NCBI RefSeq assembly: GCF_964204645.1
Contig: NC_134028.1
Location: 20,580,345-20,644,344 of the forward strand
From: Tubulanus polymorphus
Taxonomy: Eukaryota; Animalia; Nemertea
DNA length: 64,000 nt
Direction of reading: 5' to 3'
Shown here one piece after another: positions 1 to 64,000 of this stretch (its first letter is position 1; each line of letters begins with the position of its first letter). Made by a program: the position numbers and the translations under genes. Below the pieces are notes generated by a model, which was not told the origin of the DNA, made no database searches, and worked only from the letters and a program-made list of their open reading frames with translations.

Positions 1-102
1 GTCCTACGAGAAAGACAAGTTTATCAATCATATTTGATTTATTTTTCCGAAAAATTCATACAGTTATCTTGACTTTGAAGAATTGCGTTTGAATTGATTA
101 AT

Positions 103-182
103 GTTCAGTTCAGTTGAGTTCAGTTCGGTTCAGTTCAGTTGAGTTCAGTTCAGTTGAGTTGAGTTCAGTTCAGTTCAGTTCA
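103..182. repeat. (GTTCA/GTTGA)n pentanucleotide microsatellite
   Basis: Tandem gttca/gttga units directly visible. Confidence 0.95.
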
Positions 183-404
183 TAAGTTGTTGCGGAATAA
201 CCCTTACGGGTCTAAAGCAAATTTATATTACAGAAAAATAACTCGAGAGTGCGCATTAAGTTTAAACTATATATTGTCAAAATACATATCGGAGCCGCTT
301 GATTCTTGATAATACGTAGCTAATAACACAACAAATTTAACGATGCAGAATATTCTCAATTAGCAAGTAACGGGCTGGACGAAACTTGTAGATACAATAC
401 AAAG

Positions 405-598
405 TTAAAACGCGTAGATATCCTCACCGACTGTAACCCAGTGTCGGTCTAATCTATTTTTGAAACAGTTTAAGGACGGAGCACATACGACATCTGACGG
501 AAGATTGTTCCAACGGCTAAATATCCTACGTGTATAAAACGATTGTCCCACTTTCCATAAAGATCGAATCACGTTCAGTTTATACTGGTGACCACGGG
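405..598 (-). mobile_element. 3' remnant of a CR1/L2-group LINE ORF2
   Basis: Translation TRGHQYKL...FYTRRIFSRWNNLPSDVVCAPSLNCFKNRLDRHW matches the typical CR1-clade ORF2 C-terminus (TRGH..KL, WNxLP, FKxRLD). Confidence 0.85.
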
Positions 599-1468
599 TT
601 AAAATGGCAAAATAAAAAATAAGCAAAAAGCCCCCAAAACGTGAATTTTGAGAGATTTGAATCGAGAAACTCGATTTGTAGAAACCTAATATTAAACTCG
701 TGTCATTCATCGAATATTTAATTACAGTAGGAAAGTGTCATTCAGTTACCAGGTGCCATTTTCAACGGGTCCCGCATTGTCGCGCAGATTTTAACATGTT
801 CTAAACTAAAACCTTTAGTGCGATTAATTGTCGTCCATCCCTCCTTAGGCACAAAATCTAAACTTATGAATCGTTAGAAAGTTGACAATTTTTTTCTGAT
901 TGTTTATTTCATTTTTCTCGGCTGCAACAATCGGATACAAAAAAGATGCGTCACTTTTAAGAAGGCGCCTCAAAAAAGTTGGTAATTCTGTGTCATTGTC
1001 TGTAACTTTTTAACTTTCTGAGATACAATTTAGAATTTTTCAAGATAGAGTTTCATCTGAGGATTTTGTTTATACTGCATTCGTAAAACTATCTTCATAG
1101 AAACGCGCGTGGCCACGGGTTGATCAGTGCAAAGCGTGCAAGTGGTCGACCGTCGATTTTCTGCATACGCGGGTTAAGCTATTTTTACGGCAATTTTCAA
1201 ACTTTTAAAGATTTTCAAGATCAAAATTCCATGTTGAATTGCTCAGCTCATATATAAATGGTATATAGTTAATTTGTATTTGCGACACACCTCTACTAGG
1301 TCAAGGTCGGTGGAGACTAATGATGGCGGCTTGTCAAAAAACTGAAAATTTTCACTTTAAAGACGATTTTACAGCTTGATGAGAATCAGTTGATACGACT
1401 GGTATTCACAGTTTGACTGAGGCCCAGTTGTCCCCGGCCCTTATTATGAATAAGCAAAAAATAAACAA

Positions 1469-2543
1469 TTTCAGACTTATTTCCCGTTCGCATTGCTTTG
1501 TGGGAGTTTTTATAACAGTTGATTTACAGTCGGGCTCAGTTAAACCTCGTCTCAAAAGAGAACCACTGTCGCAGTATTTAATACCGTATGCCTTCAGGTT
1601 TAATTCACTCGTCTGTAAGAAATATCTCGGCGGACAGGAATGTGAAAAATGGCGTTCGTTGCCGGACAGCCAGACACAGCTGTCAGTGACAGCCGGAAGA
1701 CACGCCCACACATCGGTCACACCTACAGGTATCAGCTCTCTTATTGAATATGTCAAGTTGAAACAAATCTTTTTTCTGGCGTTTCTAAACTGTTTAATTG
1801 GTTTTCTAACGCAGATGAACCGAATTACTCGTTATCGTTGAGATTGGGGTCTCGTAAAGTTGTTTGAGTGGAGGACTGGGAACCAAGAGGTCCCTAGATC
1901 GAAACCACATCTGGCTGTCCAGACACATGCATGGACTAAGCTCTGGTAACTCTGTCAGGTTGTGAGCCATTACAACCTATAAAAAGGCCTTGGTCGTCTC
2001 TTAAGAACCACTAGGGTTACACTGTTACTTGCTGCTGGGACCCAAATTACACGCTAGGTGGCGTTACGGCAATAGAAACTTGTCCTATGTATTGGACACC
2101 GTCTGAAACAACTGGAAGCTCGTAAGTATCACCTGCTAAGAGGTTCCCGGGTACTTGTAAGTAATTTCCGCACACCCCTTTTGGGGGAACTGTAAACTGC
2201 GAATCGTCAATGAAATCAATACATCACTAAATTCATTTCTAATGCCAAAAAAATTATTTATTTGCATTTTCAAGCATTGACACAAATTTGAATCGTATAG
2301 AACTAGGAAACGCGAAACCTACAGAATTAGAAAATACATCTTCTAGTATAATGCGATGCTGTTCAAATTATCCATCATTTCTATATACATATCTAGTTTT
2401 CTAGTTTTTTCAATGCATTTTTCAGAGATTTCAAATGGTTTCTTAGATCTTTGGCATTTTTTCGTACGTAATCGAAAATCAGCGATTTGCCTTGTTTTGA
2501 CTTGAAGACTTTCGACAAAACGCTAGGTAGTTGTGAACCTTAT
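1469..2543 (-). repeat. Copy A of an unclassified interspersed repeat with decayed coding potential
   Basis: Highly similar to 2789-3870 and 62628-63735 (shared text such as acttatttcccgttcgcattgctttgtgggag ... aaaacgctaggtagttgtgaacct). Confidence 0.9.
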
Positions 2544-2554
2544 TTTTGGAAATG

Positions 2555-4140
2555 AGTTGTTGTAGGAAGTCTATATTCGGGATTGGAAACTTCCGCGGAA
2601 TCCTCAGAAGATTGGATTCGAACCGTTTACGGTATGTTCCATTGCGCATGTCTATTGCACGCGACAGAACAATAATCTCCCGTTCGATATGGCTTCGATG
2701 TTAGACGTGAAAGATGAAACTAGGAAAAGATTTTCATATTTGAGTGTTTTGCGAGTTGATATCGATATTGTTTATAGGTAATTCGATTTTCAAACTTATT
2801 TCCCGTTCGCATTGCTTTGTGGGAGATTTTATAACAGTTGATTTACAGTCGGGCTCAGTTAAACCTCGTCTCAAGAGAGAAACCACTGTCACAGTATTTA
2901 ATACCGGCCGGACGCCTTCAGGTTTAATTCACTCGTCTGTCAGAAATATCTCAGCGAACAAGAATGTAAAAAATGGCGTTCGTTGCCGTACAGGCAGACA
3001 CAGCTGTTAGCGACAGCTGGAAGACACGCCCACACATCGGTCACACCTACAGGTATCAGCTCTCTTACTGAACATGTCAAGTTGAAACTTATATCTTTTT
3101 TCTGGCGTTTCTAATTTGTTTTGAACCGAATTACTTGTTATCGTTGAGATTGGGGTCTCGTGCAGTTGTTTGAGTGGGGGACTGGGAACCAAGAGGTCCC
3201 TAGATCGAAACCACATCTGGCGTTGGCTGTCGAGACACATGCATGGACTCAGCTCTGGTAACTCTGTCAGGTTGTGAGCCATAACAACCTATAAAAAGGC
3301 CTTGGCCGTCTCTTAAGAACCACTAGGGTTACAGTGTTACTAGGTGCTGGGACGAAAAACTCTTCTTATTACATGCTAGGTGGCGTTACGGCAATATAAA
3401 CATGTTCTATGTATTGGACACCGTCTGAAACAACTGGAAGCTCGTAAGTATCACCTGCTAAGAGGTTCCCGGGTACTTGTAAGTAATATCCGGACACCCC
3501 TTTCTGGAGAAAAGTAAACTGCGAATCGTCAATGAAATCAATACATCACTAAATTCATTTCTAATGCCAAAAGAATTATTTATTTGCATTTTCAAGCACT
3601 GATACAAATTTGAATCGTATAGAACAAGGAAACGCGAAACCTATAGAATTAGAACATTCATCTTCTAGTATAATGCGATGCTGGTCAAATTATCCATCAT
3701 TTCTAAATACTTTTTCTAGTTTTCTTGATTTTTTTTCAATGCATTTTTCAGAGATTTCAAATTGTTTCTTAGATCTTTGGCATTTTTTCTTACGTAATCG
3801 ATAATCAGCGATTTGCCTTGTTTTGACTGAAATACTTTCGCCAAAACGCTTGGTAGTTGTGAACCTTTTAACTTTAGATCGTCCAAGATCTTGCTGTTGA
3901 CGATAGTTTCGCAATCTAATTTGCTCAGTGGTCCCGATATGGCCTTGCCGTAATGTTCGACAGCAATAGATGATACCTGTCGATGAAACCAAACACATAA
4001 TTGAAAAATGCTATTTCCCTGAAAACCCTTTAAATACAACACTGTGATTATAAGAATTTTAAGAGGTTATAGTGAGTGTAGCTGCGATGGATTAACACTC
4101 GTGATATGATTGAAAAAACGCTTTTTGACGATTACAGCGT
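2555..4140 (-). repeat. Copy B of the same repeat, running into the left arm of the palindrome
   Basis: Near-identical to 62394-64000; ORFs 2744..3010 and 62583..62849 differ at only two residues. Confidence 0.9.
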
Positions 4141-4819
4141 TTTCTCTTTATAGACAGATATTTACCTTGCGACATGTACTTTCATCAATGGCATCGGTTG
4201 AAACCCAGAAAACGGCCAGAAAAACCACCAAAAAACTTATCAATTTCATGTTGTCTCCGTAAAACTGTAATCAGATCATAGAAATAGAGATTGGTTTCCG
4301 GCAGTGTCAGAACTGGAGACTGGTCCCCGGCTGTTTCAGAAATACAGATATTACAAGTGATCTTACCTGTATAATGTGTGTTGAGATTTAATGTGGCGTT
4401 GAAGCGACTGACGAATGTCTCATTTTGTCGATTGCATTCTGCGAGTTTTATACATATTTTGGGCTGAATAATATTTGATCAGAAGTTACTGAACGGCTTC
4501 ACATTAAACATCCCACTCAGTAGATTTAATACCAACTATTTACAGGATCGAGATTCGATTATTTCTGCTTTGTTTAATCTGTCAGCCCCTGTTTTTATAC
4601 TGTAATATTGCTGGAAATTAATTTGAAGGACGATGGAGGTTTTACATTTTTCATCCACACATGAATAAAATCTTGTAAAAGGCTACTTTATGAACTGTAT
4701 ATTCAAATATTAATTGAATTGCATCCGGTTCCACAGTTCCATGTTTCCACAGTAGAGTCAAATTATTGAAAATGTACTTGTAATGAATTTCAACTCTTGA
4801 CTCAAATAAAACCAAACTT

Positions 4820-5320
4820 TAGGACTTTGTCCAGGACTGTGGAACTGGATCCTAAGCAAGCAAGTCCTGAAGTGTGAAAAAGTGTAGAAAAAAGTAGGTC
4901 CAAAATACGGTGGATCTGGATCAACAACTGTAGAAGTAGGTCATGAAGTGTGGAACTTGGCCCACAACAGTAAAATTAGGTCCAGAACAATGGAACTGCG
5001 TCGACAACTGTAGAAAGTAGTCCACAATTGTGGAACTTGCTCTACAACTGTAGAAACATGTCCAAAACTGTGGAACTGGATCCAAAGCCGTAGAATGGGC
5101 CCAGTACGGAACTAGGTCGACAAGTGAGGAAGGTGCATTCCTGTGGAACTCGTTCCAAAAATTAGGTCTACACCAAGACTGTGGAACCGGGACAACTGTA
5201 CTAAGAAAGTTTTCAGAACTTGGTCCAAAACTGTGGAAATAGATCCAAAACTGTGGAAATGGATCTAGTTTTATGGAACTTGGCCCAGGAGTATCGAACT
5301 GAAAACTGTGAAAAACTGCG
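4820..5320 (+). repeat. Degenerate ~21-bp minisatellite (actgtggaactggatccaaa-like)
   Basis: Recurrent ctgtggaact.g.tcca motif. Confidence 0.8.
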
Positions 5321-7379
5321 GGATTGGCTCTCTTGGAAAAGTTCGAAGTTTTGACATAAGAATCTATTCTATATCGTGTGTTTTCTGTATTTGCAGTTGA
5401 AATTTACGCGAACTTGTTCAATTCAATTTGGGGAAAATCGGCGAAAAAATCTTATTACGCCAAACGTTTTAACAGTAGTAAATATCAATAAAATCATTGA
5501 TTGTATTGATTGAGTTAGGTTCTATTCAAACCGACTATTGATTATTCGTAGATGATAGCTTTGATCAATCCCCTCTATAGGAATCATCCAAGTCATGTGT
5601 AAAAGTTTCTGCGACATTTTGATTTGCCCGAAAGAATCTGCATGATAAAAATTTTTAACTTGAGAAAATCTAAAGAATTTTTAACTGTATGACAGTCTAG
5701 GGGAACCGTCTGACTACGCCGCGGACGATGTTAAGACGAAATAATCTTCTGACGCTGAAATTTGAATTTACACAGTTCACAAAATAAAGAATAATAAAAA
5801 TGAAAAAAATAATAATAACTTGTCCGTAGCCCGAACAGACAGAGTATCATCAAACACACAACCATTCAAACTTATTGTATTGCAAGGCCGCACTTATTAC
5901 ACATTGTTTTCGATTATACTATGACCCCGATAGCTGGTGTAGAATTCGACCTTGTTCCTGATTGCGCTCGATCAGTAAAAATAGTCTATATATTCTGAAT
6001 CACAAAATTTGTATTTAAAAATGCGGAAAGGCGATTGTATAATGCAATTTTTCAAGGTGAAATGAAGTTGATTTTGAAGATTGCGGTTTATGTCGGGTTT
6101 GGTCGTGGTTTTTTTTTAACTTTCGTCCGATCGAAATGTTTTGCGACGTAGAAACTAAATAATTTTTTCGTGGAAACGAAAATGTGTGACATGGTGGAAA
6201 ATATTGTAACAAACTAAAAACTGTGTTTCTAACTAAACACTGTGGGTTAGGATCAGAAAAAGAGGTTTGGGGTGTCTTGCCCATTTCTCGCACTCCTAAT
6301 TAAGGCACAGACACTCCACCGTTGCACGGATAGCGGGAAGCTCGTAACTAGTTATAATCATGTGTGTGATTAGCGAATTAGTAGATCGTATTCAAATCCT
6401 AACATAACGCTCAAAGCGATATTAGCCCCAACTCAAGTGTTCTTACCCCCAAGCCTTCTAAAAAGCCTTCGCAAAATTACCCCTCAGACAATAACCCTTC
6501 GCAAAATGATCCCCAAAAATAACACCTCACCTTTGAATTGCCCCAGAATAACAACCCTCAGGCAACTCATGGAGATTGCCAACCCCCTTACTCCAGTAGG
6601 CGGGGGGATTTTTATTCTTACAATGAGGAATGCTACAATTTTTGACTCGAATGATACATGTATGAACGTTAAGGGCTATGGTCATGTGATTTTCGAGGGG
6701 TATTTCTGATTGGGGTGTTAAACTTAATACTATAATTCCAAATTCGTAATCGACCCACTAGTAGTTGATGCTGGGTTCAGGTAACATTCTGTTATAATCA
6801 ACTTATTAAATATGACGAAATGAGAATCATACAATTATTCGGCTACTTTCTATACATAAAGGGTTAGTAACATATGTTAGGAGGATTAATGGATATTAGG
6901 TAGTCACGGAATTGGTCTTTTACTGACAAATGGCACTGATCTCTTTTATAATCTGTTTGACCCCCCTCCATGGAGTCAGGGGTCAGGCGGAATGCCTCCT
7001 ATTAAAACATATTTCGTTAGAACGAAAAAAGTGTCGTCCCCACGAAAACATTTTGTTCGAATGAAAAGAATGAAAAGATTAACGATATGATCTTGCAATA
7101 CAACGTGTCGTTTAGTCTGAATGGTCGTTTGTTTGTTCATGGGATATACACTGCGTTAGCGTTAGGGACAAGTGAACTGTGTGAACTCAAATATCAGCGT
7201 TATTGAAATATAATTTTTTTCTCAACACCAGTTGTCTCAACAATTGGCGTAATTAGTTTTTTCACCAAATTGAGCAAGTTCTCGTCGATTTAACTGCGAA
7301 TACAGAAAATGCACAATATCGAATAGCTTTTTAATTCAAAACTTCGAGCTTTTTCAGGTTGAGACCCAATTCTGCAGTC

Positions 7380-8055
7380 ACATAGTTCCACATTCCTTGA
7401 CCAAGTTCCATAAAACTAGATCCAGTTCCACAGTACACCGCTCCACAGTTCTGGGTCCATTTCCACAATTGTTCACCAAGTTCCATAGTTCTGCATGGAA
7501 CTTGCAATTGTAGACCAAGTTACCCTGTTCTGAGACCTATGTCCATAGTTGTGGTCCCAGTTCCACAGTTGTGGACGTACCTTTAAGGTTGTTAACCCAG
7601 TCCCAGTTCTGGACCTACTCCTACACTTTTGGATCCAGTTCCACAGTTTTGGACCTGCTTATACAGTTGAAGAACCAGTTCCACATTGTGGACCTAATTC
7701 TATAGTTGCAGAGCTAATTCCTCCGTTCGGGTCCTACATCTACAGTTATGGACCCAGTTCAAAATTTCTGGATCTACATCTACAGTTATGGACCCAGTCA
7801 AAACTTCTGGATCTACTTCTACAGTTGTGGACCCAGTTCAAAACTTCTGGACCTACTTTACAGTGTGTGGACCTTGTTACACAGTCCTGGTCCTACTTCT
7901 TGAATTGTGGACACAGTTCCAAACTCCTAGACCTACTTATTCAGAAAGTTGTGAATCAAGATCTAAGTGTGCTGGGCATACTTCGGCAGCTTCGGACCCA
8001 GTTCAACACTTCTGGACTTGCTTATCTAGGGTCAAATTCCACAGTCCTGGACAAA
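7380..8055 (-). repeat. Inverted copy of the same ~21-bp minisatellite
   Basis: Recurrent tggacccagttccacagt motif, the reverse complement of the 4820-5320 unit. Confidence 0.85.
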
Positions 8056-10329
8056 GTTCGGTTGAATTTGATTCAAGTGTTAAAATGGATTCATTTTCGT
8101 CAAGTTGACTCTTCAGAAGAATTGTGGAACCGGGCGAAGTTTGGTTAATATTTGAATCTACAGTTCATATTAAGTCTTTTACAGGATTTTATTTCTTTGT
8201 GTGGATGAAAAATGTACAACCTCCGTCGTACTTCAAATTTCCAGCAACGACTGTAAACAAATCACACAGCAAAACATGGCAAAAATAATCGAATCGATCC
8301 TGTAAATAGTTGGAATCAAATCTATAGTACAGTGAAGTGCTAATTCCGAGGCCGTTCAGCAACTTCTGTTTAAATATTATTCAGCCCAATGTATATACAA
8401 AACTCGCAAGATTTAATCAAAACAAAATGAAACATTCGTCGGTCGCTTCAACATCACGTTAAATCTCAACACACATCATACAGGTAAGATCATTTACGCA
8501 AAATATCCATGTTCTGGCAAAGTCGGGAACCAGTCTCCTGTTCTGGCTTAGCCGGGAACCAGTCTCCATTTCAATGATCTGATTGCAGTTTTTGGAAACA
8601 ACATGAAATTGATAAGTTTTTTGGTGATTTTTGTGGCGGTTTTCTGGGTTTCAACCGATGCCATATATGAAAGTACACGTAGCAAGGTAAATATATGTCC
8701 ATGATGAGGAAACGCCGTTTGTTAATCGTCGAAGCATTTCGTCAATAATGATCCAATAATCCATCGTAGCTTAACTTATGAACCTAAAGTCTACAAACCT
8801 CATTGGTCCTATGTGCAGTTGATATTCCTCATGGAAAGACGAATTAACAGAAATAACTCTCGGTATCTGAAACAAATCTCTGAATATGGGTTGAAGTATC
8901 CCACCCCAAACGTTAGAATGAAATAGTAGCTGTTGTTTTGGATCTATATTGTGGGTTTTTACGCAATTCAAGACTGGAAAAAGTCGCAATTATTTATAAC
9001 CTCTTAGTTTTCTTATAATAGCGATTATCCGTGTTGTATTTGAAAGGTTCACCAAAGAAAAAGCATTTTCAATTGTGTTTGTTTGATTGGCAGGCATCAT
9101 CTCGTCCTTTCGAATGTTACGGCAAGGCCATATCGGGACCACTGAGCAAATTGAATTGCAAGTCTATCGTCAAACGCGATATCAAGCACCTACCAGGTCG
9201 ACAAGGTGACTCTTCGCCGAGGGTCTTCAATTCTAGAAAGGGCAGCTCGCTGACTAATGATTTCGCAAGAAACAATGTGAAAGATCTAAGAAAAAATTTT
9301 AGATCTTCGAGAACAGGCTTGAAACAAATGAGAAACTAGAAAACTAGAAAATGCCACGGAAATGATGGATAATTCGAGCAACATTCTATCATACTAGAAG
9401 ATCTATGTTCTAATTCTAATTCAGTTCTAGGTTTCGGGTTTCCTTGTTCTATACGATTCAAATTTGTGTCAATTATTTGTTTATAAATGCAAATAGATAA
9501 TTGAAGTCGGCATTATAAATGAATGTAGTGATGTATTTATTTCATTGACGGTTCGCAGTTTGCAGTGCCCCCGGAAACCGGTGGGCAGATGAAACGAGTT
9601 CCCAGTTGTTCCAGACGGTGTCCAATGACCGGGAAAGGTTTTTTCAAGGGAAGCATTACGGGTAAGGGAGTTAGTGGGTCGATATCCTATACCAAAATTG
9701 ACTAGACCAACCAATAAAAGTAAATGGGAGATTTTGAATGAAGCCTGAGGATAATTCCACCAAATCTATATCAATAATTAGCTGGCCAGACCAGGAACAG
9801 AATTTCCGTCACGAAGTATAGCTGTTTAATATAAACTTAGTTTAGTTTCATTCTCTAAATTGCGAGGGATCCTGCCAATGATTACATACGTAAGTATTTG
9901 GACCAGGACGGCATTGAGAATCTTCAACTTTTGACAACACATGAGGACAGCTGATGGCTTAGTTCGGCATACTCAGATATTAAACCAGATCACCAAAGTG
10001 ATACTGATGGGACTTGTTTCCTTGTACCTATCGTTTCGACTCTTAATCATCAGGCCTTTTCTGAATGTAATGAACTTTCTCCAAATATCCCTATCAGAGA
10101 AGGAAAAAGTTATCATCGGGAAAACTAGGCGTTCGCGCGATCACTATCGTTATTTGGGAGATAAAGGCATAGGTTGTACATTAATTTAGTTATTCATCGT
10201 GTCAGTTCCTAAGAAGAAAGATACTCACAGGATAAAGAAATTGAAAGAAAAAACAAAAATGTTACATGATTACAAATGGACCAATACTATAATCACACAA
10301 TCGATACAAAAAACATAATGGGTTTGTTG

Positions 10330-12315
10330 TTACAAATGAATGAGTTCCTTTTTTGAGTTGTAAGCAGCGCTGTTTGGACGACCGGTTTTAGGGATTAGAT
10401 TCATCCAATAATCTCTACCGTGTCTGCAATAAATAAAAGAGCATGATATATACAGAGACGCTTCCGCGCAATGTGGATACTGGTATAAAAACGTCAGGAT
10501 TATCCGGCTATCAGTTTACTTTTGACGATCATGTTCATATACACTCTGTCCATATCCAGCCGCGAATGGTAAATTATGATCTTTTCCGGGTGGTCTGAAT
10601 CCTCGTTCCTCGGACAACTGTAATTATAATGTGAATTATCATACGTGTGGATTTCGCAATGTGATTTTGATATCGAAATGCAATGCAACATTTCGTGTAC
10701 AAACCTCTTCGGCCATTTCACGAATATGATAACTCTCGAATCCGCAACATCCTCCGATGTACCTCACTCCAAGTTCATAAGCTTTACGGGCATAGTCTCT
10801 ACATTCCCAACGAGTAAGAATGCGTGGTTCCATCGCTGAAAATGAAAAAGCATCTAAATATTACTTATTTCAATATCGAGACGATCCAATTGTTATTTCA
10901 GCTCACCTAACAAGTACTCGGGTAGTTGAGAATATCCTTCAACTAGATACTCAGTTTCAGGAGAAAGGAATCCGATTGGCTGCATCATCAGAAATGGAGA
11001 TAAACCAGCTTCATTCAGGGCATCTTTCATCAATTTCATCGTTTTCAGTTGCGCGTTATAATCAAACTGGCAATTTAAACCCACAATATCGGCCCCTGTG
11101 TGATTGAAAACAAACACCTACGATTATGATTTACTAAACTTTGCACGACATTGAAACATGTTTGAAAAATAACGTATATTAAGAGGGATGTATCTTGAGT
11201 GAAGGCATGATTTTACACCTCGTTTAGCCATTCTAACTGCACACTCTTTTGCACTGATTCCATCCATACACCCAACTGGGCCTATTCTCATCGTACACGC
11301 TATAGGTTTGTTGTATTTCTTCATGACATCAATCGCCCACTCAATCTCTTCGATTGAACAGAAAAACTGGATTCGAAAAATACATGTATACATTCGACAC
11401 TACAGTGTTATGCAAATGTTCGATTTGTTGATAGTGAAATTCCAATGTAAAATACCAATGAATACCATCTTTGTCTTGAATAGTAGAATTTTACCTCCGC
11501 TATAAAGAAATCGACATCCTTTTCTTTGAACACTTGGCATTGCTTTTCGAATTCTGCTTGAACTGCTGCCTTCCCTTTTCCAGCTGTATATGTCGGTGTA
11601 GGCGACAAACCTCCGCAAACTAGTAGATTGTATGATGTGGCAACATTACGTGCAAGATCGCACGCCGCACGGTTTATTTCAGATGTCTAAGATAAATTAT
11701 AGATATGTACATCAATACCTTAGCACTAACCATTCAGTACAATTTGTATGACTGAATAGTTGAATAGAAATACTGAATAGTTGAATAAGAGTGAGATAGA
11801 TAAAGACCACAACCTACGTTATAATTTTTGGCCGACTCACTACATTGAAGCATTCCATCCGTCGCATGAAATGTGAATGCTTGCATTACATCAGCTCCAG
11901 CTCGAGCAAATTCTTTATGTAAACCACTGACTGAAAAATGGCAAATTAATGATTTTTCTTTTATCGGCTAATCCGTTTTGACTTGAAGATAACCCAACGG
12001 TTATTTTAAAGGACATTTTTTCTGGCAGATGCCTCGTAGTTCGTCATTGTTTTAATTCAAAATGATGCCCACAAAACTATAGATTTTGTTGCAGACAGGA
12101 AGGTGTGCTAAAATTGATCGGGTAAAGTTGGGATGTGGGTAGAAATAAGTCAGAAACATGTAAAACCTACCGGCGTCAGGATGTTCTAGAACGCATTCAG
12201 GAGTATACAGCCCAGCAGTCACATATCCTCTTTTTTCGAATGTATTCATGTAACTACCGTCGCCAATGATTATGCGTTTTGCTAATATCTCCAGTATATT
12301 CGGTTTAGCTGCCAT
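10330..12315 (-). CDS. BHMT: Betaine-homocysteine S-methyltransferase-like protein, 8 coding exons
   Basis: Spliced translation gives [44 protein letters not shown] / [18 protein letters not shown] / [11 protein letters not shown] / [11 protein letters not shown] / [22 protein letters not shown] / [12 protein letters not shown]. The Zn-binding NC and GGCC motifs are present. ATG at 12315, TAA at 10332-10330, short GT-AG introns. Confidence 0.93.
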
Positions 12316-14989
12316 ATCTAGTATCTTGCAAATAAAGCCACCTTGAATCGTTTGACGTTTGACAAAAATTTCCAAACTGGTCTATGAATTCTACAGAAAA
12401 CACATTCTACTATTAGGTCAACCATCGTTGTCCCATTTGATGGTTATAGAAATTGATTTCCTTGATATACATGTCACTCGTATATTCTGTTGTTGTTGTT
12501 CTATGAGGTTCCGTCTAGGCAACTTGAATGAGAGTTTTTATGTATATTAAATCATTTACTAGACCGTTGCCATTGAGAAAAAGATATCCCCCAAAGGTTG
12601 CACCAGTTCACGGTGACGAATATCCGCGATATCAAAAGCAGCATGAGATGCTGCCCTTTCTGATGATATCGACGAACACTATCATGTCCATTCAATTTGA
12701 CCATGTATGAAGGTGTTTAAGGTTTTTATGGGTTCATACGAAATTCCTGGATGCTTCGGGGACCTGCTGTTTGAGGGATGAAGTCACAAGGATTCTAGAT
12801 TTTGACAATATGGGCAAAAGCCTTCTTGAGTTGATGATTAGATGATGTGTTTTTGTGATACAAATTGGTGCCATTGTATCTATGCTAATTTAGAACTAAT
12901 TACTGGGGTAATTAATCTATATATCACTGTTAATTCGTTGCTGATTTTAATTTGTCGATCAGATCTTAATCGACTTTCAATTACAATGATTAGAACATTA
13001 AATTAGTTTACCTTCACAGAAGTCGAAAATATGTAATCAGGTAATTTATGCCAGTCGTCAGTGTTTAATTAAGGAGATGTGCTCCTCTCTAACGTCTCGG
13101 GTTTGAGTGACAGATGATCCCGGTATAAAACAATCTGATGCGACATCAATAAATCAGTTCAGCCAATGACTATAGTCATCATCATCACTACCACTGAATT
13201 AGCGGATAATCAGTAAACGCGGGATTAACGGATTACCATTCAATCGATGATGACGGATTACCACTCATAGGATTAAAAGATTACAATGGATTATTACATC
13301 TTTAAAACGATTGTGTTGATTTCAGTAATCTATTTAGTAACGGGTAAGTCTTCATATCTTATCGATAATGACACTAAAGTTATTAAATTATCAGATCAAA
13401 TAATCGACTGCCTTTATCTATCTATGTAATGCGTACGTCCTGAATTTTCTAATTTCATTCAGCCACGTTGTGTGAATGGAATTTGAATCCACTTTCAAAC
13501 GTTAGTGTTCAAATATCTGATATCATATTTCAATAATTTTCTGCGAATGTAGTTCTGATCGATATCAAACACTAAGCTGAAAACATGGGTAGACGTCTGC
13601 TGTGTAGCATTGGGCATGCATTTTTGCAGAGGATAATATATACTCTTAATTTATCGTAAATTGAAATAATTGACTCGAAATAATTGAATAGTATACACAT
13701 CAGTAACATGCGAAATAATTCTCAGGTCAACCAAATATCAAGTTAAAGAGATTATGTTTCATCAAGTTACCAAAGAACTAAAGACTGCATGAATTTGGTC
13801 CGACCACATAGAGGGAGTAGATAGTTTAAATATGCCTCACACACGAATGCCTATCACCACCATTAATCAATTCGTTCTGGTGCTATGTACTAGATGTGGT
13901 GAAAAATAACAAAGCGATGTTGACGTATTGTTGATAGTCCGAAGTGTTTAACGATTTTTCTTTGGTGTCGACTTAAATTCTAGCTGCGGATCAATTCAGT
14001 GTACTCACTATATTCAAAAATTTCATTGCAATTTTGTGCTTATTAAAATAACTGCTGTACATTGTAATTGTAGATGAGGCTACACTGTTTTATGTCGAAA
14101 CGTCCTGCTACAATAGATTTTGCAATGGTCATTATCTTAATAAAACAGCTAAAAGTTCCTATGTTTGTGCTCAAATCTTTTTATCAATATTGTTATACAA
14201 CTCATAGAATGTTGACAGATTACCTGTCATTGTGCCTATATGCAATGTAAACTTTTCGTTAAAAACTTTCGTCAAAAACATTAAATATAGCAATAAAAAG
14301 ATTTTCAATAATTAGTTTCAATAAGTTATTCAATTGCCATATTCTTCAACTCTGAGGGGTGTTTGCTGTGGCTGTTCAGAAGGTTCGAACGGTTTATTAG
14401 CCCTGAAAAAAATAATCTTTGGACTGTTTTCTTTTATTTGCTGTCTAGGCCGCAAATATTTAGTATAGTGCCCTTCTCCCCGGAAAGACAAACGCATGCT
14501 GGTAAAATCGGTTACGTCTCTTTTAAGTTACTGCGGTCGTATACCGATAGAAATGATTTTACACATTTGGTCACTGTGTTCTTTAAGTCAGAATGGAAAA
14601 AGGTATTTTTTCAAGAATGGTGATGTCACCTGGTTATACATTCTATGCATAACATTATAACCGAAACTTCAACGCCCATGGATCTCTTGTTTGAATTACA
14701 ATCGAAAGTTTGTAGAATTTGTCGACTGTAACCGTACTGTAAAACCTTTCATCCTGATAGTAGAGGAGCTTATGTTTTGAATTCTGGGTTGTTATGCATG
14801 GCATGTTACAGCTTGGCATCGCATGTGGGGCTATTCAGTAGACTTAAACATTTTGCCTGAAAAGAGAATGATACGAATATAAATGCCTTTTCAATCTTTT
14901 GCAAACAAAATGGCTGCCATGGCAATGACGGCGATAGTCTTTGATTGGTTCCAGCAGGGAAGTGTGATGAGATCACACTTCCCTGGTTC

Positions 14990-15589
14990 TATTTGAGTAA
15001 TAAATTACCTATTTAGACAGTGGGAAATAAGCCGGAGTTCAAGGCAGTAGTTGCGGTTAGCAGGCGACCTACGTGAATACTTACGTCACACATAAGAGAG
15101 AAGCATAGAAGATAGGTGAGAGTGACGTGGGTGTCTACGTGGGAAAGCTTGTTATAGCAGCAGCCTTGAGCTCTGGAAAGTTGAGTTATAAATTTAGCGC
15201 TCGTGACGTATAACACACGTAGAAATGATTTACATGGCCAGTAGGACTGTAGTAATAGAATAAGACGTCTCTGGCGATGAGGCCAAGCGGTGTGGAAATA
15301 TACGTCACGAGCGAAGGAAGAATAAGTATAAAAAGGGAGGGTTTTAATGCAGTGGGGTCGAAAGCTTGGTCGGTAGAGCTGGGTCGGTTGAGCTAGTGGT
15401 TAGAACTAGAGGGGACGTGCTAGGAAGATTGTAAGAAGAGAGTATAAGAATAAAGATCTGGATCGATAGAAGAAGCTAGTTGTAGTTAATTTATGAGAAG
15501 AACCCCAAGGAACTACGCTGGTGAAACGCAAACAACGCAGGTGGTCAACACACGTCACCCGGACACTGGGACAGAGGACCCCCACAACA
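14990..15589 (+). repeat. 5' LTR
   Basis: Identical to 25132-25731 apart from position 5 (T vs G) on manual comparison. Termini are TA..CA; TATAAAA at 15327 and AATAAA at 15449. Confidence 0.97.
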
Positions 15590-15590
15590 C

Positions 15591-15608
15591 TGGTGGAGAA
15601 TAGCGGCA
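15591..15608 (+). promoter_or_regulatory. Primer-binding site, tRNA-Ala-like
   Basis: TGGTGGAGAAT(A)GCGGCA lies 1 nt after the LTR and is complementary to the ...ATTCTCCACCA 3' end typical of animal tRNA-Ala(AGC). Confidence 0.8.
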
Positions 15609-15636
15609 GAATTCCGGTCTCGCAGCCAAGCTAGTG

Positions 15637-15642
15637 GTGAGT
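15637..15642 (+). promoter_or_regulatory. Predicted major splice donor for the env subgenomic mRNA
   Basis: Consensus G|GTGAGT between the PBS and the gag start. Confidence 0.7.
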
Positions 15643-15686
15643 GACATTATACAAAACTTTGAATCGATTTATAAAAACTCTGGTTT

Positions 15687-16697
15687 ATGTTTTATAACCA
15701 ACCCGTTAAACGAAAAGCACAACTGTTGGGGATGGCAAACGCGGGACAGCAACCGGCCGTGGGACCAGCCAATCCGGCTGTAGGACAAGACGACGACAAT
15801 GATAGCGACGATGAAATAATCATTGTCCCGAAAGGCGTAAGCGGGCTGAAACCAGAACATTTTGACGGAACAAATGATCCGGAACCATGGTTAGACGCAT
15901 TTTTACAATACGTAAAACTCATGGCATGGAGTGACCGTCAGATACTGAGGAGCTTTCCCTTGTTTTTGAGGGGAGAAGCTCGCTCTTGGTATTTAGGTGT
16001 CGATAAAGATAAGAAACGCGTGTGGAATGATTTATTACAAGCGTTTAATCAGCGATATAATAACCCGGATCGAAAAATGCTAAAAACTCACCAGCTGAAA
16101 CACATGCGCATGGTTTCAGGCCAAACAGTAGACAATTTCGCAGACGATGTTAAACGGAGAGCGAATGAATTGGAATTACCCGCGCATGTGACGTTGAGTA
16201 CGTTTATTGACGGTCTCTCCGCGGACATTCGCAAAATCGTTTGGACGCAAATGCCAGAGGATCTGGACAAAGCCATCAAAATGGCTAGTAACGTAGTCCA
16301 GATGTTGAAAATAGATGGCCCTGGTGTTCATCAAGTCGAGACAGCCAACGCGGAGTGGGACGAACTGAAAACAAGAATAAATCAGCTAGAAATTAAACAA
16401 CGAAAGGAGGAGACGATGGCACAGGAAAGTCGGGCTCTTGCGGGAATTCAACGACCGTTTGAAGCGATTACGTACGCGCGAAATGGAGCTACGAACAATA
16501 GACTTCGTTACCCTACGTTTAGAGGTCGATGTTACAGGTGTAACATAATTGGACATATGGCTAGAAATTGCAGGGGGCCAGCAAAATCTACCTTTGCAAC
16601 GGAAAATGGAAACATCATTTGTTATCAATGTGGTTTACCTGGACATATTAGCAGATATTGCCGTCGGAATACGAATCGACAACAGCGGACTAATTAG
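15687..16697 (+). CDS. gag: Gag polyprotein (capsid plus two CCHC zinc knuckles)
   Basis: PEHFDGTNDPEPWL..F / LRGEARSWY retrotransposon capsid motifs and knuckles CYRCNIIGHMARNC and CYQCGLPGHISRYC. Ends in TAG at 16695-16697; alternative ATG in good context at 15732. Confidence 0.95.
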   Translation: MFYNQPVKRKAQLLGMANAGQQPAVGPANPAVGQDDDNDSDDEIIIVPKGVSGLKPEHFDGTNDPEPWLDAFLQYVKLMAWSDRQILRSFPLFLRGEARSWYLGVDKDKKRVWNDLLQAFNQRYNNPDRKMLKTHQLKHMRMVSGQTVDNFADDVKRRANELELPAHVTLSTFIDGLSADIRKIVWTQMPEDLDKAIKMASNVVQMLKIDGPGVHQVETANAEWDELKTRINQLEIKQRKEETMAQESRALAGIQRPFEAITYARNGATNNRLRYPTFRGRCYRCNIIGHMARNCRGPAKSTFATENGNIICYQCGLPGHISRYCRRNTNRQQRTN

Positions 16698-19600
16698 GGC
16701 TGTAGCAAGGATGGCTTAGGGCAGCTGTCCAGAGCTATACAAACAGAGAATGCCCAAGTATTGTATGAGGTAGGATCGGGGATAACGGGGGATAGTGGGC
16801 GCTCACAGACAAAATTGAAATCTCACAAACAAAACTTGACAAAGAAGAAAATTTTGAAAGAAAAACCAAAAGTATTATGCTCTGAGCGCCCACTGTCCTT
16901 AAATTGTGTTATTTTTGATGAACGGATGGATGTTTTGATTGATACAGGAGCAACTCGAAGTGTCATATCATATGAATACTTTTTAAAATTAAGATCCACG
17001 GTATTAGTAACGCCGTTAGAATATGACGGTTATAAATATGCTACGGTAGCTGATGGGGGTACATTAGAAATATTCGGTATTGTTAAATTAAATCTTAAAA
17101 TGGAATCAAGGGTTGTTAAGCAAGAATTTCTGATATTAAGGAAATTGGCTCACCCATGTATTCTAGGCATGGATTTCATTAACAGTCAGGGTGTGGTTAT
17201 TGACACTCCGAGAAAGCTCCTACATCTGTCATCCGGTCACTCAATACCTCTTCACGAGGGGGCAAAGGTACAATTACAAATTTGTATAGTAGCTAACGAT
17301 ACGGTCACAATTCCGCCTGGTACACAGGTGCAGATAAAAGCAAAAATGAAGGGGACGGGAAGAAAGGACGGTGTAGGTTTTGTTCAACAGTCCGCTAGAT
17401 TATGGGATAAATATGGTATTATGGGTGCGGCTAGTATATCTAATATTAAAAGTGGGGTATTACCTGTGCAAGTTTGTAATCCATCAAATTATTCAAAACG
17501 GTTAAAAAAGGGTGCCATTTTAGGAGATGTTACTCTCATCGATTTAGATGCTCCTATCGCAGACGGGTCATATATGACAATTGATAGTGAAGGTATTTCC
17601 ACGCCTCAACCTGAAAATCAAAACGATATATTAGATAGTGTGGAAACGGGAGACATATCGGTACAGCAAAAAGCTGATTTAAAATCATTATTGGAGGAAT
17701 ACAGAGATAGGTTTGCAGAAGGGATATTGGAGTTGGGAACCGCAAAGGGGGTTGAATGCAATATTGAGACTGAAAATGAGGTGCCTATTCGGTCACGACC
17801 ATATCGGGTTCCATTAGCGTTGAGGGATATTTTAGATAAGCAGATTGATGAACTTAAAAAGCAAGGCGTTATTGAAGATTCAAATTCAAATTATAGTTCT
17901 CCCGCACTTTTGGTACCAAAACCAGATGGGTCATATCGATTGTGTATTGATTTTAGGCGATTAAATAAGGTATTAAAATTGCAAACATTACATCCAATAC
18001 CTCATATCTTTGACACCTTAACTATGTGTGGCACCGCTAGGCCAAAAATATTTTCTTCTCTAGATTTAAGAAGTGGTTATTTTCAGATCCCGATTTCACA
18101 AGAGTCTCGTCACAAAACGGCGTTCGTAACGCCTACTGGTCATTACCAATTTACTAGATTACCCATGGGCATAGCATCGGCCCCTAGTATTTTTCAATCC
18201 ATTATGGCTCGCCTCTTACATTCATTAGGGGACTCTGTTTTGGTTTATTTAGATGACCTTTTAGTATTTTCTACGTGTTGGGAGGATCACTTACAACATT
18301 TACGCCAACTTTTTGAAAGATTACGGGTGGCGGGGTTGACACTTAAACCCAGCAAATGTTTTATTGCTCGACCAAACTGTAAGTTTTTGGGTTTCTATTT
18401 AGACGGGGATGGCATTAGAACTAATCCCGAGAAAGTAAATGTGATTCGAAACTGCCCTGTGCCTACAAATCAAACTCAAGTTCGGTCTTTCCTAGGGGCT
18501 GCTAATTTCTATAGAAAATTCATTAAGAACTTTTCGGGGCGGGCACGACCATTGACACTATTGACGAGAAAGGGTATACCATTTCTATGGTCTGACGATT
18601 GTCAGAAAGCGTTTGATGACTTGAAACAGGCACTTATAACAGCACCCGTGTTAGCATATCCTTCTCTGAAACGCAAGTTCAAGGTTCACTGCGACGCATC
18701 AAATTTTGCGATGGGATATTGTCTTGTACAGGAAGGAGACGACGGTCAAGAACACGTAATTGCATACGGTGGACGAGCACTAACAAAACAAGAACAAGCA
18801 TATTCCGCTAGTGAGCGGGAGTGTCTGGCGCTCATTTCAGCCATTAAGTATTATAAAGTATACCTGTATGGAAATCCTTTTACGGTGGTCACAGATCATA
18901 AAGCACTGTTGTGGTTAAAAAAGATGGAGGTCGATGGTCTCGCCTCAGGTCGGCTACAACGGTGGTGCATCTTCCTACAAGGATACCAATATGACGTTGA
19001 GTATCGGGCAGGAGTACAACATGCAGATGCGGATTTCTTGTCTAGATTAAGGTATCCGGAAATAGTGGCTGTTGACACAGGTAACGACGATATCTTGGTG
19101 AATTTGCCTATGGAACAACGTAAAGATAATGAGTTACGACCTATCATTGATTACCTATTAGACGGATCATTACCAAAAAATGATCGTTTGGCACGACGAA
19201 TAATCTTGTCGCACGAAAGGTATATTCTGGACAACAAGGATAGTCTTCAATACTTGCAACATTTAAATCGCCGCCAATCTGCTCACTTCTCTCCTTGCTA
19301 TGTGATACCAAAACAACTTCGCTTACAAATCCTGCAAGAAACACATGAGGTTTTTGGAGGACACAGTGGCATCAAGTCAACGTATATGCGTCTGAAAAAT
19401 AGGTATTATTGGAATGGTATGTTTAACGATGTAAAGGATTTCTGCTTACGATGTAATGTCTGTCAACGGAAAGGGTTGTCTGCAAAAGAGGCTACTAAGG
19501 TTCCAATGCAAACGGTACGGGTGGAGCCAATTTTCCATAAATTTGCTATGGATATGGTGGGTCCCTTTCCGGTGTCTGACAAGGGGCATAAATATGTGTT

Positions 19601-20765
19601 GACATGTATTGAAACTTTTTCATCATATATGGAGGCATTTCCGCTTAAGACGGCATCGGCAGAAGAGGTCGCCGAAAGGTTGGTGGATGGTATCATTTTG
19701 AGATATGGGATGTTTTCTACTATACTTACCGACAATGGGTCAAACTTTATCTCAAAAGTCTTTCAACGAACGGCCATCCTCTTGGGGGGTAGAACAAAAA
19801 CTACGTCCTCATATCATCCGCAGGCGAATGGTGCTTTAGAAGTACAACATAGACAATTAAACAAATCAATAGCTAAGTTATTAGATGGACAAAGCCCGGG
19901 AAAGTGGGACTTATATCTGCAATCTGCGGTATTCGCAATGAATTCCTCAAATAATATCAATTCGACGTCATTCACGCCTTTTGAAATTGTTTTTGGGCGG
20001 ATGCCTAAATTGCCCATGGAACTAGCCATATCAGCTCCAAAAAATGAATATGGGTCTCATGTGGCCTATTTTCAACACTTAATTAAGAAGATGGATATAG
20101 TACATGACATAGTTCGTAAGAATCGGGAACTGAGCAAAATAAAAATGAAGCAGCAGTACGATAAAAATGCTAAAGATATTCAGTTTGAAGTGGGGAGTAA
20201 GGTTTTTCTTTATTACCCACACTTGCCTACTGGGGCATCAAAGAAATTACATTCATTTTGGCTGGGCCCATATGAAATTATTGAAAAAATAGGAGAAGTT
20301 AATTACAGATTGAGAACGGATGATAATCGAAAGGTTAAAACATTAGTTCATGTAAATAGGTTGCGTCCGGTTTATGAATCTAAAAAACCGCCTACTTACG
20401 ACTTACCGCAGACTATTGAAAAATTAGATGACTTACCAGGGAACCTCGCCATGGATGAAATCGTTTTGCCCCATAAGAGTCGCCATGTCAAAATCGGCAT
20501 GACGCCCGCAATTGAACCTCCTACTTTGACGCAGAGGGACATGACGTTATCGAAGGGTCGCGAAAATATTGACGGGAAAGACGAGTCGATATACACTGTG
20601 TCTCGAATACTCAAACATAGAAGACGGGGAGGCAGGTTGTATTATTATGTCGCCTGGGAGGGTTATGCGGATAAGACTTGGGAACCGGAGGAGAATTTCT
20701 TGGATAGGTCGATCTTGACGGCATATCATCAGAAAGCCAAGAAAAGACGGAAACGACGTGCATAG
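16698..20765 (+). CDS. pol: Pol: aspartic protease, RT, RNase H, integrase with GPY/F motif and chromodomain
   Basis: LIDTGA (16941), YLDD (18246), HCDASN, HHCC plus D,D,E integrase core, WLGPYEI, and C-terminal YTVSRILKHRRRGGRLYYYVAWEGYADKTWEPEENF. The frame is open from the codon after the gag TAG. Confidence 0.97.
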   Translation, partial: GCSKDGLGQLSRAIQTENAQVLYEVGSGITGDSGRSQTKLKSHKQNLTKKKILKEKPKVLCSERPLSLNCVIFDERMDVLIDTGATRSVISYEYFLKLRSTVLVTPLEYDGYKYATVADGGTLEIFGIVKLNLKMESRVVKQEFLILRKLAHPCILGMDFINSQGVVIDTPRKLLHLSSGHSIPLHEGAKVQLQICIVANDTVTIPPGTQVQIKAKMKGTGRKDGVGFVQQSARLWDKYGIMGAASISNIKSGVLPVQVCNPSNYSKRLKKGAILGDVTLIDLDAPIADGSYMTIDSEGISTPQPENQNDILDSVETGDISVQQKADLKSLLEEYRDRFAEGILELGTAKGVECNIETENEVPIRSRPYRVPLALRDILDKQIDELKKQGVIEDSNSNYSSPALLVPKPDGSYRLCIDFRRLNKVLKLQTLHPIPHIFDTLTMCGTARPKIFSSLDLRSGYFQIPISQESRHKTAFVTPTGHYQFTRLPMGIASAPSIFQSIMARLLHSLGDSVLVYLDDLLVFSTCWEDHLQHLRQLFERLRVAGLTLKPSKCFIARPNCKFLGFYLDGDGIRTNPEKVNVIRNCPVPTNQTQVRSFLGAANFYRKFIKNFSGRARPLTLLTRKGIPFLWSDDCQKAFDDLKQALITAPVLAYPSLKRKFKVHCDASNFAMGYCLVQEGDDGQEHVIAYGGRALTKQEQAYSASERECLALISAIKYYKVYLYGNPFTVVTDHKALLWLKKMEVDGLASGRLQRWCIFLQGYQYDVEYRAGVQHADADFLSRLRYPEIVAVDTGNDDILVNLPMEQRKDNELRPIIDYLLDGSLPKNDRLARRIILSHERYILDNKDSLQYLQHLNRRQSAHFSPCYVIPKQLRLQILQETHEVFGGHSGIKSTYMRLKNRYYWNGMFNDVKDFCLRCNVCQRKGLSAKEATKVPMQTVRVEPIFHKFAMDMVGPFPVSDKGHKYVLTCIETFSSYMEAFPLKTASAEEVAERLVDGIILRYGMFSTILTDNGSNFISKVFQRTAILLGGRTKTTSSYHPQANGALEVQHRQLNKSIAKLLDGQSPGKWDLYLQSAVFAMNSSNNINSTSFTPFEIVFGRMPKLPMELAISAPKNEYGSHVAYFQHLIKKMDIVHDIVRKNRELSKIKMKQQYDKNAKDIQFEVGSKVFLYYPHLPTGASKKLHSFWLGPYEIIEKIGEVNYRLRTDDNRKVKTLVHVNRLRPVYESKKPPTYDLPQTIEKLDDLPGNLAMDEIVLPHKSRHVKIGMTPAIEPPTLTQRDMTLSKGRENIDGKDESIYTVSRILKHRRRGGRLYYYVAWEGYADKTWEPEENFLDRSILTAYHQKAKKRRKRRA

Positions 20766-20905
20766 GATATTTGCCACGCACCCAACAGTTGTTGCGAAAT
20801 TAATTAAGGATAATAGGAGAAATGAGTATGAGTATAAAGTTGCTGTGTTTTAAGAAATTGTTAGGAAATCAAGAAGTTATGATTTAAAATGTTGTTTTAG
20901 GAACC

Positions 20906-22738
20906 ATGGTTCGGAGTATAGTTCATATCGTTATGATTTGGTCGTGGATAGGACCAATGGCTGCATGGAATGCAGAGCTACGGATGGGGGCTGGAGTAGT
21001 GTTCCAGCCAGTTGACGAGATAAATGTAGCAGCAACAAAATGGGAACATAGTGTTATGATTCCTTTAGTAGATGTTTCCCGGTTTTCGATGACAATTCCT
21101 AATATGACGTGTGGAATGCCCAATGCCGAATGCCGACAAATAGAGAAAATGTTTCGCCTAATGCGTTTGCGTAAAATCCGAGCTGATCAAAAATTTAACA
21201 GTTCCAGGCGTATGATTGAATCATTATTACCTGTTGAAATTCCGAGTACAAGAAGAGAAGGCCGTATGAAACGAACACCACTATCATTCATCGGAGATGT
21301 CGCCAGTTTGATTTTTGGGGTCGCCACTACTGAGCAGTTACAAATAGTGGAAAGACATATGAATAAGTTTGATGCATTACAAAAATTAGATCATAAAGCT
21401 ATTGTCCAGTTACAAGAACGGTTAACTAGCTTTGCCAACGTAACAGATTCTAGATTTAAGTTAGTCAAGTCTCTAGTACGACAAAACAGAGATTATATGT
21501 CAAAACTTTCGGAATTCGTTGTAAATAATACTATGAATCAGGCTCGTATACAGGCAAGGGTACATGCACTATCATACGTAGTGCGGTATTCCATTAATTA
21601 TGGGGATGTTATTGAGGCTATCAGCAGCCACATGGCCGCGTGGTTGCGCTCCACTAACGTTTTACTATCAAATAGACTACCTGTGGAGTTAATTCCGGTA
21701 ACAAGTCTCCAGGAAATCTTATCAAAAATTCGCGTTACATTGAAGAATTTTTACCCCATGTTTGAGCTGGCACATCAAACCCCGAGTTATTATTATTCGC
21801 ACGCGCGAACGTTTACTGTCAGGACTCGTGAATATATAGTGGTTCATATGCAGATCCCAATACAAGCAAAAAATACGCATTTTCGTTTGTATAATATATT
21901 ATCTTTTCACCTTCCGGTTAATGCAACCGCTACGGTGTATACAAAAATAATTAACCTCCCACGCTTCTTTGGCGTTAGTAAGAATTTGCAAACTTACGTG
22001 TTGATTGATGAAGCCACTTATTCGCTTTGCCAAGGACGTTATATACAGAATTGTGCAGATGGATTACCTATCTATACTCGAACACAAAAATCATGCGCGT
22101 CTGCACTTTTCTTTGATAATCCTAAGGATCTAATTGGGCAGTGTGATCTGACATATACTTCCGTGGCGCCTCTGTCTCAGGCGGTCCTGTTGACAACCAA
22201 TAAATATTTGATATCCATTCACGACAAGCGAGATGATTGGATTTCCCAATGTGGACTGGATCCACCAATTAGGGTTCCGGTCTGTGATTTTTGTGTTGTC
22301 ACCTTGCAATGTCATTGTGGGTTGAATTCGAAATACTTTACGCTTTCGCCGACTTTAACAAATTGTGAAAAAGGTCATGATAGAATAACTCGATTATATC
22401 CCGTTAACATACCGGCGGCATTACTTTTGGGTAAAGAGGATGATATTGATAATATGCAAACAGAGGTATTATATTCTAAAATTCCGCGTATCACACTGCC
22501 TGATTTTAATATAGAAGGACATGAATGGGATAATGTGATACGGGCTGAAAACGCTAAGGAAGCTGATTTTAAAAAATTGGCGCAGGCTATAAGCCGTGAC
22601 AAGATAGCGTATACAAGTAGGTCCGATTATTTACGGTCAGAAATTAGGGGGACACATAGTTCTTTGAAAATCGGTGGTTATATTCTGATTTCGTTAGTAA
22701 TTGTGGCAATAATAGTATCGACTCTTCGCCACAAATAG
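20906..22738 (+). CDS. env: Envelope glycoprotein, class I fusion protein (F-protein/errantivirus Env-like)
   Basis: Hydrophobic signal peptide, furin site RMKR (21263-21274) followed by fusion peptide TPLSFIGDVASLIFGVAT, heptad region, Cys-rich ectodomain with NxS/T sites, and C-terminal TM IGGYILISLVIVAIIVSTL. Acceptor ttgttttag lies 5 nt before the ATG. Confidence 0.9.
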   Translation: MVRSIVHIVMIWSWIGPMAAWNAELRMGAGVVFQPVDEINVAATKWEHSVMIPLVDVSRFSMTIPNMTCGMPNAECRQIEKMFRLMRLRKIRADQKFNSSRRMIESLLPVEIPSTRREGRMKRTPLSFIGDVASLIFGVATTEQLQIVERHMNKFDALQKLDHKAIVQLQERLTSFANVTDSRFKLVKSLVRQNRDYMSKLSEFVVNNTMNQARIQARVHALSYVVRYSINYGDVIEAISSHMAAWLRSTNVLLSNRLPVELIPVTSLQEILSKIRVTLKNFYPMFELAHQTPSYYYSHARTFTVRTREYIVVHMQIPIQAKNTHFRLYNILSFHLPVNATATVYTKIINLPRFFGVSKNLQTYVLIDEATYSLCQGRYIQNCADGLPIYTRTQKSCASALFFDNPKDLIGQCDLTYTSVAPLSQAVLLTTNKYLISIHDKRDDWISQCGLDPPIRVPVCDFCVVTLQCHCGLNSKYFTLSPTLTNCEKGHDRITRLYPVNIPAALLLGKEDDIDNMQTEVLYSKIPRITLPDFNIEGHEWDNVIRAENAKEADFKKLAQAISRDKIAYTSRSDYLRSEIRGTHSSLKIGGYILISLVIVAIIVSTLRHK

Positions 22739-23248
22739 CAGTACATGTTATCCCTGCCTAGACTACGGATGAATTTGCTTTCTGAGGCAATGGGTGGGGA
22801 CTAGCGGCTGACATCTCGGCGATTCGGGTGTATCTGATCAGTATATCCATTTTTGCATAAATTTCGGCTCATCTTTATAAAATGTACTTAGAAAATTATT
22901 ATGGAATTATTCATTAATTGTTGAAGCTGTCTGTTGCCAACATGTGCTGGGCACACGATAATCAACTAAATGATGTACTTGGCATCAGTATTAATTTACG
23001 TCGTTGATTGGAGTCGGGACAGGTTGGACAAACCATCTTAAACGGTTAAAGATCGAGGCGGTCAGTGTATGGAAAGGGAGAGGAACATAATAAAAAAGGG
23101 AAACTTTCGGTGTATACTGTTTTAATAATGCTTACTTCCAAAAAAAAGGGGAAGAGAAGTTGGTGGTTTTGTATCTAACTAAATTTGTATTATCATACTA
23201 AATGTGGTATAAAAAGAAACGAACTCCAGTGAGTGTAAATAGATCTGG

Positions 23249-24820
23249 TCATTCTTCTCGTTCTGAAATATAGGATTTGTATTTGCATGAGTTTTTTTTT
23301 AATTCCCATATGGTTCATATTGTAATTTCTCGGACTGAAATACGAATTTGTTATATTTGCTTGTATATTTTATAAAATTCTTACCGGGTTCGCTGTCACT
23401 GGAATTTGTAGGTGAAGGAGGTGGGAAGTAGCTAGCCAGCGACGGCAGGGAGCTGGAGGTGCTGCTTGCAGAAGGGCTAGCAGGGGTATCAGGGATGTGA
23501 AGGATCGGATATCGGGAATGGGGAATCAGGTACAGGAGGGGAATCGGGAACTCCAAGTGATAGGAGGGGGTGCTGAGAAAGGTCGAGAAAAGGAGTTGAG
23601 TTGGGAGAAGAGGTACTGGGGGATGGGGACATGCGGTTATAGGGTGGAGGTTGTGGCCCCAGACCGGGGGGCGAGGGGTCCACGCTCTGGTCTGTGGGCG
23701 CGTTAGTACGACGGGAATAGGGATGCATGCGGAGGGTGCCGCCGCTTGGTTGCCCCCTTCCCGTGCCCCTTTGCCGCGCCGTATGTTGCCCTCGTGTTGA
23801 GGATGGGGTGGATGGAACTGGGAGCCCTGCGTAAATAGACAATATATATAGAGGTAACATGTGGAATTGTGTTCGTGGCGTTGCCATAGTATAATTATTA
23901 GCATTAGAACATATAACTAATGGTATACGCAATGAATAAATAAATACGTATGAACTATGGTTGTAAAGAGGGATATATATAATGTATACCTGAAAACGCG
24001 GCGCGTAAGTCGTCGGTGGCAGCCCGAATTATGTTTAATAATTGTTGTCGGTTGCCTGCGTTGCAAAAGTATATTAGAAAAAGCAGTTATAAATTGTTTT
24101 TTTTGGTACATAAAATGAATTAAGAAGTCTTACCGGGCTGTGCTAGAATAAAGCCATACAGCATGTGTAGGACCAGTGAGGCTGATATGAAAAACAAAAT
24201 ATGACAGGATGAGATATATATGTTGTTAATTTTGAGGTTTCTAATTTTATATACTTCATGCTTTGAAGCACGGTATTAGTACGTTGCCGTACAGTACCTT
24301 GGAAGTGCTGATTAAAAAAAAAAAAAAAAAAACAAAGAAAGAAAAAAAAAAGGGATTGTATATATAAAAGTATTGTTGCATAATATAATACAACGGTAAT
24401 GAAATGGACTGAAGTGCAATTAACGTTTTTACAATTAGTAATTATAGTTACATGACTAACATTGTTAAATTTCAGGGTTTTTCTGGTATTATATTGTTCA
24501 CATTTTTAGGAATAGCGCATGGGGTAATAGATCTTATCAGGGGCGATGTGACCGTTTAAAATAACAAAGTGCAAGAGTGGCGCATAATGTATTATCGCAT
24601 GTAATGATAAAACTGTACAAAATGGTTGGTGTGTTAGTTTATAAGTATTCAAAATAAGTTGCTTACCGAAAAAAAAAACTCTATCGGGTCCATTGTGAAT
24701 GATAATCCGGATGGTAATGAGGGTTTAGTCTTTATGGCGGATGGAAGTAGAATGTTTCAGAGATGGGGATTTTACTCAGTATCAAGGGTGACTTTTTGGC
24801 CAGGTGTACTGTTATTGTTG
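23249..24820 (-). CDS. Putative spliced antisense accessory gene of the LTR element (exons 24820-24667, 24307-24255, 24181-24134, 24055-23990, 23826-23385, 23262-)
   Basis: Alternating canonical minus-strand acceptors (pyrimidine tract plus CAG) and donors (GTAAG x3, GTATA x2); ATG in strong context at 24693; frames stay open across the junctions. The true reading frame is uncertain. Confidence 0.6.
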
Positions 24821-25117
24821 CTGGTCAGAAAAGAAATAATGGGTTTTTTTTTCTCTCTCTACCATCCAGATGTTGAAAATTTATGTGCGTCAGTTGCAAG
24901 ATTGTTGTATCATTTATCATAAAGCACCATTTTTATTGCCTTACGGTGAAGTTCAAGGGGTGAAAGTTGTTAAAAAAGAAAAACAAAAAAGAAAAAGTTG
25001 TTTATGGAAGTAAGGGGTACTGATTTTGCACTATTGCTAGCTACGGCTCTTAAAAAAATCTCTGGAAGTGCAAACGGGCTTCAGTATTTTTTTTGGCGAT
25101 TGGGGGTCCAATCGTCT

Positions 25118-25131
25118 GGAAAGGGGGATGG
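25118..25131 (+). promoter_or_regulatory. Polypurine tract
   Basis: GGAAAGGGGGATGG immediately before the 3' LTR. Confidence 0.9.
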
Positions 25132-25731
25132 TATTGGAGTAATAAATTACCTATTTAGACAGTGGGAAATAAGCCGGAGTTCAAGGCAGTAGTTGCGGTT
25201 AGCAGGCGACCTACGTGAATACTTACGTCACACATAAGAGAGAAGCATAGAAGATAGGTGAGAGTGACGTGGGTGTCTACGTGGGAAAGCTTGTTATAGC
25301 AGCAGCCTTGAGCTCTGGAAAGTTGAGTTATAAATTTAGCGCTCGTGACGTATAACACACGTAGAAATGATTTACATGGCCAGTAGGACTGTAGTAATAG
25401 AATAAGACGTCTCTGGCGATGAGGCCAAGCGGTGTGGAAATATACGTCACGAGCGAAGGAAGAATAAGTATAAAAAGGGAGGGTTTTAATGCAGTGGGGT
25501 CGAAAGCTTGGTCGGTAGAGCTGGGTCGGTTGAGCTAGTGGTTAGAACTAGAGGGGACGTGCTAGGAAGATTGTAAGAAGAGAGTATAAGAATAAAGATC
25601 TGGATCGATAGAAGAAGCTAGTTGTAGTTAATTTATGAGAAGAACCCCAAGGAACTACGCTGGTGAAACGCAAACAACGCAGGTGGTCAACACACGTCAC
25701 CCGGACACTGGGACAGAGGACCCCCACAACA
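25132..25731 (+). repeat. 3' LTR
   Basis: Direct repeat of 14990-15589 at offset 10142, followed by TSD GTTC. Confidence 0.97.
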
Positions 25732-26766
25732 GTTCCAGTCACTATCTTAGGTAGGTCCACTTGCCACTGGTGCTAGTGTAACACGATTCATTCTTGATAT
25801 GAGAAAGTTACTTTGAGAGAGGAACTCTGTTTCCATAAAAAAAAACTTTCTAAACATGGTAACTCCAGACTCTTCGTTTCCCGTGTTTAAGAGAGGATAT
25901 TTTGGTATCGTACGGGTGATTTAAATTTAGGTTATATTCAAAATACACCAAATTATGTGAAGAAGATGTTATAGAAAAATTGTTTAAACCTGTGAGGCAA
26001 ATCAAATATGTAACTATATTTGCCGAAAAGACACACACAAAATGAGAAAATCAAAGATTTTGCAGTCGCCATGGCAATAAATCTCAACAAATGCAGATTT
26101 TTCCGAGAAAATCTGATACCGTGTAAAGTTTACTTCAATTTCCGACAATAAGATACCACACATATATCATGTGAATTCCAAAATCTAGCCCCAATGACCA
26201 TATGGTCACTTTTTTGGAATATGGACATAAAACAGTTGCCATGGCAGTGACGGTAACAATGAATATTGGGCATCGGTCATTCTCATGTCCAGGGAAGTCT
26301 ACTTAACAGCCCCACGTGCCAGGCTGTAACATGCTATGCATAACAATTTACACAAGCTCCTCTTCTTTGATTAAGAATAGGACATATCTAACATATTTTG
26401 TAGCCACAAGGTGTTGACTCAACATTCTCACTGTCACTTGTACTAAATGATGAATGGACTAAAGGAGCATCTCAAAATTTTAATCGTCTCGTCAATTAGA
26501 ATAACTTTATTAAATCTCTCTTACCCCACACTTTGATTAGACACGTGCCGAAGTTGGAACTATTGATTTTCTAATTGAGAGGCCACAGACAAAGTTAAGT
26601 TCTCGTGACTGTATTTTGATCGCAACTGTCATTGAAAATACAATAGGAAAATTACATATGAACCCTATTAATCTAATAGGTTTTAACAAATAGGCCTCGT
26701 AACGAGCGCATGGTTTCTCGAACTTATATCTTTTTGATTAATGTCGTACGAATCCTAGATTATTAT

Positions 26767-26921
<155 letters not shown>

Positions 26922-27089
26922 CAGCAATGTGTCGCATGACAAGATGTGAAATGAAATGTAGATACTGGTGCGTATCAGTGGGTTTAGTGTATAGGTCAGT
27001 ACCAATTTTCCAATTTGATTTGTAGCCTCTAACATCTAGATGATTAGCTTCTAAAAAGGTATATTCATGGGTAAATCTGACGTTCAGTA

Positions 27090-27470
27090 AATTTAGTTAA
27101 ACACTCATCAAGACCCTGTTCCCACAAACCAAACTTATGTATCATCTACGAATCTCTTCCACAATTTAGGTTTATGGGTAGATTTGTCGAAGTCTTCCGA
27201 TTCTAAAATATATGTGCATGAATACGTTTACCAATAGCCGTTCCCGACATTAGCACAAAATGCATGTTGTAAAAAATTTACAGATATTATTACTAAGAAC
27301 TACTATCGATAGCTTCACATGTGTAGAAACTCATTAACAGCTCTATTAACATCTTCGATAGGTATACTGGGGTATAGAGCCACAACATCAGTGAATAATA
27401 TTGTATTGCTGCTATCTACTGCAGTATTTTTCATAATAAGTAGGAAATCTAACGTGTCCTCAATGTGTAT
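27090..27470 (-). mobile_element. Decayed Penelope-like element reverse transcriptase fragment
   Basis: Minus-strand translation DTLDFL...TILFTDVVALYPSIP (27460-27361) and KPKLWKRFVDD (27175-27142), interrupted by stops and deletions. Confidence 0.75.
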
Positions 27471-27527
27471 GATGGAACAAATTTTTCGATTAGAACGTCT
27501 CTCAGTCGGCGTACTACAGCCCCGAAA

Positions 27528-28528
27528 CTACCGGTCTACCCGACACGCCTGGCATCGTGTGAAACTACGGAATCTATCATCGGTAGAAATAAGGATGAAA
27601 AAATTACCGACTGAATTGAAAACCGTTGTAGTGAGAGCGAATTGATAAAACATTGCTCGCAATCTATAATCGCGTATTACAAAACCGTTTATTTCAAAAA
27701 GTCGCGGCATTGTGGCCGGGATTTCGCAAATTAGAAAGAAAGTGACGAGCGCAACGACATTTCTGAGAGCGCGGATATCGATGACATTGTTGCGGGCGAC
27801 GGAATCACTTCGACGAAGAGACCGTCGAGCTGTGGTCGCACGATATAAAACAAACATTAACAGAAAATTGACAACTATCAAAAAACAAGTAGGGAATATT
27901 GACGTTATGAACATGTAAACATAATTGGTGTAATTTGTGATGAGTTTTGTGAGAAAATCAGTATATTTGAAGAGTGTATAACCGCTGAACTGGGTATGAA
28001 CACGAATATCTAATCTAAGACAAGGCAAGTGATAAAGTCCTGGGAATGAGCCTTGTATGATATAATGCCAGTTTGCCAACGCGCTTAAGGTAACCACACA
28101 AATCATCATTGATAGTAGTTTTCTTTGTGTCCAAAATCGTACCGCTCGCAACGGAAATGAAATCACCACTAGCCGATCAACACTGAGCAAAACAACCGAC
28201 CAATTCCTCGATGTCTCTAACCAGAGAAACATATATGAAAATATGAACAAAATCCAACCCCCGAATTTGAGCGCGTAAAAACGAAACATGACGTCACCCA
28301 TAATCGCGTAAACGTACAACGCCCGAATCGGGTACAAAAACGCGAACGAAACGAGAAACGATAAATCAAAACAAGCTACGAATTTGCATACGTAGTATGA
28401 TTTTCGTTTCAAACGTTCGATCGTAACGATAGTACAATCGCATGGACGTAAAACGTATCGATGTAAACTTTTCGTATCGGTGAAGTTTTTACGCACGACA
28501 CGTCAGATGAATTCGTAACAGACGTCAT
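27528..28528 (-). pseudogene. Intronless class A GPCR (FMRFamide/peptide-receptor-like), apparently disrupted in TM1
   Basis: TM2-TM7 motifs: VACFDLSFL, LSVDRLVVISFPL, IFPTCFLIVVN, FFLICEIP, NSVGNFFIL. The long ORF has only a GTG start; the ATG with MTSVTNSS (28528) is in another frame. Confidence 0.7.
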
Positions 28529-29896
28529 CACTGAGTGAAGGACCCGAGGTTTATCAGCTGGAAGGAATTCGAGATATATTATATTGGCACGAGCATTAAC
28601 TCTTATATATTCTATCATTGAATTACAGGTTCTAGATGAGATATTTGATACTCTATTGATAGCACAAGCTTTTTAAATTGTATATTCGATACTCTAAGAT
28701 TTCGAGTTTTAAATTCATGAAACGTAACACATGTTGACTCGGTATTGAGTTATCAAGTTACCAATTAGTTCGAGGTGAATTCTAAAAAAAAAAATCTCCT
28801 GGATGCAAAATGTCCCATGCTAGCAAATTGTGTCTATTCAAAACCGAAGGATGTAAATTGAAGGCAATTCCTTTTAGAATACGCCAAATGTAACCACGGT
28901 TGTGCCGATGATTTGGCTGTATTTGTGGACATTTCGGTTAGATACACCAATCACCAATATCAGACATTGGTAGAAAACAACACCATCGCTCGGAATATCT
29001 TTCACCGACTTATCTTTATTACGTACTACCATTGACTGAGTCCATGGTACTACGCAATAGTGTTGTAACACGGTCATTATAAGTTGGGTCATGATAAGTT
29101 TACAATGTTAACAATACTTTCTTCTAAAACTCTTGATAACGATGTAACACAAAACTTTTTGAAGTCTCGCGCGAGAAAACCAAAAGTTTTGAGGTCTCGC
29201 GCGAGAGAACCACAATGTTTTGAATTCTCGCACGAGAAAACCAAAAAACGGGCCAATGTGAAATTTTTTAGTATGGCCCGAATCAGCCACCATAATATAA
29301 AAACGCGTATAGCATAAGTTCGGAATAATAATTGTATAGAAAACCATGCAAAAATTGTTTGTTTCTCATCAGTTTCATTTTCCGCACGCGTCAAAAAAGT
29401 TCGTCGGTATAAAAATGAAAAAAAATGCGCATCCCGCAGACAGAAATCTGGTCTCGTTTCTTTTTTTAAACTCTCCCCTACGCACCCCGATAAACTACCT
29501 GGTCACACGTTTTTCTTTTTTTGCTTCACGGTTGCTACCCAATTGTTACTTAGAAGGAGTAATTCGATAACGAAGTGCAGCTTTACATTACATCATGATA
29601 CATGGTCGTTAACGCCTAAATTTCCCTAATTAAAAGATAAAAAATAGTCGCTTGCCTTAATCAATTTTGGAATTCGGAATATGGCTTATCATTTTTCTCT
29701 TTTTTCAAAAGCAATGTAAAAATAGATAATATTTCCCTGCATCGATATTCAATAAGCCTATATCTTACTATAAGAGATGGGATCATAACGATCATCTTTT
29801 TAACCAAAAGATCTTTTTTTTCTATTTCGATACGTATATTGTTGTCAATTGGGTAAAAAAGCTATTTCGTCATCAGGTTGAGGAAATATTGTTTAG

Positions 29897-32800
29897 ACCG
29901 CATTTGCAATGCCCATCTTCGGTGAACGAGTCGCAGAGATTTGAATGTACCGTTCAACTTGTTCAAGGCGTCAAAGCTAGAAAACTGGAAGTTGATCTAG
30001 ATGACGGCACCGTACTGAGATTCGACAATCAAGGTATCCAAAAATGACAAATTTTCAGCAACTCAATCGATACTGGGGCCGGTTGCTCAAAGGTTGGTTG
30101 AAATAACCGGTGGATAAGTCCCTAACCATCGGTTAGTTAACCACAGGTTAAATTCAGTTCCTCAAATCCTCGGTTTGCCAATCGGTGGTTCAGGTTCCTA
30201 AACCAGTGGTTAAATCATTAATTCACTCGTTGGCCCAGTTTTCATACGCCCTCTCGCACTTTGAATGGAGTCTGTTTTGATCGATAATGACAGGAAAATT
30301 GAAAAAAAGGGAATCCAATTTTAGAGAAAAAAAAATTCAACGCTTTTAATACTTGAAAGGTAATGTTGTGGCGCGATTTCTATCTGTGCCTCTTCCAAGG
30401 TCCTCTCTTACAAAATGAAACCTTTCTCATAAACATTCTTCCGAAAATTGATTTATTTAACTTTCTAATTCTTGACCAACCCAATTTATCCGACGGTTAA
30501 AAGTTTGACCAACCTTTGAGCAACCGTTCCTAGGTATATGAAAATCACTCACTAACTTACTAACTAAACTCACTAACTGACAATTTGACTTGAACATTGC
30601 GTTGAACATACGATCATTTCAATAACGTAAAACGTCTTCAGAAAAACTTGACACAAAAGTTAAGGTATAAGTAACTACATGGCCTAATAAAGCATGTACC
30701 GAGGCGGCTAGTGCTTAAGCAAACCCATGGTCACTCAAATCCTCAACAACGCCAGAGAGACTAGAGCAAACTAATTCTATTGTTTTATGTTCTTTCCATT
30801 ATCTGATCTAAATTGCAGAGTCAACCGTGTTCTCAGTGGGAACGACCGAATGTCCGGAAAGCAATTGCACAACTGCAAGCATCACTAAAAAGCATTATCT
30901 ACTTAATGATATCATTAGATATCACGGCACCATAGGACAATATGAGATAGACGTTGGAAAAATCGGGGATTTCACATTCGAGGTGAGGTTTACATTTTCA
31001 TCAATGCCCGGCAATCCATCATCGATGAAAAACCGAAATCAAGGACCCGATATCATAATTGTCTGTTATTATGATCACTTTTCATTTCTTATCTAACCTA
31101 TTCAAAATTTCTCCCAAAATTGATTAGGGAAAAAGGGCGCTGAAATCCCCTAATTAGAAACTACTTGGTTTAGGGTTTAGGAAAAATTAAGTTTATTTGA
31201 AAAAAATACTACTGTTCTTCAGTGACACATCCTGACGAGATGTAATTTTGATGGCGCTGACATTTCAAATGTTCAAAGCTTTTGTTTTCAACGATAGATT
31301 ATGTTACATAAATACATAATAACCATTCTTGACAAACTTTACCTTTAATGAGTGATGGATTATACTGAAATATGAGTGATTGAAAAGCGAATATTGGAAG
31401 GAATTTTCACACCGCGTGTATATTATCGTTTAGATACAGCGGCCCAGATGTCAACCTTGGAAGGTGTTTTGTTTCCGATCGTACCGTTGCATCGACCCTG
31501 TTTTAACGCAATGCTCGAAATCTGAATCAGTCTGGGCTTTGAAATGTCAGTCGCCATCGGTGTACAGTTTCCAAAAGAAAGCTTGCGTCGACAGCGCCGG
31601 GAAAGTGAAGATTCAAAGCTATTTCAAGAATTACGATAAAGCGATAAAGTACACAGATTCTTCAGGACGGTCGTTTCTATTTCGCAAGCGATATCGAAGA
31701 CCGGTAGACAGACGTTTCAGATAGTGACTGGTAACACTACCGTTCAGCCGGGCGATGTCATCGTCGTTCAAAGCCCGAGTGTGACGCTGAGAAAGTTTCC
31801 GATCACTGCATATACCTCCGTACTGAATAACGCGGCATCGAAATACGCAACACGCGATTACCGGATAATGGTTCAAGCTCATTTTCTTCGCGCTCTTGAA
31901 GTGCGATTCGCTCACACCTATACACCACAATCAACGAAGGATACGTTCAACGTGACCGCTTCGGTGTTCGGCGGTGAAAATTCAACGGTGACCGTCAACG
32001 TTCTTGTGCCGATTAGCAATGTGAAGATTGATTCACCTGCCGCCGGTAGGTTACACGCAGACGATAAGTATTAAATAACAGTGCAACAGCATTCATCACC
32101 AGGCTTACTTACTAACAGATACACACTATCCGTGCAAGATGGATGACGGGAGAAATCCCACAATAGTTCAGTCAAAAGATGAAAAATTCTTGAATAGGAG
32201 ATTATATATGTTGAGAATTTTTATATATTCTGCTATTTCATTTTGTTTCTCAGTACGCCTGATGATGGCTAAACGTTGCTCAAAATATATACCCATCCAT
32301 TCAAGAATTTTTCATCTTTGACTGAATTATTGTGGGATTTCTCTCGTCTACTTACAAACAGTTCATGAACTGAGAAAACCTAATTTCTTTCTTTCATCGT
32401 AGCAAAAACAAACGAAACAGTGACATTCTCAATACCGCCTCATTACGGCAGTGACGTGAAATATGTTTGGAAATTCTCCGCGAACGGTTCAGCGACGAAT
32501 GAAACTACCGAAAACCGAACTACTCGTTCGTACACAAAATCGGGCACCTACGACGTGTCTTTGAATGCCATGAATGATGTCAGTTTTGAAGGAGTTTCGG
32601 TAAGTATAAAAATGGGCACTTCCTGCCATCTTGTCCCTACGCTCGGAAAGCAAAACAAAGATAAATTGATGCCATTTGTGGTTTGCCCACAATTGTAATC
32701 TTTTGTATATTTTTGTATATTATATATTGAAGAAAAGCCGATTTGAGGGTTCAGAGACTTTCTGCCTCACGCAGAACTGACTGCTATTTGAGAGTATTTG

Positions 32801-35800
32801 CTACTCATTTAGAGGAGTTCTACTTCTCTCAAAAATATCAAATTACTCTCAAAATCTGAGAACGTCTATTTTCAATTAAATCGCTATTTTTGGTATCGAG
32901 TAACCATCATTTGTTTAAAAACTTCTACGTTTAGAGATATCAGGTAACAGTCACTCACATAATCTTATATATCCCGACAAGACATTACGTCTATGTACAG
33001 TCATTTGATTGGCCAGTGGTTCGTCACACGTGCGGCAATAATATGCTACCTAATATGGGGATTTAGAAAGAAACTACTGGGGCCGGTCTTATAGAATTGT
33101 ATTACCTCTAACCCGGGGGCTTACTTAATTCATTTTCGATTGAATTAGCCCCCGAGTTAAATGTAATACCGGTTCTATGAAATCGGGCCCAGGGATATAT
33201 CTTATTGGATAACTCTAATAAAGTATCGTCACGTGATCTTTACCTTTCAGGAACAAATCATAATTCAAGACGAGGTTCTGCAGTTGACGGTGAATGCAAG
33301 TAAACAATTCATCAAATTGGGCGACTCCGTTGAGGTAGCCTGGTACATTTCTCAAGGTATATACTATTGACTTATCTCTTGTGAAAAATCCCTGAAATCT
33401 TAATTAAGTACATCAAGGAATGAGTGCTCAATCTGTGCTCGGCAAAATATAGGTACTGATGTTGAATGCGTAATGACGATGGAAGCTGATAAAACGGTTG
33501 GGATCAAACCTGGAACTAAAAAATCGCAACAAAGTCATAACGGTAGATATCATAAATTTATTAGTTAATAGGCTCTCCGACAATGAAGATATTATTAATT
33601 ACAAAACGATAATGCTTGATTCGATCTCGGATCTCGGATCTCGGAATCAGCAAATCATCTTTGCGTTAACAGTCTGGGAGCCCAGCAGAACATTTAGCGT
33701 ATAGACGAACTGGTTACCAATGACCGAAACCATTATACATGGCAAATCTTTCAAAGATCCATTGGTAAAAACCAGAGTCTGGCATTTCATGACTCCTGTA
33801 TTTACCTCATGGGACCCGCCAAACAAGGGGTAAAAACTGATTAAAACAAAATTTTCATAGGCACCCATAACTACCAGTTGCATTCTAACGTCTACCCTAA
33901 AGTGATCTGGGCTCCTGGATTATGATATGTTATATCTCAATGTATCATAGGAATGGGCGGAACACTGGTTTATACATACGCAACACCTGGCAGCAGAACT
34001 GTAGTGGTAAACGCGACTAACATGGTCAGCTGGCAAGTGGCAAACTTCACCGCATATGTACAGGCACCTGTTGGAAAACTGACGATGGAATCGCCAGTAA
34101 ACGTGGCTGTTGATACGTCGAGAACGCTGACTTTCACGACAAAGACTGGGACAGAATTGATATTGAACGCCACTATCGACGGCGTTTCAATAGCCGATGT
34201 TTCGTTGTTGCGAACAACGCCGACCATCAAAGGAAAAATCGTTATTCCGGGCCAGAAAAACGTCCACAACTATACACTTAATTTGACCGTCTACAACGAT
34301 ATAAGTGTTTCAACAGCCGTTTCGATGATAGAAGTCGACGTGCCTTTTACGGACACGGAGGTCCTTTCGGTGGACCGTTCGTTCGCTCCGACGGCCGAGG
34401 ATGTGAATGTTACCGTAGCGCCGGTAACAGCCACCCGGGTAACTGCACAATACGAGTTTGGAGACGGGACGCCGTCGGTTAACGACTGGTTCCAATCTAG
34501 CGACAATACGACCGTCTCTACGTTGCATCGATTTTCTAATCCGGGCAACTTTACGATCAAAGCTACGCTGAAAAATCCGCTCGGAAGCGTGTTCAGGGAA
34601 TTCGCGGTTCTCGTCCAACATCCGGTGAGAGCGATCAATTTCTCGTCGAATTCGCCGCTCGTTTTGCAACGTGATAAAAAAACTGACTTGCTGATACCGC
34701 TAAAAGGTAAATGTTTCAGCCGAATTGATTTGTGTTTTTAAAAATTTTCTATCTAAATGAAGTGTATCAAAACTGCTAATTCGTGCAAACCAACTATGGA
34801 ATGTTGACCGTTTTTTTTCCAATTGTATCTATCTTACGAAACTTAACGAATCTGACGGTGACATTTGCACCCATCCATTTTAGGAATGGTAGGGACGAAC
34901 TTCATTGCTGCTGCTGGAATCCCGTTCCCAACGGATCCTATGTACGCAATTTGGGTAGACGATTATAATCTAACAGACAACGGACCTTTCACCCTCGACG
35001 ACCGTCGAATCAACTTCACCATTAACGAGCCAGGAACTTACCTGGTGCACGTGAATATTTCCAATCTAGTTAGTTTCCTCAACTACACACATCGAGTCGA
35101 GGCGGATATAAAGATAGACAGCGTCAAATCCGCCTATTTTGGAGTTAATATCGCCAAAATCGGTGAAAACCTCAAGTTTGGAGCGACGGTTATGGGAGGA
35201 TCACGGGTAAAATTGATTTTCGAATTTCAAGACGGATTGAACGAAACGGTTGACGCCGAAGTCGGCAAACTCAAGCAAGTGCAACACGCTTTTCAAACGG
35301 ATGGCCAGTTTCTCGTCAACGTGACGGCGGTAAACAGCGTCAGTGTGTTATCAACGACGAACAACATCCCGATGGTTATTCAAATCCCAATCGATCACGT
35401 GGGGTTGCATTTCATTACAACAACTAACGCCCCGATCCAGGAAATACCCCAAGGCGCCACCTACAACGCAAAATTCCAAGTGAAACTGGCAGAAAATAAA
35501 CCTTTCCCGACTAATTCAACGTGCGCGATTGATTTCGGTGACGGCGAAAATGTAACGGAATTGATCGGCCAAAACGCCGCGCTCGGTCGAAGGAAAAGAA
35601 GGAGTTTAAGCCCTTCATTGTGCACAGTACCTGGTGGATGCGTTTTGATAGAAATTCCACACGTTTATAAAAACGGTAATCCATTTCAAGTTCGGGCAAA
35701 CCTCACCAACGCTGTCTCGCAGAAATCTTTGAATATTACGGCCAACATATATGCAAAAATTGTGAACTTAGGCTTTAAGATCATGTATCTCGATCCCTAT

Positions 35801-38800
35801 ATACCTGGATCGGATAAGTTGCGCGGTGGTTGGATGTTAAACGGTAAACCGAATGCCTACCCGACTAGTTATGGAATCTATGGCGTTGCCACGCGCGACT
35901 GGGGCTCGCACATGCATTTAACGTGGAAATTCGGCGCAAAAACCAACGCCGTCATCTACAATAATCTAACATCGAGTGAACACGTGTTCAACACTCCGCA
36001 GACGATCGCGGTGGAGCTCTCGGCCTCAAACGTATTGAATGCTGCCACGGCACCGGTGCAAACCATCGAACTGAGATATCCCGTGGGCGATATTAATCTA
36101 ATCGTGGACCCAATCGTTATCAGGAATACGAGTATATCAGCGACATTGAAACTAGGAAATAACGCCGAAGGAGCTTGCTATTATATAGATTTCAAAATTG
36201 CTACGCCTTGTCGGGAGTACATGTACGGCGACGCCGCATCCTGTCAAAGCGGCGAACACGGTTCAAAAATAGCCGCTATAGCGCCTGATTGCAAGAAATT
36301 CTTCACTGCCAATGAACGCAGTCAATATAGCAATGGTATACAGTTGCCGAAAATGAAAATGATGACGGCCGCTTTTTATTCCGTTATACTGGACGCGGTA
36401 AACGTCGTTAGTCGTCGGACTTTACCGATCCCGTTAGTAGTTACCCGCGGGCCGTGTTATCCCCCGAATGTCACTCTTCAAATCCCGGACGTATGTGCGA
36501 ATATGCGATATCCTGACTGTGGGGACTATCGAAGATACCCAGGCGCCTTCGGCGTGCTACGATCGGAGAGTCTCGTCGTAAATTCCGTCCCGATTCTGAA
36601 TTGTACTTCGTCGAAAATCGCCAATTACACTTGGACCATTTTCAAACAGGAAAACGGCGAGTTCGTCGAGATGACCGAAGACGAGTTGAACGGTACTGTA
36701 CTATCGTCTTCTAGTTTGCGTATGATTTACTTCGCGCCTCGGTTTTTCTCGTACGGGAACTATCGGCTGGAATTGAACGTATCCATGCACGAAGAGCAGG
36801 GTATTTTCAAGGTTGTGTCTGGTGACATTTTCGTAATAAGAACGCCGTTAGTCGTCAACATCAAAGGCGGCTACGAGACAACTATGAAATGGTTCGCTAA
36901 CGTGACGGTGTCCGTCGGTGATTCTACCTACGATCCCGACGATCCGGATAGAGACATGTCGAAGTTGAAATTCGATTGGTATTGCAAAAAATACTGCGAA
37001 ACTTTCGCCACATATGACCAGTATTTTAACGTGATGAGTGAAGGGAGGTTGTGTAATCCAGGGGATTTGACTCCGTTATTAGATGCGGCCAGCGCCAGCC
37101 AGTCCAGTAGACCACTCACCACCGTCGGATGTGTCAAATACGCAGATGAAATACAATATCCAGGTAGGAATTGAATCTAGAACATATAAAATGTATGTAC
37201 ATAATGAATGAATGTGTACTGTAATTCATAATGAAAACTGCAGAAACGACGAATTTCCTTTTAAGAAATCCGTTCTCCGTTTTGGCGCCCGCACCAAAAC
37301 AACAACAAAAAACGAATTCTCTCTAAAAATCCATCCAGGCCATAACATCTAGTGTGTTTGGTCCTTTCGACCCTTGAAAACCGATGGAACTGGTATCTTA
37401 TCTATGAACAGTTAGAATTCCCTTTTTACAACTGCAGGTTTAATGTATGACGCAAAAGGCAAACGTATCGATACGGCCAGCTTCGTAGTTGATACCGCTA
37501 ACTGGAACGAAGCTTTCAACTTAACGTTGAAACTCATGGTACTGAAATATGACCCGTTTTGGGGCGGCCTGAGAGCAGCGTATTTTGAGCAGTCAGTATC
37601 AGTGGTTAACGGTGACCCACCTGACATCAAAATGATGTAAGTGTTATCTTTGTAGTACGAATACAGTTAAGTCCCCTTCGTAGGACGTCTACCTTGTCCG
37701 CCGTAGATCCCCAAGCGTACGCGGCTAAATCTAACATTTATAGGCTTTAAACCTTTTTAATTACAAGGGGTTTTTAAAAATTTTTTTTTCAATAACAAAA
37801 TAATTGCTTCATCATATCAGCCTCGATTTTAAATCTAGTAACTTTCACAAGTTACTAATTCATCGTATTCATGATTTCTTTTGTTCCTAATTCATTATAC
37901 TTTAATTTATCCTATTTGTTGTTCTGTAATTATATATCTACTAAAGTTATATTCATCTTAATTTCTAGATCTCGTGATTTGAAAAAATTTATTTCTTCCG
38001 ACATTTGATTCAAATTCATTACAACTTTTTGCTTATTTTATGCAGTCCGTCCGAGGTTTTATGTGGATAATACTCAAACAATAATTTTGTTTTAAATACG
38101 ATTTTCCGTTCCCTTCCGTTTTAAAACGTCCAAAATAGCTCATTTTTATTTTTTCCCTTCGTTCTCCCACTTTTTTGAAAAAAAATCCATACTCCGAGTA
38201 ACTAAAAACGACCTCGATAGCACACATGTAAACTATACGGAATCGATGACGTTTCTCAAAAAAAACTTCAAGACACATTTTCGGTAATTTCTGCAAAACC
38301 TTTGCGTAAATTTTGGTAATCGTTTTTGTTTTTAGATGTGTTACGAACTGTCAAACTAAAATGAATCCCAGCAGCCGATTTTCAATAGGAACGACCATCA
38401 CAAATTTCCCGGGGCTTCGCGATTTCGGTTTCGAGTAAGTTTATACGACCCTTCTCCAATCATAGGTAATGATAATCAAATCATTCGATGTTTTCCAGAT
38501 AATCCGAAGTAATAGGTAACAAACTGGATAAGGCGTGAAGATACACAACATCCGTATAAGATAAACATGCGGGAGAAATCCCATAATAAATTCAGCCAAA
38601 GGTCATAAGTTCTAGAATGGAAGTGTATATTACAGTTGTGTTGTTACAGCGCACATGATAAATAACAGTGGCCCCTACTTCGTCGGCGCCAACAAAGTAA
38701 AATGCGATGATGGATTTTCGCAAGGTCGAATGCTCAAAACTATGGAAGACCTCAGACGACATACGAGATATGAGATATAACATACGAGATATGAGATGCA

Positions 38801-41800
38801 ACATACGAGATACGACATATGACATACGAGATACGACTTATTTACAGTACGGGTGTCCGTCCGCTAGCGCCACCGCAGTGTATATTTTTCAACATCTACT
38901 CGGCGTACGACACGTGCGCAGGCAGTGACGTATACATTAACTATGAATATCAATATGCGAAAAACGTTTCATTTGAAACGAAAAATATTTAAAAATATTC
39001 GACCACTCCCGGGGACCGGCTTCTCGCTGTGACGACAGTGGGCCACTCTTAGTGTGAGACACCGATGGTCCGGTGATTCGAGTTGGCTCCAAATACGGGG
39101 CTACAGCCCCGAAATCCACCAAAAACGCCTCAAATTCCATTTTTGAGTGTACAAAAATCCCTCAAAAAGAGTTAGCCATGGCCCCTTCAAATTGGTGGTC
39201 ACTAAGAATTGCGCCTAGTCAAGGGTTTAAACTTCGCGTTCGATCGAGGGTTTTCGATGAAGAATGAAAGATGTATGTATATTACGAATGCCGATGACCA
39301 AAGAGTTTGAAAAAAATTCCGACACACGCGGAATCTGTTTAGTGTACTATGATTTCAACGAATGAATTGGAAACATGGACATGAATTAAAAATACTAAAG
39401 ATAACATAAATTTATTGAATGAATTATTCATTAAATATCAGAATGGAGTTCCATTGTATCACTCTCAGCTCCTGGCCCTAGTCCAGCTGATTTCGTTTAT
39501 CACGACGTTTTTTGCGACGGGTGCAAACGCAACATGCAACGTTTCGGTGTTCCGCTAATTCCCTGTCTAAAGAAATGTTACTTGATATTTCCATGGATCT
39601 CTTATCTTTACAAATGTAAGAGCTGTTGTGTTTTGCTGAAGACTTATGTATGTGGTTCCTGTACTTTTGTCAATAAACAGTTTTAAAACTGGCCATGATA
39701 ATTGATAAGAATGATCTTAAATTGTATTCTCCGATTATGAAAGTTATTCAGATTCAGCCATTGGCCCTTTTCATGAAAGATGTCAGAAAAGAAAGATAGC
39801 CAAAAAGCCCTCAGAATACACAAGTACCTAAATTGAACAAATTTTCAGGGGAGGACCCCAGACTATGGCTTCAGAAAGACAGTGCCGCATACTGCCCTGA
39901 CGGTTAGCGAAAACTGGCCAGTCTCGACTCTCAACGGCTGGTCTAGTGGACTCACCAGTCTGCCCCGGTAGCTCGATAGGGATGGAATTTAGCTGGGGAT
40001 TTCACACCTTGAGAGAGAGCACGGGAGTTCTTAATCTGGATACCAGGGCGATATACGGGTTCCCTGGTTGTTTGGGATTCAAGAACTCAGGCAGGGGTGT
40101 CAAACAGCGGAGGAGGGGTACAAGGGAGCCGGGATTTCCGGCTGCGGATTTAGAATTTTGATTTCTGATGCAGAAAAGCCGGCGGTTACGGCGGGCGGTG
40201 AACAGTAGTTATTTTTTCTGCAGGCAGTGAGTAACCGGAACCCCGGCTCCTGAACACCAGGCCGTTTTCAGACCAAAGGAAGACAAGAAATAGCATAATA
40301 TTATGAACTTGAACAGTTTGATATCTTTTTAGTTTTGTGATTTGAAAAACCTTTCGTCGCCCGCGGGAGAGGAACGGCCGGCGCGCCTAGTCCAGGGTGT
40401 TCACAGTATGGCCTAATCGTTGTGTCCGGTCCAGGTGTCCATTATCCAAAAGAAATCTATTTCTGGTTTGAATAAAATGTTGACTATGTTGGTTTTCATA
40501 TAATTGACGATGACTGTACGCGTCACCATGTTAAACGATTTATATGCAGTAAATATTGAAAAAACATACACTGTGGCGGCGCTAGCGGACGGACACCCGT
40601 ACTGTAAATAAGTCGTACCTCGTATGTCATATGTCGTATCTCGTATGTTGCATCTCATATCTCGTATGTTATATCTCATATCTCGTATGTCGTCTGAGGT
40701 CTTCCATACAAAACACGTCTACCTATCATGACGCAGCTCTGCAGAGACTAAGGTGCAAGGTATCCGATTGGCTATTGAACAGCTGCGAGCGCCACGTGAA
40801 GGTTTAGTGATAGATGGCGCCAGTGCGTGGTCCTCAGTCTCTCGTCGCGTAAATACAATTATCCACCATTCGATGGACAATTTCCCTTAATTTGAGCAAC
40901 GTTTGGGCTAAAGACTATTCGCAATCATCAGTACGTCTGAACCAATTCGCGAGGAGTTTTGCTAATCGCTTTAGATCTTTGGCTGAATTATTGTGGGATT
41001 TCTCACGTACATATACGTGTGGGATATATTATGTTGACATGAAAAATCGCATTTTAGCTGGACGTTGAGAAAAGTGAAAATCCAAGGTCACACAATCCTT
41101 TTCCAAACAATTGCGCTAAACGATTGGGCGAAATCAGTGCCCACTGGTATCACGCATGATTACATTTCTATATACCCAGCTGTAGATGGCTATTTCAACA
41201 ATTTGAGAACCGATCAAGATGCGAGATACGCGCTATTAGTGCAGTCGTGGAGGACAGCAAACCCGAAAATCAAAGGTATAAAATCATCGTGTCTGTCTTA
41301 CCTGGTCTTACTTTAATTCGGCTCGGCTGAATGAATATTTGTGGTTTTGTCTTTAGGCCAGTTTCTGGCTTATAACCTATGCTGAGGGGGCGCCAAAACA
41401 GCATCATGGTTTCCAACAAAATCAGTTTAAGAGAGCTACGTCTTTTTCTTAGGGCCGAAATGTTCCTTTTTGCATCTGCCCTTTTGAAATGGTGTCTGTA
41501 TTGAAATCTAGGACCGCTAGTATCTTCGGTCTAGTAGGCCATAGAAAGAGGTACCAAACTAGTCGGCGGACGTTTGGTTCATGTGATTGGAAATTTATAC
41601 GAGGTTTAATACGTCATTTTCAACTCCAAACGTGAGAATCTTAACTGATAACCTAGTTGACCTCAGATATAACTTCAAAACGGATGCTGTTAGTTTTTCT
41701 TTGCATCGATAGGTAAGGCCAGTCTGCCGTTCGAGATTAACGATACTCCGAAGGAAGGGATTTGCGGTGTGGATCCGCCTGAAGGAACGGCAATCGGTAC

Positions 41801-44800
41801 AGAGTTTAACGTTTTCTGTAGTAAGGATTGTAGCGATCAGGACGGTCCACTTCGGTACAAGATCGCTTACAGGGTAAAGCCTACAGATGATCCCATTTGG
41901 ATTTACGACGGTGAGATATGATATTTAAAACACTTTTTCCACGAAAAAGATTCTTCTGATATAATGACAGTGGTTACTTAAGCTGATGACCGACATTATT
42001 CAAGCAATATAAACGTCAAATAATGGCTGCGTCGTAGCAATCATCACGAAAATACATTTGTCTTTTGAATTAGAAACAATTGAAAATCAAGTATCATTTA
42101 CAATCCCGACAATTATACTGACTGTTATTGTATTGTAGATCTATCATACGATTTTAAGATTGTAATTTCGGAGTGTAATTTTACTTAGGTTTTCAATTCA
42201 ATTTCAGGCAACAACGCGACGATGGACAAACCCTCAATGTTACCGACAGGTTTAGTGTCTAATGACTATCACTTAAATGTGACATTGCGTTGTTTAGACC
42301 GGCTGGGTGCCCTTACTGATATGTTCCTTTCAGTCAAAGTACGTCGTGATTTTTATGAAATAAAAAACCTGATTTGTTGGTGAAAACAGATCGTTTGTAC
42401 ATGACGTCATCACACGTTCATTGTACGTCATGATTGGCCATTCACTCCATTGAAAATCCCGGAAAAGCAACACCATTTTAATTGTAAATTTGGATTTAAT
42501 TGATTTTAAAACTATTTAGTAATTTAGTTAAAATAGCTATACGACGTGGCTTGGTCGTGTGTATAGCTTGTGTCTTAGTAACAATTTAAGACAGCATGTG
42601 ATTGCACGGGCATGGTCTGCATTATAGCCATTCTTATATATTCCACTTCAACGTTGTTTTCTAAATCTTAAAGCCGCGCTTTCGTAAGTCCAGCAATATA
42701 AACCGCCTAATACTTTTACAGGTGCTGCCACCTACGCCTAAAACTATCGCCAATACTCTGTCTAAGTGGTCAGTGGTTGAAGCGAAGATTCAGGATCAAT
42801 TGGCGGCAGCTAATCTTGCAGGATTCGCCCAGTTCATAGGTTTATACGGCGGCTATCTGAATAACGAAGCGGCCAGTGATGATGCACAGTTCAACGATTG
42901 TAAGCATTCTTTACACGATGGCACATAAAGCCTATTAAATATTAAACGGATCGCATTAGTTTTAGGGTGTCCTCAAATTCTAACACGACATTGACACGGT
43001 TGGATATGGAGGTTTTGAGCCATTTGTTTTTCTTCTGTTGAATCTTTAGCAGCATTCATATCGTTTATACGACTGGAATTATGAAATTCATTTTGATAAT
43101 AAGGGATTGGAGATCTGTTATTCGTTTCTTGTTTATTTTACATAAACAGATTTGAATTCGCTGAACCAAACGTTTGATGCAGCGAATATACCACCGAGGA
43201 ACGAATCCCTTCTTGCCAGACAAAAAGTGAGAGAAAAGGTAATCCAGTGGTAATCCATTGAGGATTTCAATACCGGTATCATCCGTAACCATATCCCGTC
43301 CTACCAAATCAAGTAAACCCTTTGTTCGGGGTTGACATTTGACCCGACATTACTGGGCTGATCTAAGCCCAATTAATGAGCACGGTTTGGACGACTGGTA
43401 CTAACAACTCCGACGAGGATTTGAAAATGTTCTTGGACTTGTCCCAACTGACAACTTGATAAATACCAAAAATTTGGCATCGGTCTCACTCCGATGACGC
43501 ATGATTTATTTTTCAGTATCGTGAATTAGTTGTGGGCGAATATACAGCAATAACGCCTCCTACTATCGGCGTTTTGAACCAGCTAGCTTCAGCGTTAGGT
43601 GTAGTAACAGCGCGTCATGACGAGTTATCCATTAGAACGATTGTAAGTTGTAACGAAACGATTTTATCTAATTGAAACCCTTTCGGTGCTGACTAATCAA
43701 TACCTTCTAGTGCGGTAGCCAGTGCGGCGTACTAACAAAGTCCATTATCGATTTATACCCCGCACTGCGGTGTAGACGCACTGAAAGGTTTCATCAAGTT
43801 TGGTTATATATATATATATAGTTTATTTTCAAGAGAAGTTGGTTGGCGAGTAAAAGTAATCGAAAAAAGAATCTCGCGGGTCGGAATTCAGTGAACCTCT
43901 TTAATACCCATTATGCTTGCGTCACTAAATAAGGTCTACAGAAAACAGTTCCAGTTTACTTATAAGTTTTCCATCTTCTTTTGATGTCAAATAGGAATTG
44001 CTTTACGCAATACTGACGGATTACTGTCATATGTCAATTCAACGCGCGGGTCAAGTTGAAAGTTCCGCCGAAGACATTGAGAGCGTTAGCAGGTTTTTAC
44101 TGGAAGTGGTCGGTAGGTTATTTCTAAGATTGTACACTATAAACTATACTGAACATTATTCCTTTCCGTTTGTATTCAACTCAAACGTAAAACTCATATC
44201 AGTTTACTACTGGCTTCAAGCGACCAGACCCTATTAACCAAATGATCATCATTTCTGATACGACGACAAAAATTAATGCTTGATTCAAATTTGAACTGGG
44301 AGTGTGGAAGCAGCTCTTGGGCCACGGGTCTGCGATCGAATTCAAGTTCTTAATTGGCTTTTGTTTCTTTTCCTTTGATCTAAGGTTTCGAAGATTTATC
44401 TTAGTATAATGGGTCTATTCAATTTAGGAAATGCGGCTATTGGTGCTGGAGAGGTCAGCAAAAATGCGCAAAAAGAAATTGCCATGTATGAATCGATGTT
44501 GAATCCGAATAGTAAACAACAAAATACTCCTCCAACAAGAACTTTGTCTCCGGCTGAATTACAGAAAGAAATGCTAAAACTGGATGATGTTGTAAATACG
44601 GTATGTAATTAACTGTTTTAACGGCTGAGTCAAAAGTATTCATTGACACTGTTGAACGCCGTCGATAAGCCTTCCAACGCGGTCGTTCAAAAATTCATTT
44701 CTTACGATGATGGTAAAGCGCGAAAGTCCAACGCATCTAAAAATACGCATGTAATTTCTGCGAAGGTTTAAATGTGAGATTGAGCCACACGTTTTGACTA

Positions 44801-47800
44801 TCCAGTACATATAGCCGCAAAAGGCTACAATGCAAATTCGGTTACAAGACAATAGGATATACATGTACGTATGGCCAACATTTTGCTAGGGGTTAGAAGA
44901 CAATATGAGGTTTATACACAAATGACTAAACAGATACCATTATAAAAATCAATCGTTTGTTCAACTAATATTTTGCATGACGCGACTTTCCAATAGACAT
45001 GTTTATGTTGTTATGATCGTTTTAGGCTAAACAGTATATTCTGGATTTGGACACATTAGTTAAATCTTGTATGGTTATGATTGTGATGCAACGAAAAGTT
45101 CCCGGCGACGAGCCAAGCGTTATGACAACGGCATCAATAAGTATGAGTCTGGAAAAGAGGTTTTCTGGAGACCTATCCAAAAGTATGTAATATCAAAATG
45201 TTCGATTTATTACTATTTGAATCGACTAATTGAGTTTCTTTTTGCAATTTAGAACCTATCACGCCTGGCAGGAAAAACTCGAAGGATAAAATAGATTTGC
45301 CTAACCCTTCGTTGATAGTCGGAGAAGGGAATGACACGACTTACTTTGTAGAGTCAAAGGTTCGTATTAGTGGAACATCAAAAGCTCTAAGTATACAATT
45401 TCTCCTATATTTTGTCGGATATCAAAAATGTATGTTAACACGTTTTCGTGCTCTTCGTATTTAAGTGTCTTTCAATCAGTTCAAACATTTATACGTTTTC
45501 GAACAACACCGGTAACGACGCGGCAACCAAACCCAAGGAAGTGACGTCAGGACTACTGTCGTTAGATATGAGAAATGAAACCGGTGACCCGATGATCGTT
45601 GGCGGTCTGCCAGACCCGATCGTACTAGTTATCGAAAGGAAACGAAACGGCGTAAATATCGTAGCAAAGAAACTGTTGTTAATGTTAATTAGTAATATCA
45701 GATATTGCACTTTATCATGTTTTTTTTTTTGAATGTACTTAGATTCCAGATATAAGTGTTGTAGAATCGACGAAGCCTAATGAGGAAATGCTGATCCATA
45801 CTATAACGGTACCACTTGACGCAACGCTCGGCATTAAAGTTGTATTAAGTGAAAACGCCACGGACCTCGTCAACGGCACAACAGAATCGACTACCAACAA
45901 CAACACGCAGCAAGCCCCAACTACAAAGTTGTCTTCAATTTCAAATAGCACGACTTCAAATACGGTTACATCCTCGAGTTCCAGCGTTACTTCTCCGAGC
46001 GCTGCAACTTCCAGTAGTACTCCCCGAACTACTTTACCAAATTCCAAGATTTTTAAGACTCCAGACCAGACATTGGACACTACTTCATTCAATGTAACTG
46101 ATGTAACCAATGTTACCACTTTCGGCGCAACAACTGCCGGTATAACCAATACCAAAACTATTGTCACTGGGACATCTGCAACTGTGACTTCACTGACAAA
46201 TTCAACTCCGTCGATAAATCCAAAAATTAATGTTACTACAACAGCCCCGATGAAAGGTACTCACACTCCTTTTTATTGTCATCATCTACACAATCTACGA
46301 ACGGTCGGAGTTAACTTGATTTGTAATTACGGTTGTTATCAGCGAAAGTTTTTTTAAAGCGTTGATTTGAATTCATGGATGAAAGATTATGATATCGAAG
46401 AACATGAACTTTGTCAATGGTGCAACCGATATCATTAGACTTAAACATTTCAGGTCACGTAGTAAGCGTGTGAATACACATTTCTGAATTGTTTCTCAAT
46501 TTTGTTAAAGATCCTCCTGGTGGTTTTGTTCTTTCGGAGAATATAACGAGATTCGTCGTTTTCGTCAAAGTCGGTTCACGTCCAACTGTTTCTAAACATG
46601 ATTTCAACTGCACGCTGCCCTTTCATGCTGAAACTGATGTGAATGGCTCTACAGCAGCAGAAAGGGATCTGAATACATGCTTGTTCCACAACATTCTAAA
46701 TGGGTAAACGATGTATTGACACCAAGTATTGATTGTTCTGCATAAGCTTAACAGTTTTAATCCAAAATATTTCAAGTCATTCTTTGCGCGAGTAAGTTTT
46801 CGATTTAATCAGATATTTTAACCTGCATATCATACTGAACGACTTTTTTTTGCAGAACCGATAAACCAGTTTATGTTGGCATCAAGGCTTTGAATGGAAC
46901 TATAGGTTAGATGCCCGATTCTATGACGCAAACATGCATTTCTTGAAAATTTATTCCGAATTCTTCAAGATACCGTCTACGATTCGTTTGCAGATCCTGC
47001 CAATGCAACTGTCGATGATTACAAGGAGGCTATTTACAATGCATCATTTTTCACTGCTGATTGCTTGTACTGGAATACAAAGACCGAAGAATGGTCGAAT
47101 GCTGGCTGCACGGTAAAATATCCTCTTGGAAACCCTTCTTACTTCATCTGACGTGGAATACGATTTTTGAGGAAGCTCCCTGAGGTCAAAATTCATTCTG
47201 GATCCTAGTCATAATCAATATCTAGTTTTGACTGGCCGCCCTCCTTTGTTTTGAGTAAAATCCACTTGAAGTATTCTTTCGTTCTTGACTCGAGGCGCTG
47301 GCCACCAGTCAAATTTAATAACCCTCCCATTTACCGCCGCCCCCACCTACCGCCAATGTACATCTCAATACAAATACATAGTACAACACCCCGATATACC
47401 GCCATTCACTCTCCATATAGTCAAAATCGTTCTGAACCGATGTGGCCGGTATACCGGGGGTTGGCTGTAGTTTGAAATCTCTGGCGCTAATCGTATCTAT
47501 GTTCTACCACAGGTTGGTGACCTAACTACTAGTGATAGCACGCAGTGTAAATGCACACATTTGACGACGTTCGGGTCGTCTTTTACGATTCCTCTACCGA
47601 AAATAGATTTTAGCGGCGGATTTCTCAATCCTAACGACAATCCAGTGGTGTTCGGTACGATGGTGTCTCTACTATGTTTATACTTAATTCTACTGATCTG
47701 GGCTGTTAAAGCCGACAGAAAAGATCTCGTAAGGGTAAGGTTTCAGAAATTTACAATAACAAGATATGTTCTGGACCGATAGTTGCACAGTCAAAACCCT

Positions 47801-50800
47801 AAAAATGTCTGTCAAAATCTCTAAAAATGTTATTTGAGTATTTGAGACAACATGGCCTTGATGGTCGTATCTAACCCTTCACTGTGTTACTGACGCATAG
47901 TTTTACATTTGTAGATGATGTTGTGTAAAAATGCTTTTTAACGAATTATCAATGGATAGTATTAACATCATTATACCTATTTTTCGATAGGCTGGTTCCA
48001 CGCCGCTGCCGGATAACGATCCCCGAGATAAATACATTTATGAAATACTCGTAACTACAGGAGAAGCGAAAGAAGCCGGTATTGTGAACGAAATCCAACT
48101 CGTATTCCCTTTGAAAGTTCCTTAGATCTATCACCTGACTTACGTACGTGTTTCCTGCGTGTCCTCATGTGTTTATATTTTCAGGTACGACAGCTCAAGT
48201 ATCGTTTGTATTGACCGGTGAAGATGGTGATACGGGTCCCAGAGTTTTAATGGATGAGAAAAGGAAGGTTCTTCAAAAAGGCGATGTTAATTCGTTCATT
48301 ATGGTAGTGCCGAAACCGCTGGGAAACTTAGCGCATTTACGGTAATACGTTGACTAATACATTAAAACATTTCTAAATGATATTCTATCAACATCTGAAT
48401 TAGGAGAACTAATACGTATTTCTTACTGTCAAGTGTAAATCTTCGATACCATACTGTCTTATTTAGTTTCTCTTAATTTAATCTCAATGATAGAAAGTTA
48501 ATTTGAAATGTATCATTCAGTATTTGGCACGATAATGGTGGCAAGAATCCGTCTTGGTTTTTCAACCAGATGCAAGTAACCGATATTCAAACTCTGGATA
48601 GATATCTGTTCATTTGTGACAAATGGTTGGCCGTAGAACAAGAAGACGGTTTGGTGAGTGTCATTCCAATTCCTTCTTCTCCACTGGGACCTTATGTGTT
48701 GTTTTGCCTAAGCATTGTAAAAACTGATACATGTATAACCAAAACATGTTCTTAGCTGCAACAGTTCTCATCAAATAAGCACTGATAAGCAATAAATGAT
48801 CCGAAATATACGTAGATTGCTTTTTGAAACGTGAGCAGTGGAATTAGCAATGGGCCAGACCTTGCAAGTTATGGTTAATATAAACGTTTTTAATTAATTA
48901 TTTACTACCTACGTAATAACGTTAAAAACTAGTAGGCCTTAATGGACCACTAGCATTAATGAACCAATCGTCTACTTGAGATATGTCGATGCGTTTTTTC
49001 AGATCGACAGAATAATTCCCCTAGCGGGAGACATCGAGATGAAAGCCTTCAACTATCTATTCTGGTCGAAAACTCGCAAAGACCTCTCCGACGGGCATAT
49101 TTGGTTATCGGTTTTTAAAAGACCTCCGAAAAGCAACTTCACCCGCGTTCAGAGATTGACGTGTTGTTTAACCCTCGTCTACGTGTCGATGATGGCCAGT
49201 TTGACCTTCTACAAGGCCATGGCGATGCGGCAAAACGTCACGCAAATTGTCATCGGGCCGATCAAGTTTACGCTCGAGCAACTGGTCGTTTCTATCCTGG
49301 CGTCGTTGATAATCGTACCGGTGAATGTGTTTATCGTGCTGCTGTTCAGGATGTCCGGTCCCTGGCCACCGAACGCCTGTGGCAAATGTTGTCGCAAAAA
49401 ACGCGTGTGCGACTCGAAATACAGCGAAATGAAGTCGTACCAGGCTTCGGAGGCGATGGAAATAGAGTTGCAAAACGAAAAAGAGTATCTAGATACAGGC
49501 ACGTAAATGCCTAAATCAAGCCCGTTTTGACTGGAATTTAGCTACTTATCTAACTAATCATTTGTACTTATTTACGGTTCAGGCGAGAGAAAATCCGCGA
49601 CACCATCGCGACGACCTTGGAACGACTCCCAAACCAGTCAGAAAATCAGCTACACGGACGCATCGGGCTACGGGAAAATACCAGAATCACCGAAAAAAGA
49701 CGACCAGAAAAAGAAAAAGAAGAAAGTGGTTTTGCCGTGGTGGTGTGTGATTGTCGGCCATACGCTTGCATTTATTGCCGTGGCAGTGAGCTTCTATTTC
49801 GCGAACATGTTCTCCAAAGACCTCGGGTTATCAGGCTCTAAGGAGTGGATTGCATCATTTGGAGTTTCTCTCATCCAGTCCATCATGCTTCAACAACCGA
49901 TTAAGGTACCGTAGTACATTCACCATAGTATATTCTCACGTGGGTTCGAACTTTTTGCATTTTTTTTACTTTTGTGATGAAGTGTTATCACATCTCTATG
50001 CATTGATTGCCATTATTATGTTTACATTAATTGTATGTAATTTATTATGCTTAGATAAATAAAGATTATTATATTTCTCTTTTTTTCGTTTTTTCATTCA
50101 GTAGATGAATGATCGTTTCATGTCATTTCACTTCCCTTGACATTTTTCAGGTTTTGTTTTTGGCCCTTCTTTACGCCCTGATCATCAAGAAACCCGACCT
50201 TGAGGAACCGGACGAGAGCGAGTACGACAACAGCCTCAAGGACAACGAGGAGTGGTTGCACGATCCTTACTGCAACTCGCCTGATATTAAAGAAAAAATC
50301 GCTCGATATAAAGCCATACCACTGCCGCCGGACGAGGAAGAACTTAAAGCTGCCAGGGATAAGAGGTACGTACGAATGAATACAATTTAGGCAATAGAGA
50401 TAAATCAAAACAAATCAAGTCAGATGACAGCCTCGATAAACTGAAGACATATATACATGGTGAGGAACTAAAAGCTACCTGGAATAAGAGGGAATAGACT
50501 GTAGGCCATTCCAATCATGGAATCAAGAATCCATGTTCCAATAAAGATGACAAAGGCAGAGATACATGGTATTCACACTTAGGACCAAATGCTTTTTAGT
50601 CGGAATCGTAGTAACAGTTCATTTGTTGTTTGGTTTAAACGCTAAGCAGCCAGTTAAAACGTGGTTCCTCAGCCGTAAGCGAAATTTAACTCATGGTTGG
50701 AATGACATACATAAATATTTCAGTTCTTTTCCCCGATCCTACCCGCAAAACTGCAACCTTGTTCTTTGTCGTGTTAACATGGTCAATTCTCATCTCTTTT

Positions 50801-53800
50801 AGGCTTAAGGAAATTGAAATGGTGAACATTATCTGGGAGATCATATTCTACACGATATATGTTGGAATTCTGATGGTTTTGTCTTATGAAAATCGAGATA
50901 CGAGATCTCACTATTTCTATAAAGACATAGAGAACATCTTCTACAACGATAGATACACCAGAAACAACACCGTTGGAACTTATGCCTTATCCGCCGTGAG
51001 TTTTTTATGGTTGTGAGCAATTGGATCGTTTTTAATACCCTCTAATAAACCCTTAAACTAATGAGATGCCTCTTTGTAAAAAGATCCAGATTCCGAAATT
51101 CGAAGATATGATAAACTTGGAACTTATCAAACTTGCATACGGATTTGTGAATAGCTAACTTCCGCAACAAATTTTAAATATATTTAATTGGAATTCATTT
51201 AATCACAGATATAATACCAGAGCTCGAAACCACCCCAGAATCTAGGCCCGCGAAACTAGCATTTTCAATAAGCCGTTCCTCTGTAAAGTTCCTCCAATTT
51301 GGCAAAGCCAACCTGCACTCATTAAATCCGCCCCAACCATCAGCACCCTCGTAAGTAGTAAGCTACTTGATTGATGTACACTTTAAAATATATTTTCATT
51401 CAGAGAGACTTCCGCATGACATAAATTTATCTTGCATTTTTCATCGTTTCATCCCTTTTCATTTCTTTTATTTTATTTGTTCGTTTTTATGTCGAGGTGC
51501 CTGAACATCCTTTTAAATACAACCTTTATTGCTCTACTCGGACTCCTGTCACTTCAATGTCTGTAACCTATTTTGTTTTAAGGTATTCATTTTCTACATA
51601 TTGATGGTGACAAGTAAACTACTATAGTATACTATACTCTACTACGAAATACTCAGCATTTCGGGGTATCTTATTTCTTATTTTCTTATGATACGTTTTC
51701 ATCGGTCACTTTCGTTGCCTGTTTCTGCAGGTGAGGAATTTCGATCAGTTTTGGGATTACGCCGAAAAATCGCTGGTGCCTGGAATGTTCGGGTACGATA
51801 TGTTCCCGGGTGATGATTGGTACAAATATAAGAATTACATCGTTGATCGACAGGCGTTGAGAGTCTGCGTTCCACGTCTACGTCAGTTACGAACAAAACC
51901 TGGTAAGTTTTCCTGTTTTGGCTAAATCGCTATTGGTTCTAAAAGATACAACTCATATGTTCATCGGTAATCGAGAACAGTTGCTTTAATTTCGTTTCCA
52001 AATAAACTTTTTACGTACTTATACATTCATTTTAGTAGTAAATATCGTTTTAGTCGCATGTAACTCGAGATTAGATCGGTTATTTGGTGATGTGTGCCGG
52101 CCTAGCTATAGTATGTTTAGCCAAGAAGAAGGGAATTACAAAGCTGGATGGATTCCCGTTAATAAATCAGGTGAATACACGCCATCTGGAAAATGAGTAT
52201 CTAATTCAATATGCAAATAAGATATTAATGTATGCATAGTGCGTAGTTCCAGCCTGAAAGTGAATTCCATCGCTCCTTCGAGAAATGATGGCAGATGCCG
52301 TAACCCCCCCCCCCCCCGTATAAAATGCCCGCATTAATGATTCGAATGAAATCAATTCTCTCGACGTCAATTTTAGATTTGGACGTTGTTTATATTTTCT
52401 TGAATTTACATGTAGAGATTTCGATATTCTAGATCCAAACGATAAACCGGATTATGGGTTCGGTTACTCGTCGGCCTGGAAACTCAAGGGTTCGCCTACG
52501 TCTGGGAAATTTGCCACGTACTCCGGTGGCGGTTACGTAGTAAACTTGGGAACGCAGCCGAAACAAGCTCTGCGCACTCTAAAAACGATTAAAGCTGGAA
52601 ACTGGTTGGATAAGAATACAAGATGTATCATCATCGAGTTTTTGCTTTACAACAACAACGTTCGCTTGTATGGTGTGGCGTTTCTCCTCGTGGAATTCCT
52701 AAATAGTGGAGGTAATCACATACATAGTGAATATAAAGAGGAGCTTATGATTATTAATGCAATATGGCTGCGCCCGATCAATGGACTACATTACAGTCCT
52801 GACTATAGACAGTTGTAAAACAAGGTTATCTGTCGACAAAAACTCCAATATTGTTTTCCTATCAAATTCAAGATTCATTGATTGCATTTTTATATAAGTA
52901 TATTTTATTTCATATTTGAAAGATATCGAATTATGTCTATGTGTATGAGCCCGTAGTAGCCACCATATCACGAAGCCCGTTGAAAACGTGTTGAGATGAA
53001 CAAATATCGAAAAAAACCAATTGTATTCCCAATTAAAAAATCCATATCACTTGATGCAATTGTTTGATTCAGAATCGTGCTCTCAATTCAGGGGCGTTTA
53101 CAAAGTATAAAGTGACAGTAATGCGCCTGGAGAAAGGAATGACACCGACGAACTCAGTGATGTTCTTTTTCCAATTCATTTTTCTCGGGTTCTTGATCTA
53201 CTTCGCGGTGCGCGCTTCGAAGAGACTGCGGAAAATCGGTCGACGTCAATATTTTAATGTAAGTATAAAATGCGTGAACATATGAAGATTAGAACGGAGA
53301 CGTAATTTTTTTGCATCGGATTTGACTGAACTTCTTTTTTTTCGAATAACTCACTATCTAACTATTCGTTATCTGGCTTTTGACGCCGTCAAAACCTTTA
53401 CAATAATGTTTATATGATTGCGTTATACAAGGCGTTCTGTTTTGAGTCGATGTGTACTACGTCATCAATATTGGCGTTGCAAAATAACAATTAAAACTGT
53501 GAATTTTGGAATTCCTTTCTGATTAGATATGTTTCATGATTCTCATTTTATTTTTGATAAATTTCAATAAATAGTTTTTTGAAGATGCGGACTAAGTCAT
53601 CAATAAATCGGTGTTAGACTGGTTGCCAGTCAATTCAATTCAATAATCGATATATTAAAATCCGAAATAACTTTCTTGATCATTGATATTGTATAATTTA
53701 TAACGAATTATTTGTTGTCGACAATATTTAAGGCAATATATGCGTTATTTTAAGGCGTCAATAAACGTTCAAGTTCGTTTTCTTTACAGTCATTTTGGGA

Positions 53801-55996
53801 TGTTTACGAGTTTGCGGTGATACTCATGGGATTTGTGGCCATATTCATGCAAATAGTGAGATTCTTCGGGGCGTACGCGATGGCTGAAATGATGGTGGAC
53901 AGGACCAAATTCATAAATCTTGACTATGTCGTTTTGTACGACGAGGTAATTTTCACAGAATAAAACTAACGAATTGAGGAAATGATAAACTATGTAACGT
54001 TTGTGATTGTTATCTGTTTGTATAATGTTAAAAGAGATCTGTCTATATTTACAGTTGTCGGTTTATTTACTCGCAATGATCGTATTCCTATCGACACTTC
54101 AAGGGCTGAAACTCCTGCGATTTAACAAAAGAATTTGCGCCCTGGCCTTGATGATGAAGTGGTTGTCCTGGCCACTAATGCGATTTATGGTCGTGTTCTT
54201 AGTTCTGTTTTTCGGATTTGTTAGTTTGTGTCACCTGAAGTTCATGGTCCGTTTAAGAGAATATTCAACGTTCATAGCTAGTATGGAGACATTATTGAAC
54301 ATGATGTTAAGTAAGTGTTATTACTAGGATCTCACTGAATGATGTTCTACTATAGGGATATAGGTTCAGAGGGTTCCATCCGGACGTTACGGATTTGGGT
54401 GTCACCCATTCGGTCTCTATTAAAGCCCAACGAACGCAGAACTGGGAAAACAGGTGATAGAAACGTGTTTCTGGGCGTTTCTCTCGATCACTAGCGTTTA
54501 CAAGAAACGATAAACATTGTTTCGGGAAAAGATGTTTCCGAGGTCAAACGTGTTTTCGTTTGTCGTATGTATTGGGCTTGAAACACAAAAGGGAAATACA
54601 ACAGAGAAACACGGGAAACACGTGCTTCCTGTTTCTGTGTTTCACCGCGTCGTGTACGTTGCGCTTAAGTGACGGGGAGGGGGGTCCATTTTGAGGTTTC
54701 CGAATCGACCATTCTCACGCCCAAATTATTTAAGTTGTATAACGTTTCAATCTATTATATACCTCCATTCTAGATAAATTCAATTTCCGACGAATGCAGG
54801 CAGTCAGTCCCGTGATGGCTCCGCTAATGTTCGTGGCATTCGTTATCATCGTAAATTTCATGATGGTTAACTTCATGGTTGCGATCATTTTGGAGGGCTA
54901 CACGTACGCGATGGATTGCATAGCTGGACAAGCGAACGAGTATGAAATTGTTGATTTTATGATGCAGTCACTCAAAAAAGCCATCGGTATGACTAGAATA
55001 GAAGGGAATCCCACAGAATGCCGGTTGGAATATTTGGAAGGTAAACTAATCTATTTATTTCTTGGATACATTTATCTACATAATGCTAGCTTGATATATG
55101 GTAATCTTTATAGCATATCATCAAAATTAATTGAACTATAACAATCAAACGATAAACCCAAATTTTTCACGTTCCCCGGCTGTTTGCGAAATTGGGTTTG
55201 TTATTTTGTGTTTGTAAGACAGGATTTAAGTTCTACAGTACATTTGCAGATTGGCTTTATTCGAAACTAGTTTCACAGTTCTTGAACTAATTTGACTAGA
55301 ACCTAGATTATCGGTTGTGGGTTTTATTTATATATGGAGTCTCACCAATCAATTATTCGCTCGAGGAACTAGCTTCGAAATATTCCCCAGTTATTAAAAT
55401 CAGTAAATATACGTAAAATGTAAACAAATACATGCAACATTCGTATACGTATATACCAAAAGTATTCAATTCATTCTCATTCACCTGATGAAGCTTCTAT
55501 GCTAAGTAGCGAAAGCTTGTGCGTCAAATTAATAGATAACCTATATAGTTACTACTCGTCTCGTTATTTATACCAAAAGTAGTATAATGACCAATTCTAC
55601 AAATTTCAGTTTATAATCTAATTTTCAACGCAACTTATCCTCATGAACTGAATGTTTATACATTTCCCTCACAGATTCCTTGCATAGTATTTTCAGAACA
55701 TCCTTTGAATTTGATAAACAGTTTCTGCTGTTTTTCGACCTCAAACAACATCCAAATATCCGTTGATCTTCCTCCTTACACTGAGGTATATGTGGATTTG
55801 ATGTGTTCGGTTTACAGGAGCCCAAGACAGCGCGGATGAGAAGTGCCGTGAGCTTTCGAACCGAGTCGATTTGATCATCGACAGGCTGGAGAACTACATT
55901 AAAAAACAAGCCGACAGCAAAGACGTAATGGCCGAACTGGAGGAAATGAAGAAGTCGTCGGAAAAATCTAAAAAACGAAATATCATCATCAGTTAA
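29897..55996 (+). CDS. Polycystin-1-family (PKD1L/REJ-like) multi-exon gene; first exon(s) not resolved
   Basis: More than 30 GT-AG exons encode PKD repeats (FGDGT, YTKSGTYDVSLNAMNDVS), a REJ module (TYDPDDP..FDWYC), a GPS (CLYWNTKTEEWSNAGC..TQCKCTHLTTF), PLAT/LH2 (GTTAQVSFVLTGEDGDTGPR, WHDNGGKNPSWF), HIWLSVFKRPPKSNFTRVQRLTCC, and a polycystin channel domain (YSGGGYVVNL, WLDKNTR, NFMVAIIL). Stop at 55994-55996; AATAAA at ~56477. Confidence 0.92.
30076..30531. mobile_element. MITE, probably PIF/Harbinger-type
   Basis: TIRs gggccggttgctcaaaggttggt ... accaacctttgagcaaccgttcc; intronic. Confidence 0.75.
32145..32348. mobile_element. MITE with ~50-bp TIRs
   Basis: gacgggagaaatcccacaatagttcagtcaaaagatgaaaaattcttgaat ... 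attcaagaatttttcatctttgactgaattattgtgggatttctctcgtc. Confidence 0.85.
33080..33189. mobile_element. Palindromic mini-MITE (Harbinger-like, CTG/CAG flanks)
   Basis: gggccggtcttatagaattgtattac..gggggct / agcccccg..gtaataccggttctatgaaatcgggcc. Confidence 0.7.
38569..41007. mobile_element. MITE of the same family as 32145-32348, interrupted by the IS3EU-like element
   Basis: Ends cgggagaaatcccataataaattcagccaaagg and ctttggctgaattattgtgggatttctcacg. Confidence 0.75.
38741..40708. mobile_element. Non-autonomous DNA transposon, IS3EU-like
   Basis: TIRs of ~150 bp beginning TATGGAAGACCTCAGACG with internal catacgagat repeats; 6-bp TSD CAAAAC (38735-38740, 40709-40714). Confidence 0.8.
46994..47575 (+). 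other. GPS autoproteolysis motif of the polycystin gene, split over two exons
   Basis: C-x2-W...W...GC...C-x-C-x-H-L|T-T-F with HLT at 47558-47566. Confidence 0.85.
51070..51365 (+). mobile_element. 3' remnant of an L2/Crack-type LINE ORF2
   Basis: PLCKKIQIPKFEDMINLELIKLAYGFVNS*LP...HRYNTRARN...PPIWQSQP..IKSAPT, a typical LINE C-terminus with stops. Confidence 0.7.
54419..54668. mobile_element. Possible MITE
   Basis: Imperfect TIRs aagcccaacgaacg / cgtacgttgcgctt with internal gaaacac/gtgtttc repeats. Confidence 0.45.
55482..55521 (+). ncRNA. Minimal type I hammerhead ribozyme motif (Penelope-associated type)
   Basis: cac-CTGATGA-agcttct..agtagc-GAAA-gc-TT-gtg, within a 104-bp insert flanked by the direct repeat TATACCAAAAGTA. 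Confidence 0.65.
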
Positions 55997-58900
55997 ACGC
56001 TGAAAGATTTAAGACATTTAAGAGATTTAAGTCTCGTTTGAATTACTGCACATTATGTTGATAATAATTCTATTTGCATTGCTCGAAAACGATGAAGTGA
56101 AGTTGACCTGATATATCCAATAACTCGACTGATCCTCGGCTCAGTCACTCGCTACAGGATGGTAGTGTGAAGGGATCCGTTGAGAAGGCTCCGACTCGAC
56201 CGTTATACTCAGTCAGTCACTACAACGGACAGTAGTGTAAGAGGCCCGAATCATTTACAAAACATACTTTACCTTCCATTAACATTATATTTGCATTGAA
56301 CTTGAGTGTTTTTTTTTGCTCTAAGTGGACCGGTATGAGTCCAAATCCGTTAAAAATCTGTTTTGATTATTGATCGCTCTTGAGTCGTGTAAATATTTTC
56401 ATAATTTATGCAATCTACAATTCTCAATGACTAATTTTTCATTGCAATGTATTCTTAAAATTTGCTTCTTCTCAAAATAAATGCATGAAATTTAATATGT
56501 TGGAATTTGATTTTCCACGTTAGAATCATGCTAAATCGATCAATATTCGTCCGACGATACAACAACTGAATTATATCATTGTTTTTGCCTCTTATGAATA
56601 GTTCATAAAGATTCATGTATCCACAATTGAATACCAGGTCGAATTTTAATTTACCATGGATGATGAGATAATTTAACCATTTTCAAAGAATATATCATCG
56701 AATTTTTTGTTCTATCGAGTAGGGTTATATAAAGCAATTGAGTATTTTTATTTGTAATCGTCCAACAAACACAAGGCAAGGTTCGCCCCGGCTAACTGGT
56801 TGAGCGATATCGAGTAAGAAGGAGCCTAGTCAGTAACCTGACTGTGGTTTAGTTTCACGATCGGATATTTTCACAAGGGAGGTGGGAGTGAACTCCCACC
56901 TCCCTGTTTTCACAAACCACAGTCAGGAATGGGAAGGTCATTTTTCAATGAAATTTTTTTGGGTAATTTGCCCGGCATTTCATTGTCTCTTAAGATATCC
57001 GTCTAATTTTTGTTGTAATCAACGCAAAACAGATTCGTAGTTTGTTTGATACCTATAACACCGCACCTGACGATCTTAATCCATGTGAAAATCGGCCGTA
57101 AAGTGAGAGTAAACGATTCGACGGCGGCCATTTTGAAAACGTATGGAGGGTGCTGGCACCTGTGTACTGAGGCCAGCACAATAACACAAACTAACGAAAT
57201 GAAACGACGAAATTGAAAAAATTAAGAAATCAACACTAATTCAAATTTTTTCAACCAGAATTTATTTTTTCATTATCTATTATGGAAAACACGAAGATTT
57301 GAAATATAAGTTGGAAAACTAACAAAAATAAAAATTGTCGTAGCGTTTGAAAGTTTTATATAAATCCTTGTAGGTCACCTAGTCTATCATGCCACATGTA
57401 TGCAATACAGAGAAATGGCGGCCAATGGCGAAATTTGTGGAGAAATTAATTAATTTCTCGAAATAATGTTGATTAATCGCTCGAAACATACATAATATTG
57501 GAGTATTTCAAAAGGTACCTGTGTTAGTTTATGATTTAAGCCATTAATTGTGGACTGAACTCAATAGAAAGTATATTTTGGAAGTGTTACTTTTTTCAAA
57601 CGTGTTTTGACCCTTGTCATCCCTAACGTTGGTATAAGCCCATCCGATTGTAAAAAGCTTACCACCAACGATTAGGTAACTAACTAGAAGGAGCCTATCG
57701 AAGTTGAAAAATAGCATATAAATATAACCCATTAGACATCTCTGATATTTGGGTAGAATTTCATATCACCCATTATAGGCACTCGCGTATTATGCGATTC
57801 ATGTGTCAAGACTACGTGGACCGTTGTTGCATTAGTTTAGTGTTAAAATCTGATAAACATCTTGAGGATTTAATTAGTAATATCTCCAATAGCTTTGATT
57901 CATGAAGTCTTTTAGGTTAAAAACTGACCACAGTTATCACACAGAGCCCTAGCAATGAAGTAAACAACATAACGCCTTATGACATCTAGTTTCTAGGGAT
58001 TCTACGAGATTTTATTCGAGGTTTTTTAACTGTAATTAAATAAAATGTATATTAAGAATATACGTAACAACCTACAGACATCTCCGTGAATAGTTTATAC
58101 ATTGAAAACCAATCTAACAATTATGATAAGTGAAAAACTAGAATTGAATTGAGACATCCGACTAAGTACACAGGGAATTGAATGAATATGTTTTTCATCT
58201 AGTGTGAAAACGCTTCAACCGTCTACACGGGGTACTTTTCATACAAACTAATAGCTGTTTGTACCGCGTCTAGTGCGCACCATCACATATTGACAGGTTG
58301 GATGTGCCCACCATGGCAGGGTTTCGATCCGGGGCAGAGTTTCAATTCATCACTGTAAGGATTTGTTTGATACATCCTTTAGGTCAGGAGTATACCACTG
58401 ATTAGGGGGTCTTAACCCCTAAATATCACCATAAGATACAAAATAGATTTCATAAATATACACTATTCCCATTTGTATTCTGCTCCGCACCGATTATGAT
58501 AAGAATACATTTCCCGGAATGCTGTTTATCATTGATTGTGAGTTTTTAAGCGTTCGTGACTCCCTCCTGCACCGTAAGCGCAATTAACAATGACCAAGCA
58601 ACTTTTTACCAGGCCAGATAGTCCATGGACATAAAGAGAACATAAAATTGCCATCCCCTCTCTCCACGCCTGAACAGTTTGGGCTATTCGACGTGATTGA
58701 TAAGCCCCTGATCACTAAAGAATAATGGGACACTGGCACTAACAGATGGCGCATAAAAACATTGGGTCATTCGTAGTGAAAATCAGTTCATTTTCAATGA
58801 AAGTTAGTTGATTTTTAGGCTTCCGTGCCCGACATTTATCAAACGAGGCATCGAATAGATATACGATTCCCTTTCTCACTCAGTGTATGTTACAGATTTC

Positions 58901-60051
58901 ACTGAATATTTAGTTAATAATCGGAAAAACTTGCTCGAATTTTGTCTCCAGCGACTTCAGGGTCCGATCTAAGCACTTGTCCGATTGCCCGGGACAAGTA
59001 TATTCTCACCAGGGCAAGTAGGTAATCTTTATCACTTGTCCGCCGTGCTAGTGCAATCTTATGTCACAAAGCTTTTTTCCACTCGATACTCGGATGATAG
59101 TGACACCAATCGTCGGACTGCCCGTGAAGGGCAAATATTTTTTGTAGGGGCCACACTGCTACGTATTCTTCGTCAATTTATTTCCTCTGCTGAATTATTC
59201 GAAAACAAATGGAATCAATGCTTTAATTTTGAAGTCAACATAGGCACAGAACACACTCGTGTTCAGATCTCTACAGTTGTTGGTCAATAATATTTATATC
59301 TATGGAGATCTTTTCACAGTCCGTAATTTTCTTATTGAAGTTCTGCATAGTTTCTTTTGAACACTTATCTTACTTTTTTCATTCAGTTTATTTCCCTATT
59401 TGCACTCCTACAGTTAGTTTACTGACTCAACGAAATCAAATTAAATCTTGCACGACGTTTGAATGCAATATATATATATTCATTTCAACGATTAAATCTT
59501 TGTAGAAAAATGGAATTATCCTGTTGTGCAAAGAAGAAAATATTCAAGATCATCAAATTACATATAGATTTCAATTTGACGAATGGTAAAAATCTATATC
59601 TTCAAAGGTTAATTTTCAAGAATATCTTCAAGGAGTCCTATCAATTTTTTTTTTCAGTCGAACGAAAAGAAAATCGTTTTAACTTTTTCATGTATTACAG
59701 ATTTTTGCCTTTTAATCAGCGGGGATATTTTATTCTAAATTTCAATAAGGAGTAGTGCAGTTTATGGAATTTTCTCTTTAAATCTAAAATTGCTTTGGTA
59801 AATTAAACTTTTATTGTTCTCGCTAGAATTGATCTCAAATTGTTACCAAAAAAGATAATGATAACAAATCTGAAATTTCATTTATTTCTAAATGACCAAT
59901 TTCAAAGAATAAAGAAACATATTTCAAAGAAACATATTTTGCGAAGCCCAAATGGTGTCCGGGGGAAGAGAGCGCCATAAAACAGCGCAAACCCATGTTG
60001 ACAGACGACAGCAGGTCTACAAGTGACAGACGACAGACGGAACATAGCAGG

Positions 60052-61074
60052 ATGGATCAGTTACAGATTATGTTTACGGTCGCGACAGCTTTACTGGTTC
60101 TGTTTGCTCAGGGTGAGTTTGTATTTTAGCCAGCCCCACAATATACTGTCCACTTCAAATGCAGCTTAATTCGTAAAAACTCATTTCATCTCAATTGTTT
60201 TTTTTATTTCATCTCATATCATCTTCGTTTTCGACAACAGTTGTTTAAAGTCTGACATGCCACTCTCGTGTGTATAAAAGCCGTTATAAGGCAGAATATA
60301 ATACAATGAAACAGTTCGCTATTGACGGTAAGTATTTCATCTAATTTTTTCTAAATCTCAGTTATCCTTATTTTCAGTGACAGCAACTGTAATGAGATGC
60401 TACGATTGTGAATATCATAAAGACGGTTATAAGGCAGTATATGATGCGATGAAACAATTTGCTATTGACAGTAGTAAGTTTATCTTTATTCGCATTTTTT
60501 AATCGAAATCAATATAGATATAGACATTTTCAATGCAGTATTGTGACGCATCTTCCTAACAAGCGGAGACAAAATAACGACGCCCAACTTAAAAACAAAC
60601 TTACTGGCGTCATCCATGCCTAATCTGTTGAGCCCCCCGACAGTTAATTTGTTTCATCTGTTTCAGTTCTTTTGAAAAGAAACAACTCAAACGACATCGG
60701 AAAACGGTCATATTTTACCGACGGCTGTGAAACCAGCGATGATGTTCATAGCACAACGTGTCCCCTCAGCCGCGGTTATCAGTGCGGGGTAAGTAATGAT
60801 TTACAGTAATCGCCCCGGTGAATTTCGTTGATACGTTCATCGGTTTCAGAATTCGTTACTGTTCGTTTCATTTCAGAAATTGCAATACGAAAGTTCAGTG
60901 TTTATTCGGGGCTGTTTCAAAAATTGTAAAAGCGAATATCCTCTACCAAACAGCACTAAGTCTGTTGAACCGAAATGCTGCACCACCGACGAATGCAATA
61001 GCGCTCCCATCTATAGTATAGATATGATAATATTCGTTATGGTTGTTTCCGGTGTTTGGTTGTTTTCTAGATAA
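60052..61074 (+). CDS. GPI-anchored Ly6/uPAR three-finger protein (quiver/sleepless-like); exons 60052-60112, 60378-60473, 60667-60788, 60877-61074
   Basis: Signal peptide MDQLQIMFTVATALLVLFAQ, then RCYDC...GC...TC...QC...IRGCFKNC...KCCTTDECN (10 Cys) and a hydrophobic tail. Intron phases 1,1,0 join in frame. Confidence 0.88.
60241..60327 (+). pseudogene. Dead tandem duplicate of Ly6 exon 2
   Basis: YKAEYNTMKQFAID vs YKAVYDAMKQFAID; AG and GTAAGT sites are intact, but there is an in-frame TAA and the second Cys is lost. Confidence 0.75.
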
Positions 61075-62393
61075 GTGAAATTCGAGACCGAAAGTTAGGT
61101 TGCTTTTTAGGCTGACTATTTATTTTCAAACCTGGTTTATCATCACTCGATAACGTTTATAGTTGACTACCACAATAGCAATCAGAATACAGAGGGTGCA
61201 GAGTTTGCAACATTTTAAACAGATTTTTCTGAAATCAATTTTCTTCATGGATGCGATCAAACTAAGACATCGAAATAACGAAGGATGTAAATGGAGCGGG
61301 TCCATTTCATAGTTAATCGTCCTTCAAAAGAGCTGTGTTTCTCAGTGAAAAGAATAGGAAATTATAGTACCCGACGAAGAGCAAAGCTATACCCACAAAA
61401 TTACAAAACACTTTCGGATAGATGTGTATTGAGAACGCTGATCTCGTGTGACCATCCAAACTTTGGATGCGACAGCGAAACAAAATGCAAGACGCAGTTT
61501 CGCTTAGAGTTACAAACAGTAACTGTCAAAGTATCGTAATCGCTTATTCTTTTGTAAGGCGTAGATACCGACCAATTAGCATGTGCCGCTAATAATCACA
61601 ACCAACCCAGTCAGTTTACCTCTCGTAGACTAAAAGAACCAACTGAACACAGTTCTAGTTATAATGTACATGTGATAGGATTCATGAATTACTGACACAC
61701 GAAATCAATCAATAGATCTTTTAGTTGCACCAAAACACTTATATATCATCAATCGGTTAATTACCAGTATTTGGTTGATGCTTTCCAATTATAATGTATT
61801 TCATATAATCGATCTGTAAATTACCAGTATTTGGTTGATGTTCTTCAAAATACAAATGTATTTCATTTGTAAAATTTTCATTTGAAATGCTGATTATATA
61901 ATCTGTACTCAATAAAGTAAATGCCTGTAGCGCATAGTGAGTAAACTGTGTAACATCAGAGATCTGACTCAATTCATTAATTTTCACCACATTTCACGCC
62001 ATACCTGACTGGTCACTGGTCAACATTCCTGACTTCTTGCCTTTTGGTGGAACGACGGCGAAGATGATAAAGGTGGCGCCAGGAGCTGGTCAATTATCGG
62101 CGGCTACAAGTCCGGGACACAAAAGATGGCGGCTTTTGACAAAGTTGACTCCTGGAACAGATTGGGGGAAATTCTACCTATTTTAAATGGCATTTTCAAT
62201 TATCACTCTATCTACTTTGCTAGTACGCCTATTATCATATTGTAAAAATGAAATGTATATCTGCAAAATAGTTAAGCCGTTAATTTTGATTGGCCGAGGG
62301 TATGGGATTGATAACAAAAATGGTTAAAGAATAATTCTAAAACCCATAAAATCCCGAGGAAAACTATTTACATGGGATGGACAGAACTTGGAA

Positions 62394-64000
62394 AGTTGTT
62401 GTAGGAAGTCTATATTCGGGATTGGAAACTTCCGAGGAATCCTCAGATGATTGGATTCGAACCGTTTACGGTATGTTCCATTGCGCATGTCTATTGCACG
62501 CGACAGAACAATAATCTCCCGTTCGATATGGCTTCGATGTTTGACGTGAAAGATGAAACTAGGAAAAGATTTTCATATTTGAGTGTTTTGCGAGTTGATA
62601 TCGATATTGTTTATAGGTAATTCGATTTTCAGACTTATTTCCCGTTCGCATTGCTTTGTGGGAGATTTTATAACAGTTGATTTACAGTCGGGCTCAGTTA
62701 AACCTCGTCTTAAAAGAGAAACCACTGTCACAGTATTTAATACCGGCCGGACGCCTTCAGGTTTAATTCACTCGTCTGTCAGAAATATCTCAGCGAACAA
62801 GAATGTAAAAAATGGCGTTCGTTGCCGTACAGCCAGACACAGCTGTTAGCGACAGCTGGAAGACACGCCCACACATCGGTCACACCTACAGGTATCAGCT
62901 CTCTTACTGAACATGTCAAGTTGAAAGTTATATCTTTTTTTCTGGCGTTTCTAAACTGCTTAATTTGTTTTTTTCTTATCCAGATGAACCGAATTACTTG
63001 TTATTGTTGGGATTGGGGTCTCATGCAGTTGTTTGAGTGGAGGACTGGGAACCAAGAGGTCCCTAGATCGAAACCACCTGGCGTTGGCTGTCGAGACACA
63101 TGCATGGACTCAGCTCTGGTTACTCTGTCAGGTTGTGAGCCTTAACAACCTATAAAAAGGCCTTGGTCGTCTCTTAAGAACCACTAGGGTTACAGTGGTA
63201 CTAGCTGCTGGGACGAAAAACTCTTCTTATTACATGCTAGGTGGCGTTACGGCAATATAAACTTGTCCTATGTATTGGACACCGTCTGAAACAACTGGAA
63301 GCTCGTAAGTATCACCTGCTAAGAGGTTCCCGGGTACTTGTAAGTAATATCCGCACACCCCTTTCTGGAGAACTGTAAACTGCGAATCGTCAATGAAATC
63401 AATACATCACTAAATTCATTTCTAATGCCAAAAGAATTATTTATTTGTATTTTCAAGCACTGATACAAATTTGAATCGTATAGAACAAGGAAACGCGAAA
63501 CCTACAGAATTAGAACATACATCTTCTAGTATAATGCGATGCCGGTCAAATTATCCATCATTTCTAAATACTTTTTCTTTCTAGTTTTCTTTATTTTTTT
63601 TCAATGCATTTTTCAGAGATTTCAAATTGTTTCTTAGATCTTTGGCATTTTTTCTTACGTAATCGATAATCAGCGATTTGCCTTGTTTTGACTGAAATAC
63701 TTTCGCCAAAACGCTAGGTAGTTGTGAACCTTTTAACTTTAGATCGTCCAAGATCTTGCTGTTGACGATAGTTTCGCAATCTAATTTGCTCAGTGGTCCC
63801 GATATGGCCTTGCCGTAATGTTCGACAGCAAGAGATGATACCTGTCGATGAAACCAAACACATAATTGAAACTGCTATTTCCCGGAAAGCCCTTTAAATA
63901 CAATACTGAGATTATAAGAATATTAAGAGGTTATAGTGAGTGTAGCTGCGATGGATTAACACACGTGATAGGATTGAAAAAACGCTTTTTGACTATACGG
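62394..64000 (-). repeat. Copy C of the unclassified repeat (runs off the window end)
   Basis: Begins at the same agttgttgtaggaagtctatattcggg boundary as copy B and stays co-linear with it. Confidence 0.92.

Follow-up and report, generated by a model that had tools for sequence, protein, structure and literature searches.

A recently inserted, env-truncated chromodomain Ty3/gypsy element of Tubulanus polymorphus and its likely antisense gene

Organization of the element

The element occupies 10,742 bp (positions 14990..25731) of the window, that is, the whole 64,000-nucleotide stretch of Tubulanus polymorphus contig NC_134028.1 that was analyzed. It is bounded by two plus-strand long terminal repeats (LTRs) of 600 nt each (5' LTR, 14990..15589; 3' LTR, 25132..25731), which start with TA rather than TG, end with CA, and are identical at 599 of 600 bases, the sole mismatch being at LTR position 5. 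The 5' LTR contains 10 ACGT cores, where about 2 would be expected in 600 nt. A 4-bp target-site duplication, GTTC, lies on both sides (14986..14989 on the left and 25732..25735 on the right). The internal region begins with a primer-binding site (PBS) of the tRNA-Ala type (15591..15602, plus strand), whose 12 nt are complementary to CCA together with 9 nt of a tRNA-Ala end given in supplementary file 1 of PMC13524379, and it ends with a polypurine tract (PPT; 25118..25131, plus strand), through which 32 reads link it to an LTR. Immediately to the left is a perfect 31-bp palindrome (14955..14985) that is a high-copy host repeat, with a read depth of about 307 compared with about 6 in the bin of flanking sequence at 13775-14229; a 7-bp direct repeat flanks the palindrome, and the element was inserted in its right-hand copy. 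The overall layout is not chimeric, as independent contigs span LTR-PBS-gag and integrase-chromodomain-env.

The gag frame is open from 15675 to 16697 on the plus strand and, read from its second ATG (15732..16697; another in-frame ATG is at 15687), encodes 321 residues with a capsid and two CCHC knuckles, ending at a TAG (16695-16697). In frame with this stop follows pol (16698..20765, plus strand), an open frame of 1355 codons encoding protease (DTG), reverse transcriptase (RT; YLDD), RNase H, a "mini" bridge, integrase (HHCC, D-D-E, GPY) and, at the integrase C terminus, a chromodomain as in chromoviruses (20592..20735, plus strand; Pfam PF00385, E 2.2e-9, above the curated cutoff). The earlier note, made from the DNA letters alone, had described the single LTR mismatch, the duplication, PBS and PPT, the in-frame gag-UAG-pol junction, open gag and pol, and a chromodomain integrase, and all of these were borne out.

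The LTRs, PBS, PPT, and the order protease-RT-RNase H-integrase place the element in Ty3/gypsy (Metaviridae). In the structure model the bridge behind RNase H consists of helices (173-217) and then strands (218-220, 226-231, and 240-245), matching the "mini" domain, helices followed by three small strands, of section 7 of PMC13524379; RNase H is thus followed by a mini domain, as in the "ancient errantiviruses," and not by the pseudo-RNase H bridge of insect errantiviruses (gypsy, ZAM, Idefix). The best relatives in a Pol search were 30 to 44% identical, none close enough to lend a family name, and the best RT identity, 49%, was to an unnamed protein. In a tree of 122 RT pieces, which included no named references, the partner was an unnamed chromodomain-bearing Pol (support 0.81). 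An Env-like region was present in 1 of the 135 Pol-type proteins tested (P0034).

The third frame, env (20906..22738, plus strand; 610 residues), encodes a class I F-type protein, as judged by profile and fold matches. Env alone matched no Pfam family and no PDB sequence, while its profile matched the PDB fusion proteins 9w4d and 9w4c (E 1.6e-20 and 7.1e-19, respectively), and its structure model (pLDDT 88) matched the fold of pneumovirus F and baculovirus F-type proteins. Its order, with motifs read off the translation, is a signal-like N terminus, a basic furin-type site, a hydrophobic peptide, the ectodomain, a 19-residue hydrophobic stretch, and the stop. F-type errantiviruses (Chary and Hayashi) are recognized by a third frame coding for a class I F-type glycoprotein that has a signal peptide, a furin site, a fusion peptide, and a membrane segment, and by this token the element is one of them. 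No env-related loci were found in viral contigs, and none of the pattern hits in metagenome contigs (590) or prokaryote genome contigs (31) was confirmed.

The env splice signals of the earlier note were found again in the sequence: a likely major donor for an env mRNA, GTG/GTGAGT (15637..15642, plus strand), and two acceptor-like sites (20846..20900, plus strand; ending at 20864 and 20900) upstream of the env ATG, both of which scored below a 5.5-bit threshold with generic splice-site weights. The novelty that the earlier note saw in the combination of env with a chromodomain did not last. We rejected it, since F-env Ty3/gypsy elements with chromodomains, from cnidarians, molluscs, and annelids, are described by Chary and Hayashi (eLife 2026, PMC13524379), who place chromodomain errantiviruses basal to chromoviruses.

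The gag-pol junction and the region behind env

Downstream of the gag TAG, starting 11 nt past it, we predicted an H-type pseudoknot (16709..16755, plus strand) with a stem of 7 bp, a loop of 3, a stem of 5 bp, and a loop of 20. By criteria set post hoc, such a structure was seen in 1 of 1000 shuffles and in 1 of 493 windows of gag-pol-env. Plain folding of the junction gave no unusual stability (z -0.31). The pol frame has no ATG until just before the protease DTG. The window copy has an in-frame stop with a predicted pseudoknot behind it, and Pol is likely made by readthrough of the gag UAG with the aid of that structure. Alternatively, the TAG could be a nonsense mutation, private to this copy, that interrupts a fused gag-pol frame, or be spliced out, with no readthrough at all. 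The stop is known from the window copy, with 40 of the 1439 differences to other copies listed, and the unremarkable folding would suit such a reading; we nevertheless consider it unlikely, given the well-formed predicted structure at the spacing known from murine leukemia virus (MLV) and the fact that a stop between gag and pol is an established Ty3/gypsy strategy (bioRxiv 2022.12.06.519325).

Between env and the 3' LTR, the minus strand carries a chain of candidate exons, for which the 3' LTR is the candidate promoter. The putative first intron (25116..25226) would have its donor (25226) inside the 3' LTR and its acceptor (25116) in the reversed PPT. That acceptor may be a by-product of the PPT. 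Next come an exon with a likely start codon at 24693 (24667..24820), a predicted 9-nt micro-exon (24134..24142), a predicted 66-nt exon encoding a predicted amphipathic helix (23990..24055), a long predicted exon rich in Pro, Ser, and Thr with a PPPY motif (23385..23826), and a candidate last exon (23303..23334) with a short coding end, a stop, and an ATTAAA signal. Further minus-strand acceptors end at 24308 and 24182, their donors being uncertain, and an alternative acceptor for the last exon ends at 23263. The predicted product is a short helix with a Pro/Ser-rich tail bearing PPPY. In the window copy the chain is out of phase near 24670, in the first of these exons, and out of frame near 23520, in the long one.

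The region held five minus-strand GTAAG donors versus 0.78 expected, a number reached in none of 200 shuffles that kept the dinucleotide content; a mild GTAAG excess was also seen on the minus strand of gag-pol-env (14 of 200 shuffles). Acceptors, five against 3.2 expected, showed no significant excess (46 of 200 shuffles). Other copies were informative, the comparison resting on the 40 of 207 substitutions and 12 of 26 indels that were listed. At the two phase breaks the length differed, in 14 of 34 reads at one and 27 of 47 at the other, and likewise in the X1 contigs, and these length variants restore a single phase across all the coding antisense exons. The other 10 of the 12 listed indels sit in predicted introns or the leader or cancel out, as do the only two listed in the 66-nt exon. 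Among the listed substitutions in the long exon that distinguish subfamilies, five of six were synonymous in the predicted frames, compared with at most four of six in other minus-strand combinations and three of six on the plus strand; the six probably stem from one or two haplotypes. Counting all 10 listed substitutions of this exon, five were synonymous, and the four private to the window copy were all nonsynonymous; the division into six and four was made by read share after the effects had been seen.

A multi-exon antisense gene, frameshifted in the window copy, is therefore likely to lie between env and the 3' LTR, as judged from the donor excess, the common phase of the exons, the tendency of indels to fall outside them, and the mostly synonymous between-subfamily changes. 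Two possible RNA runs gave no reads over 22560-25140, a result that carries no information on expression. The open frames themselves prove little, since C-rich DNA has few stops, and a second frame is also open over the entire 442-nt long exon. The antisense chain of the earlier note stands in part: its donors exceed chance and other copies support it, while its acceptors are at chance level and its frame is broken twice.

It is also conceivable, though improbable in our estimate, that this is an ordinary F-env errantivirus with a noncoding region behind env, in which a G/A-rich plus strand and its cis-acting tracts produce the minus-strand splice signals and frames incidentally. The plus-strand G skew there is strong (0.24 to 0.29), and the reversed PPT at 25116, acceptor counts no higher than in shuffles, the ease with which C-rich DNA yields open frames, and a weak search of proteins of 178 to 2000 residues, in which the Pro-rich piece had no homologue, would all agree with it. 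Base composition, however, did not yield five donors in any of the 200 shuffles that preserved dinucleotides, nor would it lead length variants of other copies to agree with a single exon phase at either break and to spare exons elsewhere, or confine the synonymous bias to the predicted antisense frames.

Damage to the window copy

Although open, env is shortened by an internal deletion whose break point lies at 22720..22721, as judged from reads and contigs. Forty-three reads continue past 22720 into other sequence, the depth just to the left being about 32; three contigs, drawn from two samples, likewise carry on for 90, 467, and 218 nt; and other subfamilies rejoin the window sequence at 22719-22728. 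The membrane segment is kept and the tail is lost, so that Env is without the second membrane segment and C-terminal domain found in most homologues. From the membrane segment onward, 100 of 150 Env homologues have at least 150 residues, and the window Env has 25; 41 of the 150 end within 60 residues past the segment, some being fragments and some apparently ending so by nature. A tail surviving in another frame of the element was sought and rejected, there being no trace in any frame (best E 1.5).

The element had been called intact and possibly infectious. With env internally deleted and the antisense chain out of frame at two places, the first description fails, although gag and pol are open throughout, and the second does not suit a copy whose Env is without the C-terminal region of its family. 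Recent activity is supported, both by the near identity of the LTRs and by several near-identical copies in other samples. The element is a recent, though damaged, representative of a known virus-like kind of jumping gene of invertebrates.

That the copy is truly full-length, with the deletion and both frameshifts being assembly errors, is very unlikely. None of the listed reads or contigs bridges 22720-22721 in the window form, and one of the breaks sits in a homopolymer run. At scattered single bases, however, the window copy departs from almost every sampled read, which points to another individual or a private copy; two letters at the env break could belong to either side, a feature of template-switch deletions; and long clean deletions are not typical of assembly error. 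Least credible of all is a real antisense gene that is a captured or decaying fragment of a host gene with no role for the element, for while micro-exons and short introns resemble a cellular gene and a double break in a very recently transposed copy implies that the gene is not needed in cis, it is common to diverged subfamilies from two studies, with mostly silent differences, and the search of proteins of 178 to 2000 residues found no cellular homologue.

Proposed biology and comparison with known systems

Taken as a whole, the locus is probably a recent insertion, truncated in env, of an F-env chromodomain Ty3/gypsy element whose family likely uses pseudoknot-aided UAG readthrough and carries a spliced antisense accessory gene. 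The 5' LTR would give rise to genomic RNA, translated into Gag and by readthrough Gag-Pol, and to a spliced env RNA, and the chromodomain would direct integration. From the 3' LTR would come an antisense RNA, spliced through the same-phase exons and encoding about 200 residues, a short helix and a long disordered Pro/Ser-rich part with PPPY. We propose that the antisense introns persist because the packaged sense RNA presents the spliceosome with only their reverse complement. With gag and pol open, the window copy probably still copies itself inside cells, although its Env tail and its antisense frame are gone.

Our tentative first choice for the antisense protein, at somewhat short of an even chance, is a regulatory adaptor tuning the element's own expression, like HBZ in HTLV-1; this is suggested by analogy and by the ACGT cores in the LTR. 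A Nedd4/ESCRT budding adaptor is the second choice and rather doubtful. It is possible, if not quite probable, that the family independently reached the plan of complex retroviruses, with a spliced F-type Env bearing budding signals in its tail, MLV-type readthrough, chromodomain targeting, and a multi-exon antisense regulator driven from the 3' LTR, and that the spacers behind env in other ancient errantiviruses hide more such genes.

Two features are undescribed in the literature searched, the likely pseudoknot after the gag UAG and the likely multi-exon antisense gene. If the latter is real, accessory genes are not exclusive to vertebrate retroviruses, and annotation based on open reading frames overlooks such genes, their exons being tiny and on the opposite strand. 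In addition, the family allows copies that retain the Env tail and the antisense frame to be compared with natural copies that do not, among them a copy that transposed very recently, and this bears on how elements shift from infectious to intracellular life. Env-bearing Ty3/gypsy elements have been treated as simple three-gene viruses; a survey of 1512 is silent on antisense and accessory genes, and its main text makes no mention of splicing, readthrough, frameshift, or pseudoknot (PMC13524379).

The element resembles the chromodomain-bearing ancient errantiviruses of that survey in its gag-pol-env order, F-type Env with furin site, chromodomain, RNase H with mini domain, tRNA-Ala-type PBS (shared with several of theirs), and LTR spacing (about 10 to 11.6 kb), and it differs from them in its shortened Env (PMC13524379).

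In MLV, readthrough depends on a UAG and a pseudoknot at similar spacing, and the junction described here is likely MLV-like, its pseudoknot being predicted. Pseudoknot readthrough in errantiviruses was not described in the openly accessible literature searched; a survey of gag-pol recoding signals by Gao et al. in 2003 may already list UAG-pseudoknot cases. An in-frame stop also separates gag and pol in Tj1, Tosmo, and Tcry1 of fission yeasts, the Tj1 type using UGA with a short sequence context, unlike the UAG and predicted pseudoknot found here (bioRxiv 2022.12.06.519325).

Likewise, the openly accessible literature searched contained no description of an antisense gene in animal Gypsy elements that bear env. 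Complex retroviruses, HTLV-1 among them, provide the best-known examples of an antisense gene next to env; in HTLV-1, HBZ is spliced and placed between env and the 3' LTR. Antisense extra frames are reported in plant and fungal Ty3/gypsy elements (Grande gene 23, RIRE2, Retand TRP28, and Boty brtn), and, like the candidate gene of Tubulanus, they lie in the 3' internal region with a proposed regulatory role (PMC11963269, PMC7264820). Their elements, however, have no env in the published descriptions, and the frames lie between pol and the 3' LTR, whereas the Tubulanus candidate stands behind a true fusogen in an animal element, has several small predicted exons, and matches no known domain. 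HBZ is driven from the 3' LTR (PMC11963269). The candidate gene is like HBZ and APH-2 of deltaretroviruses in its place between env and the 3' LTR and in the LTR rich in ACGT (CRE-like) cores; it differs from them in having no bZIP or sequence likeness and in belonging to an element whose Pol is of the Ty3/gypsy and not the retroviral type.

Layout and copies of the element

The Ty3/gypsy element on the plus strand at 14990-25731 comprises LTRs, GTTC target duplications at both ends, a primer site (PBS), a polypurine tract (PPT), gag, pol and env. When compared with each other, the two 600-nt LTRs differed by 1 base; the PBS lies 1 base 3' of the 5' LTR and the PPT directly 5' of the 3' LTR. 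The PBS is a 12-nt match to a tRNA-Ala end listed in supplementary file 1 of PMC13524379, which assigns that end, in the entries available, to polychaete and sipunculid elements. Ten ACGT cores occur in the LTR, where about 2 would be expected.

Four DNA data sets (at most 3 samples from 2 studies) were mapped to 11500-25125. Contigs covered LTR-PBS-gag and integrase-chromodomain-env, the latter with 4 differences over 3179 nt. One contig had an LTR end joined to another flank. Since independent contigs span it and 32 reads connect the internal region to the LTR across the PPT, the overall layout is real and not an assembly chimera. The earlier note had claimed an intact, possibly infectious element with an undescribed combination of modules; its layout was confirmed, whereas neither the intactness nor the novelty of the headline combination stood. 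Read depth was about 50-80 on gag-pol-env, 25-30 3' of env and 6 in the least-covered flank bin, and copies number roughly 4 to 10, a loose figure, as the flank is possibly diverged in that sample.

Both LTRs start with TA instead of the usual TG (14990-14993 and 25132-25135), and one contig has a further, different start. A 31-bp perfect palindrome stands 4 bp left of the element (region 14948-14989, 25732-25738). It belongs to a high-copy repeat whose centre varies (read depth about 307 versus about 6) and is present once within the window. Flanked by a 7-bp direct repeat, it resembles a MITE of minimal size together with its target duplication, and it is into this duplication that the element is inserted. 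Between 14000 and 26000, a plus-strand GC skew of 0.07-0.29 was limited to the element, and among the differences listed, G>A and A>G were about twice as frequent as C>T and T>C. Elsewhere in the window, an intronless rhodopsin-family GPCR-like ORF (27528-28502, minus strand) lies 1.8 kb from the 3' LTR, its Pfam 7tm_1 match (E 2.5e-5) being under the cut-off. Three copies of a 1.3-kb repeat unit (1469-4132, 62394-63996), inverted arms enclosing arrays of a 20-bp subrepeat (4134-8718) and a pair of 149-bp inverted repeats 1.7 kb apart (38741-40708) are probably DNA transposons.

Env and its missing tail

The third ORF (20906-22738), of 610 codons, has a good ATG immediately 3' of an acceptor-like site, and a candidate splice donor lies just 3' of the PBS. 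Env alone had no match in Pfam, nor by sequence in the PDB. With an E limit of 0.001, it has 1605 relatives, 150 of them listed; a profile built from 95 of these matched the solved fusion proteins 9w4d (E 1.6e-20) and 9w4c (E 7.1e-19), and a structure model (pLDDT 88) matched the pneumovirus F and baculovirus-type F folds. By profile and modelled fold, the protein belongs to the F-type fusogens.

Counted from the membrane segment to the C-terminus, 100 of the 150 listed relatives have at least 150 residues, 9 have between 60 and 149, and the other 41 have less than 60; the window copy has 25. The closest relative among those listed (49% identical, 838 aa) can be aligned up to the membrane segment and then continues for about 230 residues. 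When 685 frame pieces of the element were searched with a profile of the homologue tails, no match emerged (best E 1.5). The missing tail is explained by the reads: 43 continue into other sequence past 22720, where depth immediately to the left is about 32, three contigs likewise diverge there for 90, 467 and 218 nt, and several subfamilies re-align with the window at 22719-22728. Therefore, the window copy carries an internal env deletion at 22720/22721, which removed the second membrane segment and the C-terminal domain, and it is not intact. An assembly error could produce the same picture, as none of the records listed bridges 22720/22721 in the window form, but the scattered private substitutions of the window copy suggest another individual or a private copy.

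In the 94 long homologues among P0001 and P0122-P0270 (handles of Env homologues), the C-terminal 80 residues are enriched in the late-domain-like motifs P(S/T)AP (11/94; shuffles 0.3), (L/M)YPxL (18/94; 0.2) and PPxY (7/94; 1.3). No such motif was found in Gag of the element, and the budding signals of its family may, judging from these tails, be carried on Env. A second hydrophobic segment is present in most of these homologues, as is a conserved C-terminal domain (held-out test E 4e-11); for the F-type Env, the text of PMC13524379 available discusses the ectodomain only. Just 3' of env, depth rises about sixfold at 22728-22817 and 22913-23038. Both blocks are common to other, more abundant families with genes too diverged to map and are candidates for conserved cis-acting RNA elements.

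The gag-pol junction and the candidate antisense exon chain

Gag, with a capsid and two zinc knuckles, ends in TAG. In frame with it follows pol, which is open for 1355 codons and encodes protease, RT, RNase H, integrase and a chromodomain scoring above the Pfam cut-off. Since the first ATG in pol comes only just before the protease active site, a Gag-Pol fusion is needed. A well-formed pseudoknot of the H type, with stems of 7 and 5 bp followed by loops of 3 and 20 nt, respectively, is predicted 11 bases 3' of the TAG; its score was equalled in 1/1000 shuffles and 1/493 gag-pol-env windows, by criteria chosen after the structure was seen. Plain folding of the junction gave nothing special (z -0.31). 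The 40 sample-versus-window differences listed, out of 1439, do not bear on the gag TAG in other copies. In MLV, the gag-pol signal is a stop codon with a downstream pseudoknot, an arrangement similar to the one predicted here. Pol is quite probably made by readthrough of the TAG.

On the minus strand of 23040-25131, between env and the 3' LTR, 5 GTAAG donors were found against 0.78 expected (0/200 dinucleotide shuffles), and on the plus strand 2 against 3.9; the gag-pol-env minus strand had a milder excess (14/200 shuffles). Minus-strand acceptors in 23040-25131 were within chance (46/200 shuffles). The candidate coding exons, all on the minus strand, are an exon at 24820-24667 with its ATG at 24693, a 9-nt micro-exon (24142-24134), a 66-nt exon with a predicted amphipathic helix (24055-23990), a long Pro/Ser/Thr-rich exon with PPPY (23826-23385), the first 101 residues of which hold no lysine, and a short last exon starting at 23334 and followed by ATTAAA. 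Exons around 24308 and 24182 and a transcript start in the 3' LTR with a donor at 25226 are uncertain. The internal junctions are compatible with phase 1.

In the window copy, the chain is out of phase near 24670 and near 23520. Other copies vary in length at both points (27/47 and 14/34 reads, respectively, and the X1 contigs too), in the direction that keeps all junctions in one phase. The remaining 10 of the 12 indels listed (26 in all) either map to the predicted introns or the leader, or offset one another over three bases of the helix exon. Ten of the 40 substitutions listed (207 in total) are in the long exon. Six of these distinguish subfamilies, and 5/6 are silent in the predicted frames, compared with at most 4/6 in other minus-strand combinations and 3/6 on the plus strand, the split by read share having been made after the effects were seen and the six coming from few haplotypes. 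The four window-private substitutions are all non-synonymous. A search with the Pro-rich piece among proteins 178-2000 residues long found no homologue. The antisense exons reported in the earlier note are supported by the donors, the phase-restoring indels and the silent changes, but not by the acceptors or the two phase breaks; on sequence evidence, the chain is likely a real coding gene.

Proposed expression and known elements

Sense RNA from the 5' LTR would give Gag, Gag-Pol by readthrough and Env by splicing, and antisense RNA from the 3' LTR a mostly disordered protein of about 200 residues. Antisense introns are invisible to splicing in packaged sense RNA, and those of the element would outlast retrotransposition because that RNA holds only their reverse complement. 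For this protein we tentatively favor, at somewhat below even chances, a role as a regulatory adaptor that would control how the element itself is expressed, given a position like that of HBZ, the antisense gene of HTLV-1, the ACGT cores and the regulatory roles proposed for plant antisense ORFs in the part of PMC11963269 available. The second, less probable candidate is a Nedd4/ESCRT budding adaptor, suggested by the PPPY of the protein and the motif-free Gag, though Env tails of the family apparently have late-domain motifs of their own. Because the LTRs of the window copy are nearly identical, its three lesions were probably inherited from a damaged parent still able to copy itself inside cells.

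Chary & Hayashi (PMC13524379) catalogued 1512 env-bearing Ty3/gypsy elements; the sections and supplementary files available describe a clade with a chromodomain from cnidarians, molluscs and annelids and mark at least 18 entries as chromodomain bearing, including F-env, Ala-primed coral elements, so that env with a chromodomain had already been described. The bridge 3' of RNase H is predicted to have the fold of their 'mini' domain and, by the testable features, the element is a member of the ancient F-type errantiviruses described there and works like them. The main text available does not mention antisense, splicing, readthrough, frameshift, pseudoknot or accessory. Ty3/gypsy elements with an in-frame stop between the two genes gag and pol are well documented, Tj1 being one of them (bioRxiv 2022.12.06.519325). 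Antisense extra genes are described in plant Grande, RIRE2 and Retand and fungal Boty (PMC11963269, PMC7264820), and none in an env-bearing animal element was found in the available portions of papers on rotifer, Oikopleura and tubeworm elements (PMC5408684, PMC4402516, PMC8220671). Two likely features of this invertebrate Ty3/gypsy family had no earlier description in the literature covered: a spliced antisense gene 3' of a true fusogen and a readthrough signal of the MLV type.

What the first reader, a model, noticed from the sequence alone, without database searches (positions are those of the whole stretch)
23249..24945. Hidden multi-exon antisense gene between env and the 3' LTR
Seen on the minus strand: acceptors at 24821, 24308 (long poly-T tract), 24182, 24056, 23827 and 23263, and donors at 24944, 24666, 24254, 24133, 23989 and 23384, giving mostly 70-165-bp introns like the host's. 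Joining from ATG 24693 gives an open 105-aa basic peptide (MDPIEFFFSHFQGTVRQRTN...KRRHPPHASLFPSY). A second frame is also open across three exons: SLVLHMLYGFILAQPGNRQQLLNIIRAATDDLRAAFSGLPVPSTP...RQRGTGRG...RMHPYSRR...PPPY...PDSP, which has PY-NLS-like and PPxY motifs. Inference: introns on the antisense strand survive reverse transcription of the sense genome, so the element can carry a true spliced gene driven from the 3' LTR side, possibly a regulator or anti-silencing factor.
Basis: partly seen in the sequence, partly recalled or inferred. Interest (0 to 1): 0.88.

Follow-up and report, generated by a model that had tools for sequence, protein, structure and literature searches.

The report
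Spliced antisense gene in invertebrate errantivirus
A recently inserted, envelope-carrying jumping gene of an invertebrate animal holds, written backwards between its envelope gene and its end repeat, what is very likely a real intron-containing gene for a small protein of no known family, predicted to act in the nucleus on the element's own activity.

Summary
All 12 splice sites exist; motif-blind GC change-points fall on them (6 of 9; shifted null mean 0.59, maximum 3). The element is a young Ty3/gypsy errantivirus (LTRs 1 mismatch in 600 nt) with chromodomain and F-type env, here truncated. One contig fits exactly exon 24181-24134 without its introns, an indirect sign of splicing in a relative. 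No read joint across any intron was seen and no run is on record as RNA, so expression is unproven; start exon and the frame of the last long exon are unsettled. Best reading: a 3'-LTR-side antisense accessory gene for a ~145-aa-plus protein (short helical core, PY-NLS-like motif, Pro/Ser tail), likely a nuclear regulator. Layout is known from HTLV-1 hbz and plant/fungal antisense ORFs; I found no report for animal errantiviruses. New variant of a known kind; interest 0.52.

The parts
14990..15589 (+). 5' LTR, 600 nt; TATAAA at 15327, AATAAA at 15449; preceded by the 4-nt target-site copy GTTC
15591..15606 (+). primer-binding site, tRNA-Ala type
   Evidence: same type as the Ala rows of PMC13524379 supplement file 2, compared by eye
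15675..16697 (+). gag frame (capsid, zinc knuckles); ends in TAG with pol following in the same frame (read-through inferred)
16698..20765 (+). pol: protease, RT, RNase H, integrase, C-terminal chromodomain
20906..22738 (+). F-type env, 610 aa; broken at about 22720 in this copy (most full-length relatives listed are about 780-900 aa)
   Evidence: loose ends at 22719-22728 in all four runs
24945..25131 (-). predicted first exon region / antisense promoter side; start site unknown, in or next to the 3' LTR
   Evidence: inference from donor 24944
24821..24944 (-). predicted intron 1, 124 nt
24667..24820 (-). predicted exon with ATG 24693; ends in a T-run whose length differs between the window and the contigs that span it
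24308..24666 (-). predicted intron 2, 359 nt, long poly-T tract
24255..24307 (-). weakly supported small exon; alternative donor at 24297
24182..24254 (-). predicted intron 3, 73 nt (116 nt from donor 24297)
24134..24181 (-). 48-nt exon, best conserved part; ATG at 24164 in the second frame; three listed changes all synonymous in that frame
24056..24133 (-). predicted intron 4, 78 nt; length-changing indels among copies
23990..24055 (-). 66-nt exon, predicted amphipathic helix in the second frame; stop in the 105-aa frame in a diverged subfamily
23827..23989 (-). predicted intron 5, 163 nt; acceptor CAG is TAG in the diverged subfamily
23385..23826 (-). 442-nt exon: Arg/Gly stretch, RMHPY, PPPY, Pro/Ser-rich tail (40% P+S) in the second frame; window copy has a frame-changing length difference at 23519 against all four runs
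23263..23384 (-). predicted intron 6, 122 nt
23100..23262 (-). predicted last exon; ATTAAA at 23126 is the only polyA-like hexamer down to 22740
25121..25131 (+). polypurine tract
25132..25731 (+). 3' LTR, 1 mismatch to the 5' LTR, followed by GTTC

Best explanation
Shown: sites, composition steps, frame and acceptor retention in diverged copies. Inferred: a promoter in or beside the 3' LTR fires backwards; the host spliceosome removes five or six introns; the introns persist through replication because the packaged plus-strand RNA shows them as CT..AC, which is not spliced; translation from ATG 24164 gives 144 aa in the window copy (162 aa if donor 24297 links ATG 24693): a short helical core over two small exons as the likely binding surface, an Arg/Gly stretch plus R-x2-PY as a likely transportin signal (consensus recalled), and a disordered Pro/Ser tail. 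The most likely job, by analogy with hbz and Grande gene23, is a nuclear adaptor that tunes or protects transcription from the 5' LTR; that step has no direct evidence (about 0.4 given the gene).
For: Blind GC change-points on splice sites, 6 of 9, null maximum 3. Host introns share the AT-rich, short, GTAA/GTAC style. In a subfamily about 8-14% diverged (16 other letters in 204, 20 in 138) the acceptor at 23827 stays YAG, net length changes in 23931-24135 fall in the intron (24078, 24096-24097) while the one exon indel pair (24011/24014) is frame-neutral. 5 of 7 listed changes in the two small exons are synonymous in the second frame (P 0.015 at an expected share of 0.26, 0.056 at 0.35). A more distant genomic contig in X1 fits only about 24105-24194, the 48-nt exon plus intron edges, with AT-rich unlike flanks; a 496-nt contig in X3 fits only 24132-24181, with unlike letters on both sides and no AG in front, as a spliced or intronless relative would. 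No RNA structure explains the exon's conservation (z -1.7 to +1.0; Rfam 0 hits).
Against: No joint with CT..AC ends in any of the four holder runs over 22300-25900 or 23760-24720; these runs cover introns as deeply as exons and look like DNA, so this is not a test of expression. In the long exon the listed changes favour a third frame (5 of 7 synonymous) over the second (1 of 7); over all 14 listed changes: second frame 6, third 7, 105-aa frame 1; 3 of those 7 are places where the window differs from all laid X1 copies. The tables were cut (46 and 20 rows not shown). No homologue for the 110-aa long-exon piece (38 candidates, none at E<=10; Pfam 0). The intronless contig is one record from a run of unknown kind and its flanks could not be tied to exons of this element. 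All holder runs come from one study.
Confidence: 0.62

Rival explanations
1. The antisense RNA is real and spliced but works as RNA (like BLV AS1/AS2 or micropia antisense RNAs), pairing with or interfering with the genomic RNA; the open frames are incidental.
For: Non-coding precedents in PMC10186651 and PMC7264820 (passages).
Against: Third-position, synonymous pattern in the two small exons and a frame-neutral indel pair; both small exons are multiples of three; no stable fold.
Confidence: 0.13
2. A piece of a host gene was captured in reverse orientation (so its introns stayed) and is carried passively; the X1 and X3 contigs that fit only the 48-nt exon are the host parent gene and its mRNA.
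For: Host-like intron size and composition; a low-depth genomic contig (37.9) and an intronless contig share only that exon; gene capture by LTR elements is known (PMC7264820 passage).
Against: Sites and frame are kept across subfamilies 8-14% apart, which passive carriage by an error-prone RT would erode; only one exon, not the others, resembles those contigs; no Pfam or database match to a cellular protein.
Confidence: 0.13
3. The gene is real but its main product reads the long exon in the third frame, reached by skipping the small exons (160-184 aa in the window), or several isoforms matter equally.
For: Third frame is open over the whole 442-nt exon (147 aa) and 5 of 7 listed changes there are synonymous in it.
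Against: That frame has stops in both small exons, the best conserved parts; C/T changes at first positions of Pro/Ser codons of a disordered tail give the same pattern; small, cut table.
Confidence: 0.07
4. The 105-aa basic peptide of the first reader is the product.
For: It is open in the window on the stated path.
Against: Stop in a sister subfamily in two runs; 1 of 14 changes synonymous; depends on a copy-specific T-run length.
Confidence: 0.02
5. Chance GT/AG motifs in a T- and C-rich, strand-skewed spacer; no gene.
For: Minus strand is pyrimidine-rich (plus-strand GC skew 0.33); no spliced reads on this element.
Against: Change-point test, kept acceptor, synonymous pattern, exon-bounded contigs.
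Confidence: 0.03

Closest known systems
'Ancient errantiviruses' with chromodomain and F-type ENV from Cnidaria, Mollusca and Annelida (Chary and Hayashi, eLife 2026, PMC13524379)
   Same: gag-pol-env order, F-type env, C-terminal chromodomain, tRNA-Ala type PBS, about 10-12 kb between LTR ends.
   Different: No fourth gene described: 'antisense' and 'splic' occur 0 times in the main text. No tree was built here, so the clade is inferred from features.
HTLV-1 hbz / HTLV-2 aph-2 (PMC10186651, passages)
   Same: Spliced antisense gene driven from the 3' LTR side, small nuclear regulator of the 5' LTR.
   Different: Vertebrate deltaretrovirus; bZIP or related product, few introns (recalled: one). 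Here five or six short host-style introns in a dedicated spacer and no bZIP or other Pfam match.
Antisense additional ORFs between pol and 3' LTR: maize Grande gene23, rice RIRE2, Retand TRP28, Botrytis Boty brtn (PMC7264820, PMC11963269, PMC8365987, passages; Zhao 2011 seen only as a reference title)
   Same: Extra antisense gene in the 3' internal region of a Ty3/gypsy element, own promoter, nuclear product proposed as regulator, function unknown.
   Different: Plant and fungal elements without a fusogen env; 'intron' occurs 0 times in both plant papers' main text; no TRP28, SMC or Zn-cluster match here (single-exon pieces only).
BLV AS1/AS2 and Drosophila hydei micropia antisense RNAs
   Same: Antisense transcripts from the 3' part of the element, spliced in BLV.
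   Different: Reported as probably non-coding; here the small exons show a coding pattern.

Membership tests
Ty3/gypsy LTR retrotransposon | LTR pair, PBS, PPT, target-site duplication, gag, pol in PR-RT-RH-IN order | tested here: met
F-type env-carrying errantivirus (Chary and Hayashi) | third sense ORF homologous to F-type ENV | tested here: met
   window ORF itself has no Pfam hit, but 1605 relatives at E<=0.001; 6 of 13 scanned relatives pass the Baculo_F cut-off and a seventh (P0001, 49% identical) hits below it
F-type env-carrying errantivirus (Chary and Hayashi) | intact env in this copy | tested here: not met
   610 aa, broken at about 22720; the copy is a damaged member
Chromodomain clade of ancient errantiviruses | chromodomain after integrase | tested here: met
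   PF00385 at residues 1299-1346 of pol, E 2.2e-9
Chromodomain clade of ancient errantiviruses | placement in the RT tree | not tested
   reference sequences not held; nearest pol found is 34% identical over the integrase half
Antisense accessory genes (aORF-3R, brtn, hbz kind) | antisense, between the last sense gene and the 3' LTR | tested here: met
Antisense accessory genes (aORF-3R, brtn, hbz kind) | present and conserved in most copies of the family | tested here: met
   whole stretch covered in X1 and nearly so in X2, two subfamilies keep sites and frame; one study only
Antisense accessory genes (aORF-3R, brtn, hbz kind) | transcribed and spliced from its own antisense promoter | tested here: inconclusive
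   no run on record as RNA; no CT..AC joint; one exon-bounded intronless contig
Antisense accessory genes (aORF-3R, brtn, hbz kind) | nuclear protein that regulates the element | not testable with these tools
   only motif-level hints (RMHPY after an Arg/Gly stretch; consensus recalled)
HBZ / TRP28 / brtn protein families | sequence homology (bZIP, PF04195, Cys cluster) | tested here: not met
   no Pfam hit at E<=1 for three single-exon pieces; the spliced product itself could not be searched

The most novel reading that the evidence does not exclude
Chromodomain/F-env errantiviruses of marine invertebrates are 'complex' endogenous retroviruses that independently evolved an hbz-like slot: a dedicated 2-kb spacer between env and the 3' LTR holding a multi-intron antisense gene for a new family of small nuclear proteins that counter host silencing or set latency; such genes are invisible to ORF-based surveys, so a whole class of accessory genes in animal Metaviridae may be unannotated.
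Probability: 0.3. Interest if true: 0.78.

Novelty: new variant of a known kind. Interest (0 to 1): 0.52.

Why it matters
Animal Ty3/gypsy elements are annotated as gag-pol(-env). A five- to six-intron antisense gene with 48- and 66-nt exons cannot be seen by ORF scans, so the 1512 errantiviruses of PMC13524379 were not examined for one; the F-type, Ala-PBS annelid, coral and mollusc rows seen span about 9-12.6 kb, leaving room for such a spacer (inference). If the protein is a regulator or anti-silencing factor it gives a testable handle on how env-bearing elements keep active in animal germlines, and shows the deltaretroviral hbz layout arising separately in an invertebrate element.

Tried and rejected
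No whole genome is held, so sister copies were seen only as contig tables. Run search: no RNA holder listed; the one guessed RNA run X5 laid 0 records: no evidence either way. No splice joints; the three joints listed (22817/22913, 23091/23141, 25224/25467) lack splice ends. Related loci: viral contigs gave none for env, two env alignments and the integrase half; metagenome contigs gave L001 (45% env), which ends about 400 nt after env and shows no match to the antisense region; genome contigs was not scanned (one search found no usable pattern). Protein search with the 110-aa long-exon piece: nothing; only lengths 60-193 aa were searched. PDB: no hit for env. ESM Atlas gave no answer. Rfam and folding: no RNA family or stable structure. 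No fold was predicted: only single exons can be submitted, and they are too short or disordered; the spliced product remains unsearched and unfolded. Rejected: 105-aa peptide; chance motifs; RNA-structure constraint on the 48-nt exon. Literature: six answered searches listed no paper on a spliced antisense gene in an invertebrate env-bearing gypsy element; the library lacks most subscription papers, Repbase notes were not searchable, and only parts of the PMC13524379 supplements were seen.

Full report
THE ELEMENT. The finding lies in a Ty3/gypsy LTR retrotransposon at 14990-25731. The LTRs are 600 nt with one mismatch and are flanked by GTTC on both sides, so the insertion is recent. It has a tRNA-Ala type primer site, gag, and pol with protease, RT, RNase H, integrase and a C-terminal chromodomain. 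The third ORF (20906-22738) has no Pfam or PDB hit itself but 1605 relatives at E<=0.001; of 13 relatives scanned, 6 pass the Baculo_F cut-off and the nearest (P0001, 49%) hits below it, so it is an F-type env. It is broken at about 22720 in this copy: relatives run on for some 200 residues and contigs of all four runs have loose ends there. These features match the chromodomain-bearing 'ancient errantiviruses' of cnidarians, molluscs and annelids in PMC13524379 (seen: abstract, outline, term passages, section 5 part 1, section 22, supplement file 5 part 2, 30 of 35 'Ala' places of file 2). I built no tree. The host is an animal with a PKD1-like gene nearby; no genome is held.

THE OBSERVATION. 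All 12 sites exist. Introns have GC 0.23-0.33, internal exons 0.40-0.61. A GC segmentation that ignores motifs put 6 of 9 change-points within 10 nt of a consensus site of the matching kind, against a mean of 0.59 and a maximum of 3 in 1921 shifts; other settings gave 5 of 7 and 5 of 9; the plus strand 1 of 9; 61 of 62 control windows 0-2 hits and the overlapping one 3. Thresholds were chosen after seeing the sites, and windows over the host gene did not score either, so the test shows specificity, not sensitivity. Four host introns read by eye are 80-437 nt, AT-rich, with GTAAAT, GTACCG and GTACGT donors: the same style. The small exon 24307-24255 has no composition step and holds a second donor at 24297.

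WHICH FRAME. Sister copies were visible only as difference tables from contigs of four runs of one study, kind not on record; 46 and 20 rows were not shown. A subfamily 8-14% away is present in X1 and X2. Of 7 listed single-letter changes in exons 24181-24134 and 24055-23990, 5 are synonymous in the second frame, 2 in the third, 0 in the 105-aa frame (P 0.015-0.056). The acceptor at 23827 changes CAG to TAG and stays valid; net length changes between 23931 and 24135 fall in the intron. Against this: in the long exon the 7 listed changes give 1 synonymous in the second frame and 5 in the third, which is open over the whole exon; three of them are places where the window differs from all laid X1 copies, and the second frame there is a Pro/Ser-rich tail where P/S exchange is cheap, so I leave the point open. 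The window copy also differs from the contigs by frame-changing length differences at the T-run before donor 24666 and at 23519, so its N- and C-terminal readings may be peculiar to this copy. The 105-aa peptide is rejected.

SPLICING. No joint with splice ends was found; the runs cover introns like exons and look like DNA, and the one guessed RNA run laid nothing, so this is no test. Indirect sign: a contig in X1 fits only about 24105-24194 (the 48-nt exon plus intron edges) with AT-rich unlike flanks, i.e. a distant genomic relative, and a 496-nt contig in X3 fits only 24132-24181, shares the change at 24141, and has unlike letters directly on both sides with no AG in front. That is what a spliced or intronless form of a relative looks like, and it marks both exon borders. 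It is one record, and it could equally be the mRNA of a host gene from which the exon was captured. The exon has no Rfam match or stable fold.

HOW IT LIKELY WORKS. Shown: layout, sites, coding pattern of two exons. Inferred: antisense transcription from the 3' LTR side, host splicing, a polyA-like ATTAAA at 23126. Introns persist because the packaged plus strand shows them reversed. The product has a short predicted helical core, an Arg/Gly stretch ending in RMHPY (fits the PY-NLS pattern, recalled), PPPY and repeated PDSP in a tail with 40% Pro+Ser. No homologue was found for single-exon pieces; the spliced product could not be searched. I commit to a nuclear adaptor that regulates the element's own 5' LTR or shields it from silencing: gene in the second frame 0.62; regulator role given the gene about 0.4. 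Rivals: spliced non-coding RNA 0.13, passive host capture 0.13, third-frame product 0.07, chance 0.03, 105-aa peptide 0.02.

WHAT IS KNOWN. It works like HTLV-1 hbz (spliced, 3' LTR-driven, nuclear; PMC10186651 passages) and like the antisense ORFs of Grande, RIRE2, Retand and Boty (PMC7264820, PMC11963269, PMC8365987 passages), but shows no homology to them. PMC13524379 does not use 'antisense' or 'splic' in its main text; PMC4402516 on Oikopleura Tor elements shows no antisense gene in the passages seen. Six answered searches listed no report of such a gene in an invertebrate env-bearing gypsy element; subscription papers, Repbase and unread supplements may hold one. Earlier notes of this scan report similar antisense spliced genes in fungal and other elements; they are unchecked leads, and they suggest that the layout recurs, which lowers surprise but raises generality.

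VERDICT. New variant of a known kind. Interest 0.52; 0.78 if it proves a clade-wide regulator or anti-silencing gene (probability 0.3).

Noticed in passing
window 22720-22771: env is broken here in the window copy; a short out-of-frame stretch just downstream resembles the last residues of relative P0001, pointing to an internal deletion.
   Followed up: partly
window 22719-23038: About 320 nt shared at high depth with other subfamilies whose sequence is unlike on both sides: a conserved cis element or a recombination block after env.
   Followed up: no
window 23760-24720: Differences between copies are strongly strand-biased: G/A transitions on the plus strand 33 against C/T 3 in X1 and 34 against 4 in X2 (P about 1e-5); plus-strand GC skew is 0.33 here and 0.31 in the LTR against 0.08-0.12 in gag, pol, env. 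Could be RT bias or editing of the genomic RNA; direction unknown.
   Followed up: partly
window 14990-14993 and 25132-25135: Both LTRs appear to begin TA rather than the usual TG (ends CA), judged from the GTTC target-site copy.
   Followed up: no
window 16695-16700: gag ends in TAG with pol in the same frame, suggesting stop read-through rather than frameshifting.
   Followed up: no
window about 32400-55100 (+): Multi-exon host PKD1-like gene (PKD, REJ, GPS, PLAT, polycystin channel domains).
   Followed up: partly
window 27528-28502 (-) and 60832-61071 (+): Intronless 7-TM receptor-like ORF and a Ly-6/uPAR-like exon.
   Followed up: no
window 1469-9417 and 62394-63996: A repeated 1.3-kb unit, inverted arms and 20/40-nt period minisatellites: probably a foldback-type DNA element with a second copy at the window end.
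   Followed up: no
window 38741-40708: 149-nt inverted repeats, 97% complementary, 1670 nt apart, inside the PKD1-like gene: probable non-autonomous DNA transposon.
   Followed up: no
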